In this document: positions 1 through 64,000 of the stretch, piece after piece | Position numbering within the stretch: position 1 is the first letter of the stretch | Layout of the letters: each line of letters begins with the position of its first letter | Source: Naegleria gruberi | Lineage: Eukaryota | Reading direction: 5' to 3' (one strand) | Length of the DNA stretch: 64,000 nucleotides | Assembly (NCBI GenBank): GCA_000004985.1 | Contig: GG738859.1 | The notes under the pieces: generated by a model | Told to the model about the DNA's origin: nothing | Seen by the model: only the letters and a program-made list of their open reading frames with translations | Databases searched by the model: none | Program-made: the position numbers and the translations under genes

Positions 1-28
1 AAGTGTTACAACACTTAATAATAATAGT

Positions 29-2179
29 TTGGACTCGAATCAAAATTTTTCATATTCCGATAACACAAAATCCGATATTTTAGGTTTATTTGATGATGAT
101 GATGATGAAGAGGATGATGATTATCAGGATTTGAACGAAGATGAAGATATAGAATTGGAAAATTTTGATTGGATCGATTGGGATGATATGATACTGCCTG
201 ATGATGAGTTTGATGGTAGTTCTAGTCAAGCTAAACGAGGAAGGAAGAAATATCAAAAGTTTGAAAAACCATCAGTTTTACCTAGTATACGACCCAAAAG
301 TCCAACAAAGCAGACAACAGCTAGCTCAAACTCTGTAAATATGTTAAACAATGTACAAATACCATCACAACCTTACCAATTTCCATTTCCACAGATTATG
401 GCACCTCAATTATTTCCACAAAGTGGTGCAACTAAGAATTTCAACCAATTTCCAATAGTTCCTTCTACGATATTTCCAACATATGACCTGATGTTCTCTA
501 GAGGAGTTAATTTGCCAAATGCATCAACAAGTAGTAATGTTGTGGCATCTTCATCTAATGCATCTGTTCCAACTCAATCAAGCCCATCAAGTCCTCCTTC
601 TTCCTCTAATAATTCAATATCCAGTATATTCTCATCCCAAAGTGTAATATCAGATGAGCAAATGAAGGAATTGCAATATCAAATTCAAACACATACTCAA
701 TTACTGTTTTATAACTATTTCCTATCAAGTTTTAATCAAGAATTAAAGGAATTGAACAAGAAATTCAAAAATCTCATCACTTCCTATTTAGTTATCAAGA
801 AAGAGGCTGTAAATAACAAAATGAGAAAATTATTATATTTATTTAATGTTTCTAAAGACGTTAAAATTGTAAATTTATTAGATGGATCAAAGAAGGTTAC
901 TCTAACCGAAAATTCATTCACTCCAAACGAAAGAAACGAAGAAAGAAATGTTGAAGAATGGATTGAACTGCTTACTACCTCAATACTGGATGTGGAAGGA
1001 ATTGATTCAATGGATATATTTATTGATTTTGACTATTCTTTCTTTTATATCAACAATCAAATTAATTGGGAATTATTTGTAAAATTTTTAAAACCTTTCA
1101 AGTTATTTTCAAATCAAAGCTTGTTAGCAGAAATACAGGAGAGTATTTACTACTTGAATACAACTGCAGAAAGAGGAATAGGATCTAAAAGAATGGTTTT
1201 TACAATACCTGAGGATAATTTACTCTTGATTGGCCTTAAAAAACATTGGAAACCTGGAACAACAATTAAGTGGGAAAGAATCAGAGATGAGTTCGTTCCA
1301 AACAAGTCATCGAAACAACTAAGAGTCAGATATAAAAATATGATAGGGAAAAGAGCAGCATCTCTAGAGTTTAATCCTTTCAAAACGTTCAGAACTATTG
1401 CAGAAGAAACAAACCAACAACATGAAGGTAGTGGTAGTACCAAAAAGAAAGATGATAGTCAAGTAGATTATTCATATTTATTCGAGTCAATCAAACTTTT
1501 TAAAATAACAAGCAAATTAACAAGGAAAGAGATTCCAGTAAGTTACAAAGACCTAAGCAAAATACACACCTATGTACCTAGAGATAATATTTCTGAATCA
1601 GAGTCAGATTTGGACCAAACAAAAGATACAGGCGAAAAGAAGAGAAAGAAGAATGAAAAAATCAATCCAAAGAAAAAGAAGAAACAAGATACAGAGGATA
1701 TAACATCCCTTGAAAATAATTTATTAACCACAGAAAAGATAGACCAAATAGTAGCAGTTCAACCACAAGTAGAAATTCCACCTATTATTGAAAATCCAAT
1801 AATTGAACAACCAATTAATCCATTGAATGAAAGTAGTCTCAGTGAAGTATTTTTGAAGCCTGATTTGGAGTTATCCACTTCAAAGATACTACCATTCGAA
1901 GATGTTGGATCGATTGACTCATCTTCTGATGAAGAAGATAATGTACATCATGTAGAAAAGGATTCTGAGATTATTCATGATGGAATAGTACACAAATTTA
2001 CATATGAGGACGATAGGCATATTTTGGTTACTCTTCAAACTAAGGGTCTTCAAATTGGAACGTTGATTGTTGGTGATGAATTTGATAGTGTTTTACTTGA
2101 TATTGCTAAGGAATTGAGTAGATCAAAACAAGTTATCAAAGCAAGATACAATAAGATTATCTCAATTAATAAGAAATAA
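29..2179 (+). CDS. Hypothetical acidic nuclear protein with a Myb/SANT-like domain; 5' end uncertain
   Basis: The 716-aa ORF has an acidic N-terminus. It has S/N/P-rich low complexity. It has a K/R-rich NLS-like stretch (KKRKKNEKINPKKKKKQ). A SANT/Myb-like segment reads FTIPEDNLLLIGLKKHWKPGTTIKWERIRDEFVPNKSSKQLRVRYKNM. The ORF starts on an alternative TTG (the ORF tool's M) directly after an in-frame TAA at 17-19. The true start is therefore either an internal Met (codon ~47) or lies upstream across an intron or the window edge. Confidence 0.45.
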   Translation: MDSNQNFSYSDNTKSDILGLFDDDDDEEDDDYQDLNEDEDIELENFDWIDWDDMILPDDEFDGSSSQAKRGRKKYQKFEKPSVLPSIRPKSPTKQTTASSNSVNMLNNVQIPSQPYQFPFPQIMAPQLFPQSGATKNFNQFPIVPSTIFPTYDLMFSRGVNLPNASTSSNVVASSSNASVPTQSSPSSPPSSSNNSISSIFSSQSVISDEQMKELQYQIQTHTQLLFYNYFLSSFNQELKELNKKFKNLITSYLVIKKEAVNNKMRKLLYLFNVSKDVKIVNLLDGSKKVTLTENSFTPNERNEERNVEEWIELLTTSILDVEGIDSMDIFIDFDYSFFYINNQINWELFVKFLKPFKLFSNQSLLAEIQESIYYLNTTAERGIGSKRMVFTIPEDNLLLIGLKKHWKPGTTIKWERIRDEFVPNKSSKQLRVRYKNMIGKRAASLEFNPFKTFRTIAEETNQQHEGSGSTKKKDDSQVDYSYLFESIKLFKITSKLTRKEIPVSYKDLSKIHTYVPRDNISESESDLDQTKDTGEKKRKKNEKINPKKKKKQDTEDITSLENNLLTTEKIDQIVAVQPQVEIPPIIENPIIEQPINPLNESSLSEVFLKPDLELSTSKILPFEDVGSIDSSSDEEDNVHHVEKDSEIIHDGIVHKFTYEDDRHILVTLQTKGLQIGTLIVGDEFDSVLLDIAKELSRSKQVIKARYNKIISINKK
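91..122 (+). repeat. Imperfect (GAT)n / GAA-GAG trinucleotide run encoding a poly-Asp/Glu tract inside the first CDS
   Basis: Direct reading: gatgatgatgatgatgaagaggatgatgat; translated DDDDDEEDDD in the ORF at 29..2179. Confidence 0.6.
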
Positions 2180-2192
2180 ATTGATAAATATT

Positions 2193-5100
2193 TTATTCAG
2201 CTAATAACTTTTTGATTGATGTTGCAAGAGTAAGTAGTGATTGATTTCCAATATCTGAGACTTTGTTGACTGCAACCATCAACATGTCTTCTCGTTTCAG
2301 TTTTGCTATCATCTTGGAATTACTTTGGCAAATAATTAGCAAAATGTTAAGCATATAATTACAAATTCTAGTCACACTCTCATCAATTTCATTAGTTTCC
2401 TCGAATGAATTTACATGATTGAGAAGAATTTTACGGATGAGTCCCAAAACTTGTTGTGAAAATAATTGTTCATGAGTTGAGGAATATTGTTGAGCCAATA
2501 GGAGAACAACATGACATGCTGACTCAGCTATGGTTAAATCTTCATGAGAACAGAGTTTCATGAAAACTTGAAGGTTGTCAACCAATGCTTCATTGTTTTG
2601 AACCAATGTTTCAGCTGCTTGTTTAGAGTCATCTCCCTTATTCTTTGAAGAATGAACAAGTTTTGCTGCCTTATATAAAAGATTGTCGACTATACCTAAA
2701 CAAGGTTCAAAGAAAGTATCTACACCATTTTCAAAGGCGTACTTCAAAACAGCACTCAATTTTGTGATTATACCAAGCTTGAAGAGTTGATCTGAAGTCA
2801 AAACTTCTGCATTTACAACCTTCAAAATCAATCTAACATTGTGTACGTTGTTATTTCTATGTTCTAACTCGAAGAATTCAAACAGCTTTGGAATTATATT
2901 AAAGTGGTGAATAACACCAATGAAGCCTGGGTTGTGTTCAGCAATGTTATTCAATAACTTTAATCCATACAATGGAATAGGGTCTTGATCATCCAGTATT
3001 TGTTTGTACTTTGGCAAAACATTCTTTACGATGAAATCATTAATTTGTTTTGTACACTCGTGGTTAGGATCTTCAATACTATAAACATTCTTATCATTCA
3101 AGAATTGAACAAGAATATCAGTGAAAATCTTCAAACACAAGAATCTCACATCACCATTAGAATTATTGAGCATATCTACTAATGATGGTAACAAAGAATT
3201 AACAACAACTTTGTGGAAGGAAGCAGTGGTTGGCTGTCTTGAAAGGGCTTCAATAACCAAAAGTATAGAGTTGGAAGATTCTTCAGTACCTGACTTGGAT
3301 CCTAATTGAGTCAAAAGTTTTGATAGTTGGAGCAAAACGTTCTCTGTTATCATCTTTTCGCTCAGGGAAGGGGTAGTCATTACGAGCAAAACAAATTCAA
3401 GAGTCTTGTTTTGATTTGCTGCAGATGTTGATGTCATACCCTTATCAAGTTGTTGGGAGACTTGTTGAAGAAGGGTTGGAATCATTTCAGCAATACTATC
3501 AAGAACTCCAGCCATACATGTCTTGACATATTGTTCCTTCTCTTTGTTCATCATTCTATCCAAGCAAGCACATAGCTTTGGACCGAAATTCTTCACGATA
3601 AATGTTGGATTGCTCTTTGAGATGATGAAATATGTAATAAGAGCCTTAGCTCTGATTGTATAATTAGAGTGATCAACTAAAGAGGATAAGCTTTCTTCAA
3701 ATGCTGGATCTTCTATTAATTGTTTGCATTGCTTAGTGTTGCTATCAGTCAAAATTGCAAGATTAATAATATTGACTGCAGATTGTTGAACTCTAATATT
3801 ACTGTCCTTTAAAAGAGCAGCAATTTTCTTTGGCGTTATTAAATCAATAAGTTGTGAAGAAAGATTGGACTTATTTCTTGACATTCTAGAAAGTGATGAG
3901 ATAGCACTTCCTCTCAAGAATTCATTCTTACTGGTATTGAAAATTTGGAGAAGGGAAGAGATACAATCAATTGTGGCAAACTTTTGAGAGTATTGAGGAC
4001 TTTGGGCAGCAATATTTTCAATTGTTTTTGTGGCATAATGTTGAACAACTTCATCAGCATACTTAAGACTTTCAACAACTGTACTAACAATTGATACAGG
4101 TAAATCAACAAGGGTGATTTCCTTTTGATTTTGGGAAGGAATCTGTGTAGCAACATAGAACACCAATTCTCCTAAGCAGGCCAGTGCTCTTCTCTTTACC
4201 TTTACACCATTGTCCTTCATGACAAGTTCTACAAAGACGTCGAATATTTCATTATTAAGGAGATCTCCGGAAATGTATGTTGCATGTCTTACCAAAAGAC
4301 CAGTAACAGAACATAATCTAACTCTGAGCATTGGAGACTTGTAAGCTCTTAGCATTTTAATGAACAACTTCATCAAGGAGCTGTTAACAAGCAAGTTAGA
4401 TGATTGGGTATCTGTGCAAAGTGTTTCAAAATAGCACAAACAATTCAATTTCATAGTATTGTCTCCATTTCCTCCAAGAGCTTTGTAAATTTGAGTAAGG
4501 AATCCTTCCAGCTCTTTTTGAGGCATGTTTAAAACCTTCTTGAGAGGATGAGGTTCAAAAGGAAGTTTAGTTTTGTCGAACTTTGGACTAGTAACTTTTT
4601 CAATTCTGGAGTTCATGATAATTGGTTTGACATAGGTGTCGGATTGGTTGAACATTAATTTTTGAACTTCTTGGATGGAAAGTTTGATGTTAGCGATATT
4701 TGATTGGGAGGTAGATCTTCTGATCATTGGTTCTCCAGTTGGTTCCTTAGAACTATTTCCTCTTGTTTCTGAGGAATCACTAAAACCTTGTTCTTCGTCA
4801 TCTAACTCTGCCTTCTCTTTAGAAAGTTCATCACCACTATCTCCATCGGATTCATCGAAATTATATTCAATATCTGTGACTTTCTTAGTGGATGGTTTTT
4901 CTGAAGATCTTCCATCATAACTAGGACCCAACTCTTTTTCAAGATTGGATTGGACAATCTTTGAAAGTCTCATTACATTCTCGCTTTTTGAGGTTTTTTG
5001 GGAAGAAACAACCTTAACACTATTCAGATAAACAGGAGAAGGAGCTAAATATTTTCTTAATTCTTCTGGAGGTGGTGCTGCCTTTTCTCTCCAAAATTTG

Positions 5101-5973
5101 TGATCTCTTAGGTCATCCCATGAAATTCTATCTGTTGGATGTTTTTGTAATAATGATCTAATAAGAGAATTCAATTCTTCACTACAATTTTCCAAAGGCT
5201 TCAATTCCGAGTTCAAAATTAATTCCATAGTTTGTTCAGGTGTCGATCCAACATAAGGAGGTTGTCCAGAAGCCATCTCATAAAGAATACATCCAAGAGA
5301 CCAAAAATCCGAGTAAATTGAATGGATTCCTCCCATCAATAATTCTGGAGCTGTGTAACAAAGAGTTCCTCTTTTAAGTTTACCATCATTTACAGTTTTA
5401 TCAGTCGATGGTGTTGATGTAGCTAAACTTTGATCAATGTCCTTCATTAATTTAGATAATCCAAAACCACTTAATTTTAAAATACCACAACCATCAATAA
5501 GGATGTTTGAAGGTTTTAAATCACAATAAACTACACCTCTTGAATGAACATATCTACAACTCGTTAAACTATCCGCTTCATATAAATTTACTTACTGAAG
5601 GCCACTGATGATATCCAAAGCAAAAAGATGAATTGTATCTTCGGGAAGTTTATGATCTTGACTTAAAACTGTCATTAAATCTCCAGTACAAAATTCTACA
5701 ATAATCCAATAATGATTCGTTGTTTCATACCAACTATAAAATTTTAATACATTTGTATGAGAAAGCATATTCAAAACTTTTGCCTTAAATTTGTTATTGT
5801 TTTAAATAAAATTATTGTATGATGGCGGAACGTACCTCTGTAAACACCTTTTGTTTATGGTGTTTCTCTATACATTTTACAGCAGCATATTCTATAGTTT
5901 TTCTTTTTCTACCTTTATAAACTACAGAACTGCTACCCTTTCCAATCTCTTCGTAGATTTGAAAGTTATCCAT
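2193..5973 (-). CDS. ULK4: ULK4-like Ser/Thr pseudokinase with a C-terminal ARM/HEAT-repeat region; 3 exons
   Basis: Exon 1 (~5835..5973) encodes MDNFQIYEEIGKGSSSVVYKGRKRKTIEYAAVKCIEKHHKQKVFTE. A 51-nt intron follows (GTACGT...TTTAAG). Exon 2 (~5588..5783) encodes AKVLNMLSHTNVLKFYSWYETTNHYWIIVEFCTGDLMTVLSQDHKLPEDTIHLFALDIISGL. A ~36-nt intron follows (GTAAGT...AACGAG). Exon 3 (2193..~5551) encodes HCRYVHSRGVVYCDLKPSNILIDGCGILKLSGFGLSKL...GTLCYTAPELL...SDFWSLGCILYEM...DRISWDDLRDHKFW, then ~900 aa of helical repeats. Order and motifs match the human ULK4 layout (MENFILYEEIGRGS..., EWYETSNHLW, LPED, CTGG), recalled from memory. The DFG aspartate is replaced (GFG). Confidence 0.85.
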
Positions 5974-6065
5974 TTTTTTTTAAACCTAATTTTTGCGCCA
6001 AAATCGTAACAAGTCAAAACATCAAGTTTGAATCTTTTGCATTTGATATACAATGATAATATATA

Positions 6066-7808
6066 TTAGTCTGTTGTTGTTGGTTTATTAGTAGCCTTTT
6101 CTCTTAAAATTTGATTGACTAAAGATGGTGATGCATTACCCTTCGAAAGTTTAATCACTTGTGCAACTAAAAATTGGAATACATTTTCCTTACCATTTCT
6201 AAGGTTTCCAACTTCTGTTGGATGTTCAGCGATAATCTTATCACATAACTCTCCAATAACATTCTTGTCTGTTATTTGTCTCCAACCATTCTTTTCTGCA
6301 ATATCCAGTGCCATCTCTCCACTCTTTTCATCAAACATTATCTTGATAATCTTCTTTGCCATTTTACCAGAGATATCTTCATGTTGAATAGCTTCAACAA
6401 TCGATCCAATTTGAATATATGATACAGGACTATCACTTAGTGTGATTTCAGATGCATTGAGTAAACCCATAAGCTCACTAGCAATCCAGTTAGCAACAAG
6501 TTTTGGATTCAATTTAGATGACCATCTAGAATCATGCAAAATTGTCTCAAAGAATTCAACTCCTCCATTATTGGTCAATAAAATATTGGCATCATAGAAA
6601 TTCAAATTGTATGGTTCACTTGTCAACTTTTCGACAATATCATCAGGAAGAGATGGAATAGTAGTTTTAACAGATTCAACATAATCTTCAGTAAGTTCTA
6701 CATATGGCAAATCTGGATCTGGGAAGAACTTGTAGTCTGGAATATTTTCCTTACTTCTTAAAAGTAAAGTTTCTCCCTTTTTGGCATCAAATGTTCTGGT
6801 TTGTTGTTCAATTTTTTGTCCATTTGTCAATAATTCGATATGTCTCTTGATTTCAAAATCAATAGCACGAGGAATATTGTTAGCACTGGAAATATTCTTG
6901 ACTTCACATCTAGTACCACTTAGTGGGTGATCACCAGCTGATGCATTGTATACTGATACGTTAACATCACATCTCAAACTACCTTCTTCCATATTACCAT
7001 CACATGTTCCAATATGTCTCAACATGAATTGAAGTTTTTTAACAAATAATTCAGCCTCCAAACTTGAATTCAAATCTGGATAGGTAATAATTTCCATCAA
7101 TGGATTACCAGCTCTATTTAAATCAATTAAGGTATTATCCAAATCATGAACAGATTTACCAGAATCTTGTTCAACTTGAATACGAGCAATTCTAATATAC
7201 TTTGGTTTATATGTACCATCTCCTTGTGGAATGTCAATTCTCAATTTACCTTCAGAAACTAGAGGATAAAATTGTTGAGTAATTTGATATCCAAGTGGAA
7301 GATCAGGATAAAAGTAATGTTTTCTGTCGAATTGAGAGTATAAATTAATTTTTCCTCCAACAGCTAATCCAGTCTTAACTGCTTGTCTGATACAGTATTC
7401 GTTCAATGAAGGTAAAGTACCAGGAAAAGAAGCATCAAACAAAGTGACATTTACGTTTGGCATGGAGTTTGTAAACTCTGTTGAACTTGTTGAAAAGAGT
7501 TTGCTCTTAGATTTAATTTGAGCGTGAATTTCCAATCCAATAACAGGTTTATATCCTTTTAAAACACTTTCATCTCCACTTGTGTGTAAATACTTCTTGT
7601 TTGTGTGCATTTCATGTTCTCTTCTTCTCTTTTCCTTGATAGTTTCCGTAACATGAACAGTTTTATGATATTGTCTTGAATTTAGTGATGAAATATTATT
7701 AAATAAAATAGAAGATTGTTTTGGTAGACATGTTTGCACACATTTCGATGATGATGACTTGACAGAGTTTCGGGATGAGTATTTAATGCCTTTGATAATT
7801 GCTCGCAT
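6066..7808 (-). CDS. GATB: Glutamyl-tRNA(Gln) amidotransferase subunit B, mitochondrial (GatB/PET112 family)
   Basis: The 580-aa single ORF carries GatB signatures: VIGLEIHAQI, FDRKHYFYPDLPLGYQITQQ, IRIARIQVEQDSGKS, NRAGNPLMEIITYPD, GNMEEGSLRCDVNVS, GTRCEVKNISS, FDAKKGETLLLRSKE..DYKFFPDPDLP. A basic, hydroxylated N-terminal extension is consistent with a mitochondrial presequence. Confidence 0.9.
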   Translation of the reverse strand: MRAIIKGIKYSSRNSVKSSSSKCVQTCLPKQSSILFNNISSLNSRQYHKTVHVTETIKEKRRREHEMHTNKKYLHTSGDESVLKGYKPVIGLEIHAQIKSKSKLFSTSSTEFTNSMPNVNVTLFDASFPGTLPSLNEYCIRQAVKTGLAVGGKINLYSQFDRKHYFYPDLPLGYQITQQFYPLVSEGKLRIDIPQGDGTYKPKYIRIARIQVEQDSGKSVHDLDNTLIDLNRAGNPLMEIITYPDLNSSLEAELFVKKLQFMLRHIGTCDGNMEEGSLRCDVNVSVYNASAGDHPLSGTRCEVKNISSANNIPRAIDFEIKRHIELLTNGQKIEQQTRTFDAKKGETLLLRSKENIPDYKFFPDPDLPYVELTEDYVESVKTTIPSLPDDIVEKLTSEPYNLNFYDANILLTNNGGVEFFETILHDSRWSSKLNPKLVANWIASELMGLLNASEITLSDSPVSYIQIGSIVEAIQHEDISGKMAKKIIKIMFDEKSGEMALDIAEKNGWRQITDKNVIGELCDKIIAEHPTEVGNLRNGKENVFQFLVAQVIKLSKGNASPSLVNQILREKATNKPTTTD

Positions 7809-7857
7809 TTTTTTAATATTTGAATTTAATAATTAAAATAATATTAAATTATTTATT

Positions 7858-10402
7858 TAATCTGAAAAAACTTGTTTAAACTCTGTTTGTTTTAATTCTT
7901 TACAATCCTCAATCTTCTTATCAATTATTGATTTGACTTCCTTAGCAATCTTGAAATCATCAAACACCAATTTTTTATCAAAAAGAACTAGTGGAGATCC
8001 AAGTTGTTTCCTTTCTGCCACAAGTCTCATTGAAAACTTGTTTTGCTCATTTGTTTTCAGCTAAGCAATAAAATTGTAAGAATAACTATGATATAAATAA
8101 ATAACATACATCAACAGTAAATAATGGAACAGTTTCTTCCACAATTCCAAAACCAATCCTATTAACGTCAACAGTTACAATGTAGAGATAGTTTGCATCA
8201 AAGAAAATATGGCGCATTTCTCTATTATCCTTTTTGGTTGGAGTAACATGACCAACAGGTGTGTTTACATTTGTTCTAGTTGGAGTACCTCCAGGAGCTT
8301 TCTTTGGTGAGCTAGGAACCATTTGAGGAAATGTAATTGGAGAAGTAATACTGCAGCGAATAGTTTCTCTATTGATCATAACAGCTTCCTCTCCAGGACA
8401 ATATTCTGGTTTTGGATTAATAATATCTGAGAGTGATACTAGTTTTTCTCTCCCTAAAATGAGCTTACTCAAAATTGGAGATTTGCATACAAACTCATAT
8501 ATCAATAAAAATTCATGAATTTCAAATCTAGTATTTGTCTCGATCTTCTTATTTGATTTTTGAAGTGGTATTTGATCAAATGGTGATTGTGAAGTTTCGT
8601 TTTCTTCATAATTCATTAATGTAGAAATATCAGAAACAGTGGCATCTGATCTTAAAGAGAATAATCTTTGGTATTGTGTAAATTCCACTTGTAGTTCATC
8701 CAAAAAGTCAAATACACTCAGTTCTGTAAATAATTTTTTCATAACCTCCTTGCACTTGGAAAATTGCTTCTTCAGGGTCGGAAGATAATTTTCAATGTAT
8801 AATGAATTGGTTTCATCCAAACTACTCCATAATGCTGTCAAAATTCTATAAATCATATGGTATGTATTAATTCTCGTTGGTGCACTATGTCCCATCAAGT
8901 AGGTAATAGTGTTAAAGAAACAATTGTCTGACTGATCAAAAGATGACTGATTAACTTCAGAAACTTTAGCCATTCCAATTGTCAATAACGGACCTGTTGG
9001 TGTTGCTGTTATTATTTCTGAATCAATAATATTTGATTATTTGAATTACTTACATTCATTCACAATCATAGAATACATAAAACATAATGAACTCAGTAAT
9101 AGTGACTCATTATCGTTCCTCCTTTGAACTTGATCGAATACCATTTCAATAAATGAATTTTCACATCCTATCTCTTTTGAAAACAGTAGATAAGTTAATC
9201 TCTCTATTAATTCTTCATTTGTAAAAACAGAATAAACTTGAGAAATACAATATAAAATTGTTTCCAATAATAATCCAAACTTATTATCAATGTGATTATG
9301 TTCCTCATCGCTACAAGAGAAACTTATAATTGAATCCCTAATTACTTTCTTGATTGTCAAATCTACAATGGATTCTGTTAATTTTTCATCCATTCCTTCT
9401 ATTTTTGTATTGTAAATATCCTTTAAATAGTATAAATGATCCAACAAATCTGCTGAATAGTCCTCTAACATCCTTATTTGTGACTTGTTTTCTCTTGATT
9501 TAATTATTATATAATTCAAGGAAGAAAGTTGATCTATGAAAAAGTCTGCCAATAAAGAAAAATATGGTGTGGAAACTACATATTTGTGGAGTGCCACATC
9601 ATTGACTTGAGAGAGTTAAATTTTAAAATCCTTGTCAACCTACCACTGTATGTATTCAATGTGATTGTTCTTACTGCAATTCTGATCATGCTATCGGTGT
9701 GATTACAGAACTTTATAGCTTGATCATAAAGAGGGAATCTAGAATTAACCTGAAAATTATTAATACTATCAAATTCATATGAAAACATACGCTGTCAAAA
9801 AAGAATTGAATCATTGATTTGTCAAATTTCAAAGAAATTGTTTTCAGGAAATTAATGTAATAAGCCAAAAGTTCTTCATCCGCAAAATCCAAAGGGTGGT
9901 TAATCAATTCATTGATGTGATTATTGGAGAGTAAAAAATCTAACAAGAAAATTAATTTCCAATGATCATCGAATGTATGTACATACACAGGGAATTTTTG
10001 TTGTTCATATTTTGAATCATAATACTAATAGATTGAATTAATTGTTTCTTGACGTGATTAGGTGAGTTCGGTTGTGATAGTACGTTGAAAAAGAAGTGAA
10101 AGACATTCCTCTCCAAAAACAAGCTTTTCAAAAATTATTATAATTATGTCCGATAAACTTACTCCCAAAATCTTTCATTATGTTTGTCTCCCCACACCAT
10201 CAACTCGGAAATAGATCGTAAAGTTTCAATGACAACATCCGAATTTAATTCATTTATCACTTTGTTTTGTTCCAACACATCACATAATTTACTATTAATA
10301 TTATAAATCCGAATCCATCACATGATGATTGACTTACTTGAGCGTCTCCAAAGAAAATTTTTGAGGTGTTTGCACAAACAAACCCGAGATGAGCTTCCTC
10401 AT
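7858..10402 (-). CDS. CLEC16A: CLEC16A/Ema-like protein (FPL domain), multi-exon
   Basis: Exon 1 is [21 protein letters not shown] (ATG at 10402..10400). After a GTAAGT intron comes [43 protein letters not shown], which follows human ETIRSITEILIWGDQNDSSVFDFF. Further exons (ORFs 9713..9988, 9576..9788, 9046..9597, 8086..8985) carry [20 protein letters not shown] and the FPL signature [34 protein letters not shown] last exon (~7858..8054) follows a GTATGT...GCTTAG intron and ends ...[11 protein letters not shown]. Internal exon boundaries were not all resolved. Confidence 0.7.
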
Positions 10403-11240
10403 TTTTTTAAATTATTAAATACCTCAGCTACAGCTCAATTTCGATTTAGAGTGTTACGTTCAACACAATTAATTGAAATATTTAACCAATATGTCACTTA
10501 TTTATTATAATTTTAAAATTAATAATACTGTACTAAAACTATTATCTATTTTCCAAATAATAATATATATTTTCTAAATACATTTCAGTTCAACACACAA
10601 TACGATTGAACCAAAGTGATCAGTATTAGGTTACAGAGTTGTAGTGACCATTTTTACAATGACTAATTCATTCGTCATCCATTCTTTGTTTTAATACAAT
10701 GATCTTCAGATTGTATGTTTCAGAATAAGTGGTATGAGAGAGAACACTGTTGTTCTGTTACCCAATAAATTGAATAGATATTCAATGTAAATCACACAAG
10801 ATCCTCGTGTTGTTTGACAAACAACGCAATAAAGGCCCTATTTAAAAGTTAAAAAGGTTGCATCTTGTGCCGACAACTCTTCCAAAATCAAGAGTCTTTT
10901 CAACCGCAATTACAGTACTTTTGTACCAGCATCACAAAATTCTTTATCATTGTAAAGCATTTTTACGCAAGCATCCAAGAGCTTCAACAACCTATCCCAC
11001 CAATCTGTTGTGGGGTAAAAAATCCTGAAAAAAATTCTAGCGTTTCACCCTCTCGTTTTTCATCCCACACTTCTCCATTTCCCTCCATTTTAAAATCATA
11101 TTGGGTATCTCCATTCAGTTCCTGTCTGATACAATCACACTAGTTCTTCAAAAACTGTGATTTACCTTCCTGTATATACACAAAACATCCTTTACGAGAG
11201 ACTAATTTTTTCTTCTTGTACAATTATAATTTAAAACAAA
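10403..11240. promoter_or_regulatory. Divergent (bidirectional) intergenic promoter region between CLEC16A (-) and PP2A-B55 (+)
   Basis: This ~840-bp A+T-rich spacer sits between two divergently oriented start codons. It contains only short, low-complexity ORFs (e.g. 10865..11143). Inferred from gene arrangement, not from a recognised motif. Confidence 0.3.
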
Positions 11241-12705
11241 ATGTCCAAATCTGAGTGGAAATTTCAACAAGTTTTTGGTGATAACAAAAGCGAAGAACCT
11301 GTAGATGGTATAGTATCATTTATTTTCTTATTGTTGTTCTAATGAACTTTTGTTTTAATTTTTTTCTTTTCACAACAATAACAAATTAATTCCTAAACAC
11401 TTTACCATTGGTAAACAGATGATATAATATCAGCATTGGAGTTTGACCGTACTGGTAACTACCTTGCTATTGGTGATAGAGGTGGAAGAGTAGTTGTGTT
11501 GCAACGAAACCAACAAAAGAGGAAAGTTGGAGCGGAATATGGTGTAATGACGGAATTTCAAAGTCATGAAGCCGAATTTGACTACTTGAAGAGTTTAGAA
11601 ATTGAAGAGAAAATTAACAAAATCAAGTGGTATCCATCTAAATGTAATAATAATCTCTTTTTATTAACAACAAACGGTATGTAATTTAAAGTTATATTGT
11701 ATTGTTGTTAACATTTAAACAGACAAGACAATTAAATTTTGGAAGGTTCACGAAAAGCAAAACAAAAAGATTTCCAATCTTAACTTGAATGGTAACATTA
11801 GAAGCGTGAGCGATATTAAGGAATTGAAGATACCATCTGTAAACAAGGCTGAAAATGTTATTTCTCACACACCTAAGAAAATTTTTGCCAATGCACACGC
11901 TTACCACATTAATTCCATCTCTTTCAATACCGATGGAGAAACATTTTTATCAGCTGATGATCTTCGTATCAATTTGTGGCATATTAACCATCAAAAGGAA
12001 AGTCACAACATTGTAGATATAAAGCCATCCAATATGGAAGATTTGTCAGAAGTTATCACCTCTGCTTCATTCCACCCTGAACAATGCAGCACATTTTTGT
12101 ATAGTAGCAGTAAGGGTACGATAAAGTTGGGTGACTTGAGACAATCTAGTACTTGCAGTTCATATGCCAAGGTATTCGAAGTTGAAGAAGATCCATCAAG
12201 CAAGACTTTCTTCTCTGAAATTATTGCCTCTGTTTCCGATGCTCAATTCAGTCCAGATGGTAGATATATCCTTTCAAGAGATTACATGACTCTTAAATTG
12301 TGGGATGTCAAGATGGAAAATAGGCCTTTGAAGGTATTTAACATGCATGAAGGTTTGCGATCAAAATTATGCGATCTCTATGAAAATGATTGTATCTTTG
12401 ATAAGTTTGAATGTTGTTTCAGTGGTGATGGTAGTCAAATCTTGACTGGTTCTTACAAGAATCATATCCATGTTTATGATAAACAAGGAAAGAATCATGA
12501 TCACTTTGAAGCCTCTCCAACCCCAACAATCAAGAAACAAAAAAAGTCAACAGGTCTTTTGACAAGGAAAAGCAAGAAGGAAGATCAATTCGAAGTCTCA
12601 GACTTTTCCAAGAAGTGTCTTCACCTCACTTGGCACCCAACTGAAAATATTATTGCTGTTTCATCAGTGAGCAGTCTCTACATTTTTGCTCAAAATAATA
12701 TTTAA
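11241..12705 (+). CDS. PPP2R2: Protein phosphatase 2A regulatory subunit B (B55/PR55, WD40); 3 exons
   Basis: Exon 1 (11241..11307) is [22 protein letters not shown]. The first intron is GTATAG...AAACAG. Exon 2 (11419..11676) is [28 protein letters not shown]...[26 protein letters not shown]...LLTTN. The second intron is GTATGT...TAAACAG. Exon 3 (11723..12705) is [12 protein letters not shown]...[33 protein letters not shown]...[13 protein letters not shown]...[11 protein letters not shown]...[24 protein letters not shown]...[14 protein letters not shown]. This is near-collinear with animal and yeast B55/Cdc55. Confidence 0.9.
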
Positions 12706-12940
12706 AATTCATGTTAATAAAATTAGTATTATTCTTGACAATTTAAACAGTAACTAAGTGAAATAAGATGTAAACATTATCCAAAAGGTCAATGCTTAGG
12801 AAGGAAAGTGAAAGCTTCTTGTTTTGGAACTTAAGTCATTTCACACAAGTGAAAATGAGAGAAAAGATGAAGGAATTCGGATTTTCAAAAACACAAACAT
12901 TTCAAGTATGATTAATTTTAAAAGTTTATTTTGAATAAAT

Positions 12941-13261
12941 TTATTCTTGCTTTCTCTTTGGCTTCATTGGTGGAGCTCTGACCTTTCTACCATCCTTAGA
13001 ACGGACACGAACAATTCTACCGTGGATAGCACAAGAGACACAGTAATGGAGCTTCAAGTACATCTTTGGCAATTCATATTCTTCATAAGCAGAAGCGTCA
13101 CCAATATCCTTGACAGCAGCAGATTCAACAATGCTTCTAACCAAGAACTTCTTGATGGACTTATCCTTTGGGACGCTCTTACCGCAGTTATCACATCTGA
13201 CGGCTCTAGTCTTACCTCTGTTAACCAAAGCTCTACCGTTATTCTTTCTCTTGCTAGTCAT
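12941..13261 (-). CDS. RPS26: 40S ribosomal protein eS26
   Basis: The 106-aa [56 protein letters not shown]...[21 protein letters not shown] is collinear with eukaryotic RPS26 (zinc-binding Cys pattern C-x2-C ... C-x2-C). Confidence 0.9.
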
Positions 13262-13657
13262 TCTTTGTGGTGTAAGTAAAAAAAGCGAGAAGAGTGATAA
13301 CTTACTTGTTTGACGATTTTTTTTTCAACAAGATTTCTAAATTTTTGCGGTTAACCACTTGCTGGTTGTTATTACAATAAAAATTTTTGGCTGGGGAAAA
13401 TAACAAAAATGCTTTGATGGCAAACAGCAAGCCTTCAATATTTGCCAAGCAATAACCAGCAAAACTTTATCATAACAAAACCCGAACCTAGATATCTTAT
13501 TATTGGATGATGTATTGTGAGTGTTTGATAAATTTCAAACACGAAAACTCACAATAGAGGTTGTATTTAAAAATAGTTGTTCGTGGTGGAAAGAAAATCA
13601 AAATTTCTTCGTTGTTGTATGGTGAATGGCGCCAAATGATGTTTACAGACAAAAAAA
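13262..13657. promoter_or_regulatory. Divergent promoter spacer between RPS26 (-) and the dynein heavy chain gene (+)
   Basis: This ~400-bp AT-rich region lies between two divergent start codons. A GTAAGT...CAAAG element just upstream of the RPS26 ATG could be a 5'UTR intron; this was not verified. Confidence 0.3.
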
Positions 13658-16600
13658 ATGAAAAAAGGCTTCCATAACAACTTTTGGACTGGCTCAAACA
13701 ATGATGAAGGCAATGCCTCAAACAGCCAGAACAGAAGAAAACCGGAAGAGTTATCCGCAAAAGCAGAACAATCCAAGTTTTCTAAAACACTCAAAACAAG
13801 ATTGTATTCAAATAGGGATGAAAAACTAAGTCAAGGATCTGATAACATTTCCTTCGCCAAAACAACAAACATTCAAAAACCAAAGGAAATTAAATCAGAA
13901 CAATTTTCATCGACTCAGAAGAGAATGAAACCAAATGACTTGGACTTCTTCAACAAACCAACAGATGAAACAATGCAACTTGTAAATATTAGGAGTCCAA
14001 CACCACAAAATAGGATTGAGGAAGGTGAAATCAAAAGAGAGGCCTTTGACAAATCAACAATAAGATTAAAACCTCTATCATCACAATCACCAAGACTAGA
14101 AATGGATGATTCAAATCCATTGAATCCTCTTAAAAAATCGCCAATGTGGTTCATAGGTTGGTATTTTATTGATTGTTAATATTTTCTTACATTTAAAAGA
14201 ACGACTAAAGAAAAATCCATCCAGTATGGAATATGTCTATCTAGTTCCGTATCAAGATGAAACAAATGAACCTTATAACCCATACAAACTACAAATAGTA
14301 TCACATGCATCAATAGCAGATAAACCAGATTATTATACGCTGAGTGCAACTGGTGTGACACACTTTATTAATGGAGAAGCAGGTTAGTATCAATTTTTTC
14401 GTTCTATTTCATTGAATATTCAATATTTTAGATTTTACTCCATTAACTAGATGGGTTCAAGAACATGATACTTTCCAAAAGATACTCAAAATCAAATTCT
14501 TTGCTAATTTCAGAAAGTGGAAAGCCTTTTATTTCTTTAAAAAGTTGATAACCAGGAAAAAGAGAGCTATTTCTTCTGCTACATTAAACGAAAGACTCTT
14601 TTTCATCAATAATAACAAATCACTAAGAGATATCAGATTAGAATGTATTAAAATAACCGAGTTGGAATTATTTAAAGATAACAAGGGTGAAACCCTAACA
14701 GTTGAAGATTTTACAAAGAGGCAAGAATTACAAAAAGAAGAAGTTAGTCGACAATTGATCGATATTTGTGATGTAATTGCTGATATGATTTACGAAGCTT
14801 GTAGAGATACTATGATTGATGCAGGATTTGGAGACCGATTTGGGGATTTGGATCAAATTCCGGATATTGAACAAAAAAATAAGGATAATGGAAGTACTTT
14901 TGGTTTTGGAAAGAATGAAGAGGAAAATGATGATGAATTCGAAGAAAAGACATCAGTAAATAGATCAATGAGATCTATCTCTGCTAAGAAAGGGAGCAGA
15001 AATAACCTCACAAGTAATTTCCAATCATTCAATATGACATATACAGAAAAATCCTTAAAGAGAAAAGTTTGCAAGAGAATTATTAGTTTTATTAGGTTAT
15101 GCGACTTTTTGGTTTTAGATTCATTGATTGAACTTGTCGAAAAATCTGTTGAAAGAATTTTGCACAAGATTGTTACACTTTCTGAGAATAGTGACAAGAA
15201 CATTGAAGAAGAAATTATGCAGCTAGGTTTAATAGGAACTGAAGATTTAGAAATTGTTCCATTATTTAAAGTAGACATTAGATTCTCTGATCAAAAATTA
15301 CAAATTCTTCCTTCTAAGGAACAATTCGATAAGAGAGTCTCTAAAGTTATTGAGGGATTTTTCGAGGCAATTAGACTTGACAAATTCATTACTAGAAAGA
15401 AATTTGAAGAATACACTGACCCTGTTATTAATGATAAGGGTGCTGATGCTATAGTAAGCGAGGGAATCACAGTTAAAGAAAGAATAACAAGAAGAGAATC
15501 GTATGACAGATTATTGAAGAGTATCAAAGAAACACTTTCTATTGCCTTCAAAGATGTTGAAAAATACGCAAAAGAATACGAACCAATCAAGGTCAAATAT
15601 TTAGAAAACAAGGAAATGTTAGAGACTGAGGTATCTTCTTTAAAGGAAAAAGATTTGCCATTGGAATGGTTCCAAGACGAAATGAACAAGTACAAACATC
15701 AGGATAGAGAGGTTAAACAAATGAGAACATACAAGTATAAGGGAATTTTCTATGTAGATACACAAATGCTAAAAGAAACCTTCTCTCCTTCACCAACAGA
15801 ATGTCTTAAGAAGTTACACATTATTCTTCCAGAATTGTCAAAGGACAAGAATCAAATACTGTACAAAAAATTGGAAAAAGCCATGGAAAGGTTTAAGGCT
15901 TTCCCTGCATCTGTTGAGGACTTTGTAGAATTTTTAAGATTTGTTGAAAAAACAGTCGCTAGTCTGGATGAGTTGGAGACTGAATTCAAGACAGTATCTG
16001 ATTTCTATAAATTAATGGATGATGAGAAAGTTAAGGTTCCAGTGGAAGATAAGAACTTTTTCCAAGATTTTACTGTTTCTACCATATCTACTCTTAGGTC
16101 TTCAATCAGTAGAGCTGAAGACAGCAAAGAAGATCGTATCAATAAGTTCTCTGTCGATCTTAAGAGAAAGATTGATGATCTTAGAGGAGAAATACAAGAT
16201 TTCTTGGAGAAATCAAAAGATCCTATGGTTTCAGATGTAAATTATGCAGATAGTAGGGATAGAATCGAGGACGTAATATCATACCTTATGGATCTTAAGA
16301 ACGGTATGGATAAGGCTCAAAAGAGATCAATAGAGTTGATAGGATATCAAGAACTATTCAAGGTTAAAACTGATAGTATTGATGAAATGCCAATTATTGC
16401 CAAAGAAATTGATCACAAACTCAAACTTTGGACTACCATGAGAAGCTGGAACGATTTTGAATCAGAAAACAAATGTAAAATTTTCAAGGATGTTTCTGCA
16501 GAAGAGGTTAAAAGAAATATTGATAACTTCCAATATACAGCCTCATTCTTGCAAAAGAATTCAGAGGAGGAAAATCCTGTTACAAAGAAACTCTCAGATT

Positions 16601-19600
16601 ATACTGACAACTGGCGATTGGTACTTCCAATCATTGAAGATTTGAAGAATGTCTCTCTTAGAACAAGACATTGGAGAATTTTGGACAATATTGTTGGATC
16701 CACCATATCCGAGAAGAACTTTGAGCTGTCTCTATTGTTCGATTCTGATATTATTGAAAAGAGAAAGAGAATTCAAGAAATTTCTGAACAAGCTTCAAAT
16801 GAAGCTTCACTGGAAGAACAGCTCAAGAAGGTCAAAGAGAACTGGTTCAAATCAGAATTCCCTATCGTTTCACATAAGGATATGACAATTATTGGAAGTG
16901 TTGAAGATATCATGTCATTGTTAGAAGATGACAGAATTGTTCTCTCAACAATTTTAAGTTCAAGATTTGTTACAGCCATCAAGGATCAAGTTGAAGAATT
17001 ATTCAATGATCTCAATTTGATATACTCTACTATTCAAGAAATTATTTATTGTCAAAGAAAGTGGATGTACCTCGAAAATGTTTTTGTATCTGCAGATATT
17101 GCTGCAGAATTGAAGGAAGATCACAAATTATTTGTTTCCATTGACAGATTCTATAAGGAAGCAATGAAGAGGGCAAAAGAAGTTAAGAATGTACACAGAG
17201 TTATTATTGGTGCTGAATCCTCTGTTAAGAGTGGTTTATACGACAAGTTGAGAGTACATAATACTCACCTTGATAGAATTGAAAAGAGTTTGGAAGAATA
17301 TCTTAAGAAGAAGAGAAATCTTTTCCCAAGATTCTACTTCTTGTCCAATGAAGACTTGATCGATATTTTATCGCACACAAGTAACCCACAAGCTGTTCAA
17401 CCATATTTACCACAATGTTTCGAAGGTATGAAAACTCTTGACATTGATTCATCCAAGTACGTAAAGGGTATGATTTCTAAGGAAGGAGAAAGAGTTCAAT
17501 TTGTTTCCACTACAACAAGAGCCGACGATGTAGTTGAAGACTGGTTAAGAGAAGTAGAACAACACATGTTCGACACTCTTCGTCAATTTATGAAAAGAGC
17601 AGTCAGAGATTATCCAAAGAAGGAGAGAACAGTTTGGATGAGAGACCATATTGCTCAAGTTGTATTGACTGTTTCTCAAATTTATTGGAGTTATGATGTT
17701 ACAAATTGTCTTACTTCAGAAAATCCAAGAAAGGAACTAGAAAAGTTTTACGACAAATCTATTGCTTTGCTTAATGATTTAGCTTATTTAACCAGAACAA
17801 AACTTTCATCGAATGAAAGAAAGCTTATTGGTACAATGATTATTTTGGACGTCCACGCCAGAGATGTCATTAAGGCTATGATTGAAGAAGGTGTTAATGA
17901 TGTTAATAACTTTGGTTGGTTGAAACAACTTAGATTCTATTGGGAGTCTGATGTTGATGATTGTATTGTTAGACAATCTAATTCAGTATTCAGATATGGA
18001 TATGAATATGGTGGCATTCAATCTAGACTTGTTATTACACCTCTAACCGATAGAGTTTACATGACTTTAACAGGAGCTCTTCACCTTAACCTTGGTGGCA
18101 GTCCTGAAGGACCTGCTGGTACAGGTAAAACTGAATCTGTAAAGGATTTGTCTAAAGCTTTGGCTAGACCTTGTGTAGTTTATAACTGTTCTGAAGGTGT
18201 TACCTATACAATGATGTACCAATTTTTCAGTGGTATTGTTCAAGTTGGTGCCTGGGCTTGTTTTGACGAATTTAACAGAATTAATGCTGAAGTGTTATCA
18301 GTTATTGCTACTCAATTACTCACTATTCAAGATGCACTAAAGGCTAAAAAGACAAGATTCATGTTGGAAGATGATCAAGAAATTTCTTTGAGACATACTT
18401 GTGGTGTTTTTATTACTATGAATCCTGGTTATGCTGGTCGTACTGAGCTTCCAGATAACTTGAAGGCTCTTTTTAGACCAGTGGCTGTCATGTTACCTGA
18501 CTACAGAATGATTGCCGAAGTTATTTTATTCTCTGAAGGTTATCAAGATGCATTACCTCTCTCTAGAAAGATGACACAATTGTACAAGTTGTCTAACGAA
18601 CAGCTTTCTACACAAGATCACTACGATTTCGGTATGAGAGCTATGAAATCAGTACTTGTTATGGCTGGTGAATTGAAGAGAGCTAATCCTGATTTGAGTG
18701 AAAGCACAACTTTAATGAAGGCCATGATTGACAGTAACCTTCCAAAATTCGTCCAAGAAGATATTTCACTTTTCCAAGGTATTGTTTCAGATTTATTCCC
18801 AGGTATTCAAGCTCCAGAAGAAAAACATGGTGAATTGGAAGTTGGTTTTAGGGATATTATTGCCAGAAAGGGTCTTGAACCTGTGCCGAACTTTATCAAG
18901 AAAGTTGTACAGTTTTATGATACATTAGTGATTCGTCATGGTGTTATGTTAGTTGGACCAACTGGTGGTGGTAAATCTGAAATCAGACATGTTCTCTATG
19001 ATACTATGAACTACCTAAAGGAAGAAAAACGATCAAACTCCTCTAGTGTATACAAAGTTCAACAATACCTTTTGAATCCAAAATCAATTACATATGGAGA
19101 ATTGTATGGTGTTCTTAATATGACTACCCAAGAATGGTTTGATGGTTTAATCCCGTACTTTGCAAGAAAAGCTACCAAGGACACATCTGAAGACAAGAAA
19201 TGGATTATTTTTGATGGCCCTGTTGATACTCTCTGGATTGAAAGTATGAACTCTGTTTTGGATGACAGTAAGCTTCTTTGTTTAGATAATACTGAGCGTA
19301 TCCAATTGAATGATAAGATCAGCTTCATATTTGAGGTTCAGGATTTGGCTGTAGCTTCTCCAGCTACAGTCAGTAGATGTGGTATGGTTTTCGTGGATCC
19401 AGTTGAATTGGGTTGGAAGCCATATGTTTCATCGTGGTTGAGAAATTCTACCGTTTCTGCTTTGAGCTCGGAAAATAAGGATGTATTAGAAAAGCTCTTT
19501 GATGATTATGTTCAAGACGGACTTGATTTTATCAGAAATGAATGTTTTGAAGAAGTGCCAAGTAATAATTTGAACTTGGTTACAAGTTTGTGTGGTCTTA

Positions 19601-22600
19601 TTGATTCATTATTTGTGGATCATAAGGAGAAATTAGATGGAGAGAAGACAAAGCAACTTGTAAACTTTGTATTCCTTTTCTGTTATATTTGGTCTATTGG
19701 TGCCAATATTGTTGATGAATCCATGGAGAAGTTTGATAGATTTGTTAAAGAAAAGTTCAAGAAGGCTAATATTGTACCATCCAATGGATCTGTTTATGAC
19801 TTCTTTGTAGATTTCGAGGCAGTCTCTTTTACTACATGGGAAACCTTGAAACCTACATTCTCCTATTCAGGAAATGTTCCATTTTATGAAATTATTGTCC
19901 CAACAGTTGATACTGTTAGATATTCATATCTCATTAAGACCTTACTTAAAAATGAAAAGCCAGTTTTGTTCAATGGTAAGACTGGTGTTGGTAAGACCTC
20001 TATGATATTCAATGCACTTCAAAACTTTGAATTTAAACATAAGGGTGAATCATTTGCAACTGAACTTGTATCAGTTCAATTTTCAGCAAGAACCGATAGT
20101 GGAAGAACTAGAGAAATGATAGAAAGTAAACTTGTGGAAAAGAAGAAAGCTCTTTATGCGCCACCAGGAAAGAAGGTTGTTATATTTATTGACGACCTCA
20201 ATATGCCTAATCTTGAACAATTTGGTGCTCAACCTCCAATTGAACTTATTAGACAAATGATTGGATGTGGTGGTTTCTTCGATGTTTCTAACAGAGAAGA
20301 ATTCCCTTGGAAGATGGTTCATGATTCTACTGTTGCAGCTGCATGCGGTCCTCCAGGAGGTGGTAGAAATCCAACAACACCAAGATTAATAAGATTATTC
20401 CACCTCTTTAGAGTACCTGAATTGTCAAAGAATAGTATGACTTTAATCTTTGAAAGTATTCTTGATGGATTCTTTACATTCAACTCTTTCAGTGAAGATA
20501 TTAGAAGTTCAACAAAACCAATAGTTAAAACAGCTATTGATTTGTATGGTAGAGTTTGTGATAGATTCAGACCAACTCCAAGTTGTGCTCACTATTCTTT
20601 CAACTTAAGAGATTTATCAAAGATTTTCCAAGGTATTGTTCAAGTTAAACCTTCTATGAAGGATTCAAATCAATTCCTTAGGCTTTTTGCCCACGAATCT
20701 TGTAGATGCATGTTTGATAGATTAATTAACTTTAAGGACAGAACTGACTTCTCCGCTATCCTTATTGAACTCTTAAAGAGGTACTTTAAAGGACAGAACT
20801 GGGAAGATTCTGATTTCTTAGGTGATAGAGCTATTGCATTTGGTAATTTCATGGAAAATGGAGATAGTGAGGAAAAGCCATATGTCCAACTCAATTTGGA
20901 TAAAATGCAAACTGAGCTTGATGATTACCAAATGAGATACAATCTCAATAATACAGGACAACTTGATCTTGTTTTCTTCCCTGATGCCGCAAAGAATATT
21001 ATTAGAATTGCCAGAATTTTATCTCAAAAGAGAAGTAACGCGTTATTGATTGGTGTAGGTGGTTCTGGTAAACAAAGTCTCACTCGTCTTTCCTCTTTCA
21101 TTGCAGGATATAAAACATTTGAAATTAACCTCAAGAGAAATTATGATATTGATGACTTTAGAGAAGATCTCAGAAGTTTATTTAGAATGGCAGGAGGTGT
21201 TGAAGGAGGACCAATGGTATTCCTCATTACAGACTCCCAGATTGTTGATGATGCATTCCTTGAGGATGTTAATAATATTTTGAACTCTGGTGAAGTTCCA
21301 AACTTATTCCCTTCTGATGAAAAGGAAAAGCTTATTAATGAACTCAGACCATTAGCTCAAAAAGCAGGTATTACAGAAACTAGAGATGCTATTTATGCCT
21401 ATTTTATCAGAAGAGTCAGAGATAACCTTCACATTGTTATTTGCATGAGTCCTGTTGGTGATGATTTCAGAAGAAGAATCAGAATGTTCCCATCCCTTGT
21501 TAACTGTACCACTATTAATTGGTTTGATGAGTGGCCAGCTGTTGCGTTAAGAGGTGTTGCTCAAAGAAAGTTTGAGAAGATCAATGTTGGTAATGAGCAT
21601 ATTAAGCAAAAGCTTGTAGACACCTGTGTATTAGTACATAGTGATATTACAGAAATAACAAAGAGGTTTGAGGATGAAACAAGAAGAAAATTCTATATTA
21701 CTCCTTCTCATTATTTGGAATTTATTAATTTCTATGGTGAATTATTGGAAGAGCAACGTCTTGAATTAAAGGAAGCAAAAGACAAATTGCAAAAAGGTCT
21801 TTTCACTCTCCAAGAAGCCAATAACAAAGTAGCCTCTTGTGAAAAAGAAATTGAAGAACTTCAACCAATATTAGAACAAAAGACAATCGAAAATGCAGTT
21901 ATCACCAAAGAGGTTATGGAAAAGAAAACACAAGCAGACAAAGACAATGAAATTATCTCTGCAGAAAAGAAGGAAATTGACGAAAAGGCTAAAGTTGCTG
22001 AAGCAATGAAAAGAGATGCTGATGATAAGTTGAAGGATGTTTTACCAGCTCTGGAAGAAGCTGAAAAGGCTGTCAGTGAAGTTGGTGGACCTGAATTGAA
22101 CTTGATTAGATCATATCAAAATCCTGTACAACCAATTAAGGTCACTTTAGAAGGTGTATTGATTTTGTTAGGCGAAAAGAAAACTGATTGGGAAGCTGCC
22201 CAAAAGGCTATGAGCTCTATGGACTTTAAGAAGAGAATTCTTTCCTTCAAGGAAACTATGAAGGAAAAGATGACTCCTCAAATTATAGCTAAAATCAAGA
22301 AATTGATGAAGGATGAAAACTTTACAGAAGCAGTTGTTTATAAGGCCTCTGGACCTGCTGGTTCTTTGTGTAAATGGGTTAGAAAGATGATTGAATACTA
22401 TGAAGTTGAAAAAATCGTACAACCATTGATGGACAGTGCTGCTGCTGCTCAAGAAGAATTAGAAAAGCTCTTGTCTACATTAAGAATCAAGGAATCAGAA
22501 TTGCAAAAGAAGACAGAATATCTTTATCAACTTCAACACCAACTTGAAGAAAATAGTAAGGAAAAGATTAGATTACAAGATCAAAAAGAAATTTCTGAAA

Positions 22601-25600
22601 GAAGACTTGTTGCTGCCAAGAAGCTTACAGTTTCATTGAAAGAAGAATATGAAAGATGGACCCTCTCTGTTGGAGAATTCGATGAAAGGATCAAGAATAT
22701 TGCTGGTGACATCTTTTTAGCCAGTGCTTTCATTATTTATTGTGGTCCATTAACTGCTCCTTACAGAAAAGAGTTACTCGATAAATGGTGTGGATATTGC
22801 AAGGATCAAGGTATTCCATTTAGTGACAACTACTCAATTGATAAGGTAATTGCTGACCCTATTGGTATCAGAGATTGGGGCATGCAGGGCTTGCCGATGG
22901 ATAATTATTCCATCCAAAACGCTTTAATAGTTACCAAGACAAAGAGATGGCCGCTTCTCATTGATCCTCAAGAACAAGCAAACAACTGGATTAAGAATAT
23001 GGAAAAGGGTAACACACTCAAGACATTGAAACAATCTGAAGATAACTATATCAAAACTCTGGAAAGTTATATCACAACCGGTAAACCTGTAATGGTCGAA
23101 GGACTTTCAGAAAAAATTGATCCAACACTCCAACCAATTTTGAGTAAGGAAGTTTTCAAGAGTAAGGGTAAATTAGTATTGAAGATGGGTAATTCTGAAA
23201 TTGACTTTAACCCATCCTTCAAGTTGTACTTGACAACCAAATTAGCAAACCCTCATTACTTACCAGAAATTTGTAACAAGGTAACTCTGGTTAACTTTAC
23301 AGTTACTTCAAAGGGTTTGGAAGACCAATTACTTGCAGATGTAGTCAGAATTTTGGAATCAAGTCTTGAAGAAGAAAGAGACAGGCTTATTGTTAGTGTC
23401 GCCGACGACAAGAAAACTTTGAAGAAGATTGAAAAGAAGATTTTGGATAGCTTGTCATCGGTCAAAGAGGACGAAAATATTCTTGACAAGACTCAAATTA
23501 TCAAATCTCTAGATGACTCTAAGAACACCTCTAATGTCATTAAAGACAGAGTTAAGATTGCTGCCGAGACAGAAATCAAGATTGAACTTGCCAGAGAAAA
23601 ATATAGAAGCATCGCCTCTCGTGGTTCCATCCTTTACTTTGTTCTTGCAGATTTGGCAAAGATCGATCCTATGTACCAATATTCTCTTGAATATTTTAAG
23701 GATATTTTCAATAAGTGTATTAGAATTACCAAAGATCAACATCCTTCATTAACCACAGACCAATTGCTTCCTATTTTAATAACCAACGTTACCGAATTTA
23801 TCTTTACAAACGTTTGCAGAGGTCTATTTGAGAAGGACAAGATTATTTTCTCCTTCTTGATTTGTGCAAGGATTTTAATGTTTGGCCAAGTAATTGATGA
23901 AAATGAATGGTTATTATTCCTTAGAGGTGCTCCTTTAACATATGATAGTAAGAATGAACTATCTGAATGGATTTCTGATATATCTTGGAATTTACTTACA
24001 GCTTTAGATGCCGAAATTCCTCAATTAAAGGGAATAACTGCCTCAGTAACAGGCCATGTCTTCACATGGAAAAAGTTCTTTGAAGATAATGAATCTTTCA
24101 AAAAGGTTCTTCCTCTTAATTGGGAAGGAAAAATCAAACCTTTCCACAAGCTTCTATTAGTTAAATGTTTTGCAGAAGAGCAAGTTTTGTTGGCAAGCAA
24201 GGAGTTTGTCAAAAACAATTTGGGTGAATCGTTCATTAGACCACCAGGTTTAGATTTGGAAAAAGCTCTTAATGACTCAACCCCTAGTACTCCAATTACA
24301 TTCATCCTTTCCCAAGGTGCTGATCCTACAAGTATGTTAAAGAGATTCGCAATTGAAAAGAACCATGAGTTGCATATTAAATCACTTGGACAAGGCCAAG
24401 AAACATCAGCCAAGAAGCTTATTGAAAGAGGAAGAAAGAATGGTGAATGGGTTTTATTACAAAATTGTCACTTGTTTGTTTCATTTATGCCTACTTTGGA
24501 AAATATTATTGCTGAATTCTCATCACCAATGGCTGTTGTACATAAGGACTTTAGATTGTGGTTGACATCTATGCCTTCAAAAGATTTCCCTATCCCAATC
24601 CTTCAAAACAGTGTCAAGGTAACTAATGAACCACCAAAGGGATTGAGATCAAATCTCAGTAGAACTTATAATGAAATTACCGATGAATACTTTTATTCAT
24701 TCGAAGATGGAGAAGAATTCCCTGATTGCAGTAAGAAATTGGCATTCAGAAAACTGCTCTTTGGATTGTGTTTATTCCACGGTGTAATTCAAGAGAGAAA
24801 GAAGTTCGGTCCTTTGGGTTGGAATATTAAGTATGAATTCAACGATTCTGATTTGAGTGTTGCCCAACTTTGGTTGAAGATGTTCTTGAAAGAAAGGGAA
24901 ATTATTCCATGGGATTCATTGAACTATGTTATTGGTGAAATTGTTTACGGAGGAAGAGTAACAGATCCAAATGATAGAAGAGCCCTACTAACTATTCTGT
25001 CTCAATATTTTGAAAAGAAAATTTTATCAAATGACTTTAGGTTCGCTCCTAACGATATTTATAAGGTACCATCTAGTGATCCAATTGAAGATTACAGAAA
25101 TTTCATCCTAGCACTTCCAGATAATGACGAACCAGCCATCTTTAACATGCATCAAAACTCGAACATGGTATTCCAAATGCAAGAAACACAGTACCTTATT
25201 AGTACATCTATGGGTACCCAAGCATTAAGCTCTGGTGGTTCAAAGCAACATCAAATGGATTCTATTGTTCAAGAAATTGCAAACAGTAAGTATTATTATA
25301 CCATATTAATTCTAATTTTTCTTTTAGAAATTATTTCCAAACTTCCTGAAAATCTTAGTAAAGCAGAGGCAGGTAAGAACACATTTATCAGAACAGAAAA
25401 AGGTGCTCTTCACTCTCTTTCCACTGTTCTTAGCCATGAAATGATGAAGTTTAACAAGTTACTTGATACAATTAGAAGCACTCTTGTTGAGCTCCAAAAG
25501 GCCATGGCAGGTTTGGTATTGATGTCTGGAGAATTAGAAAAGACATTCAAGAGCTTATTGAACAATGAGGTTCCAGAGTTATGGGCCGCATATCCTTCAA

Positions 25601-26151
25601 GAAAACCTCTTGGTTCTTGGATAGAAGATCTTGTTGAAAGAGTAGCATTCATGAGAGGTTGGTTGAGAAATGGATTACCAAAAGCATTCTGGCTGTCTGG
25701 ATTCTTCTTCCCTCAAGGCTTTTTCACTGGTGTTCTTCAAACTTACGCTAGAAAGTACAATGTAGAAATTGATTCCTTGTCATTCTCGTTCAGAGTTCTC
25801 TTCGAAATGACTCCTGAAGAAATCCATGAAGGCCCTGAGGACGGTGTTTATGTTTATGGTTTATACTTGAATGGTGCCAAGTGGAATAAGGAAAGAGACA
25901 CCCTAGAGGAATCAGAACCTGGAGAAATGAATGTGAAAATGCCAATTATTCACTTCCTTCCAGAGAAGAATCACAAAACATCACCAAAATGTTATGAGGC
26001 TCCACTTTACAAGACCAGTGAAAGAAAAGGAAAACTATCCTCTCTTGGTCAATCAACAAACTTTGTTATTTCAGTAGAGTTACCAACAGAAAAACCACCA
26101 GCCCACTGGATATCTGAAGGTGTTGCTCTGCTTTGCCAACTAGATATTTAA
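13658..26151 (+). CDS. Axonemal dynein heavy chain, single-headed inner-arm type (~4,090 aa); 4 exons
   Basis: Exons are ~13658..14156, 14200..14382, 14432..25285 and 25328..26151. Introns are GTTGGT...AAAAG, GTTAGT...TTTTAG and GTAAGT...TTTTAG. The N-terminal region motif is YYTLSATGVTHFINGEADFTPLTRWVQEHDTFQKILKIKFFANFRKWKAF. The AAA1 P-loop is GPAGTGKTE, AAA2 is GPTGGGKSE, AAA3 is GKTGVGKTS and AAA4 is GVGGSGKQS. Coiled-coil stalk, AAA5/6 and the conserved C-terminal domain (FWLSGFFFPQGFFTGVLQTYARKYNVEIDSL) are all present. The start codon is uncertain. Confidence 0.85.
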
Positions 26152-26299
26152 TAAATGTATTTATTTAAATAATTTACAATACTTTATTCATAATTATGGA
26201 TGATATGAGTATTCAGTGCAAAACTCGATAGAATTTTTGAAAAATTTTTGTTGATAAAGATTACCATTCTCACTCCCCCAACATACTTATTTAACTTAG

Positions 26300-27016
26300 T
26301 CAATTAGAATCAATATACAACTCACCTTGATTACAAGATTGGCATTGAGTAAATTTATCTGTATTCAAGTATGTTTTTTCGAAAACTAAATGTTCAATAT
26401 CTTCTTTTTTTACCTCTATCACTTGTCCATTACAACTGAAACATCTTGCAAAAATATTTTCCTTTTTAAATATTATCTTAAATTCATTTACAACTTCCTT
26501 CAATTGGTCATATTTTCCTATTGATTTTACAATATAATATTTATACTTTTGCTGCTCTTCTTCTTGTACAATTTCAATAAGTTCCTGCCTTTCTTCCTCA
26601 ATTTCTTCTTCCGTTTTTGGTTTCATTAATCTTTGTTGAACTAGACTTTCAACTAAGGCTTTATCACCGAGTATTTTAATTTTCTTTTTATAATTTTCCA
26701 ACTTTTCTTCTTGTTGCCTAATTCTCTGTAAGAGTTTTGTAGATTTGGTTATGATCATTCTATCCTCATTCCTTGCCAGGTACAAAATATATGCATCAGA
26801 ATATTCATTGCTGTAAACAGCATCAACTCCTAATTTTCGTAAATGAGACCCAACACCACACAAAGTCCCATCAAGAATATACTTTCCATCATTTCCAAAA
26901 ATAATTTCCTCCTTCTGAATATCATTTTCTTTATTTTCCAATAATATTATTTCTTCTTCTTTTTGTTGATTATTTTCATTTGGTTGGTGAATTTCCTCTG
27001 AGATCTTGTCAGTCAT
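26300..27016 (-). CDS. Mut7-C (DUF82) PIN-like ribonuclease-domain protein with C-terminal zinc ribbon
   Basis: The 238-aa ORF has a core ILDGTLCGVGSHLRKLGVDAVY...YILYLARNEDRMIITKSTKL, which resembles the Mut7-C/DUF82 fold. The C-terminus is FARCFSCNGQV...FTQCQSCNQGELY (CxxC...CxxC). The acidic/K-rich N-terminus is low complexity. Confidence 0.5.
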   Translation of the reverse strand: MTDKISEEIHQPNENNQQKEEEIILLENKENDIQKEEIIFGNDGKYILDGTLCGVGSHLRKLGVDAVYSNEYSDAYILYLARNEDRMIITKSTKLLQRIRQQEEKLENYKKKIKILGDKALVESLVQQRLMKPKTEEEIEEERQELIEIVQEEEQQKYKYYIVKSIGKYDQLKEVVNEFKIIFKKENIFARCFSCNGQVIEVKKEDIEHLVFEKTYLNTDKFTQCQSCNQGELYIDSN

Positions 27017-27121
27017 TTTTTTTGAATTATTTTAATAATATTCAATCCCGAAGTTGCATTATTGAGAAAACTAGTGACAATCTTTACAATTTAATACCGA
27101 ATTTTCCAAAGTTTTAAAAAC

Positions 27122-28090
27122 GTGTCAAAAAAAATGGAATACAAACTCTCTCGTGAAACTTATGATTTGTATTGCTCTCTGTTGAGTAGTGCTGTAAAGA
27201 GTCATCGTTCTGGGAGTATTCTCACTCCATTTCCTATGTATTTTATGAAGAATTCAAAGAAGGATTTTGATCATTTGAAGAAGACCTTGTCCGAGATGCC
27301 TCAATCAGATCAATTATTTAAAAAACAAAATGAAATGATTTTTAGTGATATGAATAATAATTTAGTAGAGAAAATTCGGGAATGGATTGAAACCAATTGG
27401 AAAGATAAATATGAGGAATGTAATTTGGACGATATTGTTGCCTTGATGGAATTTATTATGAAGAAACAATCAAATAAGAAGTTTTCTGTTCATTATATTT
27501 CATACCAGGAGTATTTGAAAAAAAATCCAAAATTATTGATGAAACCAGATCATATATTTGAATTGAAATATAATAGTGATGAATTTGATAGGAAGAGTAA
27601 TGATTTTTATACAGGTTTTCATGGAAGCTCAATTGAAAATTTCTTTTCAATCATTACAAATTCGTTACAAAATTATTCTGATACTGAGCTAATGAGAACT
27701 GGAAATGCCTTTGGAAATGGAATTTATTTATGTGAAGATGTGAGAGTGGCAAGAGATTTTTCGAAAGGAGCTGTTATTGATTGGAAAAATACAACACTTG
27801 GAAGTTATTTATCTGCAGTTGTTCAATGTAAAGTAGTGGGTAAACCACATTATGCACTAAAGGGTCAACAAGAATCAAACGAAAAGAATAGATATTTGAT
27901 TGTAAATAGAAGCGAAGATGTTAGAATTCAATATGTTTTATTATTTTCCCATTTCAAAAATGAAAAAGAATTAGAAAGCTCAAGAAAGTTTTCCTATGGT
28001 ATGATCTATGTCTATATTATTCTCTTACTTGCTCTAATAATAGGAAATTATTGGAAGGATATCAAGAGAGAATTAAAGAGATATAATTAA
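27122..28090 (+). CDS. PARP16: PARP16-like tail-anchored mono-ADP-ribosyltransferase
   Basis: The 322-aa ORF is collinear with human PARP16 as recalled. [23 protein letters not shown] matches [42 protein letters not shown] matches [31 protein letters not shown] matches [24 protein letters not shown] matches RVKYLLVYSQ. A single C-terminal TM ([18 protein letters not shown]) indicates a tail anchor. Confidence 0.8.
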   Translation: [322 protein letters not shown]

Positions 28091-28651
28091 TTACTTGTTA
28101 TTTTCACTTTCCCTTAGTTCAACAATTTTGTTTCGTTCAGTGACAATTTCCTCCCACAATTTCTTGTTTTCTCTTTGTCTCTTTCTTTCTCCTCTCTCCA
28201 GAGCCCTCTTAAAAGGTGGTGAATCTTCCTTTAAGTATTCAACACACCAGAGAGCTGAATAATAGGCAATAACAGCCAGTATTGGATATAAAATTAATTT
28301 TTCATACCATTCAAAATCTGCTTTTGATTCTGCAAGTTTGACATATTCCTCATACTTTTTATCAATTACCTTCTTTTTCTTTTCAAATAATTCATAATCA
28401 AAATTTTTATCATTCTTTAATTCTTGTAAATCCAATTTTTTAATTTGCTGAATATCACTTCCTTCCTTTTCCTTGACATCGTTATTATTTTGATTTTCCA
28501 ATTTAATATTACTATAAAATGTTCTCTGTATCAGTGTTGCTGTATTATTAGTATTAATAATTGTTCCATTGATTTTATTGCTTCGGAGGAGTGGCACCAA
28601 GATGTTTCTTATTGTTGATGGTGAAGAGAGTTGTGATCGTAACTTGAACAT
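28091..28651 (-). CDS. Hypothetical protein with a mitochondrial-presequence-like N-terminus, a coiled coil and one TM segment
   Basis: The 186-aa ORF starts MFKLRSQLSSPSTIRNILVPLLRS (R/S-rich, no acidic residues). The middle is K/E-rich. The TM segment is LILYPILAVIAYYSALWCV. The C-terminal tail is basic. No family was recognised. Its stop codon abuts the PARP16 stop. Confidence 0.4.
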   Translation of the reverse strand: MFKLRSQLSSPSTIRNILVPLLRSNKINGTIINTNNTATLIQRTFYSNIKLENQNNNDVKEKEGSDIQQIKKLDLQELKNDKNFDYELFEKKKKVIDKKYEEYVKLAESKADFEWYEKLILYPILAVIAYYSALWCVEYLKEDSPPFKRALERGERKRQRENKKLWEEIVTERNKIVELRESENNK

Positions 28652-28723
28652 TTTTTAATTTTGAAAATTATCAGTAGCTATTGCCTAAGGAATCATCAAA
28701 TATTATTAATAATAACAAATAAA

Positions 28724-29215
28724 ATGTCCTCTCTCGTTGAACAACAATCAACAACAAATGGTTTATCAATGATCAGACCTGATAGTGAAGTGGATTCCGA
28801 TCTTGTGATCAAGAGATTTAGATTAGACTATTTGAATGATGAAAAATTGTACATTCTCATCATTTTCCGAAAGGATACACCATCAAATATTTGGGTATGG
28901 ATTGGAGCTCAAGAGGCTCCACTCTTCAAATACCTGTCTGTTTCTTTGCAATCCAAATATGTAAGTGTTTTTGTGAATTCAAACAGAGAAATAATGAGAT
29001 TTAAATACACAGTCAACCTCTCTTAATGGAGCTCTCAGTACCTCAGTAATGGGACATTCATCCATGGGACTTCCTTCTACAAGTTCTGGTATATCGGAAA
29101 GACTAACCATGAAGTTTAAGAAGGTATTTATTGTAAGCTATAACCTAAAAGAGGACCAAGATGGTCAAAAACAACTATTTGTTGAGAAGAATGTGTTCGA
29201 TATTTTCAAAAAACT
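28724..29215 (+). CDS. Hypothetical small protein, 2 exons
   Basis: Exon 1 is MSSLVEQQS...DSDLVIKRFRLDYLNDEKLYILIIFRKDTPSNIWVWIGAQEAPLFKYLSVSLQSKY. After a GTAAGT...ACACAG intron (~28968..29019) comes STSLNGALSTSVMGH...LTMKFKKVFIVSYNLKEDQDGQKQLFVEKNVFDIFKKLFN*. The IWVWIG core is weakly reminiscent of a gelsolin-type fold; family unassigned. Confidence 0.35.
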
Positions 29216-29298
29216 TTTCAATTAATTTTACAATTTGTTATTAAATTAAATTAACAAAACCACTATTAAATTATTAAATAAATAAATTTCCTATTAAA

Positions 29299-29783
29299 TT
29301 ATTGTTGTTGCTTTGAACCGTGTTCCTTTTCCCATCTCAAGATGAAATCTGGCTTGTATTTTGGTAAAGTTCTTTCCAAATATGTGTCTCTATTACTGTG
29401 GATCTTCTTTGCAGCTAACAAATTTCCAGTTTTCTATATCCATGGTGATGATGAGGATTTAATAACAAATAAATAATATAATTTTCATAGTGAAAATTCA
29501 TGATGAAAAATTTGGTGTTGATGATGTTGTTATTTTGTTATTATGATGGCAAATAAAGCCAATCACATATAAATGATAATGATGGTGTCAAATATTCCTC
29601 TCTCTAACGGAAACTTACATTAACAATATATTCATTAGCAACAGCCAAACCGACCATGACAAAACCACTGACAACGAACAAAGATGTTGGATTGAAAGTT
29701 CTCAATGTCTCCTTCCAAGACATTGTTGCCAATCTTTGATACCATGCTGGTGAGGCTTTACCTTGTGGACCGTCAGTAACCAT
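29299..29783 (-). CDS. Small single-pass membrane protein (possible mitochondrial inner-membrane/respiratory-chain accessory subunit), 2 exons
   Basis: Exon 1 is MVTDGPQGKASPAWYQRLATMSWKETLRTFNPTSLFVVSGFVMVGLAVANEYIVN (one TM). After a ~190-nt GTAAGT...TATAG intron comes KTGNLLAAKKIHSNRDTYLERTLPKYKPDFILRWEKEHGSKQQQ*. No confident family match by eye. Confidence 0.4.
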
Positions 29784-29810
29784 TTTTTTAATTGTAATTG
29801 TATCTAAAAA

Positions 29811-30341
29811 ATGAAGTCAAGTATGCTCTTGCATAAATTGAAGGCAACCAGAAGTGGAGCCTCTTTGCTTTCCAGAAATTTTTCATCATCATCAATTTGC
29901 TCTTTCCACACTAATACTTTGAATTTGGAAAATAATACATTTAATAACAATCTTTCTCAACCAATAAATCGTTTGGAATGGAAGCAAGCAATTTTATCGG
30001 ACGGAACAGTGTTTTATAGTCATCCAACATGGGAAGAAGTTGTTGCTGAAAAACAAAGAAGAATTGAAATGGCTAAGAATAATACAACTAACGGAACACT
30101 TAATGCTGCTCAAATACAAGTTGTTAGACAATTACACGAACAAGACCCAGCAAAATATACTTCTGCAGTTTTAGCAGCAATGTTCCGTGTTAAACCAACT
30201 TATGTTGTACAAGTAATCGATAGAATGGCTGTTCAAAGTGACAGAGTTAAATGGCAGGCCAAGAAGGAAATTAGAGCACTCAAGAAGAAGAATCAAAATA
30301 GACCAAGAAGAGGTACTAAGGAATATAACGACAAATATTAA
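29811..30341 (+). CDS. Hypothetical protein with a predicted mitochondrial presequence
   Basis: The 176-aa ORF has the N-terminus MKSSMLLHKLKATRSGASLLSRNFSSSS (basic, hydroxylated). The C-terminal half is basic (KKEIRALKKKNQNRPRRGTKEY). Family not recognised; a mitoribosomal or assembly-factor role is plausible but unproven. Confidence 0.4.
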   Translation: MKSSMLLHKLKATRSGASLLSRNFSSSSICSFHTNTLNLENNTFNNNLSQPINRLEWKQAILSDGTVFYSHPTWEEVVAEKQRRIEMAKNNTTNGTLNAAQIQVVRQLHEQDPAKYTSAVLAAMFRVKPTYVVQVIDRMAVQSDRVKWQAKKEIRALKKKNQNRPRRGTKEYNDKY

Positions 30342-30370
30342 ACTATACATTTACTTATGGATAATTATAC

Positions 30371-32585
30371 CTAGGTCTTTTTCACTGTCTTGCTCAAAAA
30401 ACTGAGAGTTGGTCTCATTAATCTACTACCACTATTACTTGGAGAATTTCCACTCTGAGAGGATCCACCTGATTTAGTTAGTGTTCTCTTACTATTGAGA
30501 CTGGAAGAAAGGTCATTTGTTGATTGTTGCTTATTCAACGTTGAGGATGCTGTTCCACCGAAACTAGATCTTAGTGTAGTCCTTTCGGCTGCATTAACGT
30601 AAACTCCTGAATTTTCTTCTTCATCTTTTGGTCTGCTCTTAGGTGCTGAAGAAGGTCTCTTTTTACCATTTCCACTAATATCATTCTTAAGGGTACTACT
30701 AATGGTTGGTTGATGTAAAGTTGAGGACATTGGTCTGGTGAGAGATGTCCTGGTTACACTAGGTGAAATTGACCTCTTTTCTCGTGTGGTTGTTCCTGAG
30801 GTCTTTACGAAAAGAGGAGCATCTGTGGCAAGAGATCCTGTATATGAGTAATTAGTGGTATTTTCAGCGTCAACTTGCTTGGAGAGTCTATGATTCAAAT
30901 TAGAATAGGTTGTTACGGTTGCATTTGACGATTCAGTATTATTTTCTGGTTCGCTTCTCTTAGGTGGAGTTGGTTTTCTGAATTTCATTGGAGCATGAGA
31001 CACTGGAGTCTTTGGAGTACTTGAGTTTGTTGAAAACGAACTTGGTCTTCTTCTTCCCGAGTTGTTTAAAGAGTTGTTATTAGAATTTAAGGCTGTGCTC
31101 ATATTTGTTGAATGTTGCATTGAGGAAACTTGAGTAATTGGCTTTTTCTTCTTCTTCTTTTTAATGTCATCCTCAACATCAATGCTTGCAATGGAGCTTC
31201 TTTCAGAAAAACTATCTGAAATATTATCCTTTGCAACAAGTGGTTTTGGATCCATTGTGGGCATTGGTTGTTTTAACACAGGAGTAAATAAAGTTGCTGG
31301 CAAATTATTCTTTGCCTCTGGTCCTGTCAAAATTTGGAGTCCATCATTGTCACAAGAATCATCCAATGAATTAGTTTCCGGATCAATTAAAGTTAAACTT
31401 CTTGGTTTAGCATCCATAATTCTTGGTATTTCTTTAGGTTTTATACTAGGAATTTCTTTCACTGGTTCAGTGACAGTTTGTGGGACCACTTGTTGAGGGA
31501 TCACATCTTGACTTGGATTTGAAGGACTTGAGCTATTTGATGATGTTCCTGATGTTGAAGGATTGGTATTATTAATGTTAGATGATGTTACTGTTGTTGG
31601 AATTTGGTTGTTAGAAGGAATTGTTGGAGAATTTTGAGTGAGGATTGGTTGAATTGTTTCAGTTTGTTGTATTGGAATTTGAACCTGTTGAGGTAACAAC
31701 TTTACTCTAAGGATTCCTTTAATTGGAACTCGTTCCTTTGTTTTAGGATCAACTGTTGATACCATATGTCTACTTCCCGGCGGCTCCTCTCTCAGTGATA
31801 TTGTGAGCTTTTTCCTCATATTCTTCTTTGGTGGAGGTGGCAAAGGTTCTGTCAAAGGCAAACTATTCAAGTACTGATAAAGTTGTATTATTCAAATAAA
31901 ATTGGGTACATACTGTATTTTTCAAAAGTAATTGATGAATTTCCTCTTCAGTACTGGAAGGAAGATCTACTGAAAATATATCCTTAGTTGCATTGTTTTT
32001 ACGAGCAAATTCTTTCAATTGTCTCAAGAAGTAATTCTTAATTCTCATATCTGGATGAGCTACTTGCATAAAGGCAAGAGTACTCTCCAATGACCAAGAA
32101 TATTTGAAAATAAAATAAGCAGCAATTAAAACACATGACCTGGAATTTCCATGAAATGATTGCACTAAAACACACTCTCCCTTTTCGAATGCTTGATCTA
32201 TAAAATTGGCTACACGTGTAATATTTCTATCTCTACTATCAAGTAAAACGGTTGTTGGAACATCCCTCCAAGGAAACGTTAAATATTCAATTCCATGATC
32301 AGCATATATATTTGCAGCTTCCAATCCAGCACAGTTTACTACATGGCTCACTTTGTTTGAAAAAAGGAATTCATCATCTTGTGCAGCAATAGAATTTCCT
32401 ACAAATAGACCATCCATAATTCTGACTGCTAATAAAAGTGTAGGACCAGGAGTTTCTACTGGTACAAAGTGTGGTTGCTGTTGTTGGTTTCCAAAACTTC
32501 TGGAATTAGTTATTGTATGGTTGAATAACCCTCCTCCAAAATCGGAGGAAGAATTATTAGCAACCTTTGATATAATATTATTCAT
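30371..32585 (-). CDS. DUSP-fold pseudophosphatase (catalytic Cys->Ser, His->Gln) with a long S/T/P/N-rich C-terminal tail; 2 exons
   Basis: ORF 31863..32585 has a dual-specificity phosphatase fold (VSHVVNCAGLEAANIY...WRDVPTT...FIDQAFEKGECVLVQSFHGNSRSCVLIAAYFIF...LESTLAFMQV). The HCxxGxxRS loop reads QSFHGNSRS. A ~40-nt intron (GTATGT...TTATCAG, ~31864..31903) joins it to ORF 30371..31870 (YLNSLPLTEPLPPPPKK..., then ~480 aa of low complexity). Confidence 0.7.
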
Positions 32586-32720
32586 CAGAGACGATTATTT
32601 CGCTGAATAGTCTGACTATCAATGATGTCCTTAATGATGGGTTTTCTCTACTACAGTTAGCTTACAAGTTGTATTTGTAAATAGAGGGAACGGCTACTGT
32701 TATTTTTTTAAAATTTAAAA

Positions 32721-32951
32721 ATGTTTTCCCGCCATCAAGCAACAAGAGTAGAGCTGAATCAAGATGATGTAGCAGAGTTTGAAAGGACGATACAGGAAAT
32801 CGAAGATGAATTATCAAGAAACCAACAAGTAGAGTCCGATCAACAACAACAAGTAGATAATAATTTAAATATTCCTTCTTCATTAAATAATAGAATTGAC
32901 CCAAATACAGATATTAGAATTGGTTATTCGGAACAACAAAGAAGATTTTAA
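32721..32951 (+). CDS. Small acidic/Gln-rich ORF (76 aa) of doubtful coding status
   Basis: The sequence is MFSRHQATRVELNQDDVAEFERTIQEIEDELSRNQQVESDQQQQVD... It sits in the gap between two minus-strand genes, and its stop codon is directly adjacent to the AK6 stop. No family recognised. Confidence 0.2.
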   Translation: MFSRHQATRVELNQDDVAEFERTIQEIEDELSRNQQVESDQQQQVDNNLNIPSSLNNRIDPNTDIRIGYSEQQRRF

Positions 32952-33560
32952 TTATTTTTGAATTTTGTTTTGTACAAGAGAAACAATGAATTCTGCATTA
33001 TTATTCAGATCCATTATTGTGATGTTTTGCTTTTCAAAAACAATTTCTGGTTTGTAACTTTCTTGAGCTTCATCCGAACAAACTTGGAAAATTTCGCAAT
33101 CAACATTTTCTTGAACTTTTTGTTCTGAATATCCTCTCTTTTCCAAACGTTTAAATAATACATCAGGATCACATCTTAAAACAATAACAAAATCAATCCA
33201 TCGTTCTGGGAATAATTCACTACTATGATAATCGATAACAAATCCCTTTTCCAAATCAGATAATTTTTCTTCTAAATGATCCAAAAGTTTATCTTCATCA
33301 AGAACATATGTATCTCTTTCACTATCGAATTCCTCAACAAATTGTTCACCTTTAGCAATTTCGGAAACATTCAAATATTCATAATTTGTTAAATTAAGTT
33401 TTTCCTTTAAAGAATTGATAACAGCTTCTCCCATAACAGTCTTTCCGACACCAGGGGTTCCTGTCTCATAACGATATGTTAGATGATGATTTACTTCAAT
33501 GTCCAAACTTACCTGTGATGAGGATATTTGGATAGGTACGAAGATCTGGTGATGTTTGCA
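32952..33560 (-). CDS. AK6: Adenylate kinase isoenzyme 6 (AK6/Fap7/hCINAP); 2 exons
   Basis: Exon 1 (33513..33560) is MQTSPDLRTYPNILIT. A 42-nt GTAAGT...GAGACAG intron follows. Exon 2 (32952..33470) is GTPGVGKTVMGEAV...YLNVSEIAKGEQ...YVLDEDKLLDHLEE...GFVIDYHSSELFPERWIDFVIVLRCDPDVLFKRLEKRGYSEQKVQENVDCEIFQV. The P-loop and overall order are typical of the AK6 family. Confidence 0.85.
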   Translation of the reverse strand, partial: CKHHQIFVPIQISSSQVSLDIEVNHHLTYRYETGTPGVGKTVMGEAVINSLKEKLNLTNYEYLNVSEIAKGEQFVEEFDSERDTYVLDEDKLLDHLEEKLSDLEKGFVIDYHSSELFPERWIDFVIVLRCDPDVLFKRLEKRGYSEQKVQENVDCEIFQVCSDEAQESYKPEIVFEKQNITIMDLNNNAEFIVSLVQNKIQK

Positions 33561-33612
33561 TTTTTTAATTGAATTCACTCAAAAATTATTTGAAGTGCCA
33601 AATGTTATTTAT

Positions 33613-35718
33613 TCAGTTTTCTTCATCACTCATGGTACCATGTTGTTCTTTTGTTAATACTTGATGATCTTGTTCCTCTTCTTGCTCTGACTCATCCTGT
33701 TCTGATCTATCCTTAGTATCTGAAAAGACATAGAGTATGTGACACTCTCCACGACCAATATTTTTCATACTATATGAATTGAATGGTGGAATATGAATTA
33801 CAGATCCAAGTTTCATTTGGATGGCTGGGTTTGTATGTACAACGACGGATGCCTGACCTTTCAAAATATATAAAACCTCAGATTGGGTACTAGTATTGGA
33901 GCTTGGTTTTATACCACCAGGTTGAATTATTATTGTTCCTACACCTACACCCTTCTCTGTCAATGAACTGTAGATTGAAAGTTGTGCTGTATCTTCATTA
34001 GCTTTGATGGTAGCATAACCACCAGCCTTAGTTTCATCCTTTCTGAATTTGAAATGTGAACTTTGATGCATTTGGGCAGTAGCATAAATTTTAACATCCT
34101 CCTCTTCGCCAAACTCATTCATAACTTTGTAGATTCCATCAGTTACATCACTAAGTGGATCAACTTTTCTCTTTCTTGGCTCTACAGGAGCCTTCTTCTT
34201 CTTTTCTGGTTCTGTAACAACTGGTTTGACTTTCATTAGTTTACCAGCTTCCTTAGGCAAAGGTCTTTCATTTTCCCAAAATTTACATGGTTTAGTGACC
34301 TTTCTTCTCAATCTAGAATCCACAGAGTTACTTGTTTGAATGCCCAATGGATCTGTTCCATTATCAACATCCTCATTTTGAGTGCTGATAAGTGTTGTAT
34401 TGAGCATATCATTTTCTTCTTCATTTTCACTAACAGCAGCATTGAAATCTTCGTCGTCTTTGTAAACCTTTTCATTCACTTCTTTGGCTTCCTCGTCGTC
34501 TGTTTCATCTACATTTTCTATATCTTTTAAAAGAGCTTCTCTGAGTACATATTTTTCTCCAATCAGCTCTGTTTGCTTTTGGGAAAGTTTTACTTCTTCA
34601 TCACGATAAAAGTCTCGCCCTAAATCCACATTAGATTTTTCCAGCTGAGTAGGTCCAATACCAGAGTCCTCTAGTGTTGCTTTCGGTTGAGAAGATTTAT
34701 CAGATTCGTATTCAGATTCTGATTCAGGTTCTGATTGAGGAAGCGATGCAGGGAAACTTTTAAGTGCTTGTTTTTGTTGCCTAGATTTTAAACTTCTTCT
34801 ATTTTCTCTGTCATCTGATTCATCGTCATCTTGTTCTTCCTCAGAGGATGAGGATTTCTCATAAATATATTTCTTTGTTTTCCTAGGTTCTGATATCTTT
34901 CTTTTCTTAGGTTCTGGTTGGAATGTTTGTTCCTCCTGCTCTTCAAAAAGATTATCGAATGCATGATCATCATCTAAGCCTCCTTGTTCAATATCAAATG
35001 TAGGTGTAGGTGTAGGAGGTGCAATGATATCTGCAGCTTCTGCTGGTTGTTCTTCTTCCCTGAAGGTGTCTAGAACTGGTGAAACAGGTGGTAGGGATAT
35101 TTTAGGTGAATCGGGTTTCTTAGGTTGCTTAATTGTGACAGTTGGTATTTTCACAGAAGTGTCATCCTCGGAAGATGATGTGACATACTCCATTGAAGTT
35201 TTATCAATTTTAAGAGCTTCATCTGGAGATTGTTCATCACCTGATGAACGAAAAGTAACAGCTGTCTTTGAGCTTAGCATACTCATGGTATCATCACTAT
35301 CATTCATAGTAATGTTTGATAATGACAATACACTCGATTGGTCATCTCTATGTAATTGTTGATTAAAGTTCTGATTATTGTTTGCTTCAAAGAAGGCATT
35401 CGGATCAACAGAGTCGGTATTTACAATTATTTGTCCAGATCTTTTACCAATATTTTGGAAAGCATTCTGTGATGCCAACACATCATCATAACCTTCTCTT
35501 TGGCGGGTTCGTGGAATATAACCAGTACCTTCTCTTGTTTGTAAGGCTGATCTTCTAGGTGCTCTTTCCGCAAATAGTGCTGCTGTTAATGATGCAGATG
35601 GTGGTCCCATTATTGGTGGTTGTTGGTTGTTGGCATTTGATGATGATGGTTGTTGGTTACTATTTGATGCCGAAGGGAAACCATCTTGTCTTTCATTATT
35701 CATTTTTGAATTATTCAA
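33613..35718 (-). CDS. CENPC: CENP-C/Mif2-like kinetochore protein (CENP-C motif + C-terminal cupin)
   Basis: The 701-aa ORF has a disordered S/N/Q/E-rich N-terminal two-thirds. The CENP-C motif is SVDSRLRRKVTKPCKFWENERPLP (compare human RRTKRTRLKPLEYWRGERI, recalled from memory). The C-terminal cupin fold is GTIIIQPGGIKPS...EVLYILKGQASVVVHTNPAIQMKLGSVIHIPPFNSYSMKNIGRGECHILYVF. Confidence 0.7.
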   Translation of the reverse strand: MNNSKMNNERQDGFPSASNSNQQPSSSNANNQQPPIMGPPSASLTAALFAERAPRRSALQTREGTGYIPRTRQREGYDDVLASQNAFQNIGKRSGQIIVNTDSVDPNAFFEANNNQNFNQQLHRDDQSSVLSLSNITMNDSDDTMSMLSSKTAVTFRSSGDEQSPDEALKIDKTSMEYVTSSSEDDTSVKIPTVTIKQPKKPDSPKISLPPVSPVLDTFREEEQPAEAADIIAPPTPTPTFDIEQGGLDDDHAFDNLFEEQEEQTFQPEPKKRKISEPRKTKKYIYEKSSSSEEEQDDDESDDRENRRSLKSRQQKQALKSFPASLPQSEPESESEYESDKSSQPKATLEDSGIGPTQLEKSNVDLGRDFYRDEEVKLSQKQTELIGEKYVLREALLKDIENVDETDDEEAKEVNEKVYKDDEDFNAAVSENEEENDMLNTTLISTQNEDVDNGTDPLGIQTSNSVDSRLRRKVTKPCKFWENERPLPKEAGKLMKVKPVVTEPEKKKKAPVEPRKRKVDPLSDVTDGIYKVMNEFGEEEDVKIYATAQMHQSSHFKFRKDETKAGGYATIKANEDTAQLSIYSSLTEKGVGVGTIIIQPGGIKPSSNTSTQSEVLYILKGQASVVVHTNPAIQMKLGSVIHIPPFNSYSMKNIGRGECHILYVFSDTKDRSEQDESEQEEEQDHQVLTKEQHGTMSDEEN

Positions 35719-36036
35719 CTGTTATTACTATTAAATATTTGTTGATGAGTTATATGTTGTCGATGTTTGATGATTCTCAAAACACCCAATACTAACGACT
35801 AACTTGGGATTGGAGTGGTTTTAAACGAGCAACACGCGTAGATTTGCACAATTTAAATATTTTTTTCAAATTTGTAACGGTAAATAATAATTGCCAATTG
35901 TGTTAAATACTAATAATATTATTGTTTTGAATTATTACTTAAATATTCGTTTTATTTTATAATAAACAATAATTTACATTTCTAACATTAACTTCTTGCG
36001 TTGTCAATAATATTATTATTTGAAACAGTCTAAAAA
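35719..36036. promoter_or_regulatory. Divergent promoter spacer between CENP-C (-) and the small-GTPase gene (+); contains an ACGCGT (MluI/MCB-like) hexamer
   Basis: ACGCGT is at ~35835 in gcaacacgcgtagattt. The rest is >80% A+T. Regulatory significance is speculative. Confidence 0.25.
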
Positions 36037-37214
36037 ATGATCTCATCATCAAATGCAAAAAACGAAGATAGTGCCTCTTCGGAACTTCCTCTCCCAACAC
36101 CATCATTAGATTCATCATTCAAAAAGAAGGTTGTGGAGAGAAATTGGCTCAACCAAGAATCTGAAGGAATTGATGCTTTAGCAAAGATTGAATTTCTTCA
36201 TACAATTCCAGGAGAGAAACAATTAAAATTTGTACCAAGTGTAAAGGGCATATTAACCAATGCTGTTCACAAAATGGCACTTCAACTCACTCAACAACAG
36301 GATGAAATTATCAATGAAGCAATGAATTTTTCTGCAACTAGTTTGATTACACAAAGTGGATCTAAAGCCATGCTCATGTCAAATGCTGTTGGAGCTGCGG
36401 AAGAACAACACAGAGGATCAATATTTGTTAGTTTGAGTAATGCATCTGATTTTGATCCGAATATGGGATTTGATGCTATTAAATCCAAGTTAACAAAGAC
36501 TAATAGTATTATCACAAAGGATATTCAGGAAATGTTTTTAAAATCAATTCCTCCTTGGAATTTTGTTACACCACACCATAACTGGAAAGTAAGACTACAT
36601 GGAGATAGAGCTGTTGGTAAAACAACTTTACAGAAGAGTCTTTGTAGAATGGGTAAGTGAAATAATTTTATTGTCAAATTTTTGACATTTGAAAGATACC
36701 AATATTGAACAACACAGAAATCAACATTGTGATACTGTTGGATCAATTACAACAAATACATTAATACCAATCAAATGTATTGATTCTGTGAAATGGATAG
36801 AGCTAGAAGTGATCGATGTTGGTGAAGGATGTGCTATCAATAATCCAATTTATAATTCATGTAAGTAATTTATATTAAGAATATCACTAATATACTTTGT
36901 TGGATCTATAACCAGACAATGTTAATGATTTTCATGCCCATCTAGTCTTATTTTCCATGGGACATTTTCAAAGCTTCAAGAATGCCAAAAACAAAATCAA
37001 ACAATTGAAAAAACAAACCAACAATATTATAGTTGTTGCAACTAAATCAGATGCTTTCCAAAATTTCCAAGTTACAGACATTGACATTGCCACTCTAGTG
37101 AAGGAATTTGATTTAAAGACTGCAGTATGTCTAGTCAATAGTCATGCTCAATTCGGATCTGAAAATAGTACCTATACCATTGTGGAAGAGTTGGCCGACT
37201 TACTTTTGGCCTAA
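36037..37214 (+). CDS. Divergent Ras-superfamily small GTPase with a ~190-aa N-terminal extension; 3 exons
   Basis: Exon 1 is 36037..36652 and ends ...WKVRLHGDRAVGKTTLQKSLCRMG (G1 GDRAVGKT). Exon 2 is 36696..36860, DTNIEQHRNQHCDTVGSITTNTLIPIKCIDSVKWIELEVIDVGEGCAINNPIYNS (G2 Thr; G3-like DVGEG). Exon 3 is 36916..37214, YNVNDFHAHLVLFSMGHFQS...NIIVVATKSDAF... (G4-like TKSD). Introns are GTAAGT...TTGAAAG and GTAAGT...AACCAG. The G3 and G4 motifs are noncanonical. Confidence 0.55.
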
Positions 37215-37323
37215 CTTTCACTTTTGATTGTTTTATAGTGAAACTCTTTTAGCTTCCTTTGATGATAGGCTTTTTAGATCAAGGCTTTGAAATATTTCTT
37301 GTTACAGCACCAAGTAGAAAAAA

Positions 37324-40300
37324 ATGCCACCATCACGATTTAGAAAGGTAATTGAGGATGATGAAGAGGAAATTCCTACTACAAGAGAGGATGTGGAGAG
37401 TGAACAAATCAAAGGTAGGAAAACTGAGAAGAAAGGAGGAATCAAAAGGAAAATTGTAGAATCTGATGATAGTAGTAGCAGTGAAGATGAGTTGGACGAA
37501 AGGCTTGAGTTGACTGATGAAGACGATATCGAATCTCTTTCTTCCAGAGATTCACCTGTGGTAGAATATGATGACAATGATGAGGAGATGGAAGAATATC
37601 CACAGTATAATAGATTATTGGAGAGTAAGTTTGCATACTAGCAATTCATATAAAATCTCTTATATTCAAAGTTGAAAAGGCTATTCTTGATAAACTTGAA
37701 GGAAGGTCTTGTGATCAGCAATTGATAATTCACTCCATTGAGATGAAAAATTTCAAATCATACAAGGATAACACACTGGTTGGTCCTTTCACCACTGGAT
37801 TAAATTGTATCATTGGATCTAATGGATCTGGAAAGAGTAATATTATCGATTCGATTTGTTTTGTGCTTGGATTTGAGTCTAAAGAGTTAAGAGCTAAGAA
37901 TCTAGACTACCTCATCAATGATCAGTGTTCATCTGATGAAGAGTCATTTGTCAAAATCAACTTTAATGTGATGAATGGTAAGAATGATTGTTTCAAGCAG
38001 TTTAGTATTCAAAGAAAGATTAAAAGAAATGATCACACAAGCTCCTACCATCTCTCTTCACCAAATGAGGAATCCAAAAAGATAACAAAAAAACAAGTGA
38101 GGGAATTACTGAATGAGTATGGAATTGACTTTGATTATCCTGATAGATTTATTGTTATGCAACATAATACCATAAAGATGGTAAAGCAAAACCCTTTAGA
38201 AATGCTGTTCCATCTTGAAAAATTATTTGGTACTGATAGAGTTCAAATTGAAATTAAGCAAGTTCAGGAAGATATTACAAAGCTCAGATCCGATATTGAA
38301 ATACATGAGAAAGAAAAGAATGATTGTGAAAAGGATCTAGAGTTATTAAAACCTATAGTCGAACACTATCAAAACTTTCAAAAGTTAGAAAAAAAGGTGG
38401 AGGAGACAAAAGCATCCATAAAAGAGAGTGAGCTGAAATGCCTAACATTCAAACTAGACAAAAGCAAGAGGGAGCTAAAGTCAATTACTTCTGAAATATC
38501 TTCTTTAGAAAGTAATCGTTCAAACTCAAAGATAGAAGAACAGCAACTGAATGAAAGTACTCAGAAACAAGTAGAGAAAATGGACACCACAGAAAAGGAA
38601 CTAGACCAGATAAAGAAAGTCACATCCAAGATTCAAAAGAATCTACTGAGGGTAAGACTTGAGAATGATTCCTACAATCAAAAAGTTCAGCACTTTGAAA
38701 TGGAATTAGAAAGAACCTCAAAGGAGTCTATTCAATTAGGAGAGGAAAAGAACGATTTGAATGTAATGAATTGTCATACAGAGGAAGATATTAAGTATTT
38801 AGAGAATTGCATTAACAGTCTTGAAAATGAGATTAATAGATTGACATCAAACATAGATGATGAATCTCAACAAATATTGATAGATTTGCAAAGAGAATTA
38901 AACGAGATAGTAACAAGTTATCGTTATACAGCATTAACATCTCGTAGTGTTAAATTAAGGGAATTGGAGGAGCAGATCGAAATTTTGAATCAAACATTTG
39001 ATCAAAAACAAAAAGAGAAAGTGGGCTTAGAAAATTATATGGAAGAAATTTCTGAATTGAAGAAATTAGCAGACTCAGAAGCCAGCATATTAGGAGATAA
39101 CTTGAAGAGAGTCCAAGAATCAATAGAACTCAAAAAGAAGCAGAGAATCAAGATAGAAGATGAAATATTTGACTTAGAAACATCCTCGATTCAAAAAGAG
39201 GAAGTTAATTCTCTTTTTTTAGATACCATAAAGAAAATTAGATCAGGGATAGATGGATGTTTTGGAACAATTCCAGAGATTTATAGAATCACTGATCAGA
39301 AATATGCAGTTTCCGTAAACTCAGTGCTTCATCCTTATTTAAAGAATACAGTAGTTGTTTCAAGCAGAGAAGTGGCATTGAAGGTAGTGAAGTTTTTTGA
39401 AAATGATCGTGCAGGATTGGTCAGTTGTGAAATTCTAAATGAGCTGAAGTTGTTGCCAAACCAATCCAGCACTAATCCTTTAGAATTGAAGCCACTTATT
39501 GAAGTTCTGGAATGTGAGGCTCAATACAGACCCTTACTAGAAAAGCACACCCAAGGATGGTTCATTACTGATTCGATAGAATGTGCAATGAAATACTCAT
39601 ATCATAACGGCAAAAGAAGAAATATTGTTACTCTCGATGGAAAGATATTTAAAAGCTTTGGAGAAATATCTTGCCACTATTCCAAAGATACTACCCCTCA
39701 CCAGATCAGTACTCAGTATTCTAAACTCAATACAAATTATTCAGATCATAACAAAGACATTGAGTATTTGTCTATTTTGAAAAAAAAGTTTAAAGATCTA
39801 GAGGAAATATGTGAAAGTCTCATCATGTCAATGAATGACATTAAGCAATCCATATCAGAAAAGGAAGTATTAACAAGAAATTATCAATCCCAAATCAAAA
39901 AAATTGGCTCTTCACTCTCAACTCTTTCCAGAAAATTGATATCTATCAAGAAGGATTTAGAGAGCAAACAGGAAACCTTCAAAAATACTATTTTAGCTCC
40001 AACTGAGGAAGCAGAGTTATTAGAAATAGAGACAATCAAGAAAGAATTAGAAATGAAAATCCATACTATTGAGAGTGTCGATAACAGTGGAAATTCATTG
40101 CCGAACCTCAAGAAAACCTTGTCAGAAAAACAAAAGGAGCATACTGTACTCAACAAGTTAAAAGAAACACAAAGCAAGAGATTGAATCAAATATCAGCTC
40201 TATTATCAAACCTTGCAGCAAAAAGAGAAAAATACACTAATGAATTAGATATTTTCAGAAAAGAAAACAATCAAGAGGAATTAGATTCATTAGAATCAGA

Positions 40301-41204
40301 AGTAGACTCTCTGAAAAGGCAAAAAGGTAAACTCGAATCAAAAAAAGAGGATTATTGTAACAAATTAAAAGAATTCAGACGAAACATTAAAAAATTAAGC
40401 CAAATAATTAATGAGAAAGACCTTCAAATCTCTAGAAAAGTGCAAGATAAGGAAAAAATCCAAGAGGATATCGACGAGCTAAAGTTGTCCATTTCTAAAA
40501 TAGCACAAAGTAATATCTCTTTGAAAGTAGACACAAAACTAGACTTGGAATTAGAGGAAAGGAGAAGGCTCAAACTGATATCTGAGCTCAAGCACATAAA
40601 TTCAGAACTGGAAGGTATACAAGATAGTGTGGATAAAAATTGTTTAGAAAAACAATCAACAGCCAAGAAAAAGCTGAAATTCACTAATAAGAGGCTCAAT
40701 AGTATCAATCAAAGAATTGAGAGCCTCGAACTATTGGAGTCAAAATTTCTTACCTTACGATATGAATTGTTTCACAAGGTTATTTCCAAAATTAATGAGA
40801 ACCTCTCTCAAATATTCAGAGATTTGAATAACAACTCAAACTGCTACATTTCTTACTATGAAGACAAGAAGACATTATTTGAAAAGGGTGTCAATATTTA
40901 TTGCAAGTACGATTCAGAGTGGAAAGAGTTTAGTAAGCTGTCTGGTGGTCAGAAAAATCTGGTTTGTTCTGTTCTTTCTAAAGCGCTAATGAGATGTTTT
41001 TCAACCAGTATTTGTATCTTTGATGAATTATGTAGCAGTTTAGACACCATCAATGTAGAGAAATTAGCCAAGCTCATCAAAAGCAGCTCTCTCAAAACTC
41101 AGTTCATTTGCATATCATTCAAGTTTTACGAGAAGGCAGATCATATCATTGGAGTATACCACCAAAATGGTGTTTCTTGTACTGTCCCATTCTCTAATAA
41201 ATAG
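37324..41204 (+). CDS. SMC-family ATPase (condensin/cohesin-type head, hinge, coiled coils), divergent; 2 exons
   Basis: Exon 1 (37324..37624) is an acidic, Ser-rich N-terminal extension. A 47-nt GTAAGT...TTCAAAG intron follows. Exon 2 (37672..41204) begins IEKAILDKLEGRSCDQQLIIHSIEMKNFKSYKDNTLVGPFTTGLNCIIGSNGSGKSNIIDSICFVLGF (Walker A head, closest by eye to SMC4/SMC2). Long coiled coils follow. The hinge-like segment is IRSGIDGCFGTIPE...VVVSSREVALKVVKFFENDRAGLVSCEIL. The C-terminal head is FSKLSGGQKNLVCSVLSKALM...ICIFDELCSSLD...QFICISFKF, where the signature LSGGQK is kept but the D-loop is degenerate. Confidence 0.75.
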
Positions 41205-41207
41205 AAT

Positions 41208-44200
41208 TTATTGTACATTAGTTAGTAAATCCCTGATGTTGTACTTCAAGGAGAACAGGTTTTGTTTGTTCTCTATTAGCAAACCAAGACCATCCACCCA
41301 ATTATTGTAATCTCGCTCATCAAAAGTAACAAATTCCATCTTTTTCTTATCAGTAATAATTATGAGCGAGAATCCACCTTCAAGATTTTTGTTAGTTGAT
41401 TCTTTGCTCTTGGAAACCTTGTCAATATGTTCAACCTTCAAAAACGATTCTGGAACTTTCTTCTTATTGTCTCTTATTAATATTCTCGTAAACTCCTGCG
41501 ATAAGCATACGTGCCTTAATACATATTCCGTATTGGACTTTTTCTTATGCAATAGGGTACCATTACACATGAACTGGAATTTATCCAGAACAAATTGAAC
41601 ATCCTCCTTACTCAAAGGTTTTGAATTTGGCCCAAACAATTTATATTGTTTGGATGCCAATAATCTTGAAATGTTTGATGAGGCAACACCAACAACACCA
41701 CCATTTGATGGATTAGCAACGGTTGTGTTGGTAGAGGTATTGGTAGGCTTTTTAGGTGTTGTGGTTTGAGGAGCTTTTTGAGTGGTTTCAGTTGTGACAG
41801 GTGTTTGATCCTTTGTTATTTCTGGCTCATTTTCATATTGTTCTTCCTCACTACCCTCCAGTGAATTATTTGAGTTTTCAAGAGTATGATCATCATTCTC
41901 GTGTCCCTCGTTTTCTCTCTCTGCTAAATCTGTATAGAAATCTTCATCAAAGTCCTCTAAAGAATTAGGATCCTTATTTCTCATATACATGCTATAGTAA
42001 CCACTCTTAGAAACTGGAGGAGGATTTGATTTCTCGTTCTTACTTGGCTTGATCGATCTCATTATAATATCTGCCCCACTGTTCTTCACATTTTCTACTG
42101 CTTGTAATTTGAGCTCCAATCTATGTCTTAAATGTTGTCTCTGAGCTCTTACTTGTGATATTTTGCCTGTATATGATGCCTCGATATCTTCTAAGTTCTT
42201 CTTCATGGCAGCAAGTTGTTTCTTGAGTGTCATTGTTGAATTTGTCAAGTTATTTAATTCTTTCTCTATCACAGAAATACTCTTTTCCAAAGGTTTAGTG
42301 ACTGAATCATAATCAGCAATAGTTTCTTTTACATCCTCCTCTATTATAGCTAAAAGGTTATCAATTTCTTGAACTCTTGTTTCTATTGAGACTTTTTCTT
42401 TTGTAATTTCACTTTCGAATTGTTTCTCTTGATTTGCAAGACTTTCAATTTCCCTTTCAAGGTTTTCTTTTTGGTTTATCATTGAATCAATTTCTTCGTT
42501 CGCTTTTTCTAACTCATCCTGCTTTTCTATTTTTTGTTTGTTGATTACCTTGACTTGGCTTTCAACATTATTGCTGGCATCAACATATTGAGAAACCTTG
42601 TCACATTTGCTTGTATCTACAATTCTTTGGATAACATCTTTGATTTGATAATAAGATCCAACCAATGCCTCACACCTAACAAATCTTTCCTCTGTTAATT
42701 TCATTTCATCATCTGTGCAATTCTCGATTTTATCTGCCACTTGTTTCTCAACTTCCTCTTTCTCCTTGTTATAACTCTCTTCGATTTCGTTCAATTGCGA
42801 AACAATTGATTCTATTTCTTCGTCACACTCTTGTCTATCTCTGATTAATCCTCCTATTTGTTGCTCTAATTCACTGACAATATTTGAAAAATGACCAAGT
42901 CTTTCTAATTCTCCCCTTTTTCGCTCTGAGTTTTCCCGCTCAACTTCTCCAATTGAGGATGAGGATATCTTTTCTTTGGCAACCTCGACCAACTTTTTAT
43001 CTTTCTCAAGTTTATCCCTTATCATGGAAATGTACTCTTCTCTTTCCTTTGATCTCTTTCTCTCAATGTCTATAAATGATTTAGATTGGTTAATATAGAG
43101 TTTCTTGAATGTATTGACTATAGACTCATATGGCAATTTGAAACCGATTTGATCAAATTCTATTGCTTCCCCAAGAAAATTGGCATTGAATGAATCAACA
43201 CACTGTCTTAGTTGTTGGAAATCAAGTTCTTCAGAAGAAAGTTCTAAAGCATGAGCAAGAATAGCCTCTGTTTCCTCTATTTCAATAGACATGGTATGTA
43301 CATAATTCTCAAGAGCTGAGAGTTTTCTCAATTCATTTTGAAGGTTTTCAATCCCGCTCTCCTTCTTGGATACATATTCTTGTTTTGCAGATAGGTTCTC
43401 TTGCTCCAATTCCTCAAGAATGATCCTCTTTTCGTCTATTAACTCACAAACTTCTTGTCTCTTAGATTCTGCATATACTTTCTTGGAATTAAGCTCGTCT
43501 ACAGCTCTATTATATTCAAACTTCAAGTCTATCAGAAATATCTCTAAAGGAAACTTTTCTCGTAATCTTTCTGTCCTTAAATAAATTTCTTTTTCTCTCC
43601 TTATTAATGTTGTGAGATTCTTTTTTTGGTCATCAGTCAATGTAGATCCTTCCAAAATCATTGAATTAGTTGATATTTGGGCTAACCACTCTGATTCATC
43701 ATTCTCCAGCTCTTTCAGATAACAATCAATGTCACTAATTTTGCTTGCAATCCTCTCAATGGTTGCATTAACTTCTATTAGCTGGTCTCTCTTTTGAATC
43801 AATTTGTCATCAACAGGATTTCTCCTTAAATCTGTTGGGATAGATAGGAGTGAATCCCTCTCTTTGATTAAATTGTTCTTTTTTTGCTCGTTTTGGATTA
43901 TTAGGTCTTTCAATTTTTTCTTTTCTCTTGTTAAAATCTTCAACTCTTTATCTTGTTTTTTCTGTAAAGTGTCAATCTTTAAATACATATTTTCGAGAGA
44001 GGTTTGTTTTTCCTTAATAATTATCTTTTCTTTTTCACATTCTTCTCTCTTTTGATTTTTGATTTCTCTTTCTTTTTGATCAAAAATTGAGATGGCTTTT
44101 TCAATCTTAGAAATTTGAGAGCTAACATCCTCTAACCTGTCGCTAACTAGTCTTTGTCTGTCTAATTCTAATGGGTTGTGGTCTGGTTGTGGGGCTATTT

Positions 44201-44642
44201 TAATAGATTTTGGAGTTACTGACTTTGTTTGAGGAGGAGGTCGGGTTTTTTGTGGTGGAGAATCCTTTACTGCGACTGGTTTGGGGGTTTTCTTTGTAGT
44301 TTCAACTGCTTCAACCTTGTTACTTCTTTTAAATACAGGCTCTTCTTCGTCATCACTTCCATCAGAAAATCCAGCTTCCTCCAAATCCTTTTCAATAGCT
44401 TCAAGCAATGACCTTGATGGAGAAATAAGTATACTATCCTCATCTAAAAGTTGTTGAGCCTCCTTTAGAAGCACTTCCCTTTCACTAATTCCTTTCCGAT
44501 TAGAAGTTTTTTGTTTTTGGTTGGGTTCTTGTTGCCTCAACCTTTCCTTAAAATCAGCAATTTCATCCTTATCTGATGATGCAAGAGGAGACGATTGCTT
44601 TCCACCACCTCTCATTGATTTTGGTTGTTGTGTTGGTGGCAT
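41208..44642 (-). CDS. Long coiled-coil protein with a C-terminal PH-like domain
   Basis: The 1,144-aa ORF has a basic/Pro-rich N-terminus. About 800 aa show heptad-like K/E/L/I periodicity. An acidic S/T-rich linker follows. The C-terminal ~130 aa (KQYKLFGPNSKPLSKEDVQFVLDKFQFMCNGTLLHKK...GGFSLIIITDKKKMEFVTFDERDYNNWVDGLGLLI) have a PH-fold-like pattern. Family unassigned. Confidence 0.5.
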   Translation of the reverse strand: MPPTQQPKSMRGGGKQSSPLASSDKDEIADFKERLRQQEPNQKQKTSNRKGISEREVLLKEAQQLLDEDSILISPSRSLLEAIEKDLEEAGFSDGSDDEEEPVFKRSNKVEAVETTKKTPKPVAVKDSPPQKTRPPPQTKSVTPKSIKIAPQPDHNPLELDRQRLVSDRLEDVSSQISKIEKAISIFDQKEREIKNQKREECEKEKIIIKEKQTSLENMYLKIDTLQKKQDKELKILTREKKKLKDLIIQNEQKKNNLIKERDSLLSIPTDLRRNPVDDKLIQKRDQLIEVNATIERIASKISDIDCYLKELENDESEWLAQISTNSMILEGSTLTDDQKKNLTTLIRREKEIYLRTERLREKFPLEIFLIDLKFEYNRAVDELNSKKVYAESKRQEVCELIDEKRIILEELEQENLSAKQEYVSKKESGIENLQNELRKLSALENYVHTMSIEIEETEAILAHALELSSEELDFQQLRQCVDSFNANFLGEAIEFDQIGFKLPYESIVNTFKKLYINQSKSFIDIERKRSKEREEYISMIRDKLEKDKKLVEVAKEKISSSSIGEVERENSERKRGELERLGHFSNIVSELEQQIGGLIRDRQECDEEIESIVSQLNEIEESYNKEKEEVEKQVADKIENCTDDEMKLTEERFVRCEALVGSYYQIKDVIQRIVDTSKCDKVSQYVDASNNVESQVKVINKQKIEKQDELEKANEEIDSMINQKENLEREIESLANQEKQFESEITKEKVSIETRVQEIDNLLAIIEEDVKETIADYDSVTKPLEKSISVIEKELNNLTNSTMTLKKQLAAMKKNLEDIEASYTGKISQVRAQRQHLRHRLELKLQAVENVKNSGADIIMRSIKPSKNEKSNPPPVSKSGYYSMYMRNKDPNSLEDFDEDFYTDLAERENEGHENDDHTLENSNNSLEGSEEEQYENEPEITKDQTPVTTETTQKAPQTTTPKKPTNTSTNTTVANPSNGGVVGVASSNISRLLASKQYKLFGPNSKPLSKEDVQFVLDKFQFMCNGTLLHKKKSNTEYVLRHVCLSQEFTRILIRDNKKKVPESFLKVEHIDKVSKSKESTNKNLEGGFSLIIITDKKKMEFVTFDERDYNNWVDGLGLLIENKQNLFSLKYNIRDLLTNVQ

Positions 44643-44704
44643 TTTTTTGATAATGAATAACAGAAAAGTAAATTGGCGGGAATAATTATTTGGTGGATGA
44701 ATTT

Positions 44705-45424
44705 TTATTCCAATCCATAGTTTTCCTTAATACGTTTTCTAGTTTGTTCAATTTTTTCCTTCTTATAACGCTTCGAGTCATCTTCAGTAGTTGAAGCATC
44801 AGAAGAGGTTGGTTCATAAGAAGTTGGTTGAATGGTTCCAGGAGTCATAAATCTATTACTTGTTGAGTAACCAGTCATTGGTTGTTGGAAGTTTCTTCTT
44901 TGCATTTCATCTCTACGAATGATTTCTTCTGGATCGAAAATTCTACTAGCTCCATTTGAGTCATCTTGTTGGAATGATGGTTGTGTTCTTCTACGATCAG
45001 TAAGACAAGCATGTGACATGACGAAGAATACTGTAAAGATATATCCTACAAAGAGAGTGGTGTACATTCCAGAGACGAGAACGAGCAATACGAGAGCAAA
45101 CAAGCAAGTGAGAATGGCCAAATTTTTGGTAACCTTTATACGACGCAAAACAATGATGTTGTCAGACTTGTGATAGGCCAAGAAGAAGAAAAGACTTAGA
45201 GCAAGGATTAAAACAGGGAAAAATAAATAGGAGAAGAGCATTGGTAAACACAACATAATCATGTTGATGAGCAAATAATTAGTTTGGAAAAATGTAATAG
45301 AATCCAATATTCTTGCTCTAAGTGGTTGTTTGTGATTTCTAAGTGAAGTATAGGCAAGAAATTCTCTAAGAGGTCGAAGAGGTGGAAGGAGTGGCTCCAC
45401 GTCAATAATTCCTGGTGTGATCAT
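44705..45424 (-). CDS. PRA1 family protein (prenylated Rab acceptor/Yip3-like)
   Basis: The 239-aa ORF reads LRPLREFLAYTSLRNHKQPLRARILDSITFFQTNYLLINMIMLCL..., followed by two long hydrophobic hairpin segments typical of PRA1/Yip3. Confidence 0.7.
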   Translation of the reverse strand: MITPGIIDVEPLLPPLRPLREFLAYTSLRNHKQPLRARILDSITFFQTNYLLINMIMLCLPMLFSYLFFPVLILALSLFFFLAYHKSDNIIVLRRIKVTKNLAILTCLFALVLLVLVSGMYTTLFVGYIFTVFFVMSHACLTDRRRTQPSFQQDDSNGASRIFDPEEIIRRDEMQRRNFQQPMTGYSTSNRFMTPGTIQPTSYEPTSSDASTTEDDSKRYKKEKIEQTRKRIKENYGLE

Positions 45425-45715
45425 TTTTTTTAAAATTTAAATAATTAATTTAATAATACATCACCAGTGTATTGATGGAAAACTACACGACTTTAGTCAA
45501 ACTACAAAGTCAAACTGTTATTTGTTATCCACACCTCAACCTATTTACTTCGATTCTATTTTGTTGTATGGCAACCACTTGTTGTATCATTTACAGTAAA
45601 ATAAACCTATTGGTGATTTACAGTTTTAAATATTTGTAATGAAAAGTATGAAAAAAGTAGAAATTTCCTTAAATAAATTTGTAATTTAATATTATTTGAA
45701 ATGTAATCTGGGGAA

Positions 45716-46537
45716 TTAATTTCCACCAGTGACACCTGAGATTGTACTTGTGAGAGATCTCTTAACAAAGAATGCCATGATCTGGTCCTTGGCACGACCA
45801 AGTGAGCTTCCTTCTTCATTGAAATGTCTATATAATAAGAGAACAATGATAACTTGATAAACTACATTGAATGCCCAAACAGCAGCCATAATAAAGCTAT
45901 AAATCATGGCAAATGTACCATCAGATTTAGTGATTAATTGCAAAGCTCCAACCAATCCACAAGCTCCCATTGATGGAACTCCAATAGCCATGAATAATGA
46001 AAAGATAATACCAACCAAATATGAAATGAATGCCAAAACATATCTTAAACGATCAGTTGACCAATTTGAAATTTGAAACCTACCTGGCAGAGTTCTTGTG
46101 TGCACAAGCACCATATGTCAACCAATATTGAGCAAAGAATGCAATAACTGGATAAAAGATAATATAACATCCACCAAGAGCAACTCCTCCAATATAATCA
46201 TAAACTCTACTAGTGACAAGAGCAATGATCAATCCGACAATGTTCAAAATTGCAATAATAATAAAAGCAATATATTCTCCCTATTTTGATGATGATTACA
46301 ATTATCATATTGTTAGATCACGATCACAATATAACCTACCAATCCCATCAAGGCTAAATACTTTTTTCTACCACAAGCAGAAATACTGTGATAAACTATA
46401 GGATAACATGGTGGAAAATTCTTAACTTTCTTTTGTTGTGGTTGTTCTACTTCCTCTTCAGAAGCAGCACTTTCATTGTCGTTTGTTTCCTCCGAAGCGG
46501 TCTGCTTCTTCCCGAAGAGACCTTTAACGTAATTCAT
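45716..46537 (-). CDS. SCAMP-like four-TM membrane protein; 3 exons
   Basis: Exon 1 (46340..46537) is MNYVKGLFGKKQ...KKVKNFPPCYPIVYHSISACGRKKYLALMGL. A 59-nt GTAGGT...AAAATAG intron follows. Exon 2 (46084..46280) is GEYIAFIIIAILNIVGLIIALVTS...YPVIAFFAQYWLTYGACAHKNSA. A 40-nt GTAGGT...GTTTAAG intron follows. Exon 3 (45716..46043) is RYVLAFISYLVGIIFSLFMAIGV...VIIVLLLYRHFNEEGSSLGRAKDQIMAF.... The NFPP motif, four TMs and the C-terminal LYRHF..G.S...A.-Q tail resemble SCAMP (NWPPLP ... YR..GASFEKAQQEF). Confidence 0.55.
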
Positions 46538-46740
46538 TTTTTTGTTATTAAAAAAGATTTCTAATTGGAAGGCAAACTCTATCTTCTGTCTAACACTGCC
46601 CTGTGATAGAAAATGTGGCCTTCCATCTGTTCAGATGACACTTTCTAATAAAACATTCCTCTATTGAACTCTATTGATCTATTTCGCTAACTGAGATGGA
46701 GTTTGATAAAAATATAGAAATCAATAATAATTTAATTAAT

Positions 46741-47439
46741 TTACATCTTTTTGAAACTGATTCGCATTGGTTGTTGTTTAATCTTCCATGATTGAAGACC
46801 TTCTCTAGCAGATGTAGCTTGTTCAATAGTTTCATATTCCACAAAGGCAACACCTTTCTCTCCTACCAATCTCAATTTCTTATATCCATCATAATTGTTG
46901 AATAATGTTTCAAGTAATTCTGAACTCTTTTCAACATCCCTTGGTAAATTTTCAATGAAAAGTACACTGCTTGGAACCAGATTTTCTTCCCTCCTAGATT
47001 GTTTAGATGATTCTTGTTTAACTTTCTTTGGTTTTTTCTGTTCTGGTTCTTCTTCAAGTCCGTGTTTAGCTCGTTTTTGTTCAACTCTCTTTGCTTTATA
47101 TTCTTCATAATTTCCATCTAATTTAGCTGTAGCATCACTTTTAGATTTTGCAAAATTAATATGCATTGGCTTATCATGGAATACATATCCATTTAATTTC
47201 TTCTTTGCTGCTGTTGCTGTTGCTACATCTTTAAATACAATAAAAGCTTGTCCTCTAGTCTTTTCATATCTACTTGCTATGACATCCAAAACTTCTCCGA
47301 ATTGTCCAAACATACTATATAATTGTTTTTTAAGAGTAGGCACTTTGATCTTTTCATTAATATTATTTATGTATATTGTGTTGTTTGGCATGATTTGTTC
47401 CTGATCATCGCCTGTAATTTCTTGTTGTGGTTGTTGCAT
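46741..47439 (-). CDS. SNRPA: U1 snRNP A / U2 snRNP B'' (two RRMs)
   Basis: RRM1 of the 232-aa ORF is PNNTIYINNINEKIKVPTLKKQLYSMFGQFGEVLDVIASRYEKTRGQAFIVFKDVATATAAKKKLNGYVFHDKPMHINFAKSKSD. RRM2 is VLFIENLPRDVEKSSELLETLFNNYDGYKKLRLVGEKGVAFVEYETIEQA. A K/E-rich linker separates them. The order matches the U1A/U2B'' family. Confidence 0.85.
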   Translation of the reverse strand: MQQPQQEITGDDQEQIMPNNTIYINNINEKIKVPTLKKQLYSMFGQFGEVLDVIASRYEKTRGQAFIVFKDVATATAAKKKLNGYVFHDKPMHINFAKSKSDATAKLDGNYEEYKAKRVEQKRAKHGLEEEPEQKKPKKVKQESSKQSRREENLVPSSVLFIENLPRDVEKSSELLETLFNNYDGYKKLRLVGEKGVAFVEYETIEQATSAREGLQSWKIKQQPMRISFKKM

Positions 47440-47658
47440 TTTTTGAAGGTGTAGTTAATCTAAAATGATCAATAAATTTAATTTTAATTAATTTAATATG
47501 ATAATTATAAAATTATATTAATTAAATAGAAACTGCTTCAAACATCCATGACATTATGGATCTTGGTTTCATCTGTTGGTTATCATCTATTGGTCTTATA
47601 ATTTGAATTACTTCCGATGTTGCTTTCATCAAATTATGATGTACAACAATGTTTTCTA

Positions 47659-48130
47659 TTACTGTTTTCTTGCCATCATTAAATTATGATGTCCAGAGTG
47701 GATATCACCAAAAACCCTGCAAACTCTCTGGCATGCATCGTCTATGGCAATTCTCTTCGCTTCCAATACTGCTTTACCTCTACTATCACATTGGAAATTT
47801 CCACAACCAATTTGTTCATGTGAGTTGAAGTTGTCGTATGTCATGGAAACAATTACACTCACACCTGCATGATAGGATAGAATGGTATTGTTTCCAATCT
47901 TCTTTTCCACCTCATCCACATAATCAACGTTAATATCTTTAATTTTCATTGTCAGTTTATATCTGTCAAAGTGTTTATACATGTCGGATTTCTCCTTTTG
48001 CGTTAATTGATGCTTTAGATAATTAATGATCATAATTTTAGCATCACAAACAAACCTTCTCAAAATACGTCATTCCCGAATCATCAATTTCAAATTCTTC
48101 ATTTGCTGATTGATCCAGTTGTTGTTCCAT
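47659..48130 (-). CDS. Hypothetical small protein (~145 aa), 2 exons; weak dsRBD-like C-terminal pattern
   Basis: Exon 1 is MEQQLDQSANEEFEIDDSGMTYFEK. After a GTTTGT...CTAAAG intron comes HQLTQKEKSDMYKHFDRYKLTMKIKDINVDYVDEVEKKIGNNTILSYHAGVSVIVSMTYDNFNSHEQIGCGNFQCDSRGKAVLEAKRIAIDDACQRV.... The G.G.s+..AK..AA..A tail is only loosely dsRBD-like. Confidence 0.3.
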
Positions 48131-48154
48131 TTTTTATAAGAATATTTTCTTTAT

Positions 48155-48840
48155 TTACAGTTTGTGTGCTGTCTTATGTTCACAGACGTACTTAATTTCC
48201 TCAACTCTTTCTAAGAATGATTTATAGAAACTGTCAGCAATATGTAAGAATGGTTGTTCTACATTTCCATCATCAGTATTTGTGGCAGTTTGGAAGAATT
48301 CCAATCCACATTCCCTAGCAAATTCTTCACCTTGATGTCTAGTTACCTTTTCAAAAGCACCTAGGTCACTCTTATTTCCTACTAATACACCTAATAGTGA
48401 TTTGTCGTGCTTCTTTTGACTGCTGTTACTAGTTCTTACACTCTTACACAATCTGTACCATTTTGTTAAATTTGTAAATGTTTCTGGATTGGTTGCATCA
48501 TAGACAATAATAAAAGCATTCAAACCATCGATCTAATTCCGATTATTAATCAATGATTAAAATTCCAACTGAATTCATTGTACATACATATTCGTTGTAT
48601 GATTTTTCATAAATTGATGATCCACTAATATCGAAAATAAATAGTTCTACTTGATTTTCCTTTGGAATTGAATCATGTTGTTGTTCATTTGTAACAACAG
48701 GAACATCAATTGTTTTTGTATATAAATCAGCTCCAATTGTCATTAAATATTGATTCGGAAATGTTCTTTCTTTGAACATTTTGATAAGACTTGTTTTTCC
48801 AACAGTGGAATCTCCGAGAATACCAACTTTACATCTGAGT
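48155..48840 (-). CDS. IFT27: Intraflagellar transport protein 27 (Rab-like 4 GTPase); 2 exons
   Basis: Exon 1 (48571..48840; an upstream in-frame ATG at 48941 is possible) is MVKLRCKVGILGDSTVGKTSLIKMF...YLMTIGADLYTKTIDVP...VELFIFDISGSSIYEKSYNEYVCTMNS. A 38-nt GTTGGA...AATTAG intron follows. Exon 2 (48155..48532) is IDGLNAFIIVYDATNPETFTNLTKWY...GVLVGNKSDLGAFEKV...ECGLEFFQTATN.... It matches IFT27 at VELFIFDSAGKE, NAIILVYDVT, GVLVGNKTDL and ECFETS (animal/Chlamydomonas sequences recalled from memory). Confidence 0.8.
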
Positions 48841-48986
48841 TTAACCATCTTTATGTTCCGTTTAAAATGTTTGTTCGATTTTTTCTGTAAGGTTTTTGTT
48901 GTTTTACTTATTGTACTTTGTATGAGGATTTTTGGCGCCAAAATTAAATACTGTTAGTTGTTGGTTAATTTATTCGTGATTTCTTT

Positions 48987-51900
48987 TTATTTCTTCTTGA
49001 TTATTTCTTCTAGATCATAGAGTGCTTCCTTAGCACCAATACGTTTCTTTGGATTGGAGACTAGACATGATTTGATAAGGGATGAAATTCGTTTAGGTAT
49101 GTTTTTCAATTCGAATTGATAATCCATTTCCTTGACGAATCTATCTTCATTTTGACAAATAGCAATCACTGCAATACTGGCATCCATTTCTAATCCTAAT
49201 ATCAGACCTGCCATTAAGATTCCAAATTGGAAAATGTCCAGTCTATCTGTAACAATATTTTGCGCTGTTGGATTTTGGAAAAAGTATTCAGGTGCAATAA
49301 ATACGCAATTTGTTTTGGAATTTTTCACTTGAGCTTCTTCAAATGATGAGAGAAGAACCTGTTCAATGTCATCATGATAGAGAATTGTTTGAGTATTAAC
49401 ATGACAATGAACAATATCTTGTGTGTGTAAGTAATTGAGGGCTTCTGCTATTTCTGAGGCTAATCTACAAACTTGGAGAGTTGTGAAGATTGTTGGAGGG
49501 GAAGATGAAATACTGGTCACCACTGATAGGGTATTCTTATTATCTTCTTCATCGAGATATGGCTTTCTTTCAGTATTGGAAAGAGAATTGATATTTGAGG
49601 AATAGGATGGAGTTAAATCACTAACAGAAACGTTATTGGAACGAGATCTCTTATATAAGATGAAATAATCAAGAGTGTTCATTTCATAGAATGGCTCTAC
49701 TAAACAGTGCATATTGATCCATGAAAATTTGTGAATGACAGGGGCTATGGATTTTGTGTAATGACACGAATTGAACATGGAATCAATAATATTAAATCCA
49801 TTAAAATAAAAATCAATATTATCAGTTCCATTCGTGACAACATTATTGATATCATCCATATAATCATCGCAGTATGGTAACTTTACAATCTTTGGTAAGT
49901 TCTTTTGTTGAGAGTTAGTTTGTGGTACAATAGTCATACAAGAATTAATGGGTAAGCATGTTATCTTGAAAGTATGCTCAGAATTTCCATATTTTCTTCT
50001 TTTAGAAGCAAGTAGTATTTCCTTTCCTCTCTTTGATTCCATAAATTTAGTAATTTTCAATTTTTCTATACTAATAAATTGATTAATGGCCCTCATAGAA
50101 AAAACTTCTGGAGTAAAACCTAACTGTGTCAGTGAGAGTACTCTTCTTGATGGTTTGTACAAACCCTGTACCTCCATATTATCTAGTGCAGAGAAGGAAT
50201 CCTCTTGATCTTCAATGTCATCCAAAGGGGTTGGAAGTCTGAGGGCAACCAGATTGTGTTTTTTAGAACTTTCATTGGTTTGGTAAGGAGCTGAAGATCC
50301 TTTAACAGGAGAAAAATTAGATAATGAGTTGATCTTTTTCAAAATATCTAACTTGAAAGAACCATATTGAAGTACCATCATTTTCGAATAAATAGACTCT
50401 GCCTCCTCTTCAGTCATGGTAAATGCACTTGTTGATTGTGAAGAGCGTTGAAACAGGCTTATTTGCGTATTATTTGATTTATCAGTATCCCAATATATGT
50501 TTTGTACTCCTCTTCTCAAAAGCATTTCAATATCTTCAATTGTTTCATAGAGGTCTTTGGATAGTATTCTCTCCTCAGGATGCACTGTCAACATTTGATT
50601 AACAATAATATCGACCAATCTCTCGTATAAATCTAAAAACTCTGTATCATATCTATAGTTCAATAAAATCATCTCTCTAATGTACACTCGTTTGGCATGA
50701 ATAGAAGTGGCATTAATGAGAGTTTCTAAAGACAAATCTAAACCTAGTATTTGGTAGAACAGTATACCTAGTGAATAAATATCTGAGGAATTGATAAGTG
50801 TCTCAGATATCGATTCCTTAATGTTAATACTGCAAACACTTTCCAGATCATTGTCACTTGAAATGTTTAAATTCTGAGAGGCCCATATAGGCGATGAACT
50901 CCTAATATAAATATTCTTTTTTGGACCATTAGTGATAAGATCTTTTAGCTCAGGGGAGTGGTATTCTGTAATTGATTTTTGATCGAATGAATATCTATTT
51001 GGGAATAATTTAAAATCGTTAAGGAATTTGTTTCCAGTAATCATAAATGTTAAATGGATAGAACCTGATGGATTGGGTATGGAAGCACTTGGAGATGGAG
51101 ATCCACCTTGTCCATCAATGGCAACACAAGAACTCCTCCTAAAACTTTCTGAAGAAAGGGCAGCATCTGATAATAAATGTTGAGTTGCCATACTTCTTCT
51201 GATATTTTCACTCAGACTGGATGAGCCTGCTTTTTGTAATATGGAAATTTTTGGAAAAGGATCTGTCAATATGACATCATAAGTTTGTTCAGTTGAAGTT
51301 TGACTGGTCATAGAATCTGATCTCTTTTTTGAAAAAAAGGATCTTGTTACTCGATTATTTGTAGTATGTGGTACTAAGAATATGTTTTCAGGTTTTAAAT
51401 TATGATGGGAATATCCCAGTTGATGTATCTGTACAACAGGAGCTAATATTTGTTTGAATAGCAAGATAGCTTCCAGTAATGAGAGATTTTTCCCCAATGT
51501 CTTTTGTTTTGAGATTACTGAGCTTAAATTTCTGTCAAAGTATGGCATGACAAGCATGACAAGAACTTGTTGATTTCCAGATGGAGAATTGAAAAAATTC
51601 TTATCCACATAAATCTTGAAAAACTTGTCATCCACCTTCTTTTCATCTCTTCTCGTGTTATGAAAAGTCATATACCAATAATTTTTCAATTCTTCAATAT
51701 ATCTTTCCAAAGGGAAAGAACCTGATTGATGAGAGTAGCTGTACCATTCATTAATTGTGCATTTGAAGAATTTTACAACAACTTGTCTACTGTTTGATGA
51801 ATATAAAGAAGATGAAAATTGTTTAGCTTGTTGGAGATTGTTTTGACTGTTTGTAAATTCCGATGTTCCACAAGATTGTTTTTTGTGTGCAACTTCTGTT

Positions 51901-52409
51901 GCTGAATAGGTATTTCCATGTTTTTCATCCAATCGTTTTAATTTAGTATACTTTTCGCAAATATACCACAAATTTGCATTTGGCTCCTCTTGGGGTGGTG
52001 AATTATTGGTCCACAGTTTCTTGTTTCTTCTCCTCACAACGACATGATCCATATGGAAGGTAATTTTAGAGTTGAGAGATTTAAAAACATTGGATTTCTC
52101 GCTTATTGTGTGGTGATGTGTTTCACTTGATGATTCCAATGCACTAAATTTTGAATCGAGTGCAGCTGATGATGATGGTGATGGTGACTTGAATGATTTC
52201 CTTCCATTACTTGTTGTTGAAGGAGAATGTGATGATGATTGTGGTTCCATGAATTCTGACTCATCGGAGGTGCCCAACCAATTCTCATAATCATTTCCAT
52301 CATCACTCCAGCCATCATCATGAGGAATAAATGTCGTTTCACTCGAAGAACTATCAATATAATCAGAGAATGAATTTGCAATTGCAGGAGAGGATTTATT
52401 TTGTCCCAT
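48987..52409 (-). CDS. Large protein with two degenerate protein-kinase-like domains (predicted tandem pseudokinase), Ser-rich N-terminus
   Basis: The 1,140-aa ORF has a first kinase-like domain ...VVKFFKC...VMLVMPYFDRNLSSVIS...IHQLGYSHHNLKPENIFLV (HRD->HHN). It has a second, C-terminal kinase-like domain ...ALNYLHTQDIVHCHVNTQTILYHD...FIAPEYFF...DIFQFGILMAGLIL (HRDLKPxN->HCHVNTQT). Low-complexity S/N-rich segments lie between them. The C-terminal tail is ...KRIGAKEALYDLEEIIKKK. Confidence 0.6.
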   Translation of the reverse strand: MGQNKSSPAIANSFSDYIDSSSSETTFIPHDDGWSDDGNDYENWLGTSDESEFMEPQSSSHSPSTTSNGRKSFKSPSPSSSAALDSKFSALESSSETHHHTISEKSNVFKSLNSKITFHMDHVVVRRRNKKLWTNNSPPQEEPNANLWYICEKYTKLKRLDEKHGNTYSATEVAHKKQSCGTSEFTNSQNNLQQAKQFSSSLYSSNSRQVVVKFFKCTINEWYSYSHQSGSFPLERYIEELKNYWYMTFHNTRRDEKKVDDKFFKIYVDKNFFNSPSGNQQVLVMLVMPYFDRNLSSVISKQKTLGKNLSLLEAILLFKQILAPVVQIHQLGYSHHNLKPENIFLVPHTTNNRVTRSFFSKKRSDSMTSQTSTEQTYDVILTDPFPKISILQKAGSSSLSENIRRSMATQHLLSDAALSSESFRRSSCVAIDGQGGSPSPSASIPNPSGSIHLTFMITGNKFLNDFKLFPNRYSFDQKSITEYHSPELKDLITNGPKKNIYIRSSSPIWASQNLNISSDNDLESVCSINIKESISETLINSSDIYSLGILFYQILGLDLSLETLINATSIHAKRVYIREMILLNYRYDTEFLDLYERLVDIIVNQMLTVHPEERILSKDLYETIEDIEMLLRRGVQNIYWDTDKSNNTQISLFQRSSQSTSAFTMTEEEAESIYSKMMVLQYGSFKLDILKKINSLSNFSPVKGSSAPYQTNESSKKHNLVALRLPTPLDDIEDQEDSFSALDNMEVQGLYKPSRRVLSLTQLGFTPEVFSMRAINQFISIEKLKITKFMESKRGKEILLASKRRKYGNSEHTFKITCLPINSCMTIVPQTNSQQKNLPKIVKLPYCDDYMDDINNVVTNGTDNIDFYFNGFNIIDSMFNSCHYTKSIAPVIHKFSWINMHCLVEPFYEMNTLDYFILYKRSRSNNVSVSDLTPSYSSNINSLSNTERKPYLDEEDNKNTLSVVTSISSSPPTIFTTLQVCRLASEIAEALNYLHTQDIVHCHVNTQTILYHDDIEQVLLSSFEEAQVKNSKTNCVFIAPEYFFQNPTAQNIVTDRLDIFQFGILMAGLILGLEMDASIAVIAICQNEDRFVKEMDYQFELKNIPKRISSLIKSCLVSNPKKRIGAKEALYDLEEIIKKK

Positions 52410-52885
52410 CCTTTTTCTAGACTTTCCAATTAAATTGTGAGGGCTGGTTGTTGATCAATTTTTTTGTTTGTTCAAAATACATTCTTGTTGTTAATTCAGT
52501 AATGATCGGTGATTAGTAGTGGTTGGATGACTAGACAGTATGACATGACTTCTTCATCACCTTGTTCATGATTTCAAAGTTGTGAAATAATCATTATACA
52601 GAATTGATTCCCTCTTCAAAGTTGAATCATCAATAAAGGAGGCTATTTGTTATCACACTTGAATGTTATTGGGAGATAATTCTGAATTAATCATTTCATT
52701 TTCCACTTTATAATCTCTTCTTGGAAATATTATTGATTCAGATTACGTTATTGCAATATTAGTCCCAATCTCCCGCCAAACTTGGTTGCACTGGAAAGTT
52801 TAAAAAAATAAAGCAAAAAAATACAACAACAGCTCTCAGTAGCTGTTGAAACAAGGAATTTAATTTATTGAGGAGTATATAAGAA

Positions 52886-55051
52886 ATGTCGTTTTTAAAT
52901 CCTCCAGAGATGTCAATTATTGTTACTCCAAGTTTAGATGAAATAGAACAGAGTGATTTGGAGAGGAAACAATTGGAGCAAGAGGAAATTGAAGCTGAAC
53001 GACTTCTTCCCGAGAGTTTTGATTTCACCAAGCTGAAGAAGCAATTATCATCGGAAAATATTGCAAAGAAATCCTTCACTGTGGATCCTGAGCAATTGAT
53101 AAACACTGTAACAATGTTACTTGAGACAGTGGAAAAGCAGGAAAAGAATATAAGGTCACTAGCAAAAGCAGTCGCTCAAAAAAGCGATTTTTCATTGAGC
53201 AGGCAGTCATCATTTAATACCGGTGTTATGATTACTGATCCACCAAAGAAGGATCTTCCATCCTCCAGACCAACCACTCCAAAAGTTGTACATAAGGAAA
53301 CTGTTTTTGTGAGGGAGGATGATCCTTTTATGAAGAACCAAATCCATAATTTAAACAATGAGTTTGCTATAATTCAAGAGGAATATACTCAACATGAAAC
53401 AAGACTCACAGAAGTCGAGGCTATTGTTCATGAACAATTAACAGAGGAGAAAATGAAAACTGAAAAGAAAATTGATGAAGCTAAAGAAATGATTACAGTA
53501 CTCAAATTTGACAAGGAGGAGTTGAGAAAACAAATGGATCAATTGAGACTGGATGTAAAAAAGGGATTGGAGGAAAATATTGAGTTTTTATCAAACGAAA
53601 TCAAGACACATTTTGATATTTCGAATGAAAATTTAGAAAGGCTTCAAGATGATTACAACCAAAAAATATCAGCCGTAAATTCTGACTTGGGATCCAAAAT
53701 TGTGGACATATCAAATAAGGTGGAATATAATTTTATGATATTTAAGGAACGAACGGAATCTCAAAAAAATGAAATTGAAGAACTAAAGTTCAGACTGACG
53801 AAACTGGAAGAAAATTTACTGAAAAAGATGGAAACCTTGTCAGATAAAATGGATAAGAATTTTCGATTACTGGAGAAGGATACCCTGAAAACTAACTACA
53901 TAACCAATCTGTTGTACGACGTATTTCAGCTGGATAAACATCTAATCACTGACTTGAATGATACATATGTACAGGAAAAGTTTCAAGCTAAGGAAGATAT
54001 TGGAAAATATTCCAAAATGAAAAAGGAGAAGAACAGACAAGAGTACAGAAAGATGTATACAGACATGTTAATGACCACTCCATGTTTTAAAACAATATAC
54101 GACAATTCCACAAACATTGTAAACGAGTTGAGATGGGAAACCAAATTAAGAATGGACAGAGAGGGTGACAAGGTGTTAGAAGAGTTTACTGATATTCGAG
54201 AATGTATGAAACGGTTTGTGACATTTCCAGAAGTGCGAGCAGCAATTAACGAGAATGAAATAGTGAGACAAGTAGTCAATACTGTGGGTACTCATGAAAA
54301 ACATATTGATACAATATTTACAAATTTTTTACCGAGAGAAGAGGCTTGGGAAGCCCTCAAACAAAAAGCAGATGAAAAGAATGTAGAGTTGAAAGCTGAT
54401 CGAAAGATTGTCAATGCTCTATTTGACTATTTGAACGAGAAATTGAATACTATTCTTGGGAAAACATCTACAGAAGAAATGATGGTATCTATTAAAAAGC
54501 TTGAAGAGAAAATCAAAAGTAAGGCAGATAAGCAGGAACTTATAGAAGCCCAGCAACCAATTTACCCTCCAAATATAATTAATATCGTGCGAAAGGATAT
54601 TTCTACAGAGGATCTAGTGGTAGGAATGGGTGTGAGTCAACCATGTCTCATGGCAAAAGGAGAATCCGAACAAAGTCACTCCAGTTCGTACAGATGCCTT
54701 AGTTGCAGTCGACCACTCTCTTCCAAAACGCCTTCAACAGCACCATCCGGTTCTCCTCCAAAAAGACAAAACTATTTAACTAACTTTGATCCTCTTCCTG
54801 TTCAAGCCTTAAGTGGAAATGAATCTGCTAGAGGAAAGTTGGGAACTACGTTGGGAGATCTTCAACAACAATTTCAACAACAACTTCAATTACAAATCAA
54901 TCCAAACACTAGCATTCAATCTGATAGTCCAAATACAAGTCCAAAGAAGGGAGAAAAAGAAAAACCAAACCTTATTCCACCAAGTAGCCCATCTGACTTT
55001 TTCGAAATACCCAAACTAAATTTGAAAAAAGTAATGATATCTGCAGAGTAA
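52886..55051 (+). CDS. Coiled-coil protein (721 aa) with C-terminal Cys cluster and Pro/Ser-rich tail
   Basis: About 550 aa of the ORF show K/E/L heptad periodicity. The C-terminal region is ...CLMAKGESEQSHSSSYRCLSCSRPL...GSPPKRQNYLTNFDPLP..., with a QQQFQQQLQLQ tract. A downstream ORF (55090..55521) could be a 3' exon via a GTAAGT...AAGAG intron, or a separate gene. Confidence 0.5.
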   Translation: MSFLNPPEMSIIVTPSLDEIEQSDLERKQLEQEEIEAERLLPESFDFTKLKKQLSSENIAKKSFTVDPEQLINTVTMLLETVEKQEKNIRSLAKAVAQKSDFSLSRQSSFNTGVMITDPPKKDLPSSRPTTPKVVHKETVFVREDDPFMKNQIHNLNNEFAIIQEEYTQHETRLTEVEAIVHEQLTEEKMKTEKKIDEAKEMITVLKFDKEELRKQMDQLRLDVKKGLEENIEFLSNEIKTHFDISNENLERLQDDYNQKISAVNSDLGSKIVDISNKVEYNFMIFKERTESQKNEIEELKFRLTKLEENLLKKMETLSDKMDKNFRLLEKDTLKTNYITNLLYDVFQLDKHLITDLNDTYVQEKFQAKEDIGKYSKMKKEKNRQEYRKMYTDMLMTTPCFKTIYDNSTNIVNELRWETKLRMDREGDKVLEEFTDIRECMKRFVTFPEVRAAINENEIVRQVVNTVGTHEKHIDTIFTNFLPREEAWEALKQKADEKNVELKADRKIVNALFDYLNEKLNTILGKTSTEEMMVSIKKLEEKIKSKADKQELIEAQQPIYPPNIINIVRKDISTEDLVVGMGVSQPCLMAKGESEQSHSSSYRCLSCSRPLSSKTPSTAPSGSPPKRQNYLTNFDPLPVQALSGNESARGKLGTTLGDLQQQFQQQLQLQINPNTSIQSDSPNTSPKKGEKEKPNLIPPSSPSDFFEIPKLNLKKVMISAE

Positions 55052-55089
55052 GTTTCTTAACACATTTTAAACTCTTACATTTAACAAGA

Positions 55090-55521
55090 ATGGAAAATCC
55101 AATCTTTAAATATACTATTAAGAGCTCAGGTCGAAGTGCAGAAGAAGAATATGAAATGGTATCAGCAAGACGAGACAATACTGACCTTGATAAACCTCCT
55201 TCACAACTTCAAAATCAAAGAAAATCTCCAGACGATATGAGACCTAAACCACCAAAGAGTGCACCTCAAGGAGGGCAGAATAATTTTATGAGATATTCTC
55301 TGAAGAGTAATTTGGATCTTTCGAATAAAGTGCCAGGAACTGCAAGAGAAAAAGAACAGGAGAAAACATCTTCAGTAATGCCACACTCTGCAAGGCCAAA
55401 TTCTGCTAAAGAGTACAGGCTGAGAAGGAATGAAGGTCCTATACTTGTTGTAAAGCCAGCAACTGCAGCTCTGAAAAATAGACTCCCAAAGCTAAATGCA
55501 AGTCAAGCTTTAATTAAATAA
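55090..55521 (+). CDS. Basic/Pro-rich 143-aa ORF; either a small independent gene or the terminal exon of the preceding coiled-coil gene
   Basis: The sequence is MENPIFKYTIKSSGRSAEEEYEMVSARRDNTDLDKPPSQLQNQRKSPDDMRPKPPKSAPQ.... A GTAAGT sits immediately after the upstream gene's last codons, and a phase-compatible AG lies at ~55129. Unresolved. Confidence 0.2.
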   Translation: MENPIFKYTIKSSGRSAEEEYEMVSARRDNTDLDKPPSQLQNQRKSPDDMRPKPPKSAPQGGQNNFMRYSLKSNLDLSNKVPGTAREKEQEKTSSVMPHSARPNSAKEYRLRRNEGPILVVKPATAALKNRLPKLNASQALIK

Positions 55522-55596
55522 AACAAACCCTTCGTCTAGGTATGTCATGTTGAGCAAAAAATTAGCAGCAAATTACACAAATGCTAAAACAAAAAA

Positions 55597-57267
55597 ATGA
55601 AAAGAAGTGCTTCTGCATCTTGTGAAGGAGAAGAGCCTTCCAAGAAAACAAAACAATCTATGGAGCAAAACTTTATTTCGGAATTGGAAGAGATTGTAGA
55701 ATATTGTCGTGAACAATTCGAAAAAGAATCGGAAGACCCAGATTTCATTGCTGCAGAAATTGGAAATATTCAGAGGAAATTTTACGATTTGCAGAACAAG
55801 TATGAAAAATTCAAGACAATAATTTTAAAAGAGACTTTTACTGACTTGGAAGACTTGGAAACTATGTACAATGAAGCTGATGCAATGCTCAATGAGGCTA
55901 AAGAAGCATTGGCTTCATTTATTGCTTCTGAGGAAAAAACAGAAGGTGAAATCGAAACAGACGAAAATATTGAAAATTTCATTCCACTACCTGAGCTAAA
56001 TGAAGAAACAGAAGTAATACCATTTGAAAGAAGTGAATTAAGAGTAGAAAATATAGAACCCATCCCACTCTTAACATCAAGAAGTTGTTACATTTGTCAG
56101 AGACCCATTGAGAACTCCCCTGTAGTCTGTAAATATTGCTCTAACGCTTGCCATGGCCAATGCTGTGATAAACCAACAATACTGAGAGGAGAAGATACTA
56201 TGATTTGTGAAGTGTGCAGTTCAATCGAGACTGAAGGAGAACCTAATTTTTATTCACTGATAATTAAATCAAAGAATGGAAATGTTACACATGTTAATGA
56301 TATTGGTAATCAACTGAAAGGATTAAGCATTGATAAGTACAAAATCAAATGCCCAAAGTGTCAAGAATTAGTTGCACTAAAAGATTTAAATAGTCACACT
56401 GGAAGAAAATTTGAGTTTGATAAGTTTAGTGACTACCCTTTTGTTCCTTTTTCAGACGAGAAGAATAGAGCCGAAATATCTAGAGTTTTGATTGTTTTCA
56501 ATATCAGCAAAAAGACATTAACCAATATTTGTGAAAGGTACGAAAAAAGGATTGGTCCAGTGGAAATCAATGACATGTATTTAAATGATTCATATGGTAA
56601 TTTTTCAATGCACAAAGCTGTATTCATAACCTTAGAATCTGAAAAGCAAAGTTTTACACTTGCATTGTTTCTGAGCTCGTATTTAATAAGGAAGAATGGG
56701 TAAGTTTTTTTCACGTTTTAGCTTGCAATTTCAATGCAATTTAGTACTGATATCAATGTTCATCCTGTTGTATATTTTTGGAAGTCAAAAGCATTTCAGA
56801 TAGTTATTCCAAGCAAACACGAAATGGAGCTTGTCATACCACCAAAATTGGATGATTTTATTGAAAGAAAGTGGCAGGTAGCTTCAGACACTTCCAATAC
56901 CTTTTATGTAGTATTGAAGGATGTGGCTTATTGTTTTGCTCTTTTGAATACTGTACACGGATTAGTATTGGATAATAAGCAAATTGCAAAAGTTAAAGCA
57001 ATTCAAAATCCTGACACAGACAAGAGGACTGTATTAATTCTAAATATTTATTACGCCTCTATAGAACAATTCAAATATTTCATACTTGATTGTAATACTA
57101 GCTTTGATTTTGATTGGGACGTAATGGTTGAGGAGGATGGATGCCAAATGTTGGAGGACGAAAATTCAATTTCTATCAAGTTTCAATCTGAAGAAATTGC
57201 AAAAGCATTTGTAAATGATTTTAATGATTCCTTATTTAACGAACATCATTTACAAATGTTTAATTGA
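55597..57267 (+). CDS. Hypothetical protein with PHD/treble-clef-like Cys/His zinc fingers and a conserved-looking C-terminal domain; 2 exons
   Basis: Exon 1 (55597..56699) has an acidic coiled N-terminus and CYICQRPIENSPVVCKYCSNACHGQCCDKPTILRGEDTMICEVCS...KIKCPKCQELVALKDLNSHTGRKFEF. A 45-nt GTAAGT...AATTTAG intron follows. Exon 2 (56745..57267) is TDINVHPVVYFWKSKAFQIVIPSKHEMELVIPPKLDDFIERKWQV...FNEHHLQMFN*. Confidence 0.5.
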
Positions 57268-57312
57268 TTATTACCTATTTTACTCATTTTAAACAACAGC
57301 AAGAATTGTCCA

Positions 57313-58623
57313 ATGTCAACACCAAAATTGTACAAATACAGAAATCACAAAAAAGCTTCAAACAACAAAAAAATGTCCACAACAGAATCCAAGTCAATTT
57401 TCTCCAGAATTATTTCATACATTACCTCATGGTTTATGTATATTGTTCAAGCAATTTATTCTCTCTACAAGGATGAATTAGAAAGACAGTCACGAGACGA
57501 AACTGACTATAAAAAGTGGAAACTCTACGAAGAAATACAAAGAAACCAAGAACAACCTCAACAATATGATGAAGAAAGTGTTCTCGGAGGAACTTGTCCT
57601 TCTACAAGCACAGTTTCCATACAAGAACTAAAATCATCTTCGGAGAAGGAAGACGAAACTACAAAGATAGCAATTGAAGAAGATAAGAAGACTACCACTT
57701 CTCCTATTAAACAAGAAATTCCTGTCACTTCCTCTGTTACAGAAAAGGTTGTAGAGAAGGAAGAATCTCCAATGGTTGTCATCATCAAACCTAAAGTTGT
57801 CATCAGTGAGCCAACACCAATTGTTGAAAAGAAACCAGTAGAACAAGATAACAAACCTGTCATCACCAAACCAATCAATCCAATTATTGAAGAAACAAAG
57901 AAGATTCCAAATGAAACTGTCATCCAATCATCACCTCCTAAACCTGTCAAAGAGCCAGTTGCTGCCACAACTAAAATTACTCCAAAATCGACAAGTAATA
58001 GTACTAACAATGTTGCCACTCAACCAACAACTACTGCAACACCAGAAAAGCAATCAAAACCTGCTGAAATTTCAGGACTCATTGGAGAACGTTTAAAGAT
58101 GAAGAAGTTTAGAAACTTTTCTGGAAATGCATACAATTCCTTAATCAAACCAAGTAGTAAGGAAGATGCAAACAATAAGAAGGAAGTTACATCTAGTACT
58201 ATCACTACTCCAGTCGCTTCAACTCAAGAGGTAATTCAACAATCTAATAACCAACTCATTCAAAGAAAGTTGAGTTCCAAACCAAAGAAGGTTTCAAGAC
58301 GTCCTTCTCAACAAACCATCAAGCATTCAGATATTTTGGCAAAATTAGAAGAAGAAGCAACTATTGACTTGCCAGATGTTGAAAAATTCAAAGAATTGGA
58401 AGAATTTTCTCAATTGGAAAAGAAGGTTGGTCTCGAAAATGCAATCAAACAAACGAAGGAAAAGAAGAGTACAACTGCTCCACCACCTCCACCTCTTTCT
58501 CAAGTTGTAAATGTAAATACTAATGATGCCTCTCCATCCAAAACAAAGAGTGCTAAGGTCACACTTGATGCCATCTTGAATGCCAAGGGTTCACTCAGAA
58601 AAACCACTGAAGAATGGAAGTGA
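57313..58623 (+). CDS. Hypothetical disordered protein with N-terminal hydrophobic anchor, poly-Pro and a C-terminal WH2-like actin-monomer-binding motif
   Basis: The 436-aa ORF has a hydrophobic N-terminal segment SIFSRIISYITSWFMYIVQAIYSLY. It is P/T/K/E-rich in the middle. Near the end it reads TAPPPPPLSQ... followed by SAKVTLDAILNAKGSLRKTTEEWK*, which fits the WH2 pattern LLxxIxxGxxLKKT. Confidence 0.4.
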   Translation: MSTPKLYKYRNHKKASNNKKMSTTESKSIFSRIISYITSWFMYIVQAIYSLYKDELERQSRDETDYKKWKLYEEIQRNQEQPQQYDEESVLGGTCPSTSTVSIQELKSSSEKEDETTKIAIEEDKKTTTSPIKQEIPVTSSVTEKVVEKEESPMVVIIKPKVVISEPTPIVEKKPVEQDNKPVITKPINPIIEETKKIPNETVIQSSPPKPVKEPVAATTKITPKSTSNSTNNVATQPTTTATPEKQSKPAEISGLIGERLKMKKFRNFSGNAYNSLIKPSSKEDANNKKEVTSSTITTPVASTQEVIQQSNNQLIQRKLSSKPKKVSRRPSQQTIKHSDILAKLEEEATIDLPDVEKFKELEEFSQLEKKVGLENAIKQTKEKKSTTAPPPPPLSQVVNVNTNDASPSKTKSAKVTLDAILNAKGSLRKTTEEWK

Positions 58624-58897
58624 AATTGTGATTATGCATTAGCTGTTGTAACTGCACAATCTTTTTATTGGGGTGGTGATGGTTATATTGACTACTCTCG
58701 CAAATAGTGAATGTTAATGAATATCTACAAATAATCGTTAAATTATATTAATAATAATATAATACTATTATATTATTTAAATATTGGAGTAAAGTAACAC
58801 GGAGCAAATTCAACACAATGTTAAATAATAAATTAAAATGTTGTTACAAATAGGTGCTACACAATAATTGTGAGTGATGAGAAGGTGTAAAAGATTT

Positions 58898-59155
58898 TTA
58901 CATTATTGTACAAAACCAACAACATCCTTCACTCTTTCCTTGATATTCCACAGCATCACGATGATGATCCTCTAAATTTACTTTCCGATAATTATCATTT
59001 TGATCCGATGATGTATTTTCATAGCGTGAGAATGTTGGACGTTCTCCACGTGGAGTCTGAGCAACTTCATCGCCAAGGTCAAAAGGTGTTGAAATGTTGT
59101 GCTTTCTTGTCATGTTTGTGTGGCAATTAATTATTGGCGAGTGTTGGCTGTTCAA
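58898..59155 (-). CDS. Small ORF (85 aa) ending in a CaaX-like prenylation box (…GCCWFCTIM*)
   Basis: The C-terminus is ...YQGKSEGCCWFCTIM, then stop (a Cys cluster plus CTIM). It lies in AT-rich DNA downstream of the minus-strand PEVK-like gene's stop. It may be independent or non-coding. Confidence 0.2.
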   Translation of the reverse strand: MNSQHSPIINCHTNMTRKHNISTPFDLGDEVAQTPRGERPTFSRYENTSSDQNDNYRKVNLEDHHRDAVEYQGKSEGCCWFCTIM

Positions 59156-59317
59156 AGTTGTGTGGATTTTTTAAGCTGTGTTTGAATTGACATGCTCCAA
59201 TTATCTTCAAATTAGTTTTGCTTTTAGTGTGTTAAAATGTTTGAACGGAAAATCATTCATTAACATGCAGCCATTTTGGACTGGATTCACTGAGATTCAC
59301 TTTGAAAATCTGTGTGT

Positions 59318-62300
59318 TTATTCATCATCAGAATCGTCTAGCAATAAATCATCAACAGTTTTAACCACTCGTGTTGGTTTCTTCTGGGTTGGAATGACGA
59401 CTGCAGTTGATCTTTTACGAGATGAGGTTGGGATGGCAGTTCCTGTAAAGCTACCAATTGCGTTTCTTCTCGTTTTAATAACCTTTTGTGTACTTGTTGC
59501 CGAGGAGACTGATACAGTTGAGGGTGGCTCAGAAATTGGAGAAACAGTTTCAACAGCTGGAGCACTTGTTGGCTTTTCCTCTTGTCTTTTCTTAGCATAT
59601 GAAGTGAGTAAAGAACCCAAATCATCGTCATCATCATACTCAACTTGATCGATTTTTGACTTTTCTTCTTTAAGAATTGATTTTACCATGTCATCATCTT
59701 CATCTTCAGAGCTTGAATCATCAGTTTTGGATTTCACATTTCCATTGGTTGCTGTTGGTGGCTTCACTTGGGCTGATGTGATTGGTTGTTGAGGTAGAAT
59801 AGTTTCTTCATCATCATATTCAGTATCTTCATTCATTTCCTGTTGTTGCTGAAGGGCTAAGAGTTCTTTAAGCACTCGCTCAGTATCATCTTCATCATCT
59901 TGTTCAATTGCTGGACTTGGAGTTAAAGCAGGTGACATGACTGCAATGTCCTTATTTGGTGATGAAAAATTAACTGTTGAGCTAGGAAGAGCTGGCTTTG
60001 GCTGTTCTTGTTGTACTTCTGGAACCACTTGTTTTGGTACAGGTTCTGGTTCAGGTACTGTGGATTGGTTGTGGAGTAGTATTGATTATTGGCTCAACAA
60101 TTTCTTTTGTTTCAGGAATAAATATTTCTGGTTCCTCCTTGGTGGCTGTAACCTCCACTACTGGAATTACAGGAATAAAGACTTGTTTTTCTGCTTCTTT
60201 TGGTTGTGGAACAATTACTGGCTCGGCATCTTGTGTATCCTTAAGAGTTTCAGGAATTAATTCTGGTGTGGTTACAACTTCAATTGATGGCAATTCTGTA
60301 GTAATTAATTTTTCAATAACTTGTTCTGGAATAATTGGTTCCTCTTGTTTTGGTTCTTCCTGAGGCATAGTAGAAATAGACACAATTGGAATTTCAACAA
60401 TCACTTCCTCAGGTATTGTTGGAGCTGTTACAATTTCTGGCTCACTAACAATTTCACTTTTAACTGGTTCATCCACAACAGAAATAACAGGAGTGCTTTC
60501 CACTACTACAGGTTCAGGAATAGTCGACTCAGTTGGTGTATTCTCTGTTTCGGCGACAATTTCACTTTCAGGAGGCACAATAACCTCTGGCTCTTTAACT
60601 TCTTGTTCAATGATTTTGTCTTCTTCTGTTGGTATTATTGGCTCTTCAATATAAACTGGAGTGTGAGCTGCTACTGGAGGTAAACTTTCTACAATTGGTG
60701 TTTCTGTAATTATTGGAGTTTCATCTTGTACTTTAGGCTCCTCAATAATTACTGGAACAATCAACCCAGGAATTAATGATTCAACAGATGCAATAGGAGT
60801 AGAGATTACAGTTTCAGAAGGTTTCTCCTCAGTTGTGGTAACTGAAGGCTCTTGAACAATTACCTCTTCTTTGACAGCCATTGGTGAAGTGTTTTGCTCT
60901 GGTAGTGGGCTTATTGGTGGAGTAGATACATTTGGTGATTCAGTTTTAACAGAAATATCTTGAGTTGGTGTTGCAGTAATAACAGGAGTGACAGTCAACT
61001 CATCGCCATAACCCTCATCGTCATAGGATTCGACTTTTGATGGCTCAACCGGTGTAGAAACCACAGACTTTGGCTCAATTACAAATTCCTCTTTGTGATC
61101 ACTGAAAGCAACTGCCTTCTTTTTCTTTGATGAGATTACGAATGATTTTCTTGTAGTTGGTACTGTAGTGGTTGGTGAGCTAGCGACTGGTGTGGTTGGT
61201 GTTTCCTTATTGTTTGGAACTTTCTTGATATTGGAAATTACCTTCTTTGATCCTACAGTAATTGGTTCAATGCTTGGAGTAACAGCATCCTCAACGATTG
61301 GGGATGAAACTGTTGTTTCTTCTTGAAGTGGAATTTGAGGAGTTGGCGTCTCTTCCTTTGTTGGAGTGTTGGTTTCGAATGAGCTTTCGTCTAAATGTTT
61401 TGCTGGTACATTTTGAGTATTTGATTCCTCCTCTTCGTCAGTAAGATCAAAATCAGAATCCTCATCTTTCTTTGGTTGAGTTTGTGGTTCTTCAACTTTC
61501 TTCAATGAGGCAAATGTTGTAGAGCTAGTAATTGGTCCAAATTCAATTACATCAGAAAGTGTAGAAGCAAGAAAATCTCTTTCCTCTTGTGGAATTCTCA
61601 TAGAACTTCTATTCTTAATTTGAGCAACATCTTGATCCTTCTTTTTGAACATTTTGAAAACTGACTTGGCTTTTGATCTTCCTTTTGGTTCATCAGTTGC
61701 CAAATTAATAATTGGCATTGAATTGACTTTTTCATGATGTTTAGGTGTTGAAGCTGGCTTGCTAGATTTCTTACTTCTTGGTGTCTCCTCATCTCCACTG
61801 AATGTTCCAAAGTCAGAATCTGAGCTCTGTCCAGGATCATTGAATGGTGCAATGACTTTCAACTTTTCTGGAGTAACTCCTGGTAATAAAGTTTCTTGTT
61901 CATCGAAAGAATCAAAATCAGAGTCAGATCTCGCAGCACTAACAACTGTAACTTGATTTTCAATATTTTCTTCATCAACAATTGATTGTGTTCCAATAAT
62001 AGAGGTTGCCATTGCATTTTGTAATGCAGATGAAACTTCAGGTGTTTCTGTTTCTATTTCAGGTGTTTTAGGTGTTGTTGGTTCAGGTGTCTTTTCTTTA
62101 ACAACGATTGGTGCTGATACGCTTGTTGGTTGTACCACAGGTGGTTTCTCAGGTGTAGCTTTGATTTCTTCATCTACCTCACCACTCTTAGCAAGTAATT
62201 CCTTTAGAATATCATCCTCGTCATCGTCATCTTCAATTGGTTCTGGCTTCTTTGGTTCAACAGGTGGCTTTTCAGGTGTTGCTTCTTTTTTGGTTGCAGC

Positions 62301-63905
62301 AACTACTACTGGAACAAGAATAGGAGTAAGATTGAGTGGATTAGTAGTAGCTGCTTGTTCTGCCTTCTTTGGTTCATTGAATTGAGTTGCTGAACGATCT
62401 CTTTCACCGGTAACATTTGAGGTTGCTAAAACGGTTGTAGTTGGACTAATGAAAGTTCTTCCTCTAGATCTGAGAACACTCTCCTTTCTCTTCTTTGTCT
62501 CTGCATCATCGTTCTTTTCGTTCAGAAGGGATTCCAATAAATCGTCGTCATTGAGATATTTCTGCATGTTGGTTTCTGGAATTGGAACTGAAAATTTCTT
62601 TTCAGGAGGGGTTGAATTTGCTTCTGGTTGTTTAACAGTATCCTTTCTTCTAATTATATTAATGGTAGCTCTCTTATTTATCATGGAGCCGACAGCATCT
62701 CCAGCTGTCTTTTCCAACTCTGATCTCAAAAAGACTCCCTTATTTCTCTTTCTATTACTGTTGATATTTTGAATTTCTTCATCTGAGATTTTGAGTGAGG
62801 TTTCATTCTCTACCTTTTCTAATTCTTTCAATTCGGCAATTTTAGCTGAATAGTGTTGCTTAATATTTCTGTGTCTCTTTTGGATTCTACTTCTCTTGTC
62901 AGAGTCGCTGGCACTATCTGATTTTTCTTGCTCTCCATACTTGAAAATTGATTGATTGACCACCAAGGAAACATTCAAGAAATCACTTCTTGGTTCCAAA
63001 TTCAAAGATTTGGCAATCAGAGCATCGCTTCCATATTTAGTTCCCTTTGCCTTGATAAATGAAAGTCCTCCCACTTCAGTAGCTCCATACTTTTCAAAGT
63101 TTGGAGTGTCTGCAATACCAAACACTGGATGGACTTCAAGAACTGGCATTTGTTTGTTGCCCAATCTTGAAATTCTTTTCAAGTCCATACTTGCGAAAAA
63201 GTCCTGTTGATGATTTTTAGCTCTAGGGGTTGCTGCAACCATGTCTTCACTAGAGGAGGGATCACTCTTCTTCTTTATCTTTCCAAGTAAAAAGTCGCTG
63301 AGACTATTCATGGCCTTGTTTTGTGAAGAATTCTTCTTGAGCTTGTTCATAAAATCTTCCAATTCTTGCTTGTCCTTATTTTGAGTTGTCTTCTTGATTT
63401 GTTCAGTGAGGTTTTGCTTTGGTGTCAGAGTAATTTGTTGGTTCTTTTCATCGAGATAGCCCATTTCATTTAGTAAACTTAACCACTTAGTACCACCATC
63501 ATTTCTCAATTGGCCTAAGAGTTCAATAACCTTTGTTGACCTTTCTTCAAGTTCTGGAAATTCTTCCTTGACTTTCTTTGCATCTTCTTCTGGATTGGAT
63601 TGAACTTTTGACGGAGCATTCTTTGAATATTCAGGAATTTCATTGAAAACTCTTTTCTTTTTCTTTTTAGATTTCTTATTCTTTCCTTCCTTCTTTTTCT
63701 TCTTCTTTTCCTCTTTAACTTGTTTGACTTCTTCTTGGATGAGTGATTTGGAACTGCTACTCTTCTTGATTTGTTTTCTCAAATCCACAAAGTTATCATT
63801 TTCAATATCAGCATCACTACCATCAGTGTCACTCATACTGCCATTTTGCGAACTGGTATCAGTGGCTGTTGAAGAACCTGTTTGTGAGAGATTGAGAATA
63901 TCCAT
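59318..63905 (-). CDS. Giant low-complexity Pro/Glu/Val/Lys/Thr/Ser-rich (PEVK-like) intrinsically disordered protein; two ORF segments separated by a frame break
   Basis: ORF 60051..63905 (1,284 aa) begins MDILNLSQTGSS..., with a basic poly-K block and a globular-looking segment (GLSFIKAKGTKYGSDALIAKSLNLEPRSDF). About 800 aa of degenerate P/E/V/I/T repeats follow (TPEKPPVEPKKPEP, EPVVVESTPVISVVDEPVKSEIVSEPEIV...). ORF 59318..60028 (236 aa; VPEVQQEQPKPALP...DDLLLDDSDDE*) continues the same composition in another frame. The junction (~60028-60051) is a -1/+1 frame change with no obvious GT...AG intron. Confidence 0.6.
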
Positions 63906-64000
63906 GATGTCCTTCTTCAGATATTTGACACCATCTAGAACAAATTCTTCACTAATATTTCTTCTGAAATAGGACAGAATAGTTCTGTGGTAATTTCCAT

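Follow-up and report, generated by a model that had tools for sequence, protein, structure and literature searches.

There are few pseudophosphatases, and our understanding of most is confined to animals. Loops departing from the canonical H-C-x2-G-x2-R-S/T signature of dual-specificity phosphatases (DSPs) have been described for STYX, in which the nucleophile site is occupied by Gly (HGX5R), and for MK-STYX (STYXL1), in which replacement of the His is paired with a Cys-to-Ser change (FSX5R) (PMC8907265). STYX is a small single-domain protein whose dead DSP-fold domain is thought to bind phospho-ligands. MK-STYX is reported from vertebrates, retains the P-loop Arg, and carries an N-terminal CH2/rhodanese domain, a C-terminal DSP domain and no long tail (PMC8907265). 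STYXL2 (DUSP27) is a vertebrate striated muscle-specific protein of 1138 aa with an N-terminal Cys-to-Ser DSPc domain and a long non-catalytic C-terminal region, to which its known function, an action on non-muscle myosin II, is assigned (PMC11147509). In the 2007 TriTryp phosphatome, the group 6 'STYX' atypical DSPs comprised Tb10.70.6300, Tc00.1047053506977.10 and LmjF21.0700, with the 555-aa T. brucei protein displaying the loop VHSQLGMSRS (PMC2175518). The literature found on Tb10.70.6300 and LmjF21.0700 consisted of classification papers only, and a search for biochemistry of family members returned none.

The locus described here lies on the minus strand, as do all features given below, of a 64,000-nucleotide stretch of Naegleria gruberi DNA (contig GG738859.1; hereafter the window). 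On alignment evidence the gene is the Naegleria-clade orthologue of an ancient protist DSP-fold family with the signature H-S-x2-G-x2-R, which in this protein reads Q-S-x2-G-x2-R. As a whole, the protein is best explained as a dead DSP reader of phospho-ligands joined to a scaffold tail, possibly serving as a PP1 adaptor (probability of about 0.7). The core of this reading, a pseudophosphatase and scaffold, is very probable; the PP1-docking step is tentative. The protein is real but does not represent a new kind, the family having been flagged as inactive already in 2007.

Gene model and DSP-fold domain

Open reading frames and their translation yielded a spliced product of 724 aa from two exons, with a coding span of exactly 30371-32585. 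Exon 1 (31914-32585; 224 codons, aa 1-224) encodes a low-complexity N-terminus, the DSP domain and the first half of an LLKNT|YLNSL helix, while exon 2 (30371-31873) encodes aa 225-724 and a TAG stop, forming a disordered tail rich in S, T, P, K and N with conserved short motifs. The exons are separated by a 40-nt intron of the GT..AG type (GTATGT...CAG; 31874-31913) that shifts the frame; reading through it leads to a stop after 16 codons. The first-pass annotation had given the intron its correct length but positioned it some 10 nt away, at 31864-31903. The exon junction reads ...AAAAATACA|TACTTGAAT.

Current annotations would instead suggest two separate genes, since in N. lovaniensis and in several metagenome gene calls the DSPc domain and the tail are assigned to distinct proteins, on this view a DSP protein of 240 aa and a low-complexity protein of 499 aa, and the N. 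lovaniensis assembly additionally contains a frameshift in the domain, as might be expected of a decaying pseudogene. Both readings are barely credible. The split calls overlook the canonical intron, whose position is conserved in four genomes (57 nt in L002, 41 nt in L004, and also kept in L001), and the exon-2 ORF does not begin with an ATG. Splicing restores KNTYLNSL, in which N223, T224 and N227 are invariant or nearly so among homologues, including transcriptome-derived ones, and the family-invariant NTYLNSL runs uninterrupted in the Willaertia model and in homologues derived from transcriptomes. Furthermore, the N. lovaniensis frameshift falls inside a T-run and is missing from the other three sequences, and decay is excluded by the strong purifying selection acting on the domain, which is 93-95% identical between Naegleria-clade orthologues (pN 0.03-0.05 vs pS 0.67-0.79). 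The unspliced exon-1 ORF is identical to protein P0164 of an independent metagenome. Synteny with N. lovaniensis is conserved around the locus, and the best matches belong to the Naegleria clade. The gene models are thus corrected: Naegleria and metagenome annotations cut the gene at an intron of 40-57 nt, and its domain-plus-tail architecture has consequently been hidden.

The DSP-fold domain (31998-32444, aa 48-196) is supported by Pfam, AlphaFold2 and Foldseek. The Pfam DSPc profile (PF00782) matched aa 60-195 over profile positions 1-132 of 133, with 62.1 bits against a cut-off of 33.5 (E=6e-17), and was the only domain detected in a Pfam search of the whole protein, with no rhodanese/CH2 domain. 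The domain core was modeled by AlphaFold2 with pLDDT >90, and Foldseek returned matches at E ~1e-11 with target-normalised TM scores of 0.88-0.94 to DUSP7, DUSP10, SSH2 and MKP-2/MKPs. The initial description of a DUSP-fold protein with a long disordered S/T/P-rich tail is borne out by the Pfam and Foldseek matches, by alignment to PDB entries and by an AlphaFold2 model of high confidence.

Comparison of the family profile with PDB identified DUSP22 as the closest solved relative among the matches listed (E=1.5e-23), with the engineered DUSP22 C88S trap mutant attaining the best score among those matches. DUSP22 and DUSP15, the closest solved relatives by sequence among the matches listed, differ from the window protein in being active HCX5R enzymes of ~160-200 aa that lack a tail. 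STYX superposed well on the window domain (2r0b, target-normalised TM 0.85 in Foldseek) but ranked far below DUSP22, DUSP19 and DUSP3 in the family-profile search (E=1.2e-15); the window protein has Ser where STYX has Gly, and STYX is not its nearest DSP. MK-STYX, with similarly paired losses at the active site, was matched weakly (9fqr_Xs, E=7e-4 by phmmer) and was absent from the best 60 family-profile matches. Neither its N-terminal CH2/rhodanese domain nor a C-terminal FSX5R domain is found in the window protein, in which the DSP domain is N-terminal. Given the differing rhodanese and tail architectures and the weak similarity, the active-site losses of the two proteins are independent. 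The first-pass comparison with STYX and MK-STYX thus holds as an analogy in the type of substitution but not as orthology, and the sequence comparisons identify the protein as no orthologue of either. STYXL2 has a similar arrangement of an N-terminal Cys-to-Ser domain and a long C-terminal region, but orthology with it is unlikely because the family profile prefers DUSP22/15/19. STYXL1 and DUSP21 from sperm axoneme structures were also among the PDB matches; a ciliary link was considered on that basis and dropped, as the family is not their orthologue.

The catalytic loop and its protist family

The degenerate P-loop reads Q142-S143-F-H-G146-N-S-R149-S150 (32136-32162), and the D-loop reads W106-R107-D108 (32262-32270), with Asp108 (codon 32264-32262) aligned to the general acid, the third residue of the DUSP22 AAD stretch. 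Three independent alignments (Pfam, phmmer, and the family profile against PDB) placed Ser143 at the nucleophile position and Gln142 at the His position, with Gly146, Arg149 and Asp108 as usual, in agreement with the first-pass reading of Cys to Ser and His to Gln with the P-loop Arg kept. The alignment of LVQSFHGNSRS with DUSP22 LVHC/SLAGVSRS was free of gaps both by phmmer and by the family profile. The substitutions can be read directly in the DNA, as originally claimed, in the codons caa (Q142, 32162-32160) and tca (S143, 32159-32157), followed by gga (G146, 32150-32148) and agg (R149, 32141-32139). A Cys nucleophile in an alternative register, the first of two outcomes that would have overturned this reading, is rejected, as a search of the whole protein found no CX5R, and hence no HCX5R signature, and the three alignments agree on S143. 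The second, a sequencing error at 32150-32170, is likewise rejected because QS is common to three related genomes, in whose Naegleria-clade orthologues LVQS is also read, and to an independent metagenome contig (L005, ERZ929261) that encodes the same loop and is 99.66% identical over window positions 31760-33221.

The family comprised 471 cluster representatives at E<1e-30, spread over Discoba, ciliates, dinoflagellates and at least one brown alga. Across 18 aligned homologues S143, G146 and R149 were invariant, with His at position 142 in all except the window protein; D108 was at least 90% conserved in the homologue alignment, and S143 was invariant in both alignment A1 and alignment A2. Among 136 parsed family loops, 118 read HS, six QS and five another residue followed by Ser (a total of ~129/136 with Ser), and only three (P0035, P0037 and P0075) read HC. 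At the P-loop His position, family members may instead have Q, W, N, F or V; all Naegleria sequences have Gln. Judged from these alignments, the Cys-to-Ser change did not arise locally: Ser is ancestral to a large protist family and has hardly varied in it. His to Gln is the only part of the loop change specific to the Naegleria clade. Family members also carry a helix directly after the domain, [LI][RK]NT[YFL]xN[SGA], represented here by LLKNTYLNS across the splice junction, with N223 and N227 invariant; motifs of this type were found in 185 retrieved proteins.

The T. brucei orthologue Tb10.70.6300 (P0016, XP_822419) matched with E=2.2e-52 and 54% identity across the whole domain. The kinetoplastid 'STYX' proteins are orthologous to the window protein; like it, they have a loop of the HSx2Gx2RS type, an LRNTxxN helix following the domain, and an extended C-terminal region of low complexity. 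They differ in keeping the His and a canonical RR[IL]xFxDT where the Naegleria protein has Gln and KKLTI, and in carrying an RKGSPLP motif and lacking the RLMRPTLSFL C-terminus. The locus thus reveals an old dead DSP lineage under strong selection, in which the former nucleophile site is a nearly invariant Ser, extending over excavates (Discoba), alveolates and at least one brown alga. Because the lineage is old, under strong selection and nearly invariant at this Ser across these groups, it can be argued that ligand binding in the pocket is the selected function, as opposed to a mere loss of activity.

Such strict retention of Ser exceeds what loss of function needs, and could also mean that the domain is still an enzyme, with Ser143, Arg149 and Asp108 acting as nucleophile or in another reaction, e.g. 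on a non-protein phospho-substrate. The pocket residues G, R and D are kept as well, and STYX tolerates Gly at the nucleophile position (PMC8907265). Nevertheless, this possibility is very unlikely. Engineered Cys-to-Ser DUSPs serve as inactive ligand-binding forms (DUSP22 C88S, DUSP7 C232S and DUSP1 C258S were among the structure matches), the neighbouring His is variable in the family, and the family-profile alignment shows no conservation at the position matching the DUSP22 N-loop Asn128. To our knowledge, there is no natural PTP-fold phosphatase with a Ser nucleophile. The preferred reading is that of a ligand-binding pocket: lacking a thiolate, the domain should be unable to form the phospho-enzyme intermediate and so would behave as a built-in Cys-to-Ser 'substrate-trapping' mutant, binding a phosphorylated ligand and not hydrolysing it.

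The disordered tail and a possible link to PP1

The tail (aa 225-724) is 500 aa in length, against the ~480 aa first assigned to it, and the original description of its S/T/P richness and disorder stands. Its composition is 16% S, 11.4% T and 10.4% P. In the full-length AlphaFold2 model pLDDT was <50 over nearly all of the tail (503 of 724 residues overall), and secondary structure past residue 228 was limited to two isolated single-residue marks. The tail is predicted to be disordered and contains conserved stretches; scaffolding by way of short linear motifs is its probable role. The first-pass annotation had envisaged a phospho-substrate trap or scaffold and a phospho-regulated platform; we infer the same, and the strong purifying selection on the domain and the conserved linear motifs of the tail now add evidence on the question of a trap or scaffold.

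Past the domain, members of the family carry a pair of motifs, basic-[LIV]-x-[FW]-x-[DE] followed ~30 aa later by [GS]-I-L-[KR], which resembles the PP1 docking motifs RVxF and SILK. Of 172 members, 125 had an RVxF-like motif no more than 90 aa from the LRNTYLNS helix, compared with 8% in shuffles. The second hydrophobic residue of these 125 regex-selected motifs was W in 71 and F in 54, with D/E at +2 in 109 (87%). Val or Ile is typical at the hydrophobic position of RVxF; the family motif favours Leu (54%), and a stringent RVxF definition fitted 40/172 members and the strictest 3/172. Strict SILK motifs occurred at a consistent distance in 25 of 163 members (1.1% in shuffles).

In the window protein, the SILK-type motif is present as K276-G-I-L-R280 (31706-31720, within PIKGILR), agreeing with [GS]IL[KR], and in alignment A3 I278 is invariant and L279 at least 90% conserved. 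The RVxF-like site is the Naegleria version R244-K-K-L-T-I249 (31799-31816), in which the aromatic is replaced by Ile: the stretch RKKLTISLRE departs from the family form, which is common but not universal at 16-40 aa past the helix, and KKLTI offers no F/W to the pattern [KR][KR]?[VIL]x[FW]. All four Naegleria-clade sequences have Ile at this position, while Willaertia reads KKKLTFSMKEE. The PP1 step is accordingly weaker for the window protein than for the family.

The same site could be read as a MAP-kinase docking (D/KIM) motif, making the protein an inactive MKP-like anchor that would hold and sequester a MAPK, as reported for STYX and MK-STYX. A generic D-motif is a basic cluster followed by [ILVM]-x-[ILVF] (ELM), a form that KKNMRKKLTI fits; the Naegleria Ile suits a D-motif better than RVxF, and MKP catalytic domains are among the nearest structural relatives in Foldseek. 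This reading is nevertheless improbable, in view of the family-wide preference for W or F (71 and 54 of 125, respectively), the acidic +2 residue, which usually accompanies RVxF and not D-motifs, the co-occurring SILK-type motif, and the absence from Pfam results of a rhodanese/CH2 domain. B56 LxxIxE and calcineurin PxIxIT were also considered as classes for [KR][LI]x[WF]xD and rejected by inspection on spacing.

On the PP1 reading, family members would be PP1 adaptors in which the dead phosphatase domain picks the phospho-target. PPP1R2 (inhibitor-2) binds PP1 via a SILK motif, GILK, and a degenerate RVxF, SQKW (PMC11561318). There too, a disordered region holds GIL[KR] and an RVxF-type motif ~30 residues apart, but in the opposite order, as RVxF precedes SILK here; the family motif further differs in favouring Leu, and the Naegleria version lacks the aromatic. 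Literature searches on RVxF with Trypanosoma or with pseudophosphatase returned no report of PP1 binding by the family. It is doubtful, if conceivable, that the HSx2Gx2R family as a whole is an ancient group of PP1 regulatory subunits that has so far gone unrecognised, with the dead DSP reading the target and the RVxF-like and SILK-like motifs recruiting the PP1 catalytic subunit to act on that target or its neighbours. If so, a pseudophosphatase would set the substrates of a real phosphatase from a different superfamily, and Naegleria, having lost both the P-loop His and the RVxF aromatic, would be a case of lineage-specific rewiring. The RVxF/SILK interpretation would also link PTP-fold phospho-recognition to PP1 recruitment, and would offer parasitologists a testable hypothesis on the uncharacterised Tb10.70.6300 and LmjF21.0700.

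Further islands of conservation lie toward the C-terminus. Docking of tail motifs, including the C-terminal RLMRPTLSFL, on the dead active site received no confident contact in the full-length AlphaFold2 model. The motif K521-FRKPTPPKR-530 (30956-30985) is conserved in Heterolobosea and in P0005, and the basic, Ser-containing K628-KRPSSAPKSRP-639 (30629-30664), conserved in seven sequences, is a candidate basophilic kinase site. The C-terminal motif S707-RLMRPTLSFLSKTVKKT-724 (30374-30427) has R708, L709, P712, T713, S715, F716, L717 and K719 invariant in alignment A3. It is situated at the extreme C-terminus in 16 of its 17 carriers (the exception being P0085), which include a euglenid-like transcriptome sequence (P0011) and a Diplonema protein (P0015).

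Phosphatase domain and catalytic loop

The window protein joins a pseudophosphatase family previously recognised in trypanosomatids and is a lineage-specific variant of it at one residue. The first-pass annotation was right in outline, and the finding itself is real. The present analysis adds the depth and strictness of the Ser conservation, a corrected fused gene model for Naegleria, evidence against descent from STYX or MK-STYX, and a testable PP1-docking hypothesis.

Pfam DSPc covered residues 60-195 end to end (62.1 bits, E=6e-17), and the top match to a PDB sequence in phmmer was DUSP22 (2e-11). In this alignment LVQSFHGNSRS lay over LVH(C/S)LAGVSRS of DUSP22 without gaps, with Gln142 at the His position and Ser143 at Cys88. 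Gly146 and Arg149 matched their P-loop counterparts, and Asp108 of WRD fell on the general acid, the Asp in the AAD stretch of DUSP22. A profile from 18 family members left the register unchanged against PDB sequences (DUSP22 at 1.5e-23). An AlphaFold2 model of residues 48-262 had a core pLDDT above 90, and Foldseek superposed it on numerous catalytic domains of DUSPs (E ~1e-11, target-normalised TM 0.88-0.94) without favouring STYX. Since four independent routes agree, the proposed DSP fold with Gln and Ser in place of His and Cys is confirmed. A Cys in another register was also considered; Ser143 stands, as three independent alignments concur and no C-x5-R string occurs in the entire 724-aa protein. 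The nucleophile is lost, in Naegleria together with the His; the Asp remains, as do the Gly and Arg that cradle the phosphate, and Ser is near-invariant.

The loop reading is not a sequencing error. Over window 31760-33221, metagenome contig L005 (ENA ERZ929261, run ERR1078381, PRJEB11402) showed 99.66% identity, with 5 mismatches in 1462 nt, and coded for an identical exon-1 ORF. LVQS(L)(H/Y)GNSRS was also the loop in each of three orthologous loci, from N. lovaniensis (L001), from a Logan assembly (L002) and from a second metagenome (L004). Given the L005 identity, the ERZ929261 sample contained this amoeba strain or a very close relative. Synonymous sites were saturated among the Naegleria-clade orthologues (pS 0.67-0.79), whereas the DSP domain had a pN of 0.03-0.05 and 5-7% of residues differing. 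The gene is not decaying, and its domain is under strong purifying selection.

Gene model and locus

Two long ORFs in different frames were read on the minus strand at 32585-30371, exactly the span first annotated. They are joined by a 40-nt intron (31913-31874, minus strand; GTATGT...CAG), for which the first-pass annotation had the correct length but a position (31864-31903) about 10 nt too far 3'. The last codon of exon 1 is ACA for Thr224 and the first of exon 2 is TAC for Tyr225, yielding a 724-aa product; left unspliced, the intron leads to a stop after 16 codons. All four Naegleria-clade genomes compared carry the intron at the identical codon boundary (40 nt in the window, 57 nt in L002, 41 nt in L004). 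Splicing restores LLKNT/YLNSL, in which N223, T224 and N227 are invariant or near-invariant among homologues, including transcriptome-derived sequences and a complete Willaertia gene model.

The division into two genes, made for N. lovaniensis as well as by prokaryote-style metagenome calls, is an artefact, as the conserved intron went unrecognised. In the N. lovaniensis annotation (PYSW02000026.1) the gene is cut at the intron into a DSPc protein of 189 aa and a 'hypothetical protein' of 465 aa. Around 3890-3910 the same record reads NYFCDS followed by a stop, versus NYFLRQLK in the other three sequences, which looks like a 1-nt error with a T absent from a T-run.

The locus order, AK6-like (AAA_18; 32952-33578, minus), small ORF, pseudophosphatase gene, MRP-L20 (29811-30341, plus) and PARP16-like (ARTD15_N/PARP; 27122-28090, plus), matches an N. 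lovaniensis contig and two Naegleria-like contigs. The shared order, kept despite saturated synonymous sites, also takes in a CENP-C-like cupin (33613-35718, minus). Together with the best homologues, it places the source among heteroloboseans of the Naegleria clade. The small ORF of 76-78 aa (32721-32951, plus; minus strand in L001 2913-3149, L002 859-1089 and L005 271-501) lies between the AK6-like and pseudophosphatase genes, divergent from the latter, and is kept across Naegleria-clade loci as MFSRHQA[ST]R..L.QDDVAEFERT...D[IV]RIGYS.Q. No Pfam family is recorded for this ORF, which looks to be a genuine small gene.

Family distribution and relation to named pseudophosphatases

A search with the full protein retrieved 21 homologues at E<=1e-5, the closest from Willaertia magna and N. 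lovaniensis; in all 17 that contain the DSP domain, Ser occupies the site of the nucleophile. Among 1.84 billion representatives, a profile search yielded 471 proteins at E<1e-30. Among the 136 loops that could be parsed from family representatives, 118 were HS, 6 QS, 5 other x-S, 3 HC, 2 HD and 2 HG. Named members came from kinetoplastids, diplonemids, ciliates (Tetrahymena, Paramecium, Blepharisma, Halteria, Ichthyophthirius), dinoflagellates (Effrenium, Polarella), a brown alga (Choristocarpus) and, as read from record names, euglenid-like transcriptomes. In T. brucei the family is represented by Tb10.70.6300 (P0016, XP_822419). The 2007 TriTryp phosphatome placed it in group 6 as 'STYX', with the loop VHSQLGMSRS, along with its orthologues from T. 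cruzi and L. major (PMC2175518); a 2010 review again gave these proteins as inactive and uncharacterised (PMC2994645). The family-wide Ser and the 2007 listing indicate that Cys-to-Ser is ancestral in the family and already on record. His-to-Gln is common to the window and three orthologous Naegleria-clade loci, Willaertia having IHS, and has arisen again, independently, in a few further lineages (P0032, P0042, P0066, P0092, P0145). Three members (P0035, P0037, P0075) carry Cys (HCx2Gx2R) versus about 129 with Ser, representing either reversion to an active enzyme or a relic of the ancestral active form. P0035 has the kinetoplastid-type RRRRLIFVDT motif.

The STYX or MK-STYX style initially proposed holds as an analogy and not for descent. 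MK-STYX combines FSX5R with an N-terminal CH2/rhodanese domain, and STYX has HGX5R (PMC8907265). MK-STYX shares the type of double substitution, but the window protein has no rhodanese domain in Pfam and its similarity to STYXL1 is weak (E=7e-4), while with the family profile STYX comes out far behind DUSP22, DUSP19 and DUSP3. STYXL2, with an N-terminal Cys-to-Ser DSPc domain and its function carried by a long C-terminal region (PMC11147509), has the same architecture, although orthology is unlikely. Because these comparisons point away from orthology, the kinetoplastid 'STYX' label is a functional one and no mark of orthology.

Predicted disordered tail and candidate partners

Residues 225-724 (16% Ser, 11% Thr, 10% Pro) had pLDDT below 50 without secondary structure in full-length AlphaFold2, which predicts a disordered tail; it carries conserved linear motifs. 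Tail identity among Naegleria-clade orthologues was 56-57%, with sharply conserved islands: RKKLTISLREEPPGSRH, DPKTKE-VPIKGILRVK, PRSLTLIDPETNSLDD, KFRKPTPPKR, KKRPSSAPKSRP and, at the C-terminus, SRLMRPTLSFLSKTVKK, of which eight positions are invariant across heterolobosean, euglenid-like and diplonemid sequences in the family alignment. Two islands, RVxF-like and SILK, are family-wide.

Of 172 members, 125 matched [RK][RK]?[VIL]x[FW] within 90 residues downstream of the LRNTYLNS helix, mostly 16-40 residues from it, versus 8% of composition-matched shuffles. An acidic residue followed at +2 in 109 of the 125; genuine RVxF sites typically stand in surroundings like RVSFAD or RVTFSED. Leu occupied the 'V' position in 54%, a family preference, and a stringent RVxF definition retained only 40/172. 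A strict SILK, [GS]IL[KR], followed in 25/163 members (1.1% in shuffles) and a relaxed one in 30% (4.4%). RVxF and SILK are the two widespread PP1-anchoring motifs, and PPP1R2 carries GILK and a degenerate RVxF, SQKW (PMC11561318, PMC11536154), although in the reverse order to that in this family.

In the proposed model the domain would be a natural Cys-to-Ser trap, binding a phospho-ligand without turnover, the tail would serve as a partner scaffold, and the RVxF-like/SILK pair would point to PP1. PP1 is a tentative candidate as the family's partner, with a probability of roughly 0.3, and a still less probable one for the window protein, which has SILK and lacks RVxF because Ile replaces the aromatic residue (KKLTI, the Naegleria form). 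The main rival to PP1 docking is that the KKLTI stretch is a MAPK D-motif, with the generic form of which it is also compatible.

Owing to many basic-x-x-Ser/Thr sites, among them RRRPSSFS, KKRPSSAP and KRSISP, the tail is predicted to be a plausible kinase substrate. A further tail motif, [RK]KGSP[LMP]P, is conserved among 21 members of Euglenozoa type (for example at residue 377 of P0016 and residue 713 of P0015 from Diplonema) and absent from the Naegleria protein; it is a candidate lineage-specific proline-directed or basophilic phospho-site.

Elsewhere in the window (G+C ~33%), one uninterrupted 3868-aa ORF (14545-26151, plus) codes for a dynein heavy chain in which every Pfam family of the motor domain is present; the ORF is unusually long without introns, while adjoining genes carry short introns.

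Follow-up and report, generated by a model that had tools for sequence, protein, structure and literature searches.

A Naegleria-restricted protein with two tandem kinase-fold domains, both lacking the catalytic-base Asp

Results

The locus and its orthologs

The 64,000-nucleotide stretch of Naegleria gruberi DNA analyzed here (the window) contains a single-exon open reading frame (ORF) on the minus strand, which begins at the first in-frame start codon past a stop and encodes a protein of 1140 amino acids (aa) (Table 1). Over its full length, the ORF product matches NCBI XP_002679077/UniProt D2V9Y3 from N. gruberi with 100% identity, an entry annotated as an uncharacterized "predicted protein". 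Among the results listed for literature searches on Naegleria pseudokinases and on the N. gruberi kinome, nothing concerned the NAEGRDRAFT_47835 protein, and its identifiers and those of its orthologs are absent from the literature searched.

Table 1. Features of the gene and its product (positions in the window; aa, residues of the 1140-aa protein)
Feature	aa	Position	Strand	Basis or remark
Whole single-exon ORF, 1140 aa + stop	1-1140	48987..52409	(-)	XP_002679077 / NAEGRDRAFT_47835 / D2V9Y3
MGQNKSS, N-myristoylation-type start	1-7	52389..52409	(-)	Motif read in sequence
Ser-rich, weakly conserved N-terminal region	1-105	52095..52409	(-)	28% Ser; 17-33% identity between orthologs
Conserved pre-domain motif (SNVFKSLNSKITFHMDHVVVRRRNKK)	106-131	52017..52094	(-)	Ortholog alignment
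Pseudokinase domain 1, complete kinase domain with inserts	148-632	50514..51968	(-)	Pfam, hhalign, PDB profile search
Domain 1 catalytic loop, HHNLKPEN	335-342	51384..51407	(-)	Invariant in 3/3 orthologs
Domain 1 DFG equivalent, DPF	383-385	51255..51263	(-)	Orthologs DPF, DPF, DPY
Activation-segment insert (~96 aa) between DPF and SPE	387-482	50964..51251	(-)	Alignment
Second domain 1 insert, SPE motif (E487) to αF (D543), weakly conserved	492-540	50790..50936	(-)	Alignment
Inter-domain linker	641-782	50064..50489	(-)	Alignment and model
Putative domain 2 N-lobe with inserts	783-972	49494..50063	(-)	AlphaFold and Foldseek
Domain 2 kinase C-lobe, confident	973-1137	48999..49493	(-)	Pfam, PDB matches, hhalign, AlphaFold
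Domain 2 catalytic loop, HCHVNTQT	1001-1008	49386..49409	(-)	Alignment to solved kinases and orthologs
Domain 2 DFG equivalent, SFE	1022-1024	49338..49346	(-)	Orthologs GYD, NFD

When 1.84 billion representative proteins were searched exhaustively, only two orthologs emerged, one in N. fowleri and one on an environmental contig, and it is on this search, rather than on a word-index search, that our statements about distribution are based. All three family members are from Naegleria or Naegleria-like organisms, and identity between the orthologs is about 45%. The N. fowleri gene models differ by two in-frame segments. For the ORFs neighboring the gene in the window, no match was found on the environmental contig or up to 10 kb to either side of the N. 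fowleri gene; the gene neighborhood is not conserved and offers no hint of function. A word-index search with domain 2 alone gave no match, even to itself, and one with the three-ortholog alignment was incomplete, both of which we treated as a limit of the index. The highest non-orthologous multi-stretch matches, proteins with multiple kinase domains and intact HRD and DFG motifs, have scores summed over their domains and were set aside as not being relatives of this architecture.

Two separate kinase-like regions

As assessed by profile comparison, the resemblance of the 1140-aa protein to kinases is far above chance. The whole protein scores 83.2 bits (E = 2.6e-23) against Pfam Pkinase (PF00069), for which the curated cut-off is 31.7 bits. 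Each part also scores on its own, with 39.2 bits (E = 6.8e-10) for the N-terminal half and 49.8 bits (E = 4e-13), over the C-lobe only, for the C-terminal part. A sequence-only reading of this DNA had proposed two degenerate kinase-like domains, and the profile indeed delimits two separate regions rather than one, each above the cut-off on its own. Domains 1 and 2 are both members of the protein kinase superfamily. The two can be aligned with each other by BLASTP (27% identity over 92 aa, E = 1e-4) and by hhalign (81% probability), but this similarity is only at the level of generic kinases, to which each domain is at least as close as to the other, and a recent internal duplication was therefore ruled out.

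In a pseudokinase, by definition, the kinase fold is missing one or more of the VAIK Lys, HRD Asp, and DFG Asp (PMC8141879). Both domains are of this kind, each having a kinase fold in which one or more core catalytic residues are lost, in the orthologs as well. The catalytic Asp is replaced by N337 in domain 1 and by H1003 in domain 2, in agreement with what had been read from the sequence. Canonical motifs do not occur in a different register either, since a regular expression scan of the three orthologs found no other conserved HxD or D[FLYWM]G. A GxGxxG Gly-rich loop is absent in all three. The degenerate motifs of both domains are kept in the two orthologs found, which by the criterion of the sequence-only reading would imply a non-catalytic scaffold role.

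A myristoylation-type N terminus

In the consensus for N-myristoylation (a PROSITE PS00008-type rule), Met1-Gly2 is followed by a small or uncharged third residue, position 6 is Ser/Thr, and position 7 is anything but Pro. The N terminus of the protein fits this consensus, with Gly2, Ser6, and no Pro at position 7. The N. fowleri ortholog also starts with MGQNKSS, and the environmental ortholog has MGQSKSD at its likely true start, the upstream extension of its gene model overlapping the preceding gene. The MGQ[NS]KS start, common to all three orthologs, is most likely a signal for co-translational N-myristoylation, and the assembly would then sit on a membrane. The earlier statement that there is no recognizable partner domain holds for globular domains, as a Pfam scan of the protein found nothing besides Pkinase, with FERM and SH2 absent, but it had missed this conserved signal. 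The N-terminal region (aa 1-105) is Ser-rich, as had been noticed, and its Ser content together with its low identity between orthologs (Table 1) suggests that it is probably disordered. It ends at a conserved motif with the core F-H-x-D-H-[VI]-x-V-R-R-[RK], ahead of domain 1.

Domain 1 has lost the catalytic base but few other kinase residues

Domain 1, whose boundaries are approximate (aa ~148-632), aligns over its full span with a PKA-anchored reference (hhalign probability 98.3%, E = 2.4e-14), and its closest solved relatives among the PDB matches listed are MELK and GSK3. Its landmarks include a partial Gly loop (aa 157-174), the β3 Lys K213 (VVVKF), the αC Glu E240, and the hinge LVMPYF (aa 283-291). 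Equivalents of PKA K72 (β3 Lys), E91 (αC Glu), K168 and N171 (loop Lys and Asn), D184 (DFG Asp), the APE Glu, D220 (αF Asp), and R280 (subdomain XI Arg) are retained. The string HHNLKPENIFLV, quoted in the sequence-only reading, lies at aa 335-346 and contains the catalytic loop, in which GYSHHNLKPEN pairs with GYAHRDLKPEN of MELK. Here, the HRD Arg has become His and the catalytic Asp has become Asn337, with K339 and N342 kept. In the DFG equivalent, the metal-binding Asp383 is kept, the Gly is gone, and a Pro is present. Large inserts interrupt the domain in the β2-β3 loop, in the activation segment, and before αF. The first part of the activation-segment insert is Ser-rich and variable (22-41% identity), whereas identity is 65% over the ~25 aa at its end (K-x-LNDFK-x-FPNR...EY-x-SPE). 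Checking for the VAIK Lys, αC Glu, and DFG, as had been advised, thus gave a divided answer: K213, E240, and D383 are present in domain 1, whereas in domain 2 the DFG Asp is gone and there are two candidates for the Lys (K815 and K894). By these alignments, the losses in domain 1 are confined to Arg and Asp of HRD and to the F-G of DFG, and are far milder than those in domain 2.

Because the β3 Lys, αC Glu, loop Lys and Asn, and DFG Asp are kept, domain 1 is likely to bind ATP. This is less secure for N. gruberi itself, the Gly loop of which is more degenerate (LDEKHG versus DGKLGNV in the other two orthologs).

Since domain 1 is intact apart from the changes in the catalytic base and DFG, weak or atypical kinase activity is possible. 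Replacement of the catalytic-base Asp by Asn strongly reduces phosphotransfer without always eliminating it, and for HER3 and JAK2 JH2, which like other JAK JH2 domains have Asn at this position, low residual activity has been reported. The protein could therefore be an active, if weak or unconventional, kinase followed by a pseudokinase, for example one that autophosphorylates its own Ser-rich inserts. The retained residues listed above are compatible with this, as is an x-x-G-x-x-G-x-V Gly-loop pattern kept in two of the three orthologs. However, the base is Asn (HHN) in all three, with no compensating conserved Asp close by, DFG has become DPF or DPY through loss of the Gly and insertion of a Pro, the HRD Arg is His, and the activation segment carries the ~96-aa insert. 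We consider an active domain 1 conceivable but rather unlikely.

Domain 2 has a confident C-lobe and a putative N-lobe

The linker between the domains contains three conserved islands, EEEAESIY (aa 667-674), SP-x-x-G-x-x-APYQ (aa 700-710), and SL-x-QLGF-x-PE (aa 759-768), and AlphaFold models a helix (aa 767-781) directly ahead of domain 2. A full-length AlphaFold model computed from a two-sequence alignment had a mean pLDDT of 27 and was set aside.

Domain 2 spans aa ~783-1137. Its C-lobe is recognized by hhalign with 99.96% probability, is modeled with pLDDT of 86-98, and matches RAF, CDPK, titin, and PDK1 in the PDB. It retains the APE motif (aa 1039-1041), αF D1058, and subdomain XI R1123. 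The string HCHVNTQTIL that had been singled out is present (aa 1001-1010), as are YLHTQDIV, APEYFF, and DIFQFGIL, and these last three are all within domain 2. Compared with a solved kinase, VVHCxVNTxS pairs with IIHRDMKSNN of RAF1. The catalytic loop reads HCNINTES in N. fowleri and HGNISVSS in the environmental ortholog, so that the His is the sole invariant residue, and the position of the base is occupied by H1003 in N. gruberi and by Asn in the two orthologs. The metal-binding DFG Asp is gone from all three (S1022 in N. gruberi, Gly and Asn elsewhere). Considering the HCHVNTQT loop and SFE together, domain 2 has lost its DFG Asp as well as the Asp, Lys, and Asn of the catalytic loop.

The N-terminal part of domain 2 is harder to read. 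The AlphaFold model of this domain is a complete two-lobed kinase fold (pTM 0.67), although the N-lobe has a pLDDT of only about 55-75. It contains β1 (785-793), β2 (796-804), β3 (811-820), an insert (822-866), αC (867-879), β4 (893-897), β5 (900-906), αD (913-926), and a further insert (929-975). By Foldseek, the model matches whole kinase domains over about 375 columns with target-normalized TM-scores of 0.63-0.71, a match that is partly circular because the input alignment was seeded with kinases. In the AlphaFold register, the candidate β3 Lys and αC Glu positions are K815 (K/R/K in the three orthologs) and D876 (D/E/E). Pairwise HMMER and hhalign suggest another register, with K894 as the β3 Lys and PYLDEED as the hinge. 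This register may still apply, but was passed over as primary because AlphaFold, against an input alignment that favored PYLDEED, placed β4 and β5 at the positions given above.

These conflicting registers would also fit a protein with one complete kinase-like domain only, in which region 2 is the remnant of a kinase C-lobe, joined to an N-terminal segment unrelated to it. In line with this, the Pfam and PDB sequence matches in domain 2 begin only at aa ~955-974, and hhalign of aa 756-925 against kinases gives a probability of 0.25% (E = 0.24). On the other hand, AlphaFold places five strands and an αC-like helix in canonical order ahead of the C-lobe, having overridden the misaligned hinge of its input, and Foldseek aligns the whole model of domain 2 with whole kinase domains. 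In addition, APVIHKFSW resembles HPNIVKL, CLVEPFYEMNTLDYFI resembles the usual β5-hinge-αD pattern, and the region is conserved. We therefore judge a remnant very unlikely, and assign a two-lobed kinase fold to all of domain 2 with moderate confidence, as modeled.

Conservation follows the kinase fold

Between orthologs, identity is 50-63% in the kinase cores and 65% in the P+1 segment, compared with 17-37% in the inserts and the N terminus. Neutral decay of the motifs in a dying gene, or an annotation artifact such as a two-gene fusion or a pseudogene, might be suspected from the divergence of the orthologs and the discordant N. fowleri gene models, but is hardly credible given that the ORF is uninterrupted in all three organisms, at 1140-1313 codons, and keeps its domain order, with conservation concentrated in fold elements and structural motifs and an invariant HHNLKPEN.

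Discussion

The findings are best explained by a Naegleria-restricted tandem of two kinase-fold domains, both without the catalytic-base Asp, that acts as a non-catalytic, lipid-anchored scaffold or allosteric regulator, to which we assign a probability of about 0.6. The protein is probably a membrane-tethered signaling scaffold. Its main role would be scaffolding or allosteric regulation instead of substrate phosphorylation. Domain 1 would most likely bind ATP (with Mg2+) as a conformational or stabilizing ligand, and domain 2 would most likely be a module for protein interactions that binds no nucleotide. The long Ser-rich inserts, chiefly the one in the activation segment, would most likely be disordered loops that genuine kinases dock on or phosphorylate, with N-myristoylation bringing the assembly to the membrane. 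A more specific version, in which the myristoyl-anchored pair of pseudokinases in cis is a self-contained switch and the shape of ATP-bound domain 1, not phosphorylation by it, controls recruitment by domain 2 and the Ser-rich loops, is speculative and quite unlikely.

Among known systems, domain 1 can be compared with HER3, an example of the class of pseudokinases that bind nucleotide plus cation (PMC8141879). It shares with the HER3 type an Asn for the catalytic Asp and a retained β3 Lys, αC Glu, loop Asn, and DFG Asp. By analogy, ATP binding without efficient phosphotransfer, with an allosteric or scaffolding output, would be expected of domain 1. However, domain 1 shows no specific sequence affinity to this type, MELK and GSK3 being its nearest solved relatives among the matches listed, and the Naegleria protein has no receptor, FERM, or SH2 context. 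It also differs in having DPF for DFG, large β2-β3 and activation-segment inserts, and no active kinase in the chain.

The sequence-only reading had described tandem pseudokinases as rare outside JAK-type and PEAK-type scaffolds, a comparison that proved loose. JAKs do have two kinase-fold domains per polypeptide, at least one of them non-catalytic, but there a pseudokinase is coupled to an active tyrosine kinase, and FERM and SH2 are present too (PMC8141879). In the Naegleria protein, the catalytic Asp is missing from both domains, Pfam finds no FERM or SH2, and, unlike in JH2-JH1, it is the C-terminal domain that is the more degenerate one. PEAKs (PEAK1/SgK269, PRAG1/SgK223, and PEAK3) are similarly large non-catalytic kinase-fold scaffolds with long disordered Ser/Pro-rich regions. 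Nevertheless, their one pseudokinase dimerizes through the SHED helices on either side of it and does not bind nucleotide (PMC8141879), whereas the Naegleria protein has two kinase folds in cis. No PEAK structure was among the 60 PDB sequence matches listed for each of the three PDB searches.

Plant tandem kinase proteins (WTK1/Yr15, RPG1, WTK3/Pm24, and Sr62) likewise consist of two kinase folds with no other recognizable domain, one of which is often a pseudokinase. The examples described are kinase-pseudokinase, pseudokinase-kinase, or kinase-kinase proteins, and in these two papers none is presented as pseudokinase-pseudokinase (PMC6997164, PMC8956640). They belong to another lineage and other kinase families, and we found no homology beyond the generic kinase fold. 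Obscurin/UNC-89 also has two kinase folds with a disordered linker between them, PK1 being a pseudokinase proposed to regulate its neighbor and PK2 being predicted active (PMC13242403), but these giant proteins of muscle carry many Ig/Fn domains and show no sequence relation to the Naegleria protein. A tandem of two pseudokinases without an active partner domain is uncommon and hardly described in the searchable literature, in which we came across no example.

Although this genus-restricted pseudokinase family is new, pseudokinase scaffolds and allosteric regulators as a kind are well established. The finding is a fairly ordinary one that leaves current understanding unchanged, but it is a solid upgrade of the annotation of a "predicted protein". 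It also offers a natural test case for the role of an Asn-for-Asp pseudokinase that has no cognate active kinase attached. Because the brain-eating amoeba N. fowleri has an ortholog and there is no close relative elsewhere, the protein could be a lineage-specific marker or a ligandable target, if domain 1 truly binds nucleotide. If the two pseudokinases do form a switch in cis, they would constitute a Naegleria-specific signaling node shared with this pathogen.

Gene model and genomic surroundings

The window is AT-rich (~34% GC) and its long ORFs are closely packed (Table). The ORF under study starts at the first possible start codon following an in-frame stop, and its product is identical over the full length to XP_002679077 (NAEGRDRAFT_47835; UniProt D2V9Y3), a Naegleria gruberi "predicted protein", so the annotated gene consists of just this exon. 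None of the neighboring ORFs has a counterpart near the Naegleria fowleri or environmental orthologue, and the neighbors differ among the three loci.

Table. Features of the window (nt) and of the 1,140-aa protein (aa), with equivalent residues in PKA.
Feature	Position	Strand	PKA	Remark
Very long ORF, 3868 aa	14545-26151	+		ORF scan
SMC protein	37722-41204	+		Pfam; neighboring ORF
PH-domain protein	41208-44642	-		Pfam; neighboring ORF
PRA1-family protein	44705-45424	-		Pfam; neighboring ORF
Two-RRM protein	46741-47439	-		Pfam; neighboring ORF
ORF under study, 1140 aa	48987-52409	-
Most conserved stretch	50949-51029			aa 461-487
Pre-domain motif	52044-52076			aa 112-122 region; core aa 118-128
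Coiled-coil protein	52886-55051	+		Sub-threshold DUF4795 match (24.2 bits; cut-off 34.8)
ORF, 368 aa	55597-56703			No Pfam match at E ≤ 0.001
ORF, 436 aa	57313-58623			No Pfam match at E ≤ 0.001
ORF, 1284 aa	60051-63905			No Pfam match at E ≤ 0.001
Domain 1, β3 Lys	K213		K72
Domain 1, αC Glu	E240		E91
Domain 1, catalytic base replaced	N337		D166
Domain 1, catalytic-loop Lys	K339		K168
Domain 1, catalytic-loop Asn	N342		N171
Domain 1, inside DPF	D383		D184
Domain 1, inside SPE	E487		E208
Domain 1, αF Asp	D543		D220
Domain 1, subdomain XI Arg	R614		R280

The protein contains two degenerate kinase domains

The sequence-only reading had claimed two separate kinase-like regions, and every motif string that it quoted lies in the ORF where it was placed. 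The whole protein scores 83.2 bits against Pfam Pkinase. The N-terminal part alone scores 39.2 bits (E 6.8e-10) in two collinear pieces (aa ~283-350 on profile positions 72-135 and aa ~540-621 on 176-258), and the C-terminal part alone scores 49.8 bits (E 4e-13; aa 974-1130 on 94-258). Both exceed the curated threshold of 31.7 bits, so kinase likeness is not confined to one region. Pkinase is the only significant family in the Pfam search of the protein. In a motif scan of the three orthologues, no conserved HRD or DFG was found in another register: GxGxxG is absent, no D[FLYWM]G is conserved, and the sole conserved HxD, within F-H-x-D-H, is upstream of domain 1 and outside the kinase core. 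Among solved kinases, the sequence of domain 1 comes nearest to MELK and GSK3 and that of domain 2 to RAF, MST4, CDPK, and titin, which assigns neither domain to a specific family. By the definitions summarized together with nucleotide-binding classes in PMC8141879, both domains are predicted pseudokinases.

Domain 1 retains most of the catalytic core

An orthologue profile search aligns GYSHHNLKPEN of domain 1 with GYAHRDLKPEN of MELK. Profile-profile alignment of aa 140-640 with a PKA-anchored kinase alignment, in which the PKA sequence served only as a numbering ruler, covered aa 153-632, i.e. a complete domain (probability 98.3%, E 2.4e-14). The residue mapping (Table) thus places the losses at the Arg and Asp of HRD and at F-G of DFG, which reads DPF and keeps its Asp; the rest of the catalytic core is kept, including the β3 Lys and αC Glu. 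HHNLKPEN, D-P-[FY], and SPE are invariant in the three orthologues, whereas the Gly-rich loop reads LDEKHG in N. gruberi and DGKLGNV in the other two. This residue set predicts a nucleotide-and-cation-binding pseudokinase of the HER3-like class. Asn at the catalytic-base position also occurs in HER3 and in JAK JH2. Residual or atypical catalysis, for which the retained core would speak and against which the replaced base would, is unlikely.

Three inserts interrupt domain 1, between β2 and β3, between DPF and SPE (~96 aa), and between SPE and αF (~50 aa). The second ends in the protein's most conserved stretch (~65% identity), K-x-LNDFK-x-FPNR-x-x-F-x-x-K-x-x-x-EY-x-SPE, which may thus form a P+1 or docking element that is structured and important for function, although the domain is expected not to need substrate binding.

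Domain 2 is more degenerate

VVHC-x-VNT of domain 2 aligns with IIHRDMKSNN of RAF1 in the orthologue profile search, and aa 973-1137 match kinases with an hhalign probability of 99.96%. In the catalytic loop, HCHVNTQT, Arg is replaced by Cys, Asp by His, Lys by Asn, and Asn by Thr. The DFG equivalent, S1022-F-E, has lost its Asp; APE (aa 1039-1041), D1058, and R1123 are kept. This set is predicted to be that of a non-binding pseudokinase.

That domain 2 might be a C-lobe remnant only is suggested by its N-lobe: aa 756-925 alone gave no kinase signal (hhalign probability 0.25%, E 0.24), and sequence methods conflict on the register, placing the hinge at CLVEPF (aa 902-907) or at PYLDEED (aa 950-956) with K894 as the β3 Lys. 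An AlphaFold2 model of aa 731-1140 (mean pLDDT 70.6, pTM 0.67), built from a 66-row alignment of the two orthologues and single-domain kinases from the exhaustive search, orders the N-lobe as β1 785-793, β2 796-804, β3 811-820, a low-confidence insert, αC 867-879, β4 893-897, β5 900-906, and αD 913-926, followed by another low-confidence insert (aa 929-975) and a very confident C-lobe. Foldseek aligned ~375 columns of the model with whole kinase domains (JAK1 JH1, PHKG2, FGFR2, BRAF; target-normalized TM-score 0.63-0.71). The model, whose input contained kinases and whose N-lobe confidence is moderate, supports a full kinase fold, and its departure from the hinge placement of its input alignment speaks for it; a remnant is improbable. 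Candidates for the β3 Lys and αC acid are K815 (K/R/K across orthologues) and D876 (D/E/E).

The family has three known members

Exhaustive phmmer over 1.84 billion cluster representatives found three matches at E < 1e-30, query included. The N. fowleri orthologue is a "putative Naegleria-specific protein" (M1H0Q5/AGE43968; also XP_044558992, 1313 aa), and the third, P0005 (1201 aa, unnamed), is encoded on an ENA metagenome contig of 6.6 kb. The next match (64 bits) is a generic kinase aligned to the domain 2 C-lobe, as are other top matches, several of which have more than one kinase domain, carry intact HRD and DFG motifs, and were set aside. A word-indexed search missed P0005 with full-length queries and the query's own entry with domain 2 alone; its negatives are therefore unfit for distribution claims.

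The orthologues are roughly equidistant (~44-47% identity). In domain 2 the catalytic loop reads HCH, HCN, or HGN followed by variable residues, and the DFG position S-F-E, G-Y-D, or N-F-D; degeneracy is thus common to all three proteins, by invariant motifs in domain 1 and variable ones here. Identity is 42-63% in the two C-lobes and in the N-lobe of domain 1, ~65% just before SPE, 32-40% in the domain 2 N-lobe, and 17-41% in the inserts and N terminus. From this regional pattern we infer that selection maintains both degenerate cores. Lost motifs might also mark a pseudogene or an artifact, which is highly improbable beside such conservation. Two N. fowleri models (VFQX01000053, 10001-13942) differ by two in-frame segments within domain 1 inserts, both absent from AGE43968 and present in XP_044558992: one of 41 aa (123 nt) is GT..AG compatible once its boundary is slid by 1 nt, and one of 23 aa (69 nt) lacks GT-AG.

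A putative membrane anchor

Both Naegleria proteins start with MGQNKSS. On the environmental contig (ENA ERZ27315067, k141_1328050; region 2210-2300), the P0005 gene model begins 29 codons upstream, overlapping a preceding zf-C2HC gene that ends at 2232. Just beyond, at 2297, ATG GGT CAA AGC AAA TCA GAT encodes the matching MGQSKSD; judged by sequence, the called start is 29 codons too early. The N-myristoylation consensus fits Gly2, Ser6, and no Pro at position 7, pointing to a lipid anchor at the predicted MGQ start. Upstream of domain 1, F-H-x-D-H-[VI]-x-V-R-R-[RK] is conserved in all three orthologues.

Comparison with known systems and likely function

The sequence-only reading had called tandem pseudokinases rare outside JAK-type and PEAK-type scaffolds. 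The layout is indeed uncommon, but the protein is neither. It lacks the FERM and SH2 domains of JAK, and its C-terminal domain is the deader one; PEAK combines one pseudokinase with SHED helices and showed no affinity to it among the PDB sequence matches listed. In architecture it comes closest to the tandem kinase proteins of plants and to PK1-PK2 of obscurin, of which the examples described in PMC6997164, PMC8956640, and PMC13242403 pair a pseudokinase with an active kinase. Literature searches for a tandem of two pseudokinases gave almost nothing.

We infer, with a probability of about 0.6, that the protein functions as a scaffold or allosteric module tethered to a membrane, in which binding of ATP to domain 1 and phosphorylation of the Ser-rich loops by genuine kinases would together determine the binding partners of both kinase folds. 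In our assessment, the original observation and its interpretation as a tandem pseudokinase were both correct. Pseudokinases are an established kind of protein; what is new is a Naegleria-restricted pseudokinase family, probably myristoyl-anchored, with an uncommon double-pseudokinase layout.

Follow-up and report, generated by a model that had tools for sequence, protein, structure and literature searches.

Comparison with orthologous loci of other Naegleria species showed that two minus-strand open reading frames (ORF A and ORF B), located close to one end of the 64,000-nt stretch of DNA analyzed in this study (the window), are parts of one gene. This gene is already annotated, and the frame break separating the ORFs is an ordinary annotation problem, not new biology. 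In our view the break reflects a one-base indel in the assembled sequence, most probably generated by a base-calling or assembly error, and we give this account about even chances of being correct. We infer both that an indel is the cause and that it is an error rather than a real lesion. Three readings of the break had been offered in a preliminary description of this DNA: the evidence favours the indel over the intron, and argues against two independent proteins.

Identity of the gene and its C-terminal part

ORF A and ORF B constitute the rear two-thirds of the Naegleria gruberi NEG-M gene NAEGRDRAFT_65673, whose product is recorded as a "predicted protein" of 2109 aa (EFC46334.1 / XP_002679078.1 / UniProt D2V9Y6). 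Three features define this part of the gene:

60051..64000, minus strand: frame-A coding part of NAEGRDRAFT_65673 (codon phase from 63998; TGA at 60053-60051), corresponding to aa 561-1875 of the public model EFC46334.1
59318..60085, minus strand: frame-B open stretch of 255 codons, closed by the TAA at 59320-59318 and forming the C-terminal part of this gene
59324..59758, minus strand: conserved C-terminal motifs, aligned to the C-termini of the orthologues

When 63998..60059 and 60027..59321 were joined and translated, the product was an exact match of aa 561-2109 of EFC46334.1, and neighbouring ORFs of the window matched the N. gruberi proteins EFC46333 and EFC46327 exactly. A literature search with the locus tags of the gene found nothing.

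The 1284-aa minus-strand ORF (63905..60051, ending ...TPQPIHST at the frame-A TGA) and the 236-aa ORF (60028..59318, counted from a GTG) reported previously are both present, as are the +1 frame break between them, the quoted peptides and the poly-Lys block. The segment that had been taken for the N-terminal ~400 aa was misplaced. Frame A has no stop up to the right edge of the window at 64000 and the first 560 codons of the gene lie past this edge, so the supposed N-terminal region is located in the middle of the protein; MDILNL is merely the first ATG within the window and not the gene start.

An HMM built from the C-termini of the N. fowleri and N. lovaniensis orthologues matched only one of the 947 six-frame pieces of the window, namely the frame-B piece 60085-59321, with 37.3 bits and E=1.2e-10; the second-ranking piece had E=1.2. 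Pairwise BLASTP of ORF B against the orthologous C-terminus, taken alone, was not significant (E=0.36). The C-terminal motifs (an acidic run with MVKSILKEE; DDDDDLGSLLTSYAKKR; and RVVKTVDDLL followed by the stop) are kept in three Naegleria species and are identical in an environmental strain, and the same acidic LxxLL-like motif is found on either side of the break. In an environmental N. gruberi-like contig (L004) compared with 59692-59318, all six substitutions are synonymous in frame B and both indels (+3 and +18 nt) are in frame, which indicates that the N. gruberi lineage translates frame B; indels in the adjoining intergenic DNA of this contig measure 1, 1, 1, 2, 1 and 3 nt. Judged from these sequence comparisons, purifying selection acts on frame B.

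Collinearity of the joined protein with N. fowleri FDP41_011860 (1923 aa) extends from the leucine-rich-repeat (LRR) cap to the C-terminus, and aa 337-1923 of the N. fowleri protein are encoded by a single uninterrupted exon with no frame break. It is extremely improbable that the stop is real and that the ORFs represent two separate proteins or genes. A stop does separate them, and the N. lovaniensis orthologue has been annotated as two models (C9374_000912, 1449 aa, and an adjacent 560-aa model). However, what divides the N. lovaniensis orthologue is again a frame break, located at a G4 run within a conserved block, and N. fowleri has both parts in one exon. In N. gruberi the 32-nt overlap of the frames leaves no intergenic spacer or promoter space, and the first ATG of ORF B (59937) is located 30 codons into the listed ORF.

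The frame break and the 31-nt segment

The region of the break contains the following features:

60054..60085, minus strand: overlap zone in which both frames are open, holding the +1 switch (from ORF reading and composition likelihood)
60028..60058, minus strand: 31 nt treated as an "intron" in the public gene model, GTACCTGAACCAGAACCTGTACCAAAACAAG, probably coding (VPEPEPVPKQ in frame B)
60031..60060, minus strand: weak tandem repeat, 12 nt x 2.5 copies, with a four-codon unit (xVPE/PEPV)

Frame B corresponds to frame A shifted by +1 nt. Its open stretch follows a TAA at 60088-60086, which confines the switch to 60085-60054; composition likelihood placed the best switch point at ~60068-60056 (...PQPI / VPEPEP...). 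A homopolymer had been suggested as the cause, which is unsupported, since no base run in 60088-60051 is longer than 2. The 12-nt repeat, the only DNA tandem array found by TRF, spans both the break and the intron of the public model. Repeat slippage was rejected as a cause, since the period of this only local repeat is in frame. An Rfam scan of 58600-60200 yielded only SCARNA7 (22 bits versus a gathering score of 65), which was taken as a chance match.

In the public model the frame is restored by a splice at 60058-60028, which has GT...AG ends. The junction reads ...PQPIH-M-VPEVQQ..., and the expected peptide across it is ...PQPIHMVPEVQQ... The statement that there is no plausible GT...AG intron at the break was therefore half right: a 31-nt candidate exists, restores the frame and is in public use, but it is implausible as an intron. 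These 31 nt look like coding sequence and are unlike the local introns. Six canonical-looking N. gruberi introns from this locus, inferred from ORF bridging and orthologue models and not from cDNA, are 45-123 nt long with a GC content of 0.19-0.29, while the candidate has a GC content of 0.45. Its donor, GTACCT, does not fit the GTA[AGT]GT present in 6/6 of these introns and in four introns of the sister species, and lacks the +5 G common to all reference introns. The peptide encoded by the segment in the downstream frame, VPEPEPVPKQ, is a better fit to the flanking composition than are 77% of the genuine 10-mers in the same zone; none of the 15,756 30-nt windows of non-ORF DNA in the window scored as well (0/15,756), and the segment uses the gene's preferred codons.

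We consider it quite unlikely that a true spliceosomal intron, albeit unusually short and non-consensus, occupies 60058-60028, as modelled in EFC46334.1. In its favour are the GT-AG ends, the exact restoration of the frame and the 30-bp minimum intron length that was applied when N. fowleri reads were mapped (PMC8296547). The acceptor (AAG) alone is not disqualifying, because ...AACAAG also ends another modelled intron of the same gene (L003 1390-1512). Besides the donor, length, GC content and coding character of the segment, this reading has against it that the N. fowleri orthologue contains no intron in its last 4.8 kb. RNA-seq data for N. gruberi exist (PRJEB23822; PMC6142364).

Longer introns were also considered. 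There are 616 frame-restoring GT..AG pairs of up to 1 kb; all lack a consensus donor, and splicing at any of them would remove coding-like sequence. The hexamer GT[AG][AGT]GT does not occur on the minus strand in 61500-59200.

A second way of bypassing the break, programmed +1 ribosomal frameshifting at ACC-UGA-A (60056-60050), would yield ...PQPIHST-EPEPVPK..., with the peptide over the junction reading ...PIHSTEPEPVPK. We regard this as highly improbable. As in the antizyme +1 sites (UCC-UGA-U), the zero-frame UGA follows NCC, and the +1 frame (GAA CCA GAA...) leads straight into the conserved C-terminal part. However, this resemblance rests on ~4 bases, there is no stable downstream RNA structure that could be stimulatory (z of -0.46 and -1.2 versus shuffles), and the arrangement is not conserved in the orthologues: that of N. 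fowleri, in which this region is not alignable, needs no shift within its one open exon. Moreover, composition likelihood prefers, by ~4 nats, a switch 1-4 codons ahead of the stop, and an indel is the simpler explanation. We know of no such programmed frameshift system in Heterolobosea. Taken together, a biological break that is bypassed, either by removal of a 31-nt intron with a GTACCT donor from coding-like sequence or by a +1 shift at ACC-UGA-A into the C-terminal 245 aa, is unlikely.

Independent sequences covering 60028-60088 were sought by protein-database searches, metagenome pattern scans, and exact look-ups of both ORF B variants and the reference locus entry, none of which covered this interval. 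Negative results of the representative-only protein search carry little weight, as it also missed known sequences (e.g. the L004 fragment). Of two environmental N. gruberi-like contigs from ENA ERZ929261, L004 covers 59692-58771 and stops short of the break, while L003 overlaps the window only at 64000-62994 and is chimeric past its position 3839, where it runs into an Obg GTPase gene. At the site itself, the sequence available does not tell an assembly error from a real mutation or allele of NEG-M or from splicing.

It is possible, though we doubt it, that the extra base is real in NEG-M, as a recent frameshift mutation or as one allele of a heterozygous or polyploid clone. Such a copy would encode a protein cut at ...PQPIHST and devoid of the conserved C-terminal ~245 aa, and frame B would be a very young untranslated remnant. 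The site lacks a homopolymer or other error-prone context, and the reference is a multi-fold Sanger assembly; both points make a consensus indel error less probable a priori. Genes that are long and of low complexity offer a large target for mutation, and a very recent lesion would leave what is seen here, i.e. an intact frame B carrying signatures of purifying selection only. On the other hand, loss of C-terminal motifs that are kept in three Naegleria species and identical in an environmental strain should be selected against, and we estimate (this is not a measurement) that a fixed lesion in this particular gene is a priori less probable than a consensus indel somewhere along a 6.4-kb CDS.

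According to the explanation that we prefer, an indel in the reference, ORF A and ORF B would be consecutive parts of the last exon of NAEGRDRAFT_65673, which encodes a protein of ~2,100 aa. The assembly would contain a one-base surplus (or a two-base deficit) within 60054-60085, most likely at ~60056-60068, with a base-calling or assembly indel as its most probable origin. The true gene would then be one continuous ORF (...TTPQPI-x-VPEPEPVPKQVVPEVQQ...) of ~2,119 aa. EFC46334.1 differs from this reading in that the 31 nt, here considered coding and contributing the extra VPEPEPVPKQ, are removed as an intron; the latter would be a device of the gene predictor, by which the frame was restored at the cost of ten real codons.

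A precedent is found in N. lovaniensis, where a frame break (at the G4 run mentioned above) likewise divides the orthologue between two gene models, at another site than in N. gruberi.

The value of these results lies mainly in curation, and they open no wider question. EFC46334.1 probably lacks ten real codons and contains a spurious 31-nt intron, and the division of the N. lovaniensis orthologue between two models is wrong. Wherever N. gruberi gene models contain tiny non-consensus introns, these should be suspected of being frameshift patches, since they raise the number of introns counted and skew the statistics of splice sites.

Protein layout and the Naegleria family

The predicted protein comprises an N-terminal region and a short putative LRR block plus cap, located mostly outside the window, followed by a Lys-rich block, conserved mid blocks and an acidic low-complexity tail of ~1,000 aa. 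Five acidic LxxLL-like motifs lie in this tail, as does a P/E/V/I/T-rich spacer of ~310 aa that is species-specific. Within the window we distinguished:

63651..63710, minus strand: Lys-rich block, EEKKKKKKEGKNKKSKKKKKR; a K-rich block is also present in the orthologues
62916..63593, minus strand: conserved mid-protein region, 64-65% identical to the N. fowleri and N. lovaniensis orthologues
59980..60908, minus strand: P/E/V/I/T-rich acidic low-complexity zone, ~310 aa (aa 1000-1310 of the joined protein)

The Lys-rich block may act as a nuclear-localisation-like signal. The segment previously described as a partly globular N-terminal domain falls within 62916..63593, a region found only in Naegleria, for which AlphaFold2 gave no confident fold (pLDDT 35.7); for the N-terminal region with the LRR block (642 aa) the prediction was likewise too poor for a fold (pLDDT 33.7). 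A Pfam search found no domains in the window part of the protein. The full protein gave sub-threshold matches only, to LRR_4 (24.2 bits, cut-off 27), LRR_8 (23 bits, cut-off 27) and NXF1-LRR, the first two at aa 464-504, i.e. outside the window. Matches to PDB entries were weak (LRRs of NXF1 and dynein LC1, E 0.06-0.3). A cap-like motif, GN...Y..TIL.YFR.N....F.LDG, is conserved in the orthologues.

A profile search of 1.84 billion proteins matched only Naegleria sequences, and the NAEGRDRAFT_65673 family, as far as sequence similarity reveals, is restricted to this genus. The orthologues of N. lovaniensis (E=5e-114) and N. fowleri (E=6e-109) are collinear with the N. gruberi protein over the conserved blocks, sharing in the same order the LRR cap, the K-rich block, the mid blocks, DSDFD(T/S)F, EFGPITSSTTFASLK and the C-terminal motifs. 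In contrast, the spacer that extends from EFGPIT... to the C-terminal motifs is not alignable; it comprises roughly 600 aa in N. gruberi, 365 aa in N. fowleri and 415 aa in N. lovaniensis, and its P/E/V/I-rich composition is specific to N. gruberi. The gene can be regarded as a lineage-restricted candidate LRR protein gene that encodes a rapidly evolving acidic tail and short conserved motifs, and it holds modest interest for the cell biology of Naegleria. Its product may be a scaffold or adaptor whose disordered tail binds partner proteins.

Composition and comparison with known proteins

The protein had been described as ~1,500 codons dominated by Pro, Glu, Val, Ile, Thr, Lys and Ser. The strong bias is real, but it is confined to about aa 1000-1310 of the joined protein, where the P+E+V+I+T fraction is 0.71-0.78 and the net charge is -14 to -20 per 100 aa; the zone is species-specific in sequence and runs on across the break. 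Low complexity of aa 500-1000 (P/E/T/S/K) is milder, and aa 1-500 contain conserved blocks rich in K/S/N/L. The maximum P+E+V+I+T value (0.81 per 100 aa) makes the protein an outlier in the window, where the next-highest value is 0.67, in a neighbouring gene, and no further ORF of 200 aa or longer exceeds 0.52. The reported degenerate short repeats did not hold up: no period emerged at lags 1-40, 5- and 6-mers recur about as often as in shuffled sequence, and only 3- and 4-mers show a modest excess.

Beyond this amino-acid bias, the proposed likeness to the titin PEVK spring and elastic linkers is unsupported. Like titin PEVK, the zone is Pro/Glu/Val-rich, proline-interrupted and probably non-globular. 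In titin PEVK, P+E+V+K amounts to ~0.7 or more; here it does not exceed 0.61 per 100 aa, with 4-6% K and 12-16% I. The N. gruberi region also differs in being strongly acidic, in lacking tandem 26-28-residue PPAK-type repeats or poly-E motifs and any other period (no autocorrelation peak at lags 1-40), and in lacking flanking Ig/FN3 domains (Pfam: none in the window part, weak LRR matches in the full protein).

By analogy, the putative layout may be compared with that of ANP32-type nuclear proteins, in which a capped LRR block is likewise followed by a basic cluster and an extended acidic tail of low complexity. However, the Naegleria protein is ~8x larger, shows no significant sequence match to the ANP32 family, and carries an extra N-terminal region and mid blocks that are unique to Naegleria.

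Reading frames and the public gene model

The window has a G+C content of 29-38% and its ORFs are long and mostly without interruption; two of them match N. gruberi EFC46333 and EFC46327 exactly, and the largest (14545..26151, + strand) runs uninterrupted over 3868 aa. Both reading frames of the preliminary description are present on the minus strand:

63905..60051, minus strand, ORF A (frame A): 1284 aa ending in TPQPIHST, then TGA (60053-60051)
60028..59318, minus strand, ORF B (frame B, i.e. frame A plus one base): 236 aa, with GTG taken as the start

There are no stop codons in frame A from 63905 to the window end. MDILNL is only the first in-window ATG; frame A continues upstream of it, and in the orthologues the preceding residues, GNYHRTILSYFRRNISEEFVLDGVKYLKKDI, have their counterpart in the LRR-cap region.

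When 1.84 billion representative proteins were searched with a profile, only two matches came up: (i) the cluster to which the N. lovaniensis orthologue belongs, and (ii) P0005, whose cluster includes EFC46334.1 (NAEGRDRAFT_65673), a 2109-aa "predicted protein". When 63998..60059 is joined to 60027..59321, the exact translation is aa 561-2109 of EFC46334.1; the target gene is therefore already annotated, and 560 codons at its 5′ end fall beyond the window. Across the frame break, the public model drops 31 nt (60058-60028) as an intron (...PQPIH joined to MVPEVQQ...).

P0005 itself is a false 597-aa protein derived from a chimeric environmental contig, L003 (ENA ERZ929261 k127_227969), which shows 99.5% identity to window 64000-62994 and then, at junction 3839/3840, changes abruptly to an unrelated Obg-family GTPase gene. 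Since P0005 serves as cluster representative of the real N. gruberi protein, the latter is hidden from representative-only searches.

Composition and motifs of the protein

A strong P/E/V/I/T bias (0.71-0.78) was found over approx. 310 aa (aa 1000-1310 of the protein obtained by joining both frames), with 4-6% K and a net charge of −14 to −20 per 100 aa. This zone extends past the break, and nowhere else in the window does the P+E+V+I+T fraction per 100 aa reach this gene's maximum (0.81). The degenerate short repeats of the preliminary description were not recovered; a repeat search revealed neither periodicity nor a DNA tandem array. The zone is unalignable with the sister species, in which the spacers have other lengths and another composition. 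It is thus a low-complexity spacer that evolves quickly, rather than an array of PEVK repeats, and the proposed analogy to the titin spring is superficial.

The convergent neighbouring gene (57313..58623, + strand, 436 aa) also carries a P/V/K/E/T/I-rich low-complexity stretch; its maxima (PEVIT 0.67, PEVK 0.59) are second to the target gene in the window, and it has no Pfam match.

The mid region of the protein is conserved (64-65% identity). AlphaFold gave no confident model of this region (pLDDT 35.7) or of the N-terminal and LRR part (pLDDT 33.7), and Pfam and PDB searches gave sub-threshold LRR matches only. We infer that the protein combines an LRR head and a basic cluster with a long acidic tail, a possible binding site for other proteins. 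Candidate protein-interaction motifs, in which an acidic run precedes Φ-x-x-Φ-L, occur in five LxxLL-like copies (DDDLLESLL, DDILKELL, RVLKELL, MVKSILKE and DLGSLL), two upstream of the break and three downstream:

window ~62547, minus strand, motif copy at joined aa 453
window ~62226, minus strand, motif copy at joined aa 560
window ~59896, minus strand, motif copy at joined aa 1338
window ~59710, minus strand, motif copy at joined aa 1400
window ~59638, minus strand, motif copy at joined aa 1424

The position is kept in N. fowleri and N. lovaniensis for three of the five. Residue shuffles predict 0.09 occurrences, a statistic that is inflated because the pattern was defined after viewing the data.

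Orthologues and translation of frame B

The joined protein is collinear up to its C-terminus with the N. fowleri orthologue, FDP41_011860 (1923 aa), the gene of which has two introns, both in the N-terminal part, with aa 337-1923 encoded by a single exon. In pairwise BLASTP, ORF B alone was not significant against this protein (E=0.36). An HMM of the C-terminus, built from the two sister-species proteins, matched the frame-B piece alone among the window's 947 six-frame pieces (37.3 bits, E=1.2e-10; runner-up E=1.2), and the alignment extends to its final residue. That the two frames represent separate genes or proteins is very improbable: they overlap by 32 nt, ORF B lacks an early ATG, and the orthologue structure contradicts this.

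The N. lovaniensis orthologue (C9374_000912) also has a frame break, located at a G4 run within a conserved block (L001, PYSW02000011.1, 14560-14610; ...AAGGGGTAG...), which divides it into two models, of 1449 aa and 560 aa. Adding one G gives ...FAKKDKGVDAKLKDRYSL..., in agreement with N. fowleri; the probable cause is a homopolymer indel of the N. lovaniensis assembly. The case shows how easily assemblies can disrupt this long gene.

The metagenome assembly ERZ929261 (run ERR1078381) includes a close relative of N. gruberi. Its contig L004 spans window 59692-58771, short of the break; relative to ORF B it has six substitutions, none of which alters the frame-B protein, and two insertions (3 and 18 nt), apart from which the proteins are identical; indels in the adjoining non-coding DNA are 1, 1, 1, 2, 1 and 3 nt. 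L003, also short of the break, shows four synonymous changes and one non-synonymous change over 64000-62994. This pattern of substitution indicates that the N. gruberi lineage translates frame B. ORF B is therefore not an old dead remnant, and the break is either spurious, very recent or bypassed.

A 71-aa ORF (59113..58898; MTRKHNISTPFDL...GCCWFCTIM), identical in L004, follows the target gene on the minus strand after approximately 200 nt. KHNI.TPFD, QTPR and the terminal CCWFC with a CaaX-like end (CTIM / CSIQ) are kept in N. fowleri (L002, ~16370-16600) and N. lovaniensis. Pfam gave no match, neither sister-species locus has a gene call there, and the ORF appears to encode a small prenylated protein that annotation has missed.

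Cause of the frame break

A TAA at 60088-60086 bounds open frame B, and the switch must lie inside 60085-60054; composition likelihood favours a position 1-4 codons upstream of the frame-A stop, by ~4 nats. The suggestion of a homopolymer error is inapplicable, as this zone contains none. Independent sequence across the break was not found by any route tried.

The intron of the public model was compared with six canonical-looking N. gruberi introns, two in the target gene (in L003, confirmed by the public protein model) and four in the window, taken where removal joins long ORFs:

56700-56744, plus strand, reference intron joining long ORFs
48587-48533, minus strand, reference intron joining long ORFs
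31913-31863, minus strand, reference intron joining long ORFs
9053-9006, minus strand, reference intron joining long ORFs

The latter four (45-55 nt, GTAAGT or GTATGT donors, TAG or CAG acceptors, GC 0.19-0.29) are usable as a local splice-site reference. All six are 45-123 nt long, with GC 0.19-0.29 and a GTA[AGT]GT donor, and sister-species introns in the orthologous gene have GTAGGT or GTAAGT donors. In contrast, 60058-60028 is 31 nt long (GC 0.45), starts with GTACCT and ends with AAG, although ...AACAAG is also the acceptor of another modelled intron of this gene, and thus the acceptor alone is not disqualifying. No GT[AG][AGT]GT hexamer was found on the minus strand between 61500 and 59200. 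Read in frame B, the 31 nt give VPEPEPVPKQ in the gene's preferred codons, which matches the flanking composition more closely than do 77% of the zone's genuine 10-mers and outscores all 15,756 30-nt windows of non-ORF DNA in the window. A weak 12-nt (four-codon) tandem repeat crosses its 5′ boundary and most of its length. A real intron is accordingly improbable; the segment resembles coding sequence, and the predictor seems to have introduced the "intron" as a frame patch.

Most probably, the break reflects an indel of one base near 60056-60068 of the assembled sequence, which the spurious intron of the public model masks; this would make it an ordinary matter. We give an assembly error an even chance of being its cause; a genuine mutation or allele of strain NEG-M is rather unlikely.

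Bypass of the stop by +1 ribosomal frameshifting is scarcely credible: no RNA fold was detected downstream of the stop (z −0.46 and −1.2), composition likelihood favours a switch before it, and the N. fowleri orthologue has no need of any shift. The stop context, ACC-UGA-A, bears a faint likeness to antizyme +1 sites.
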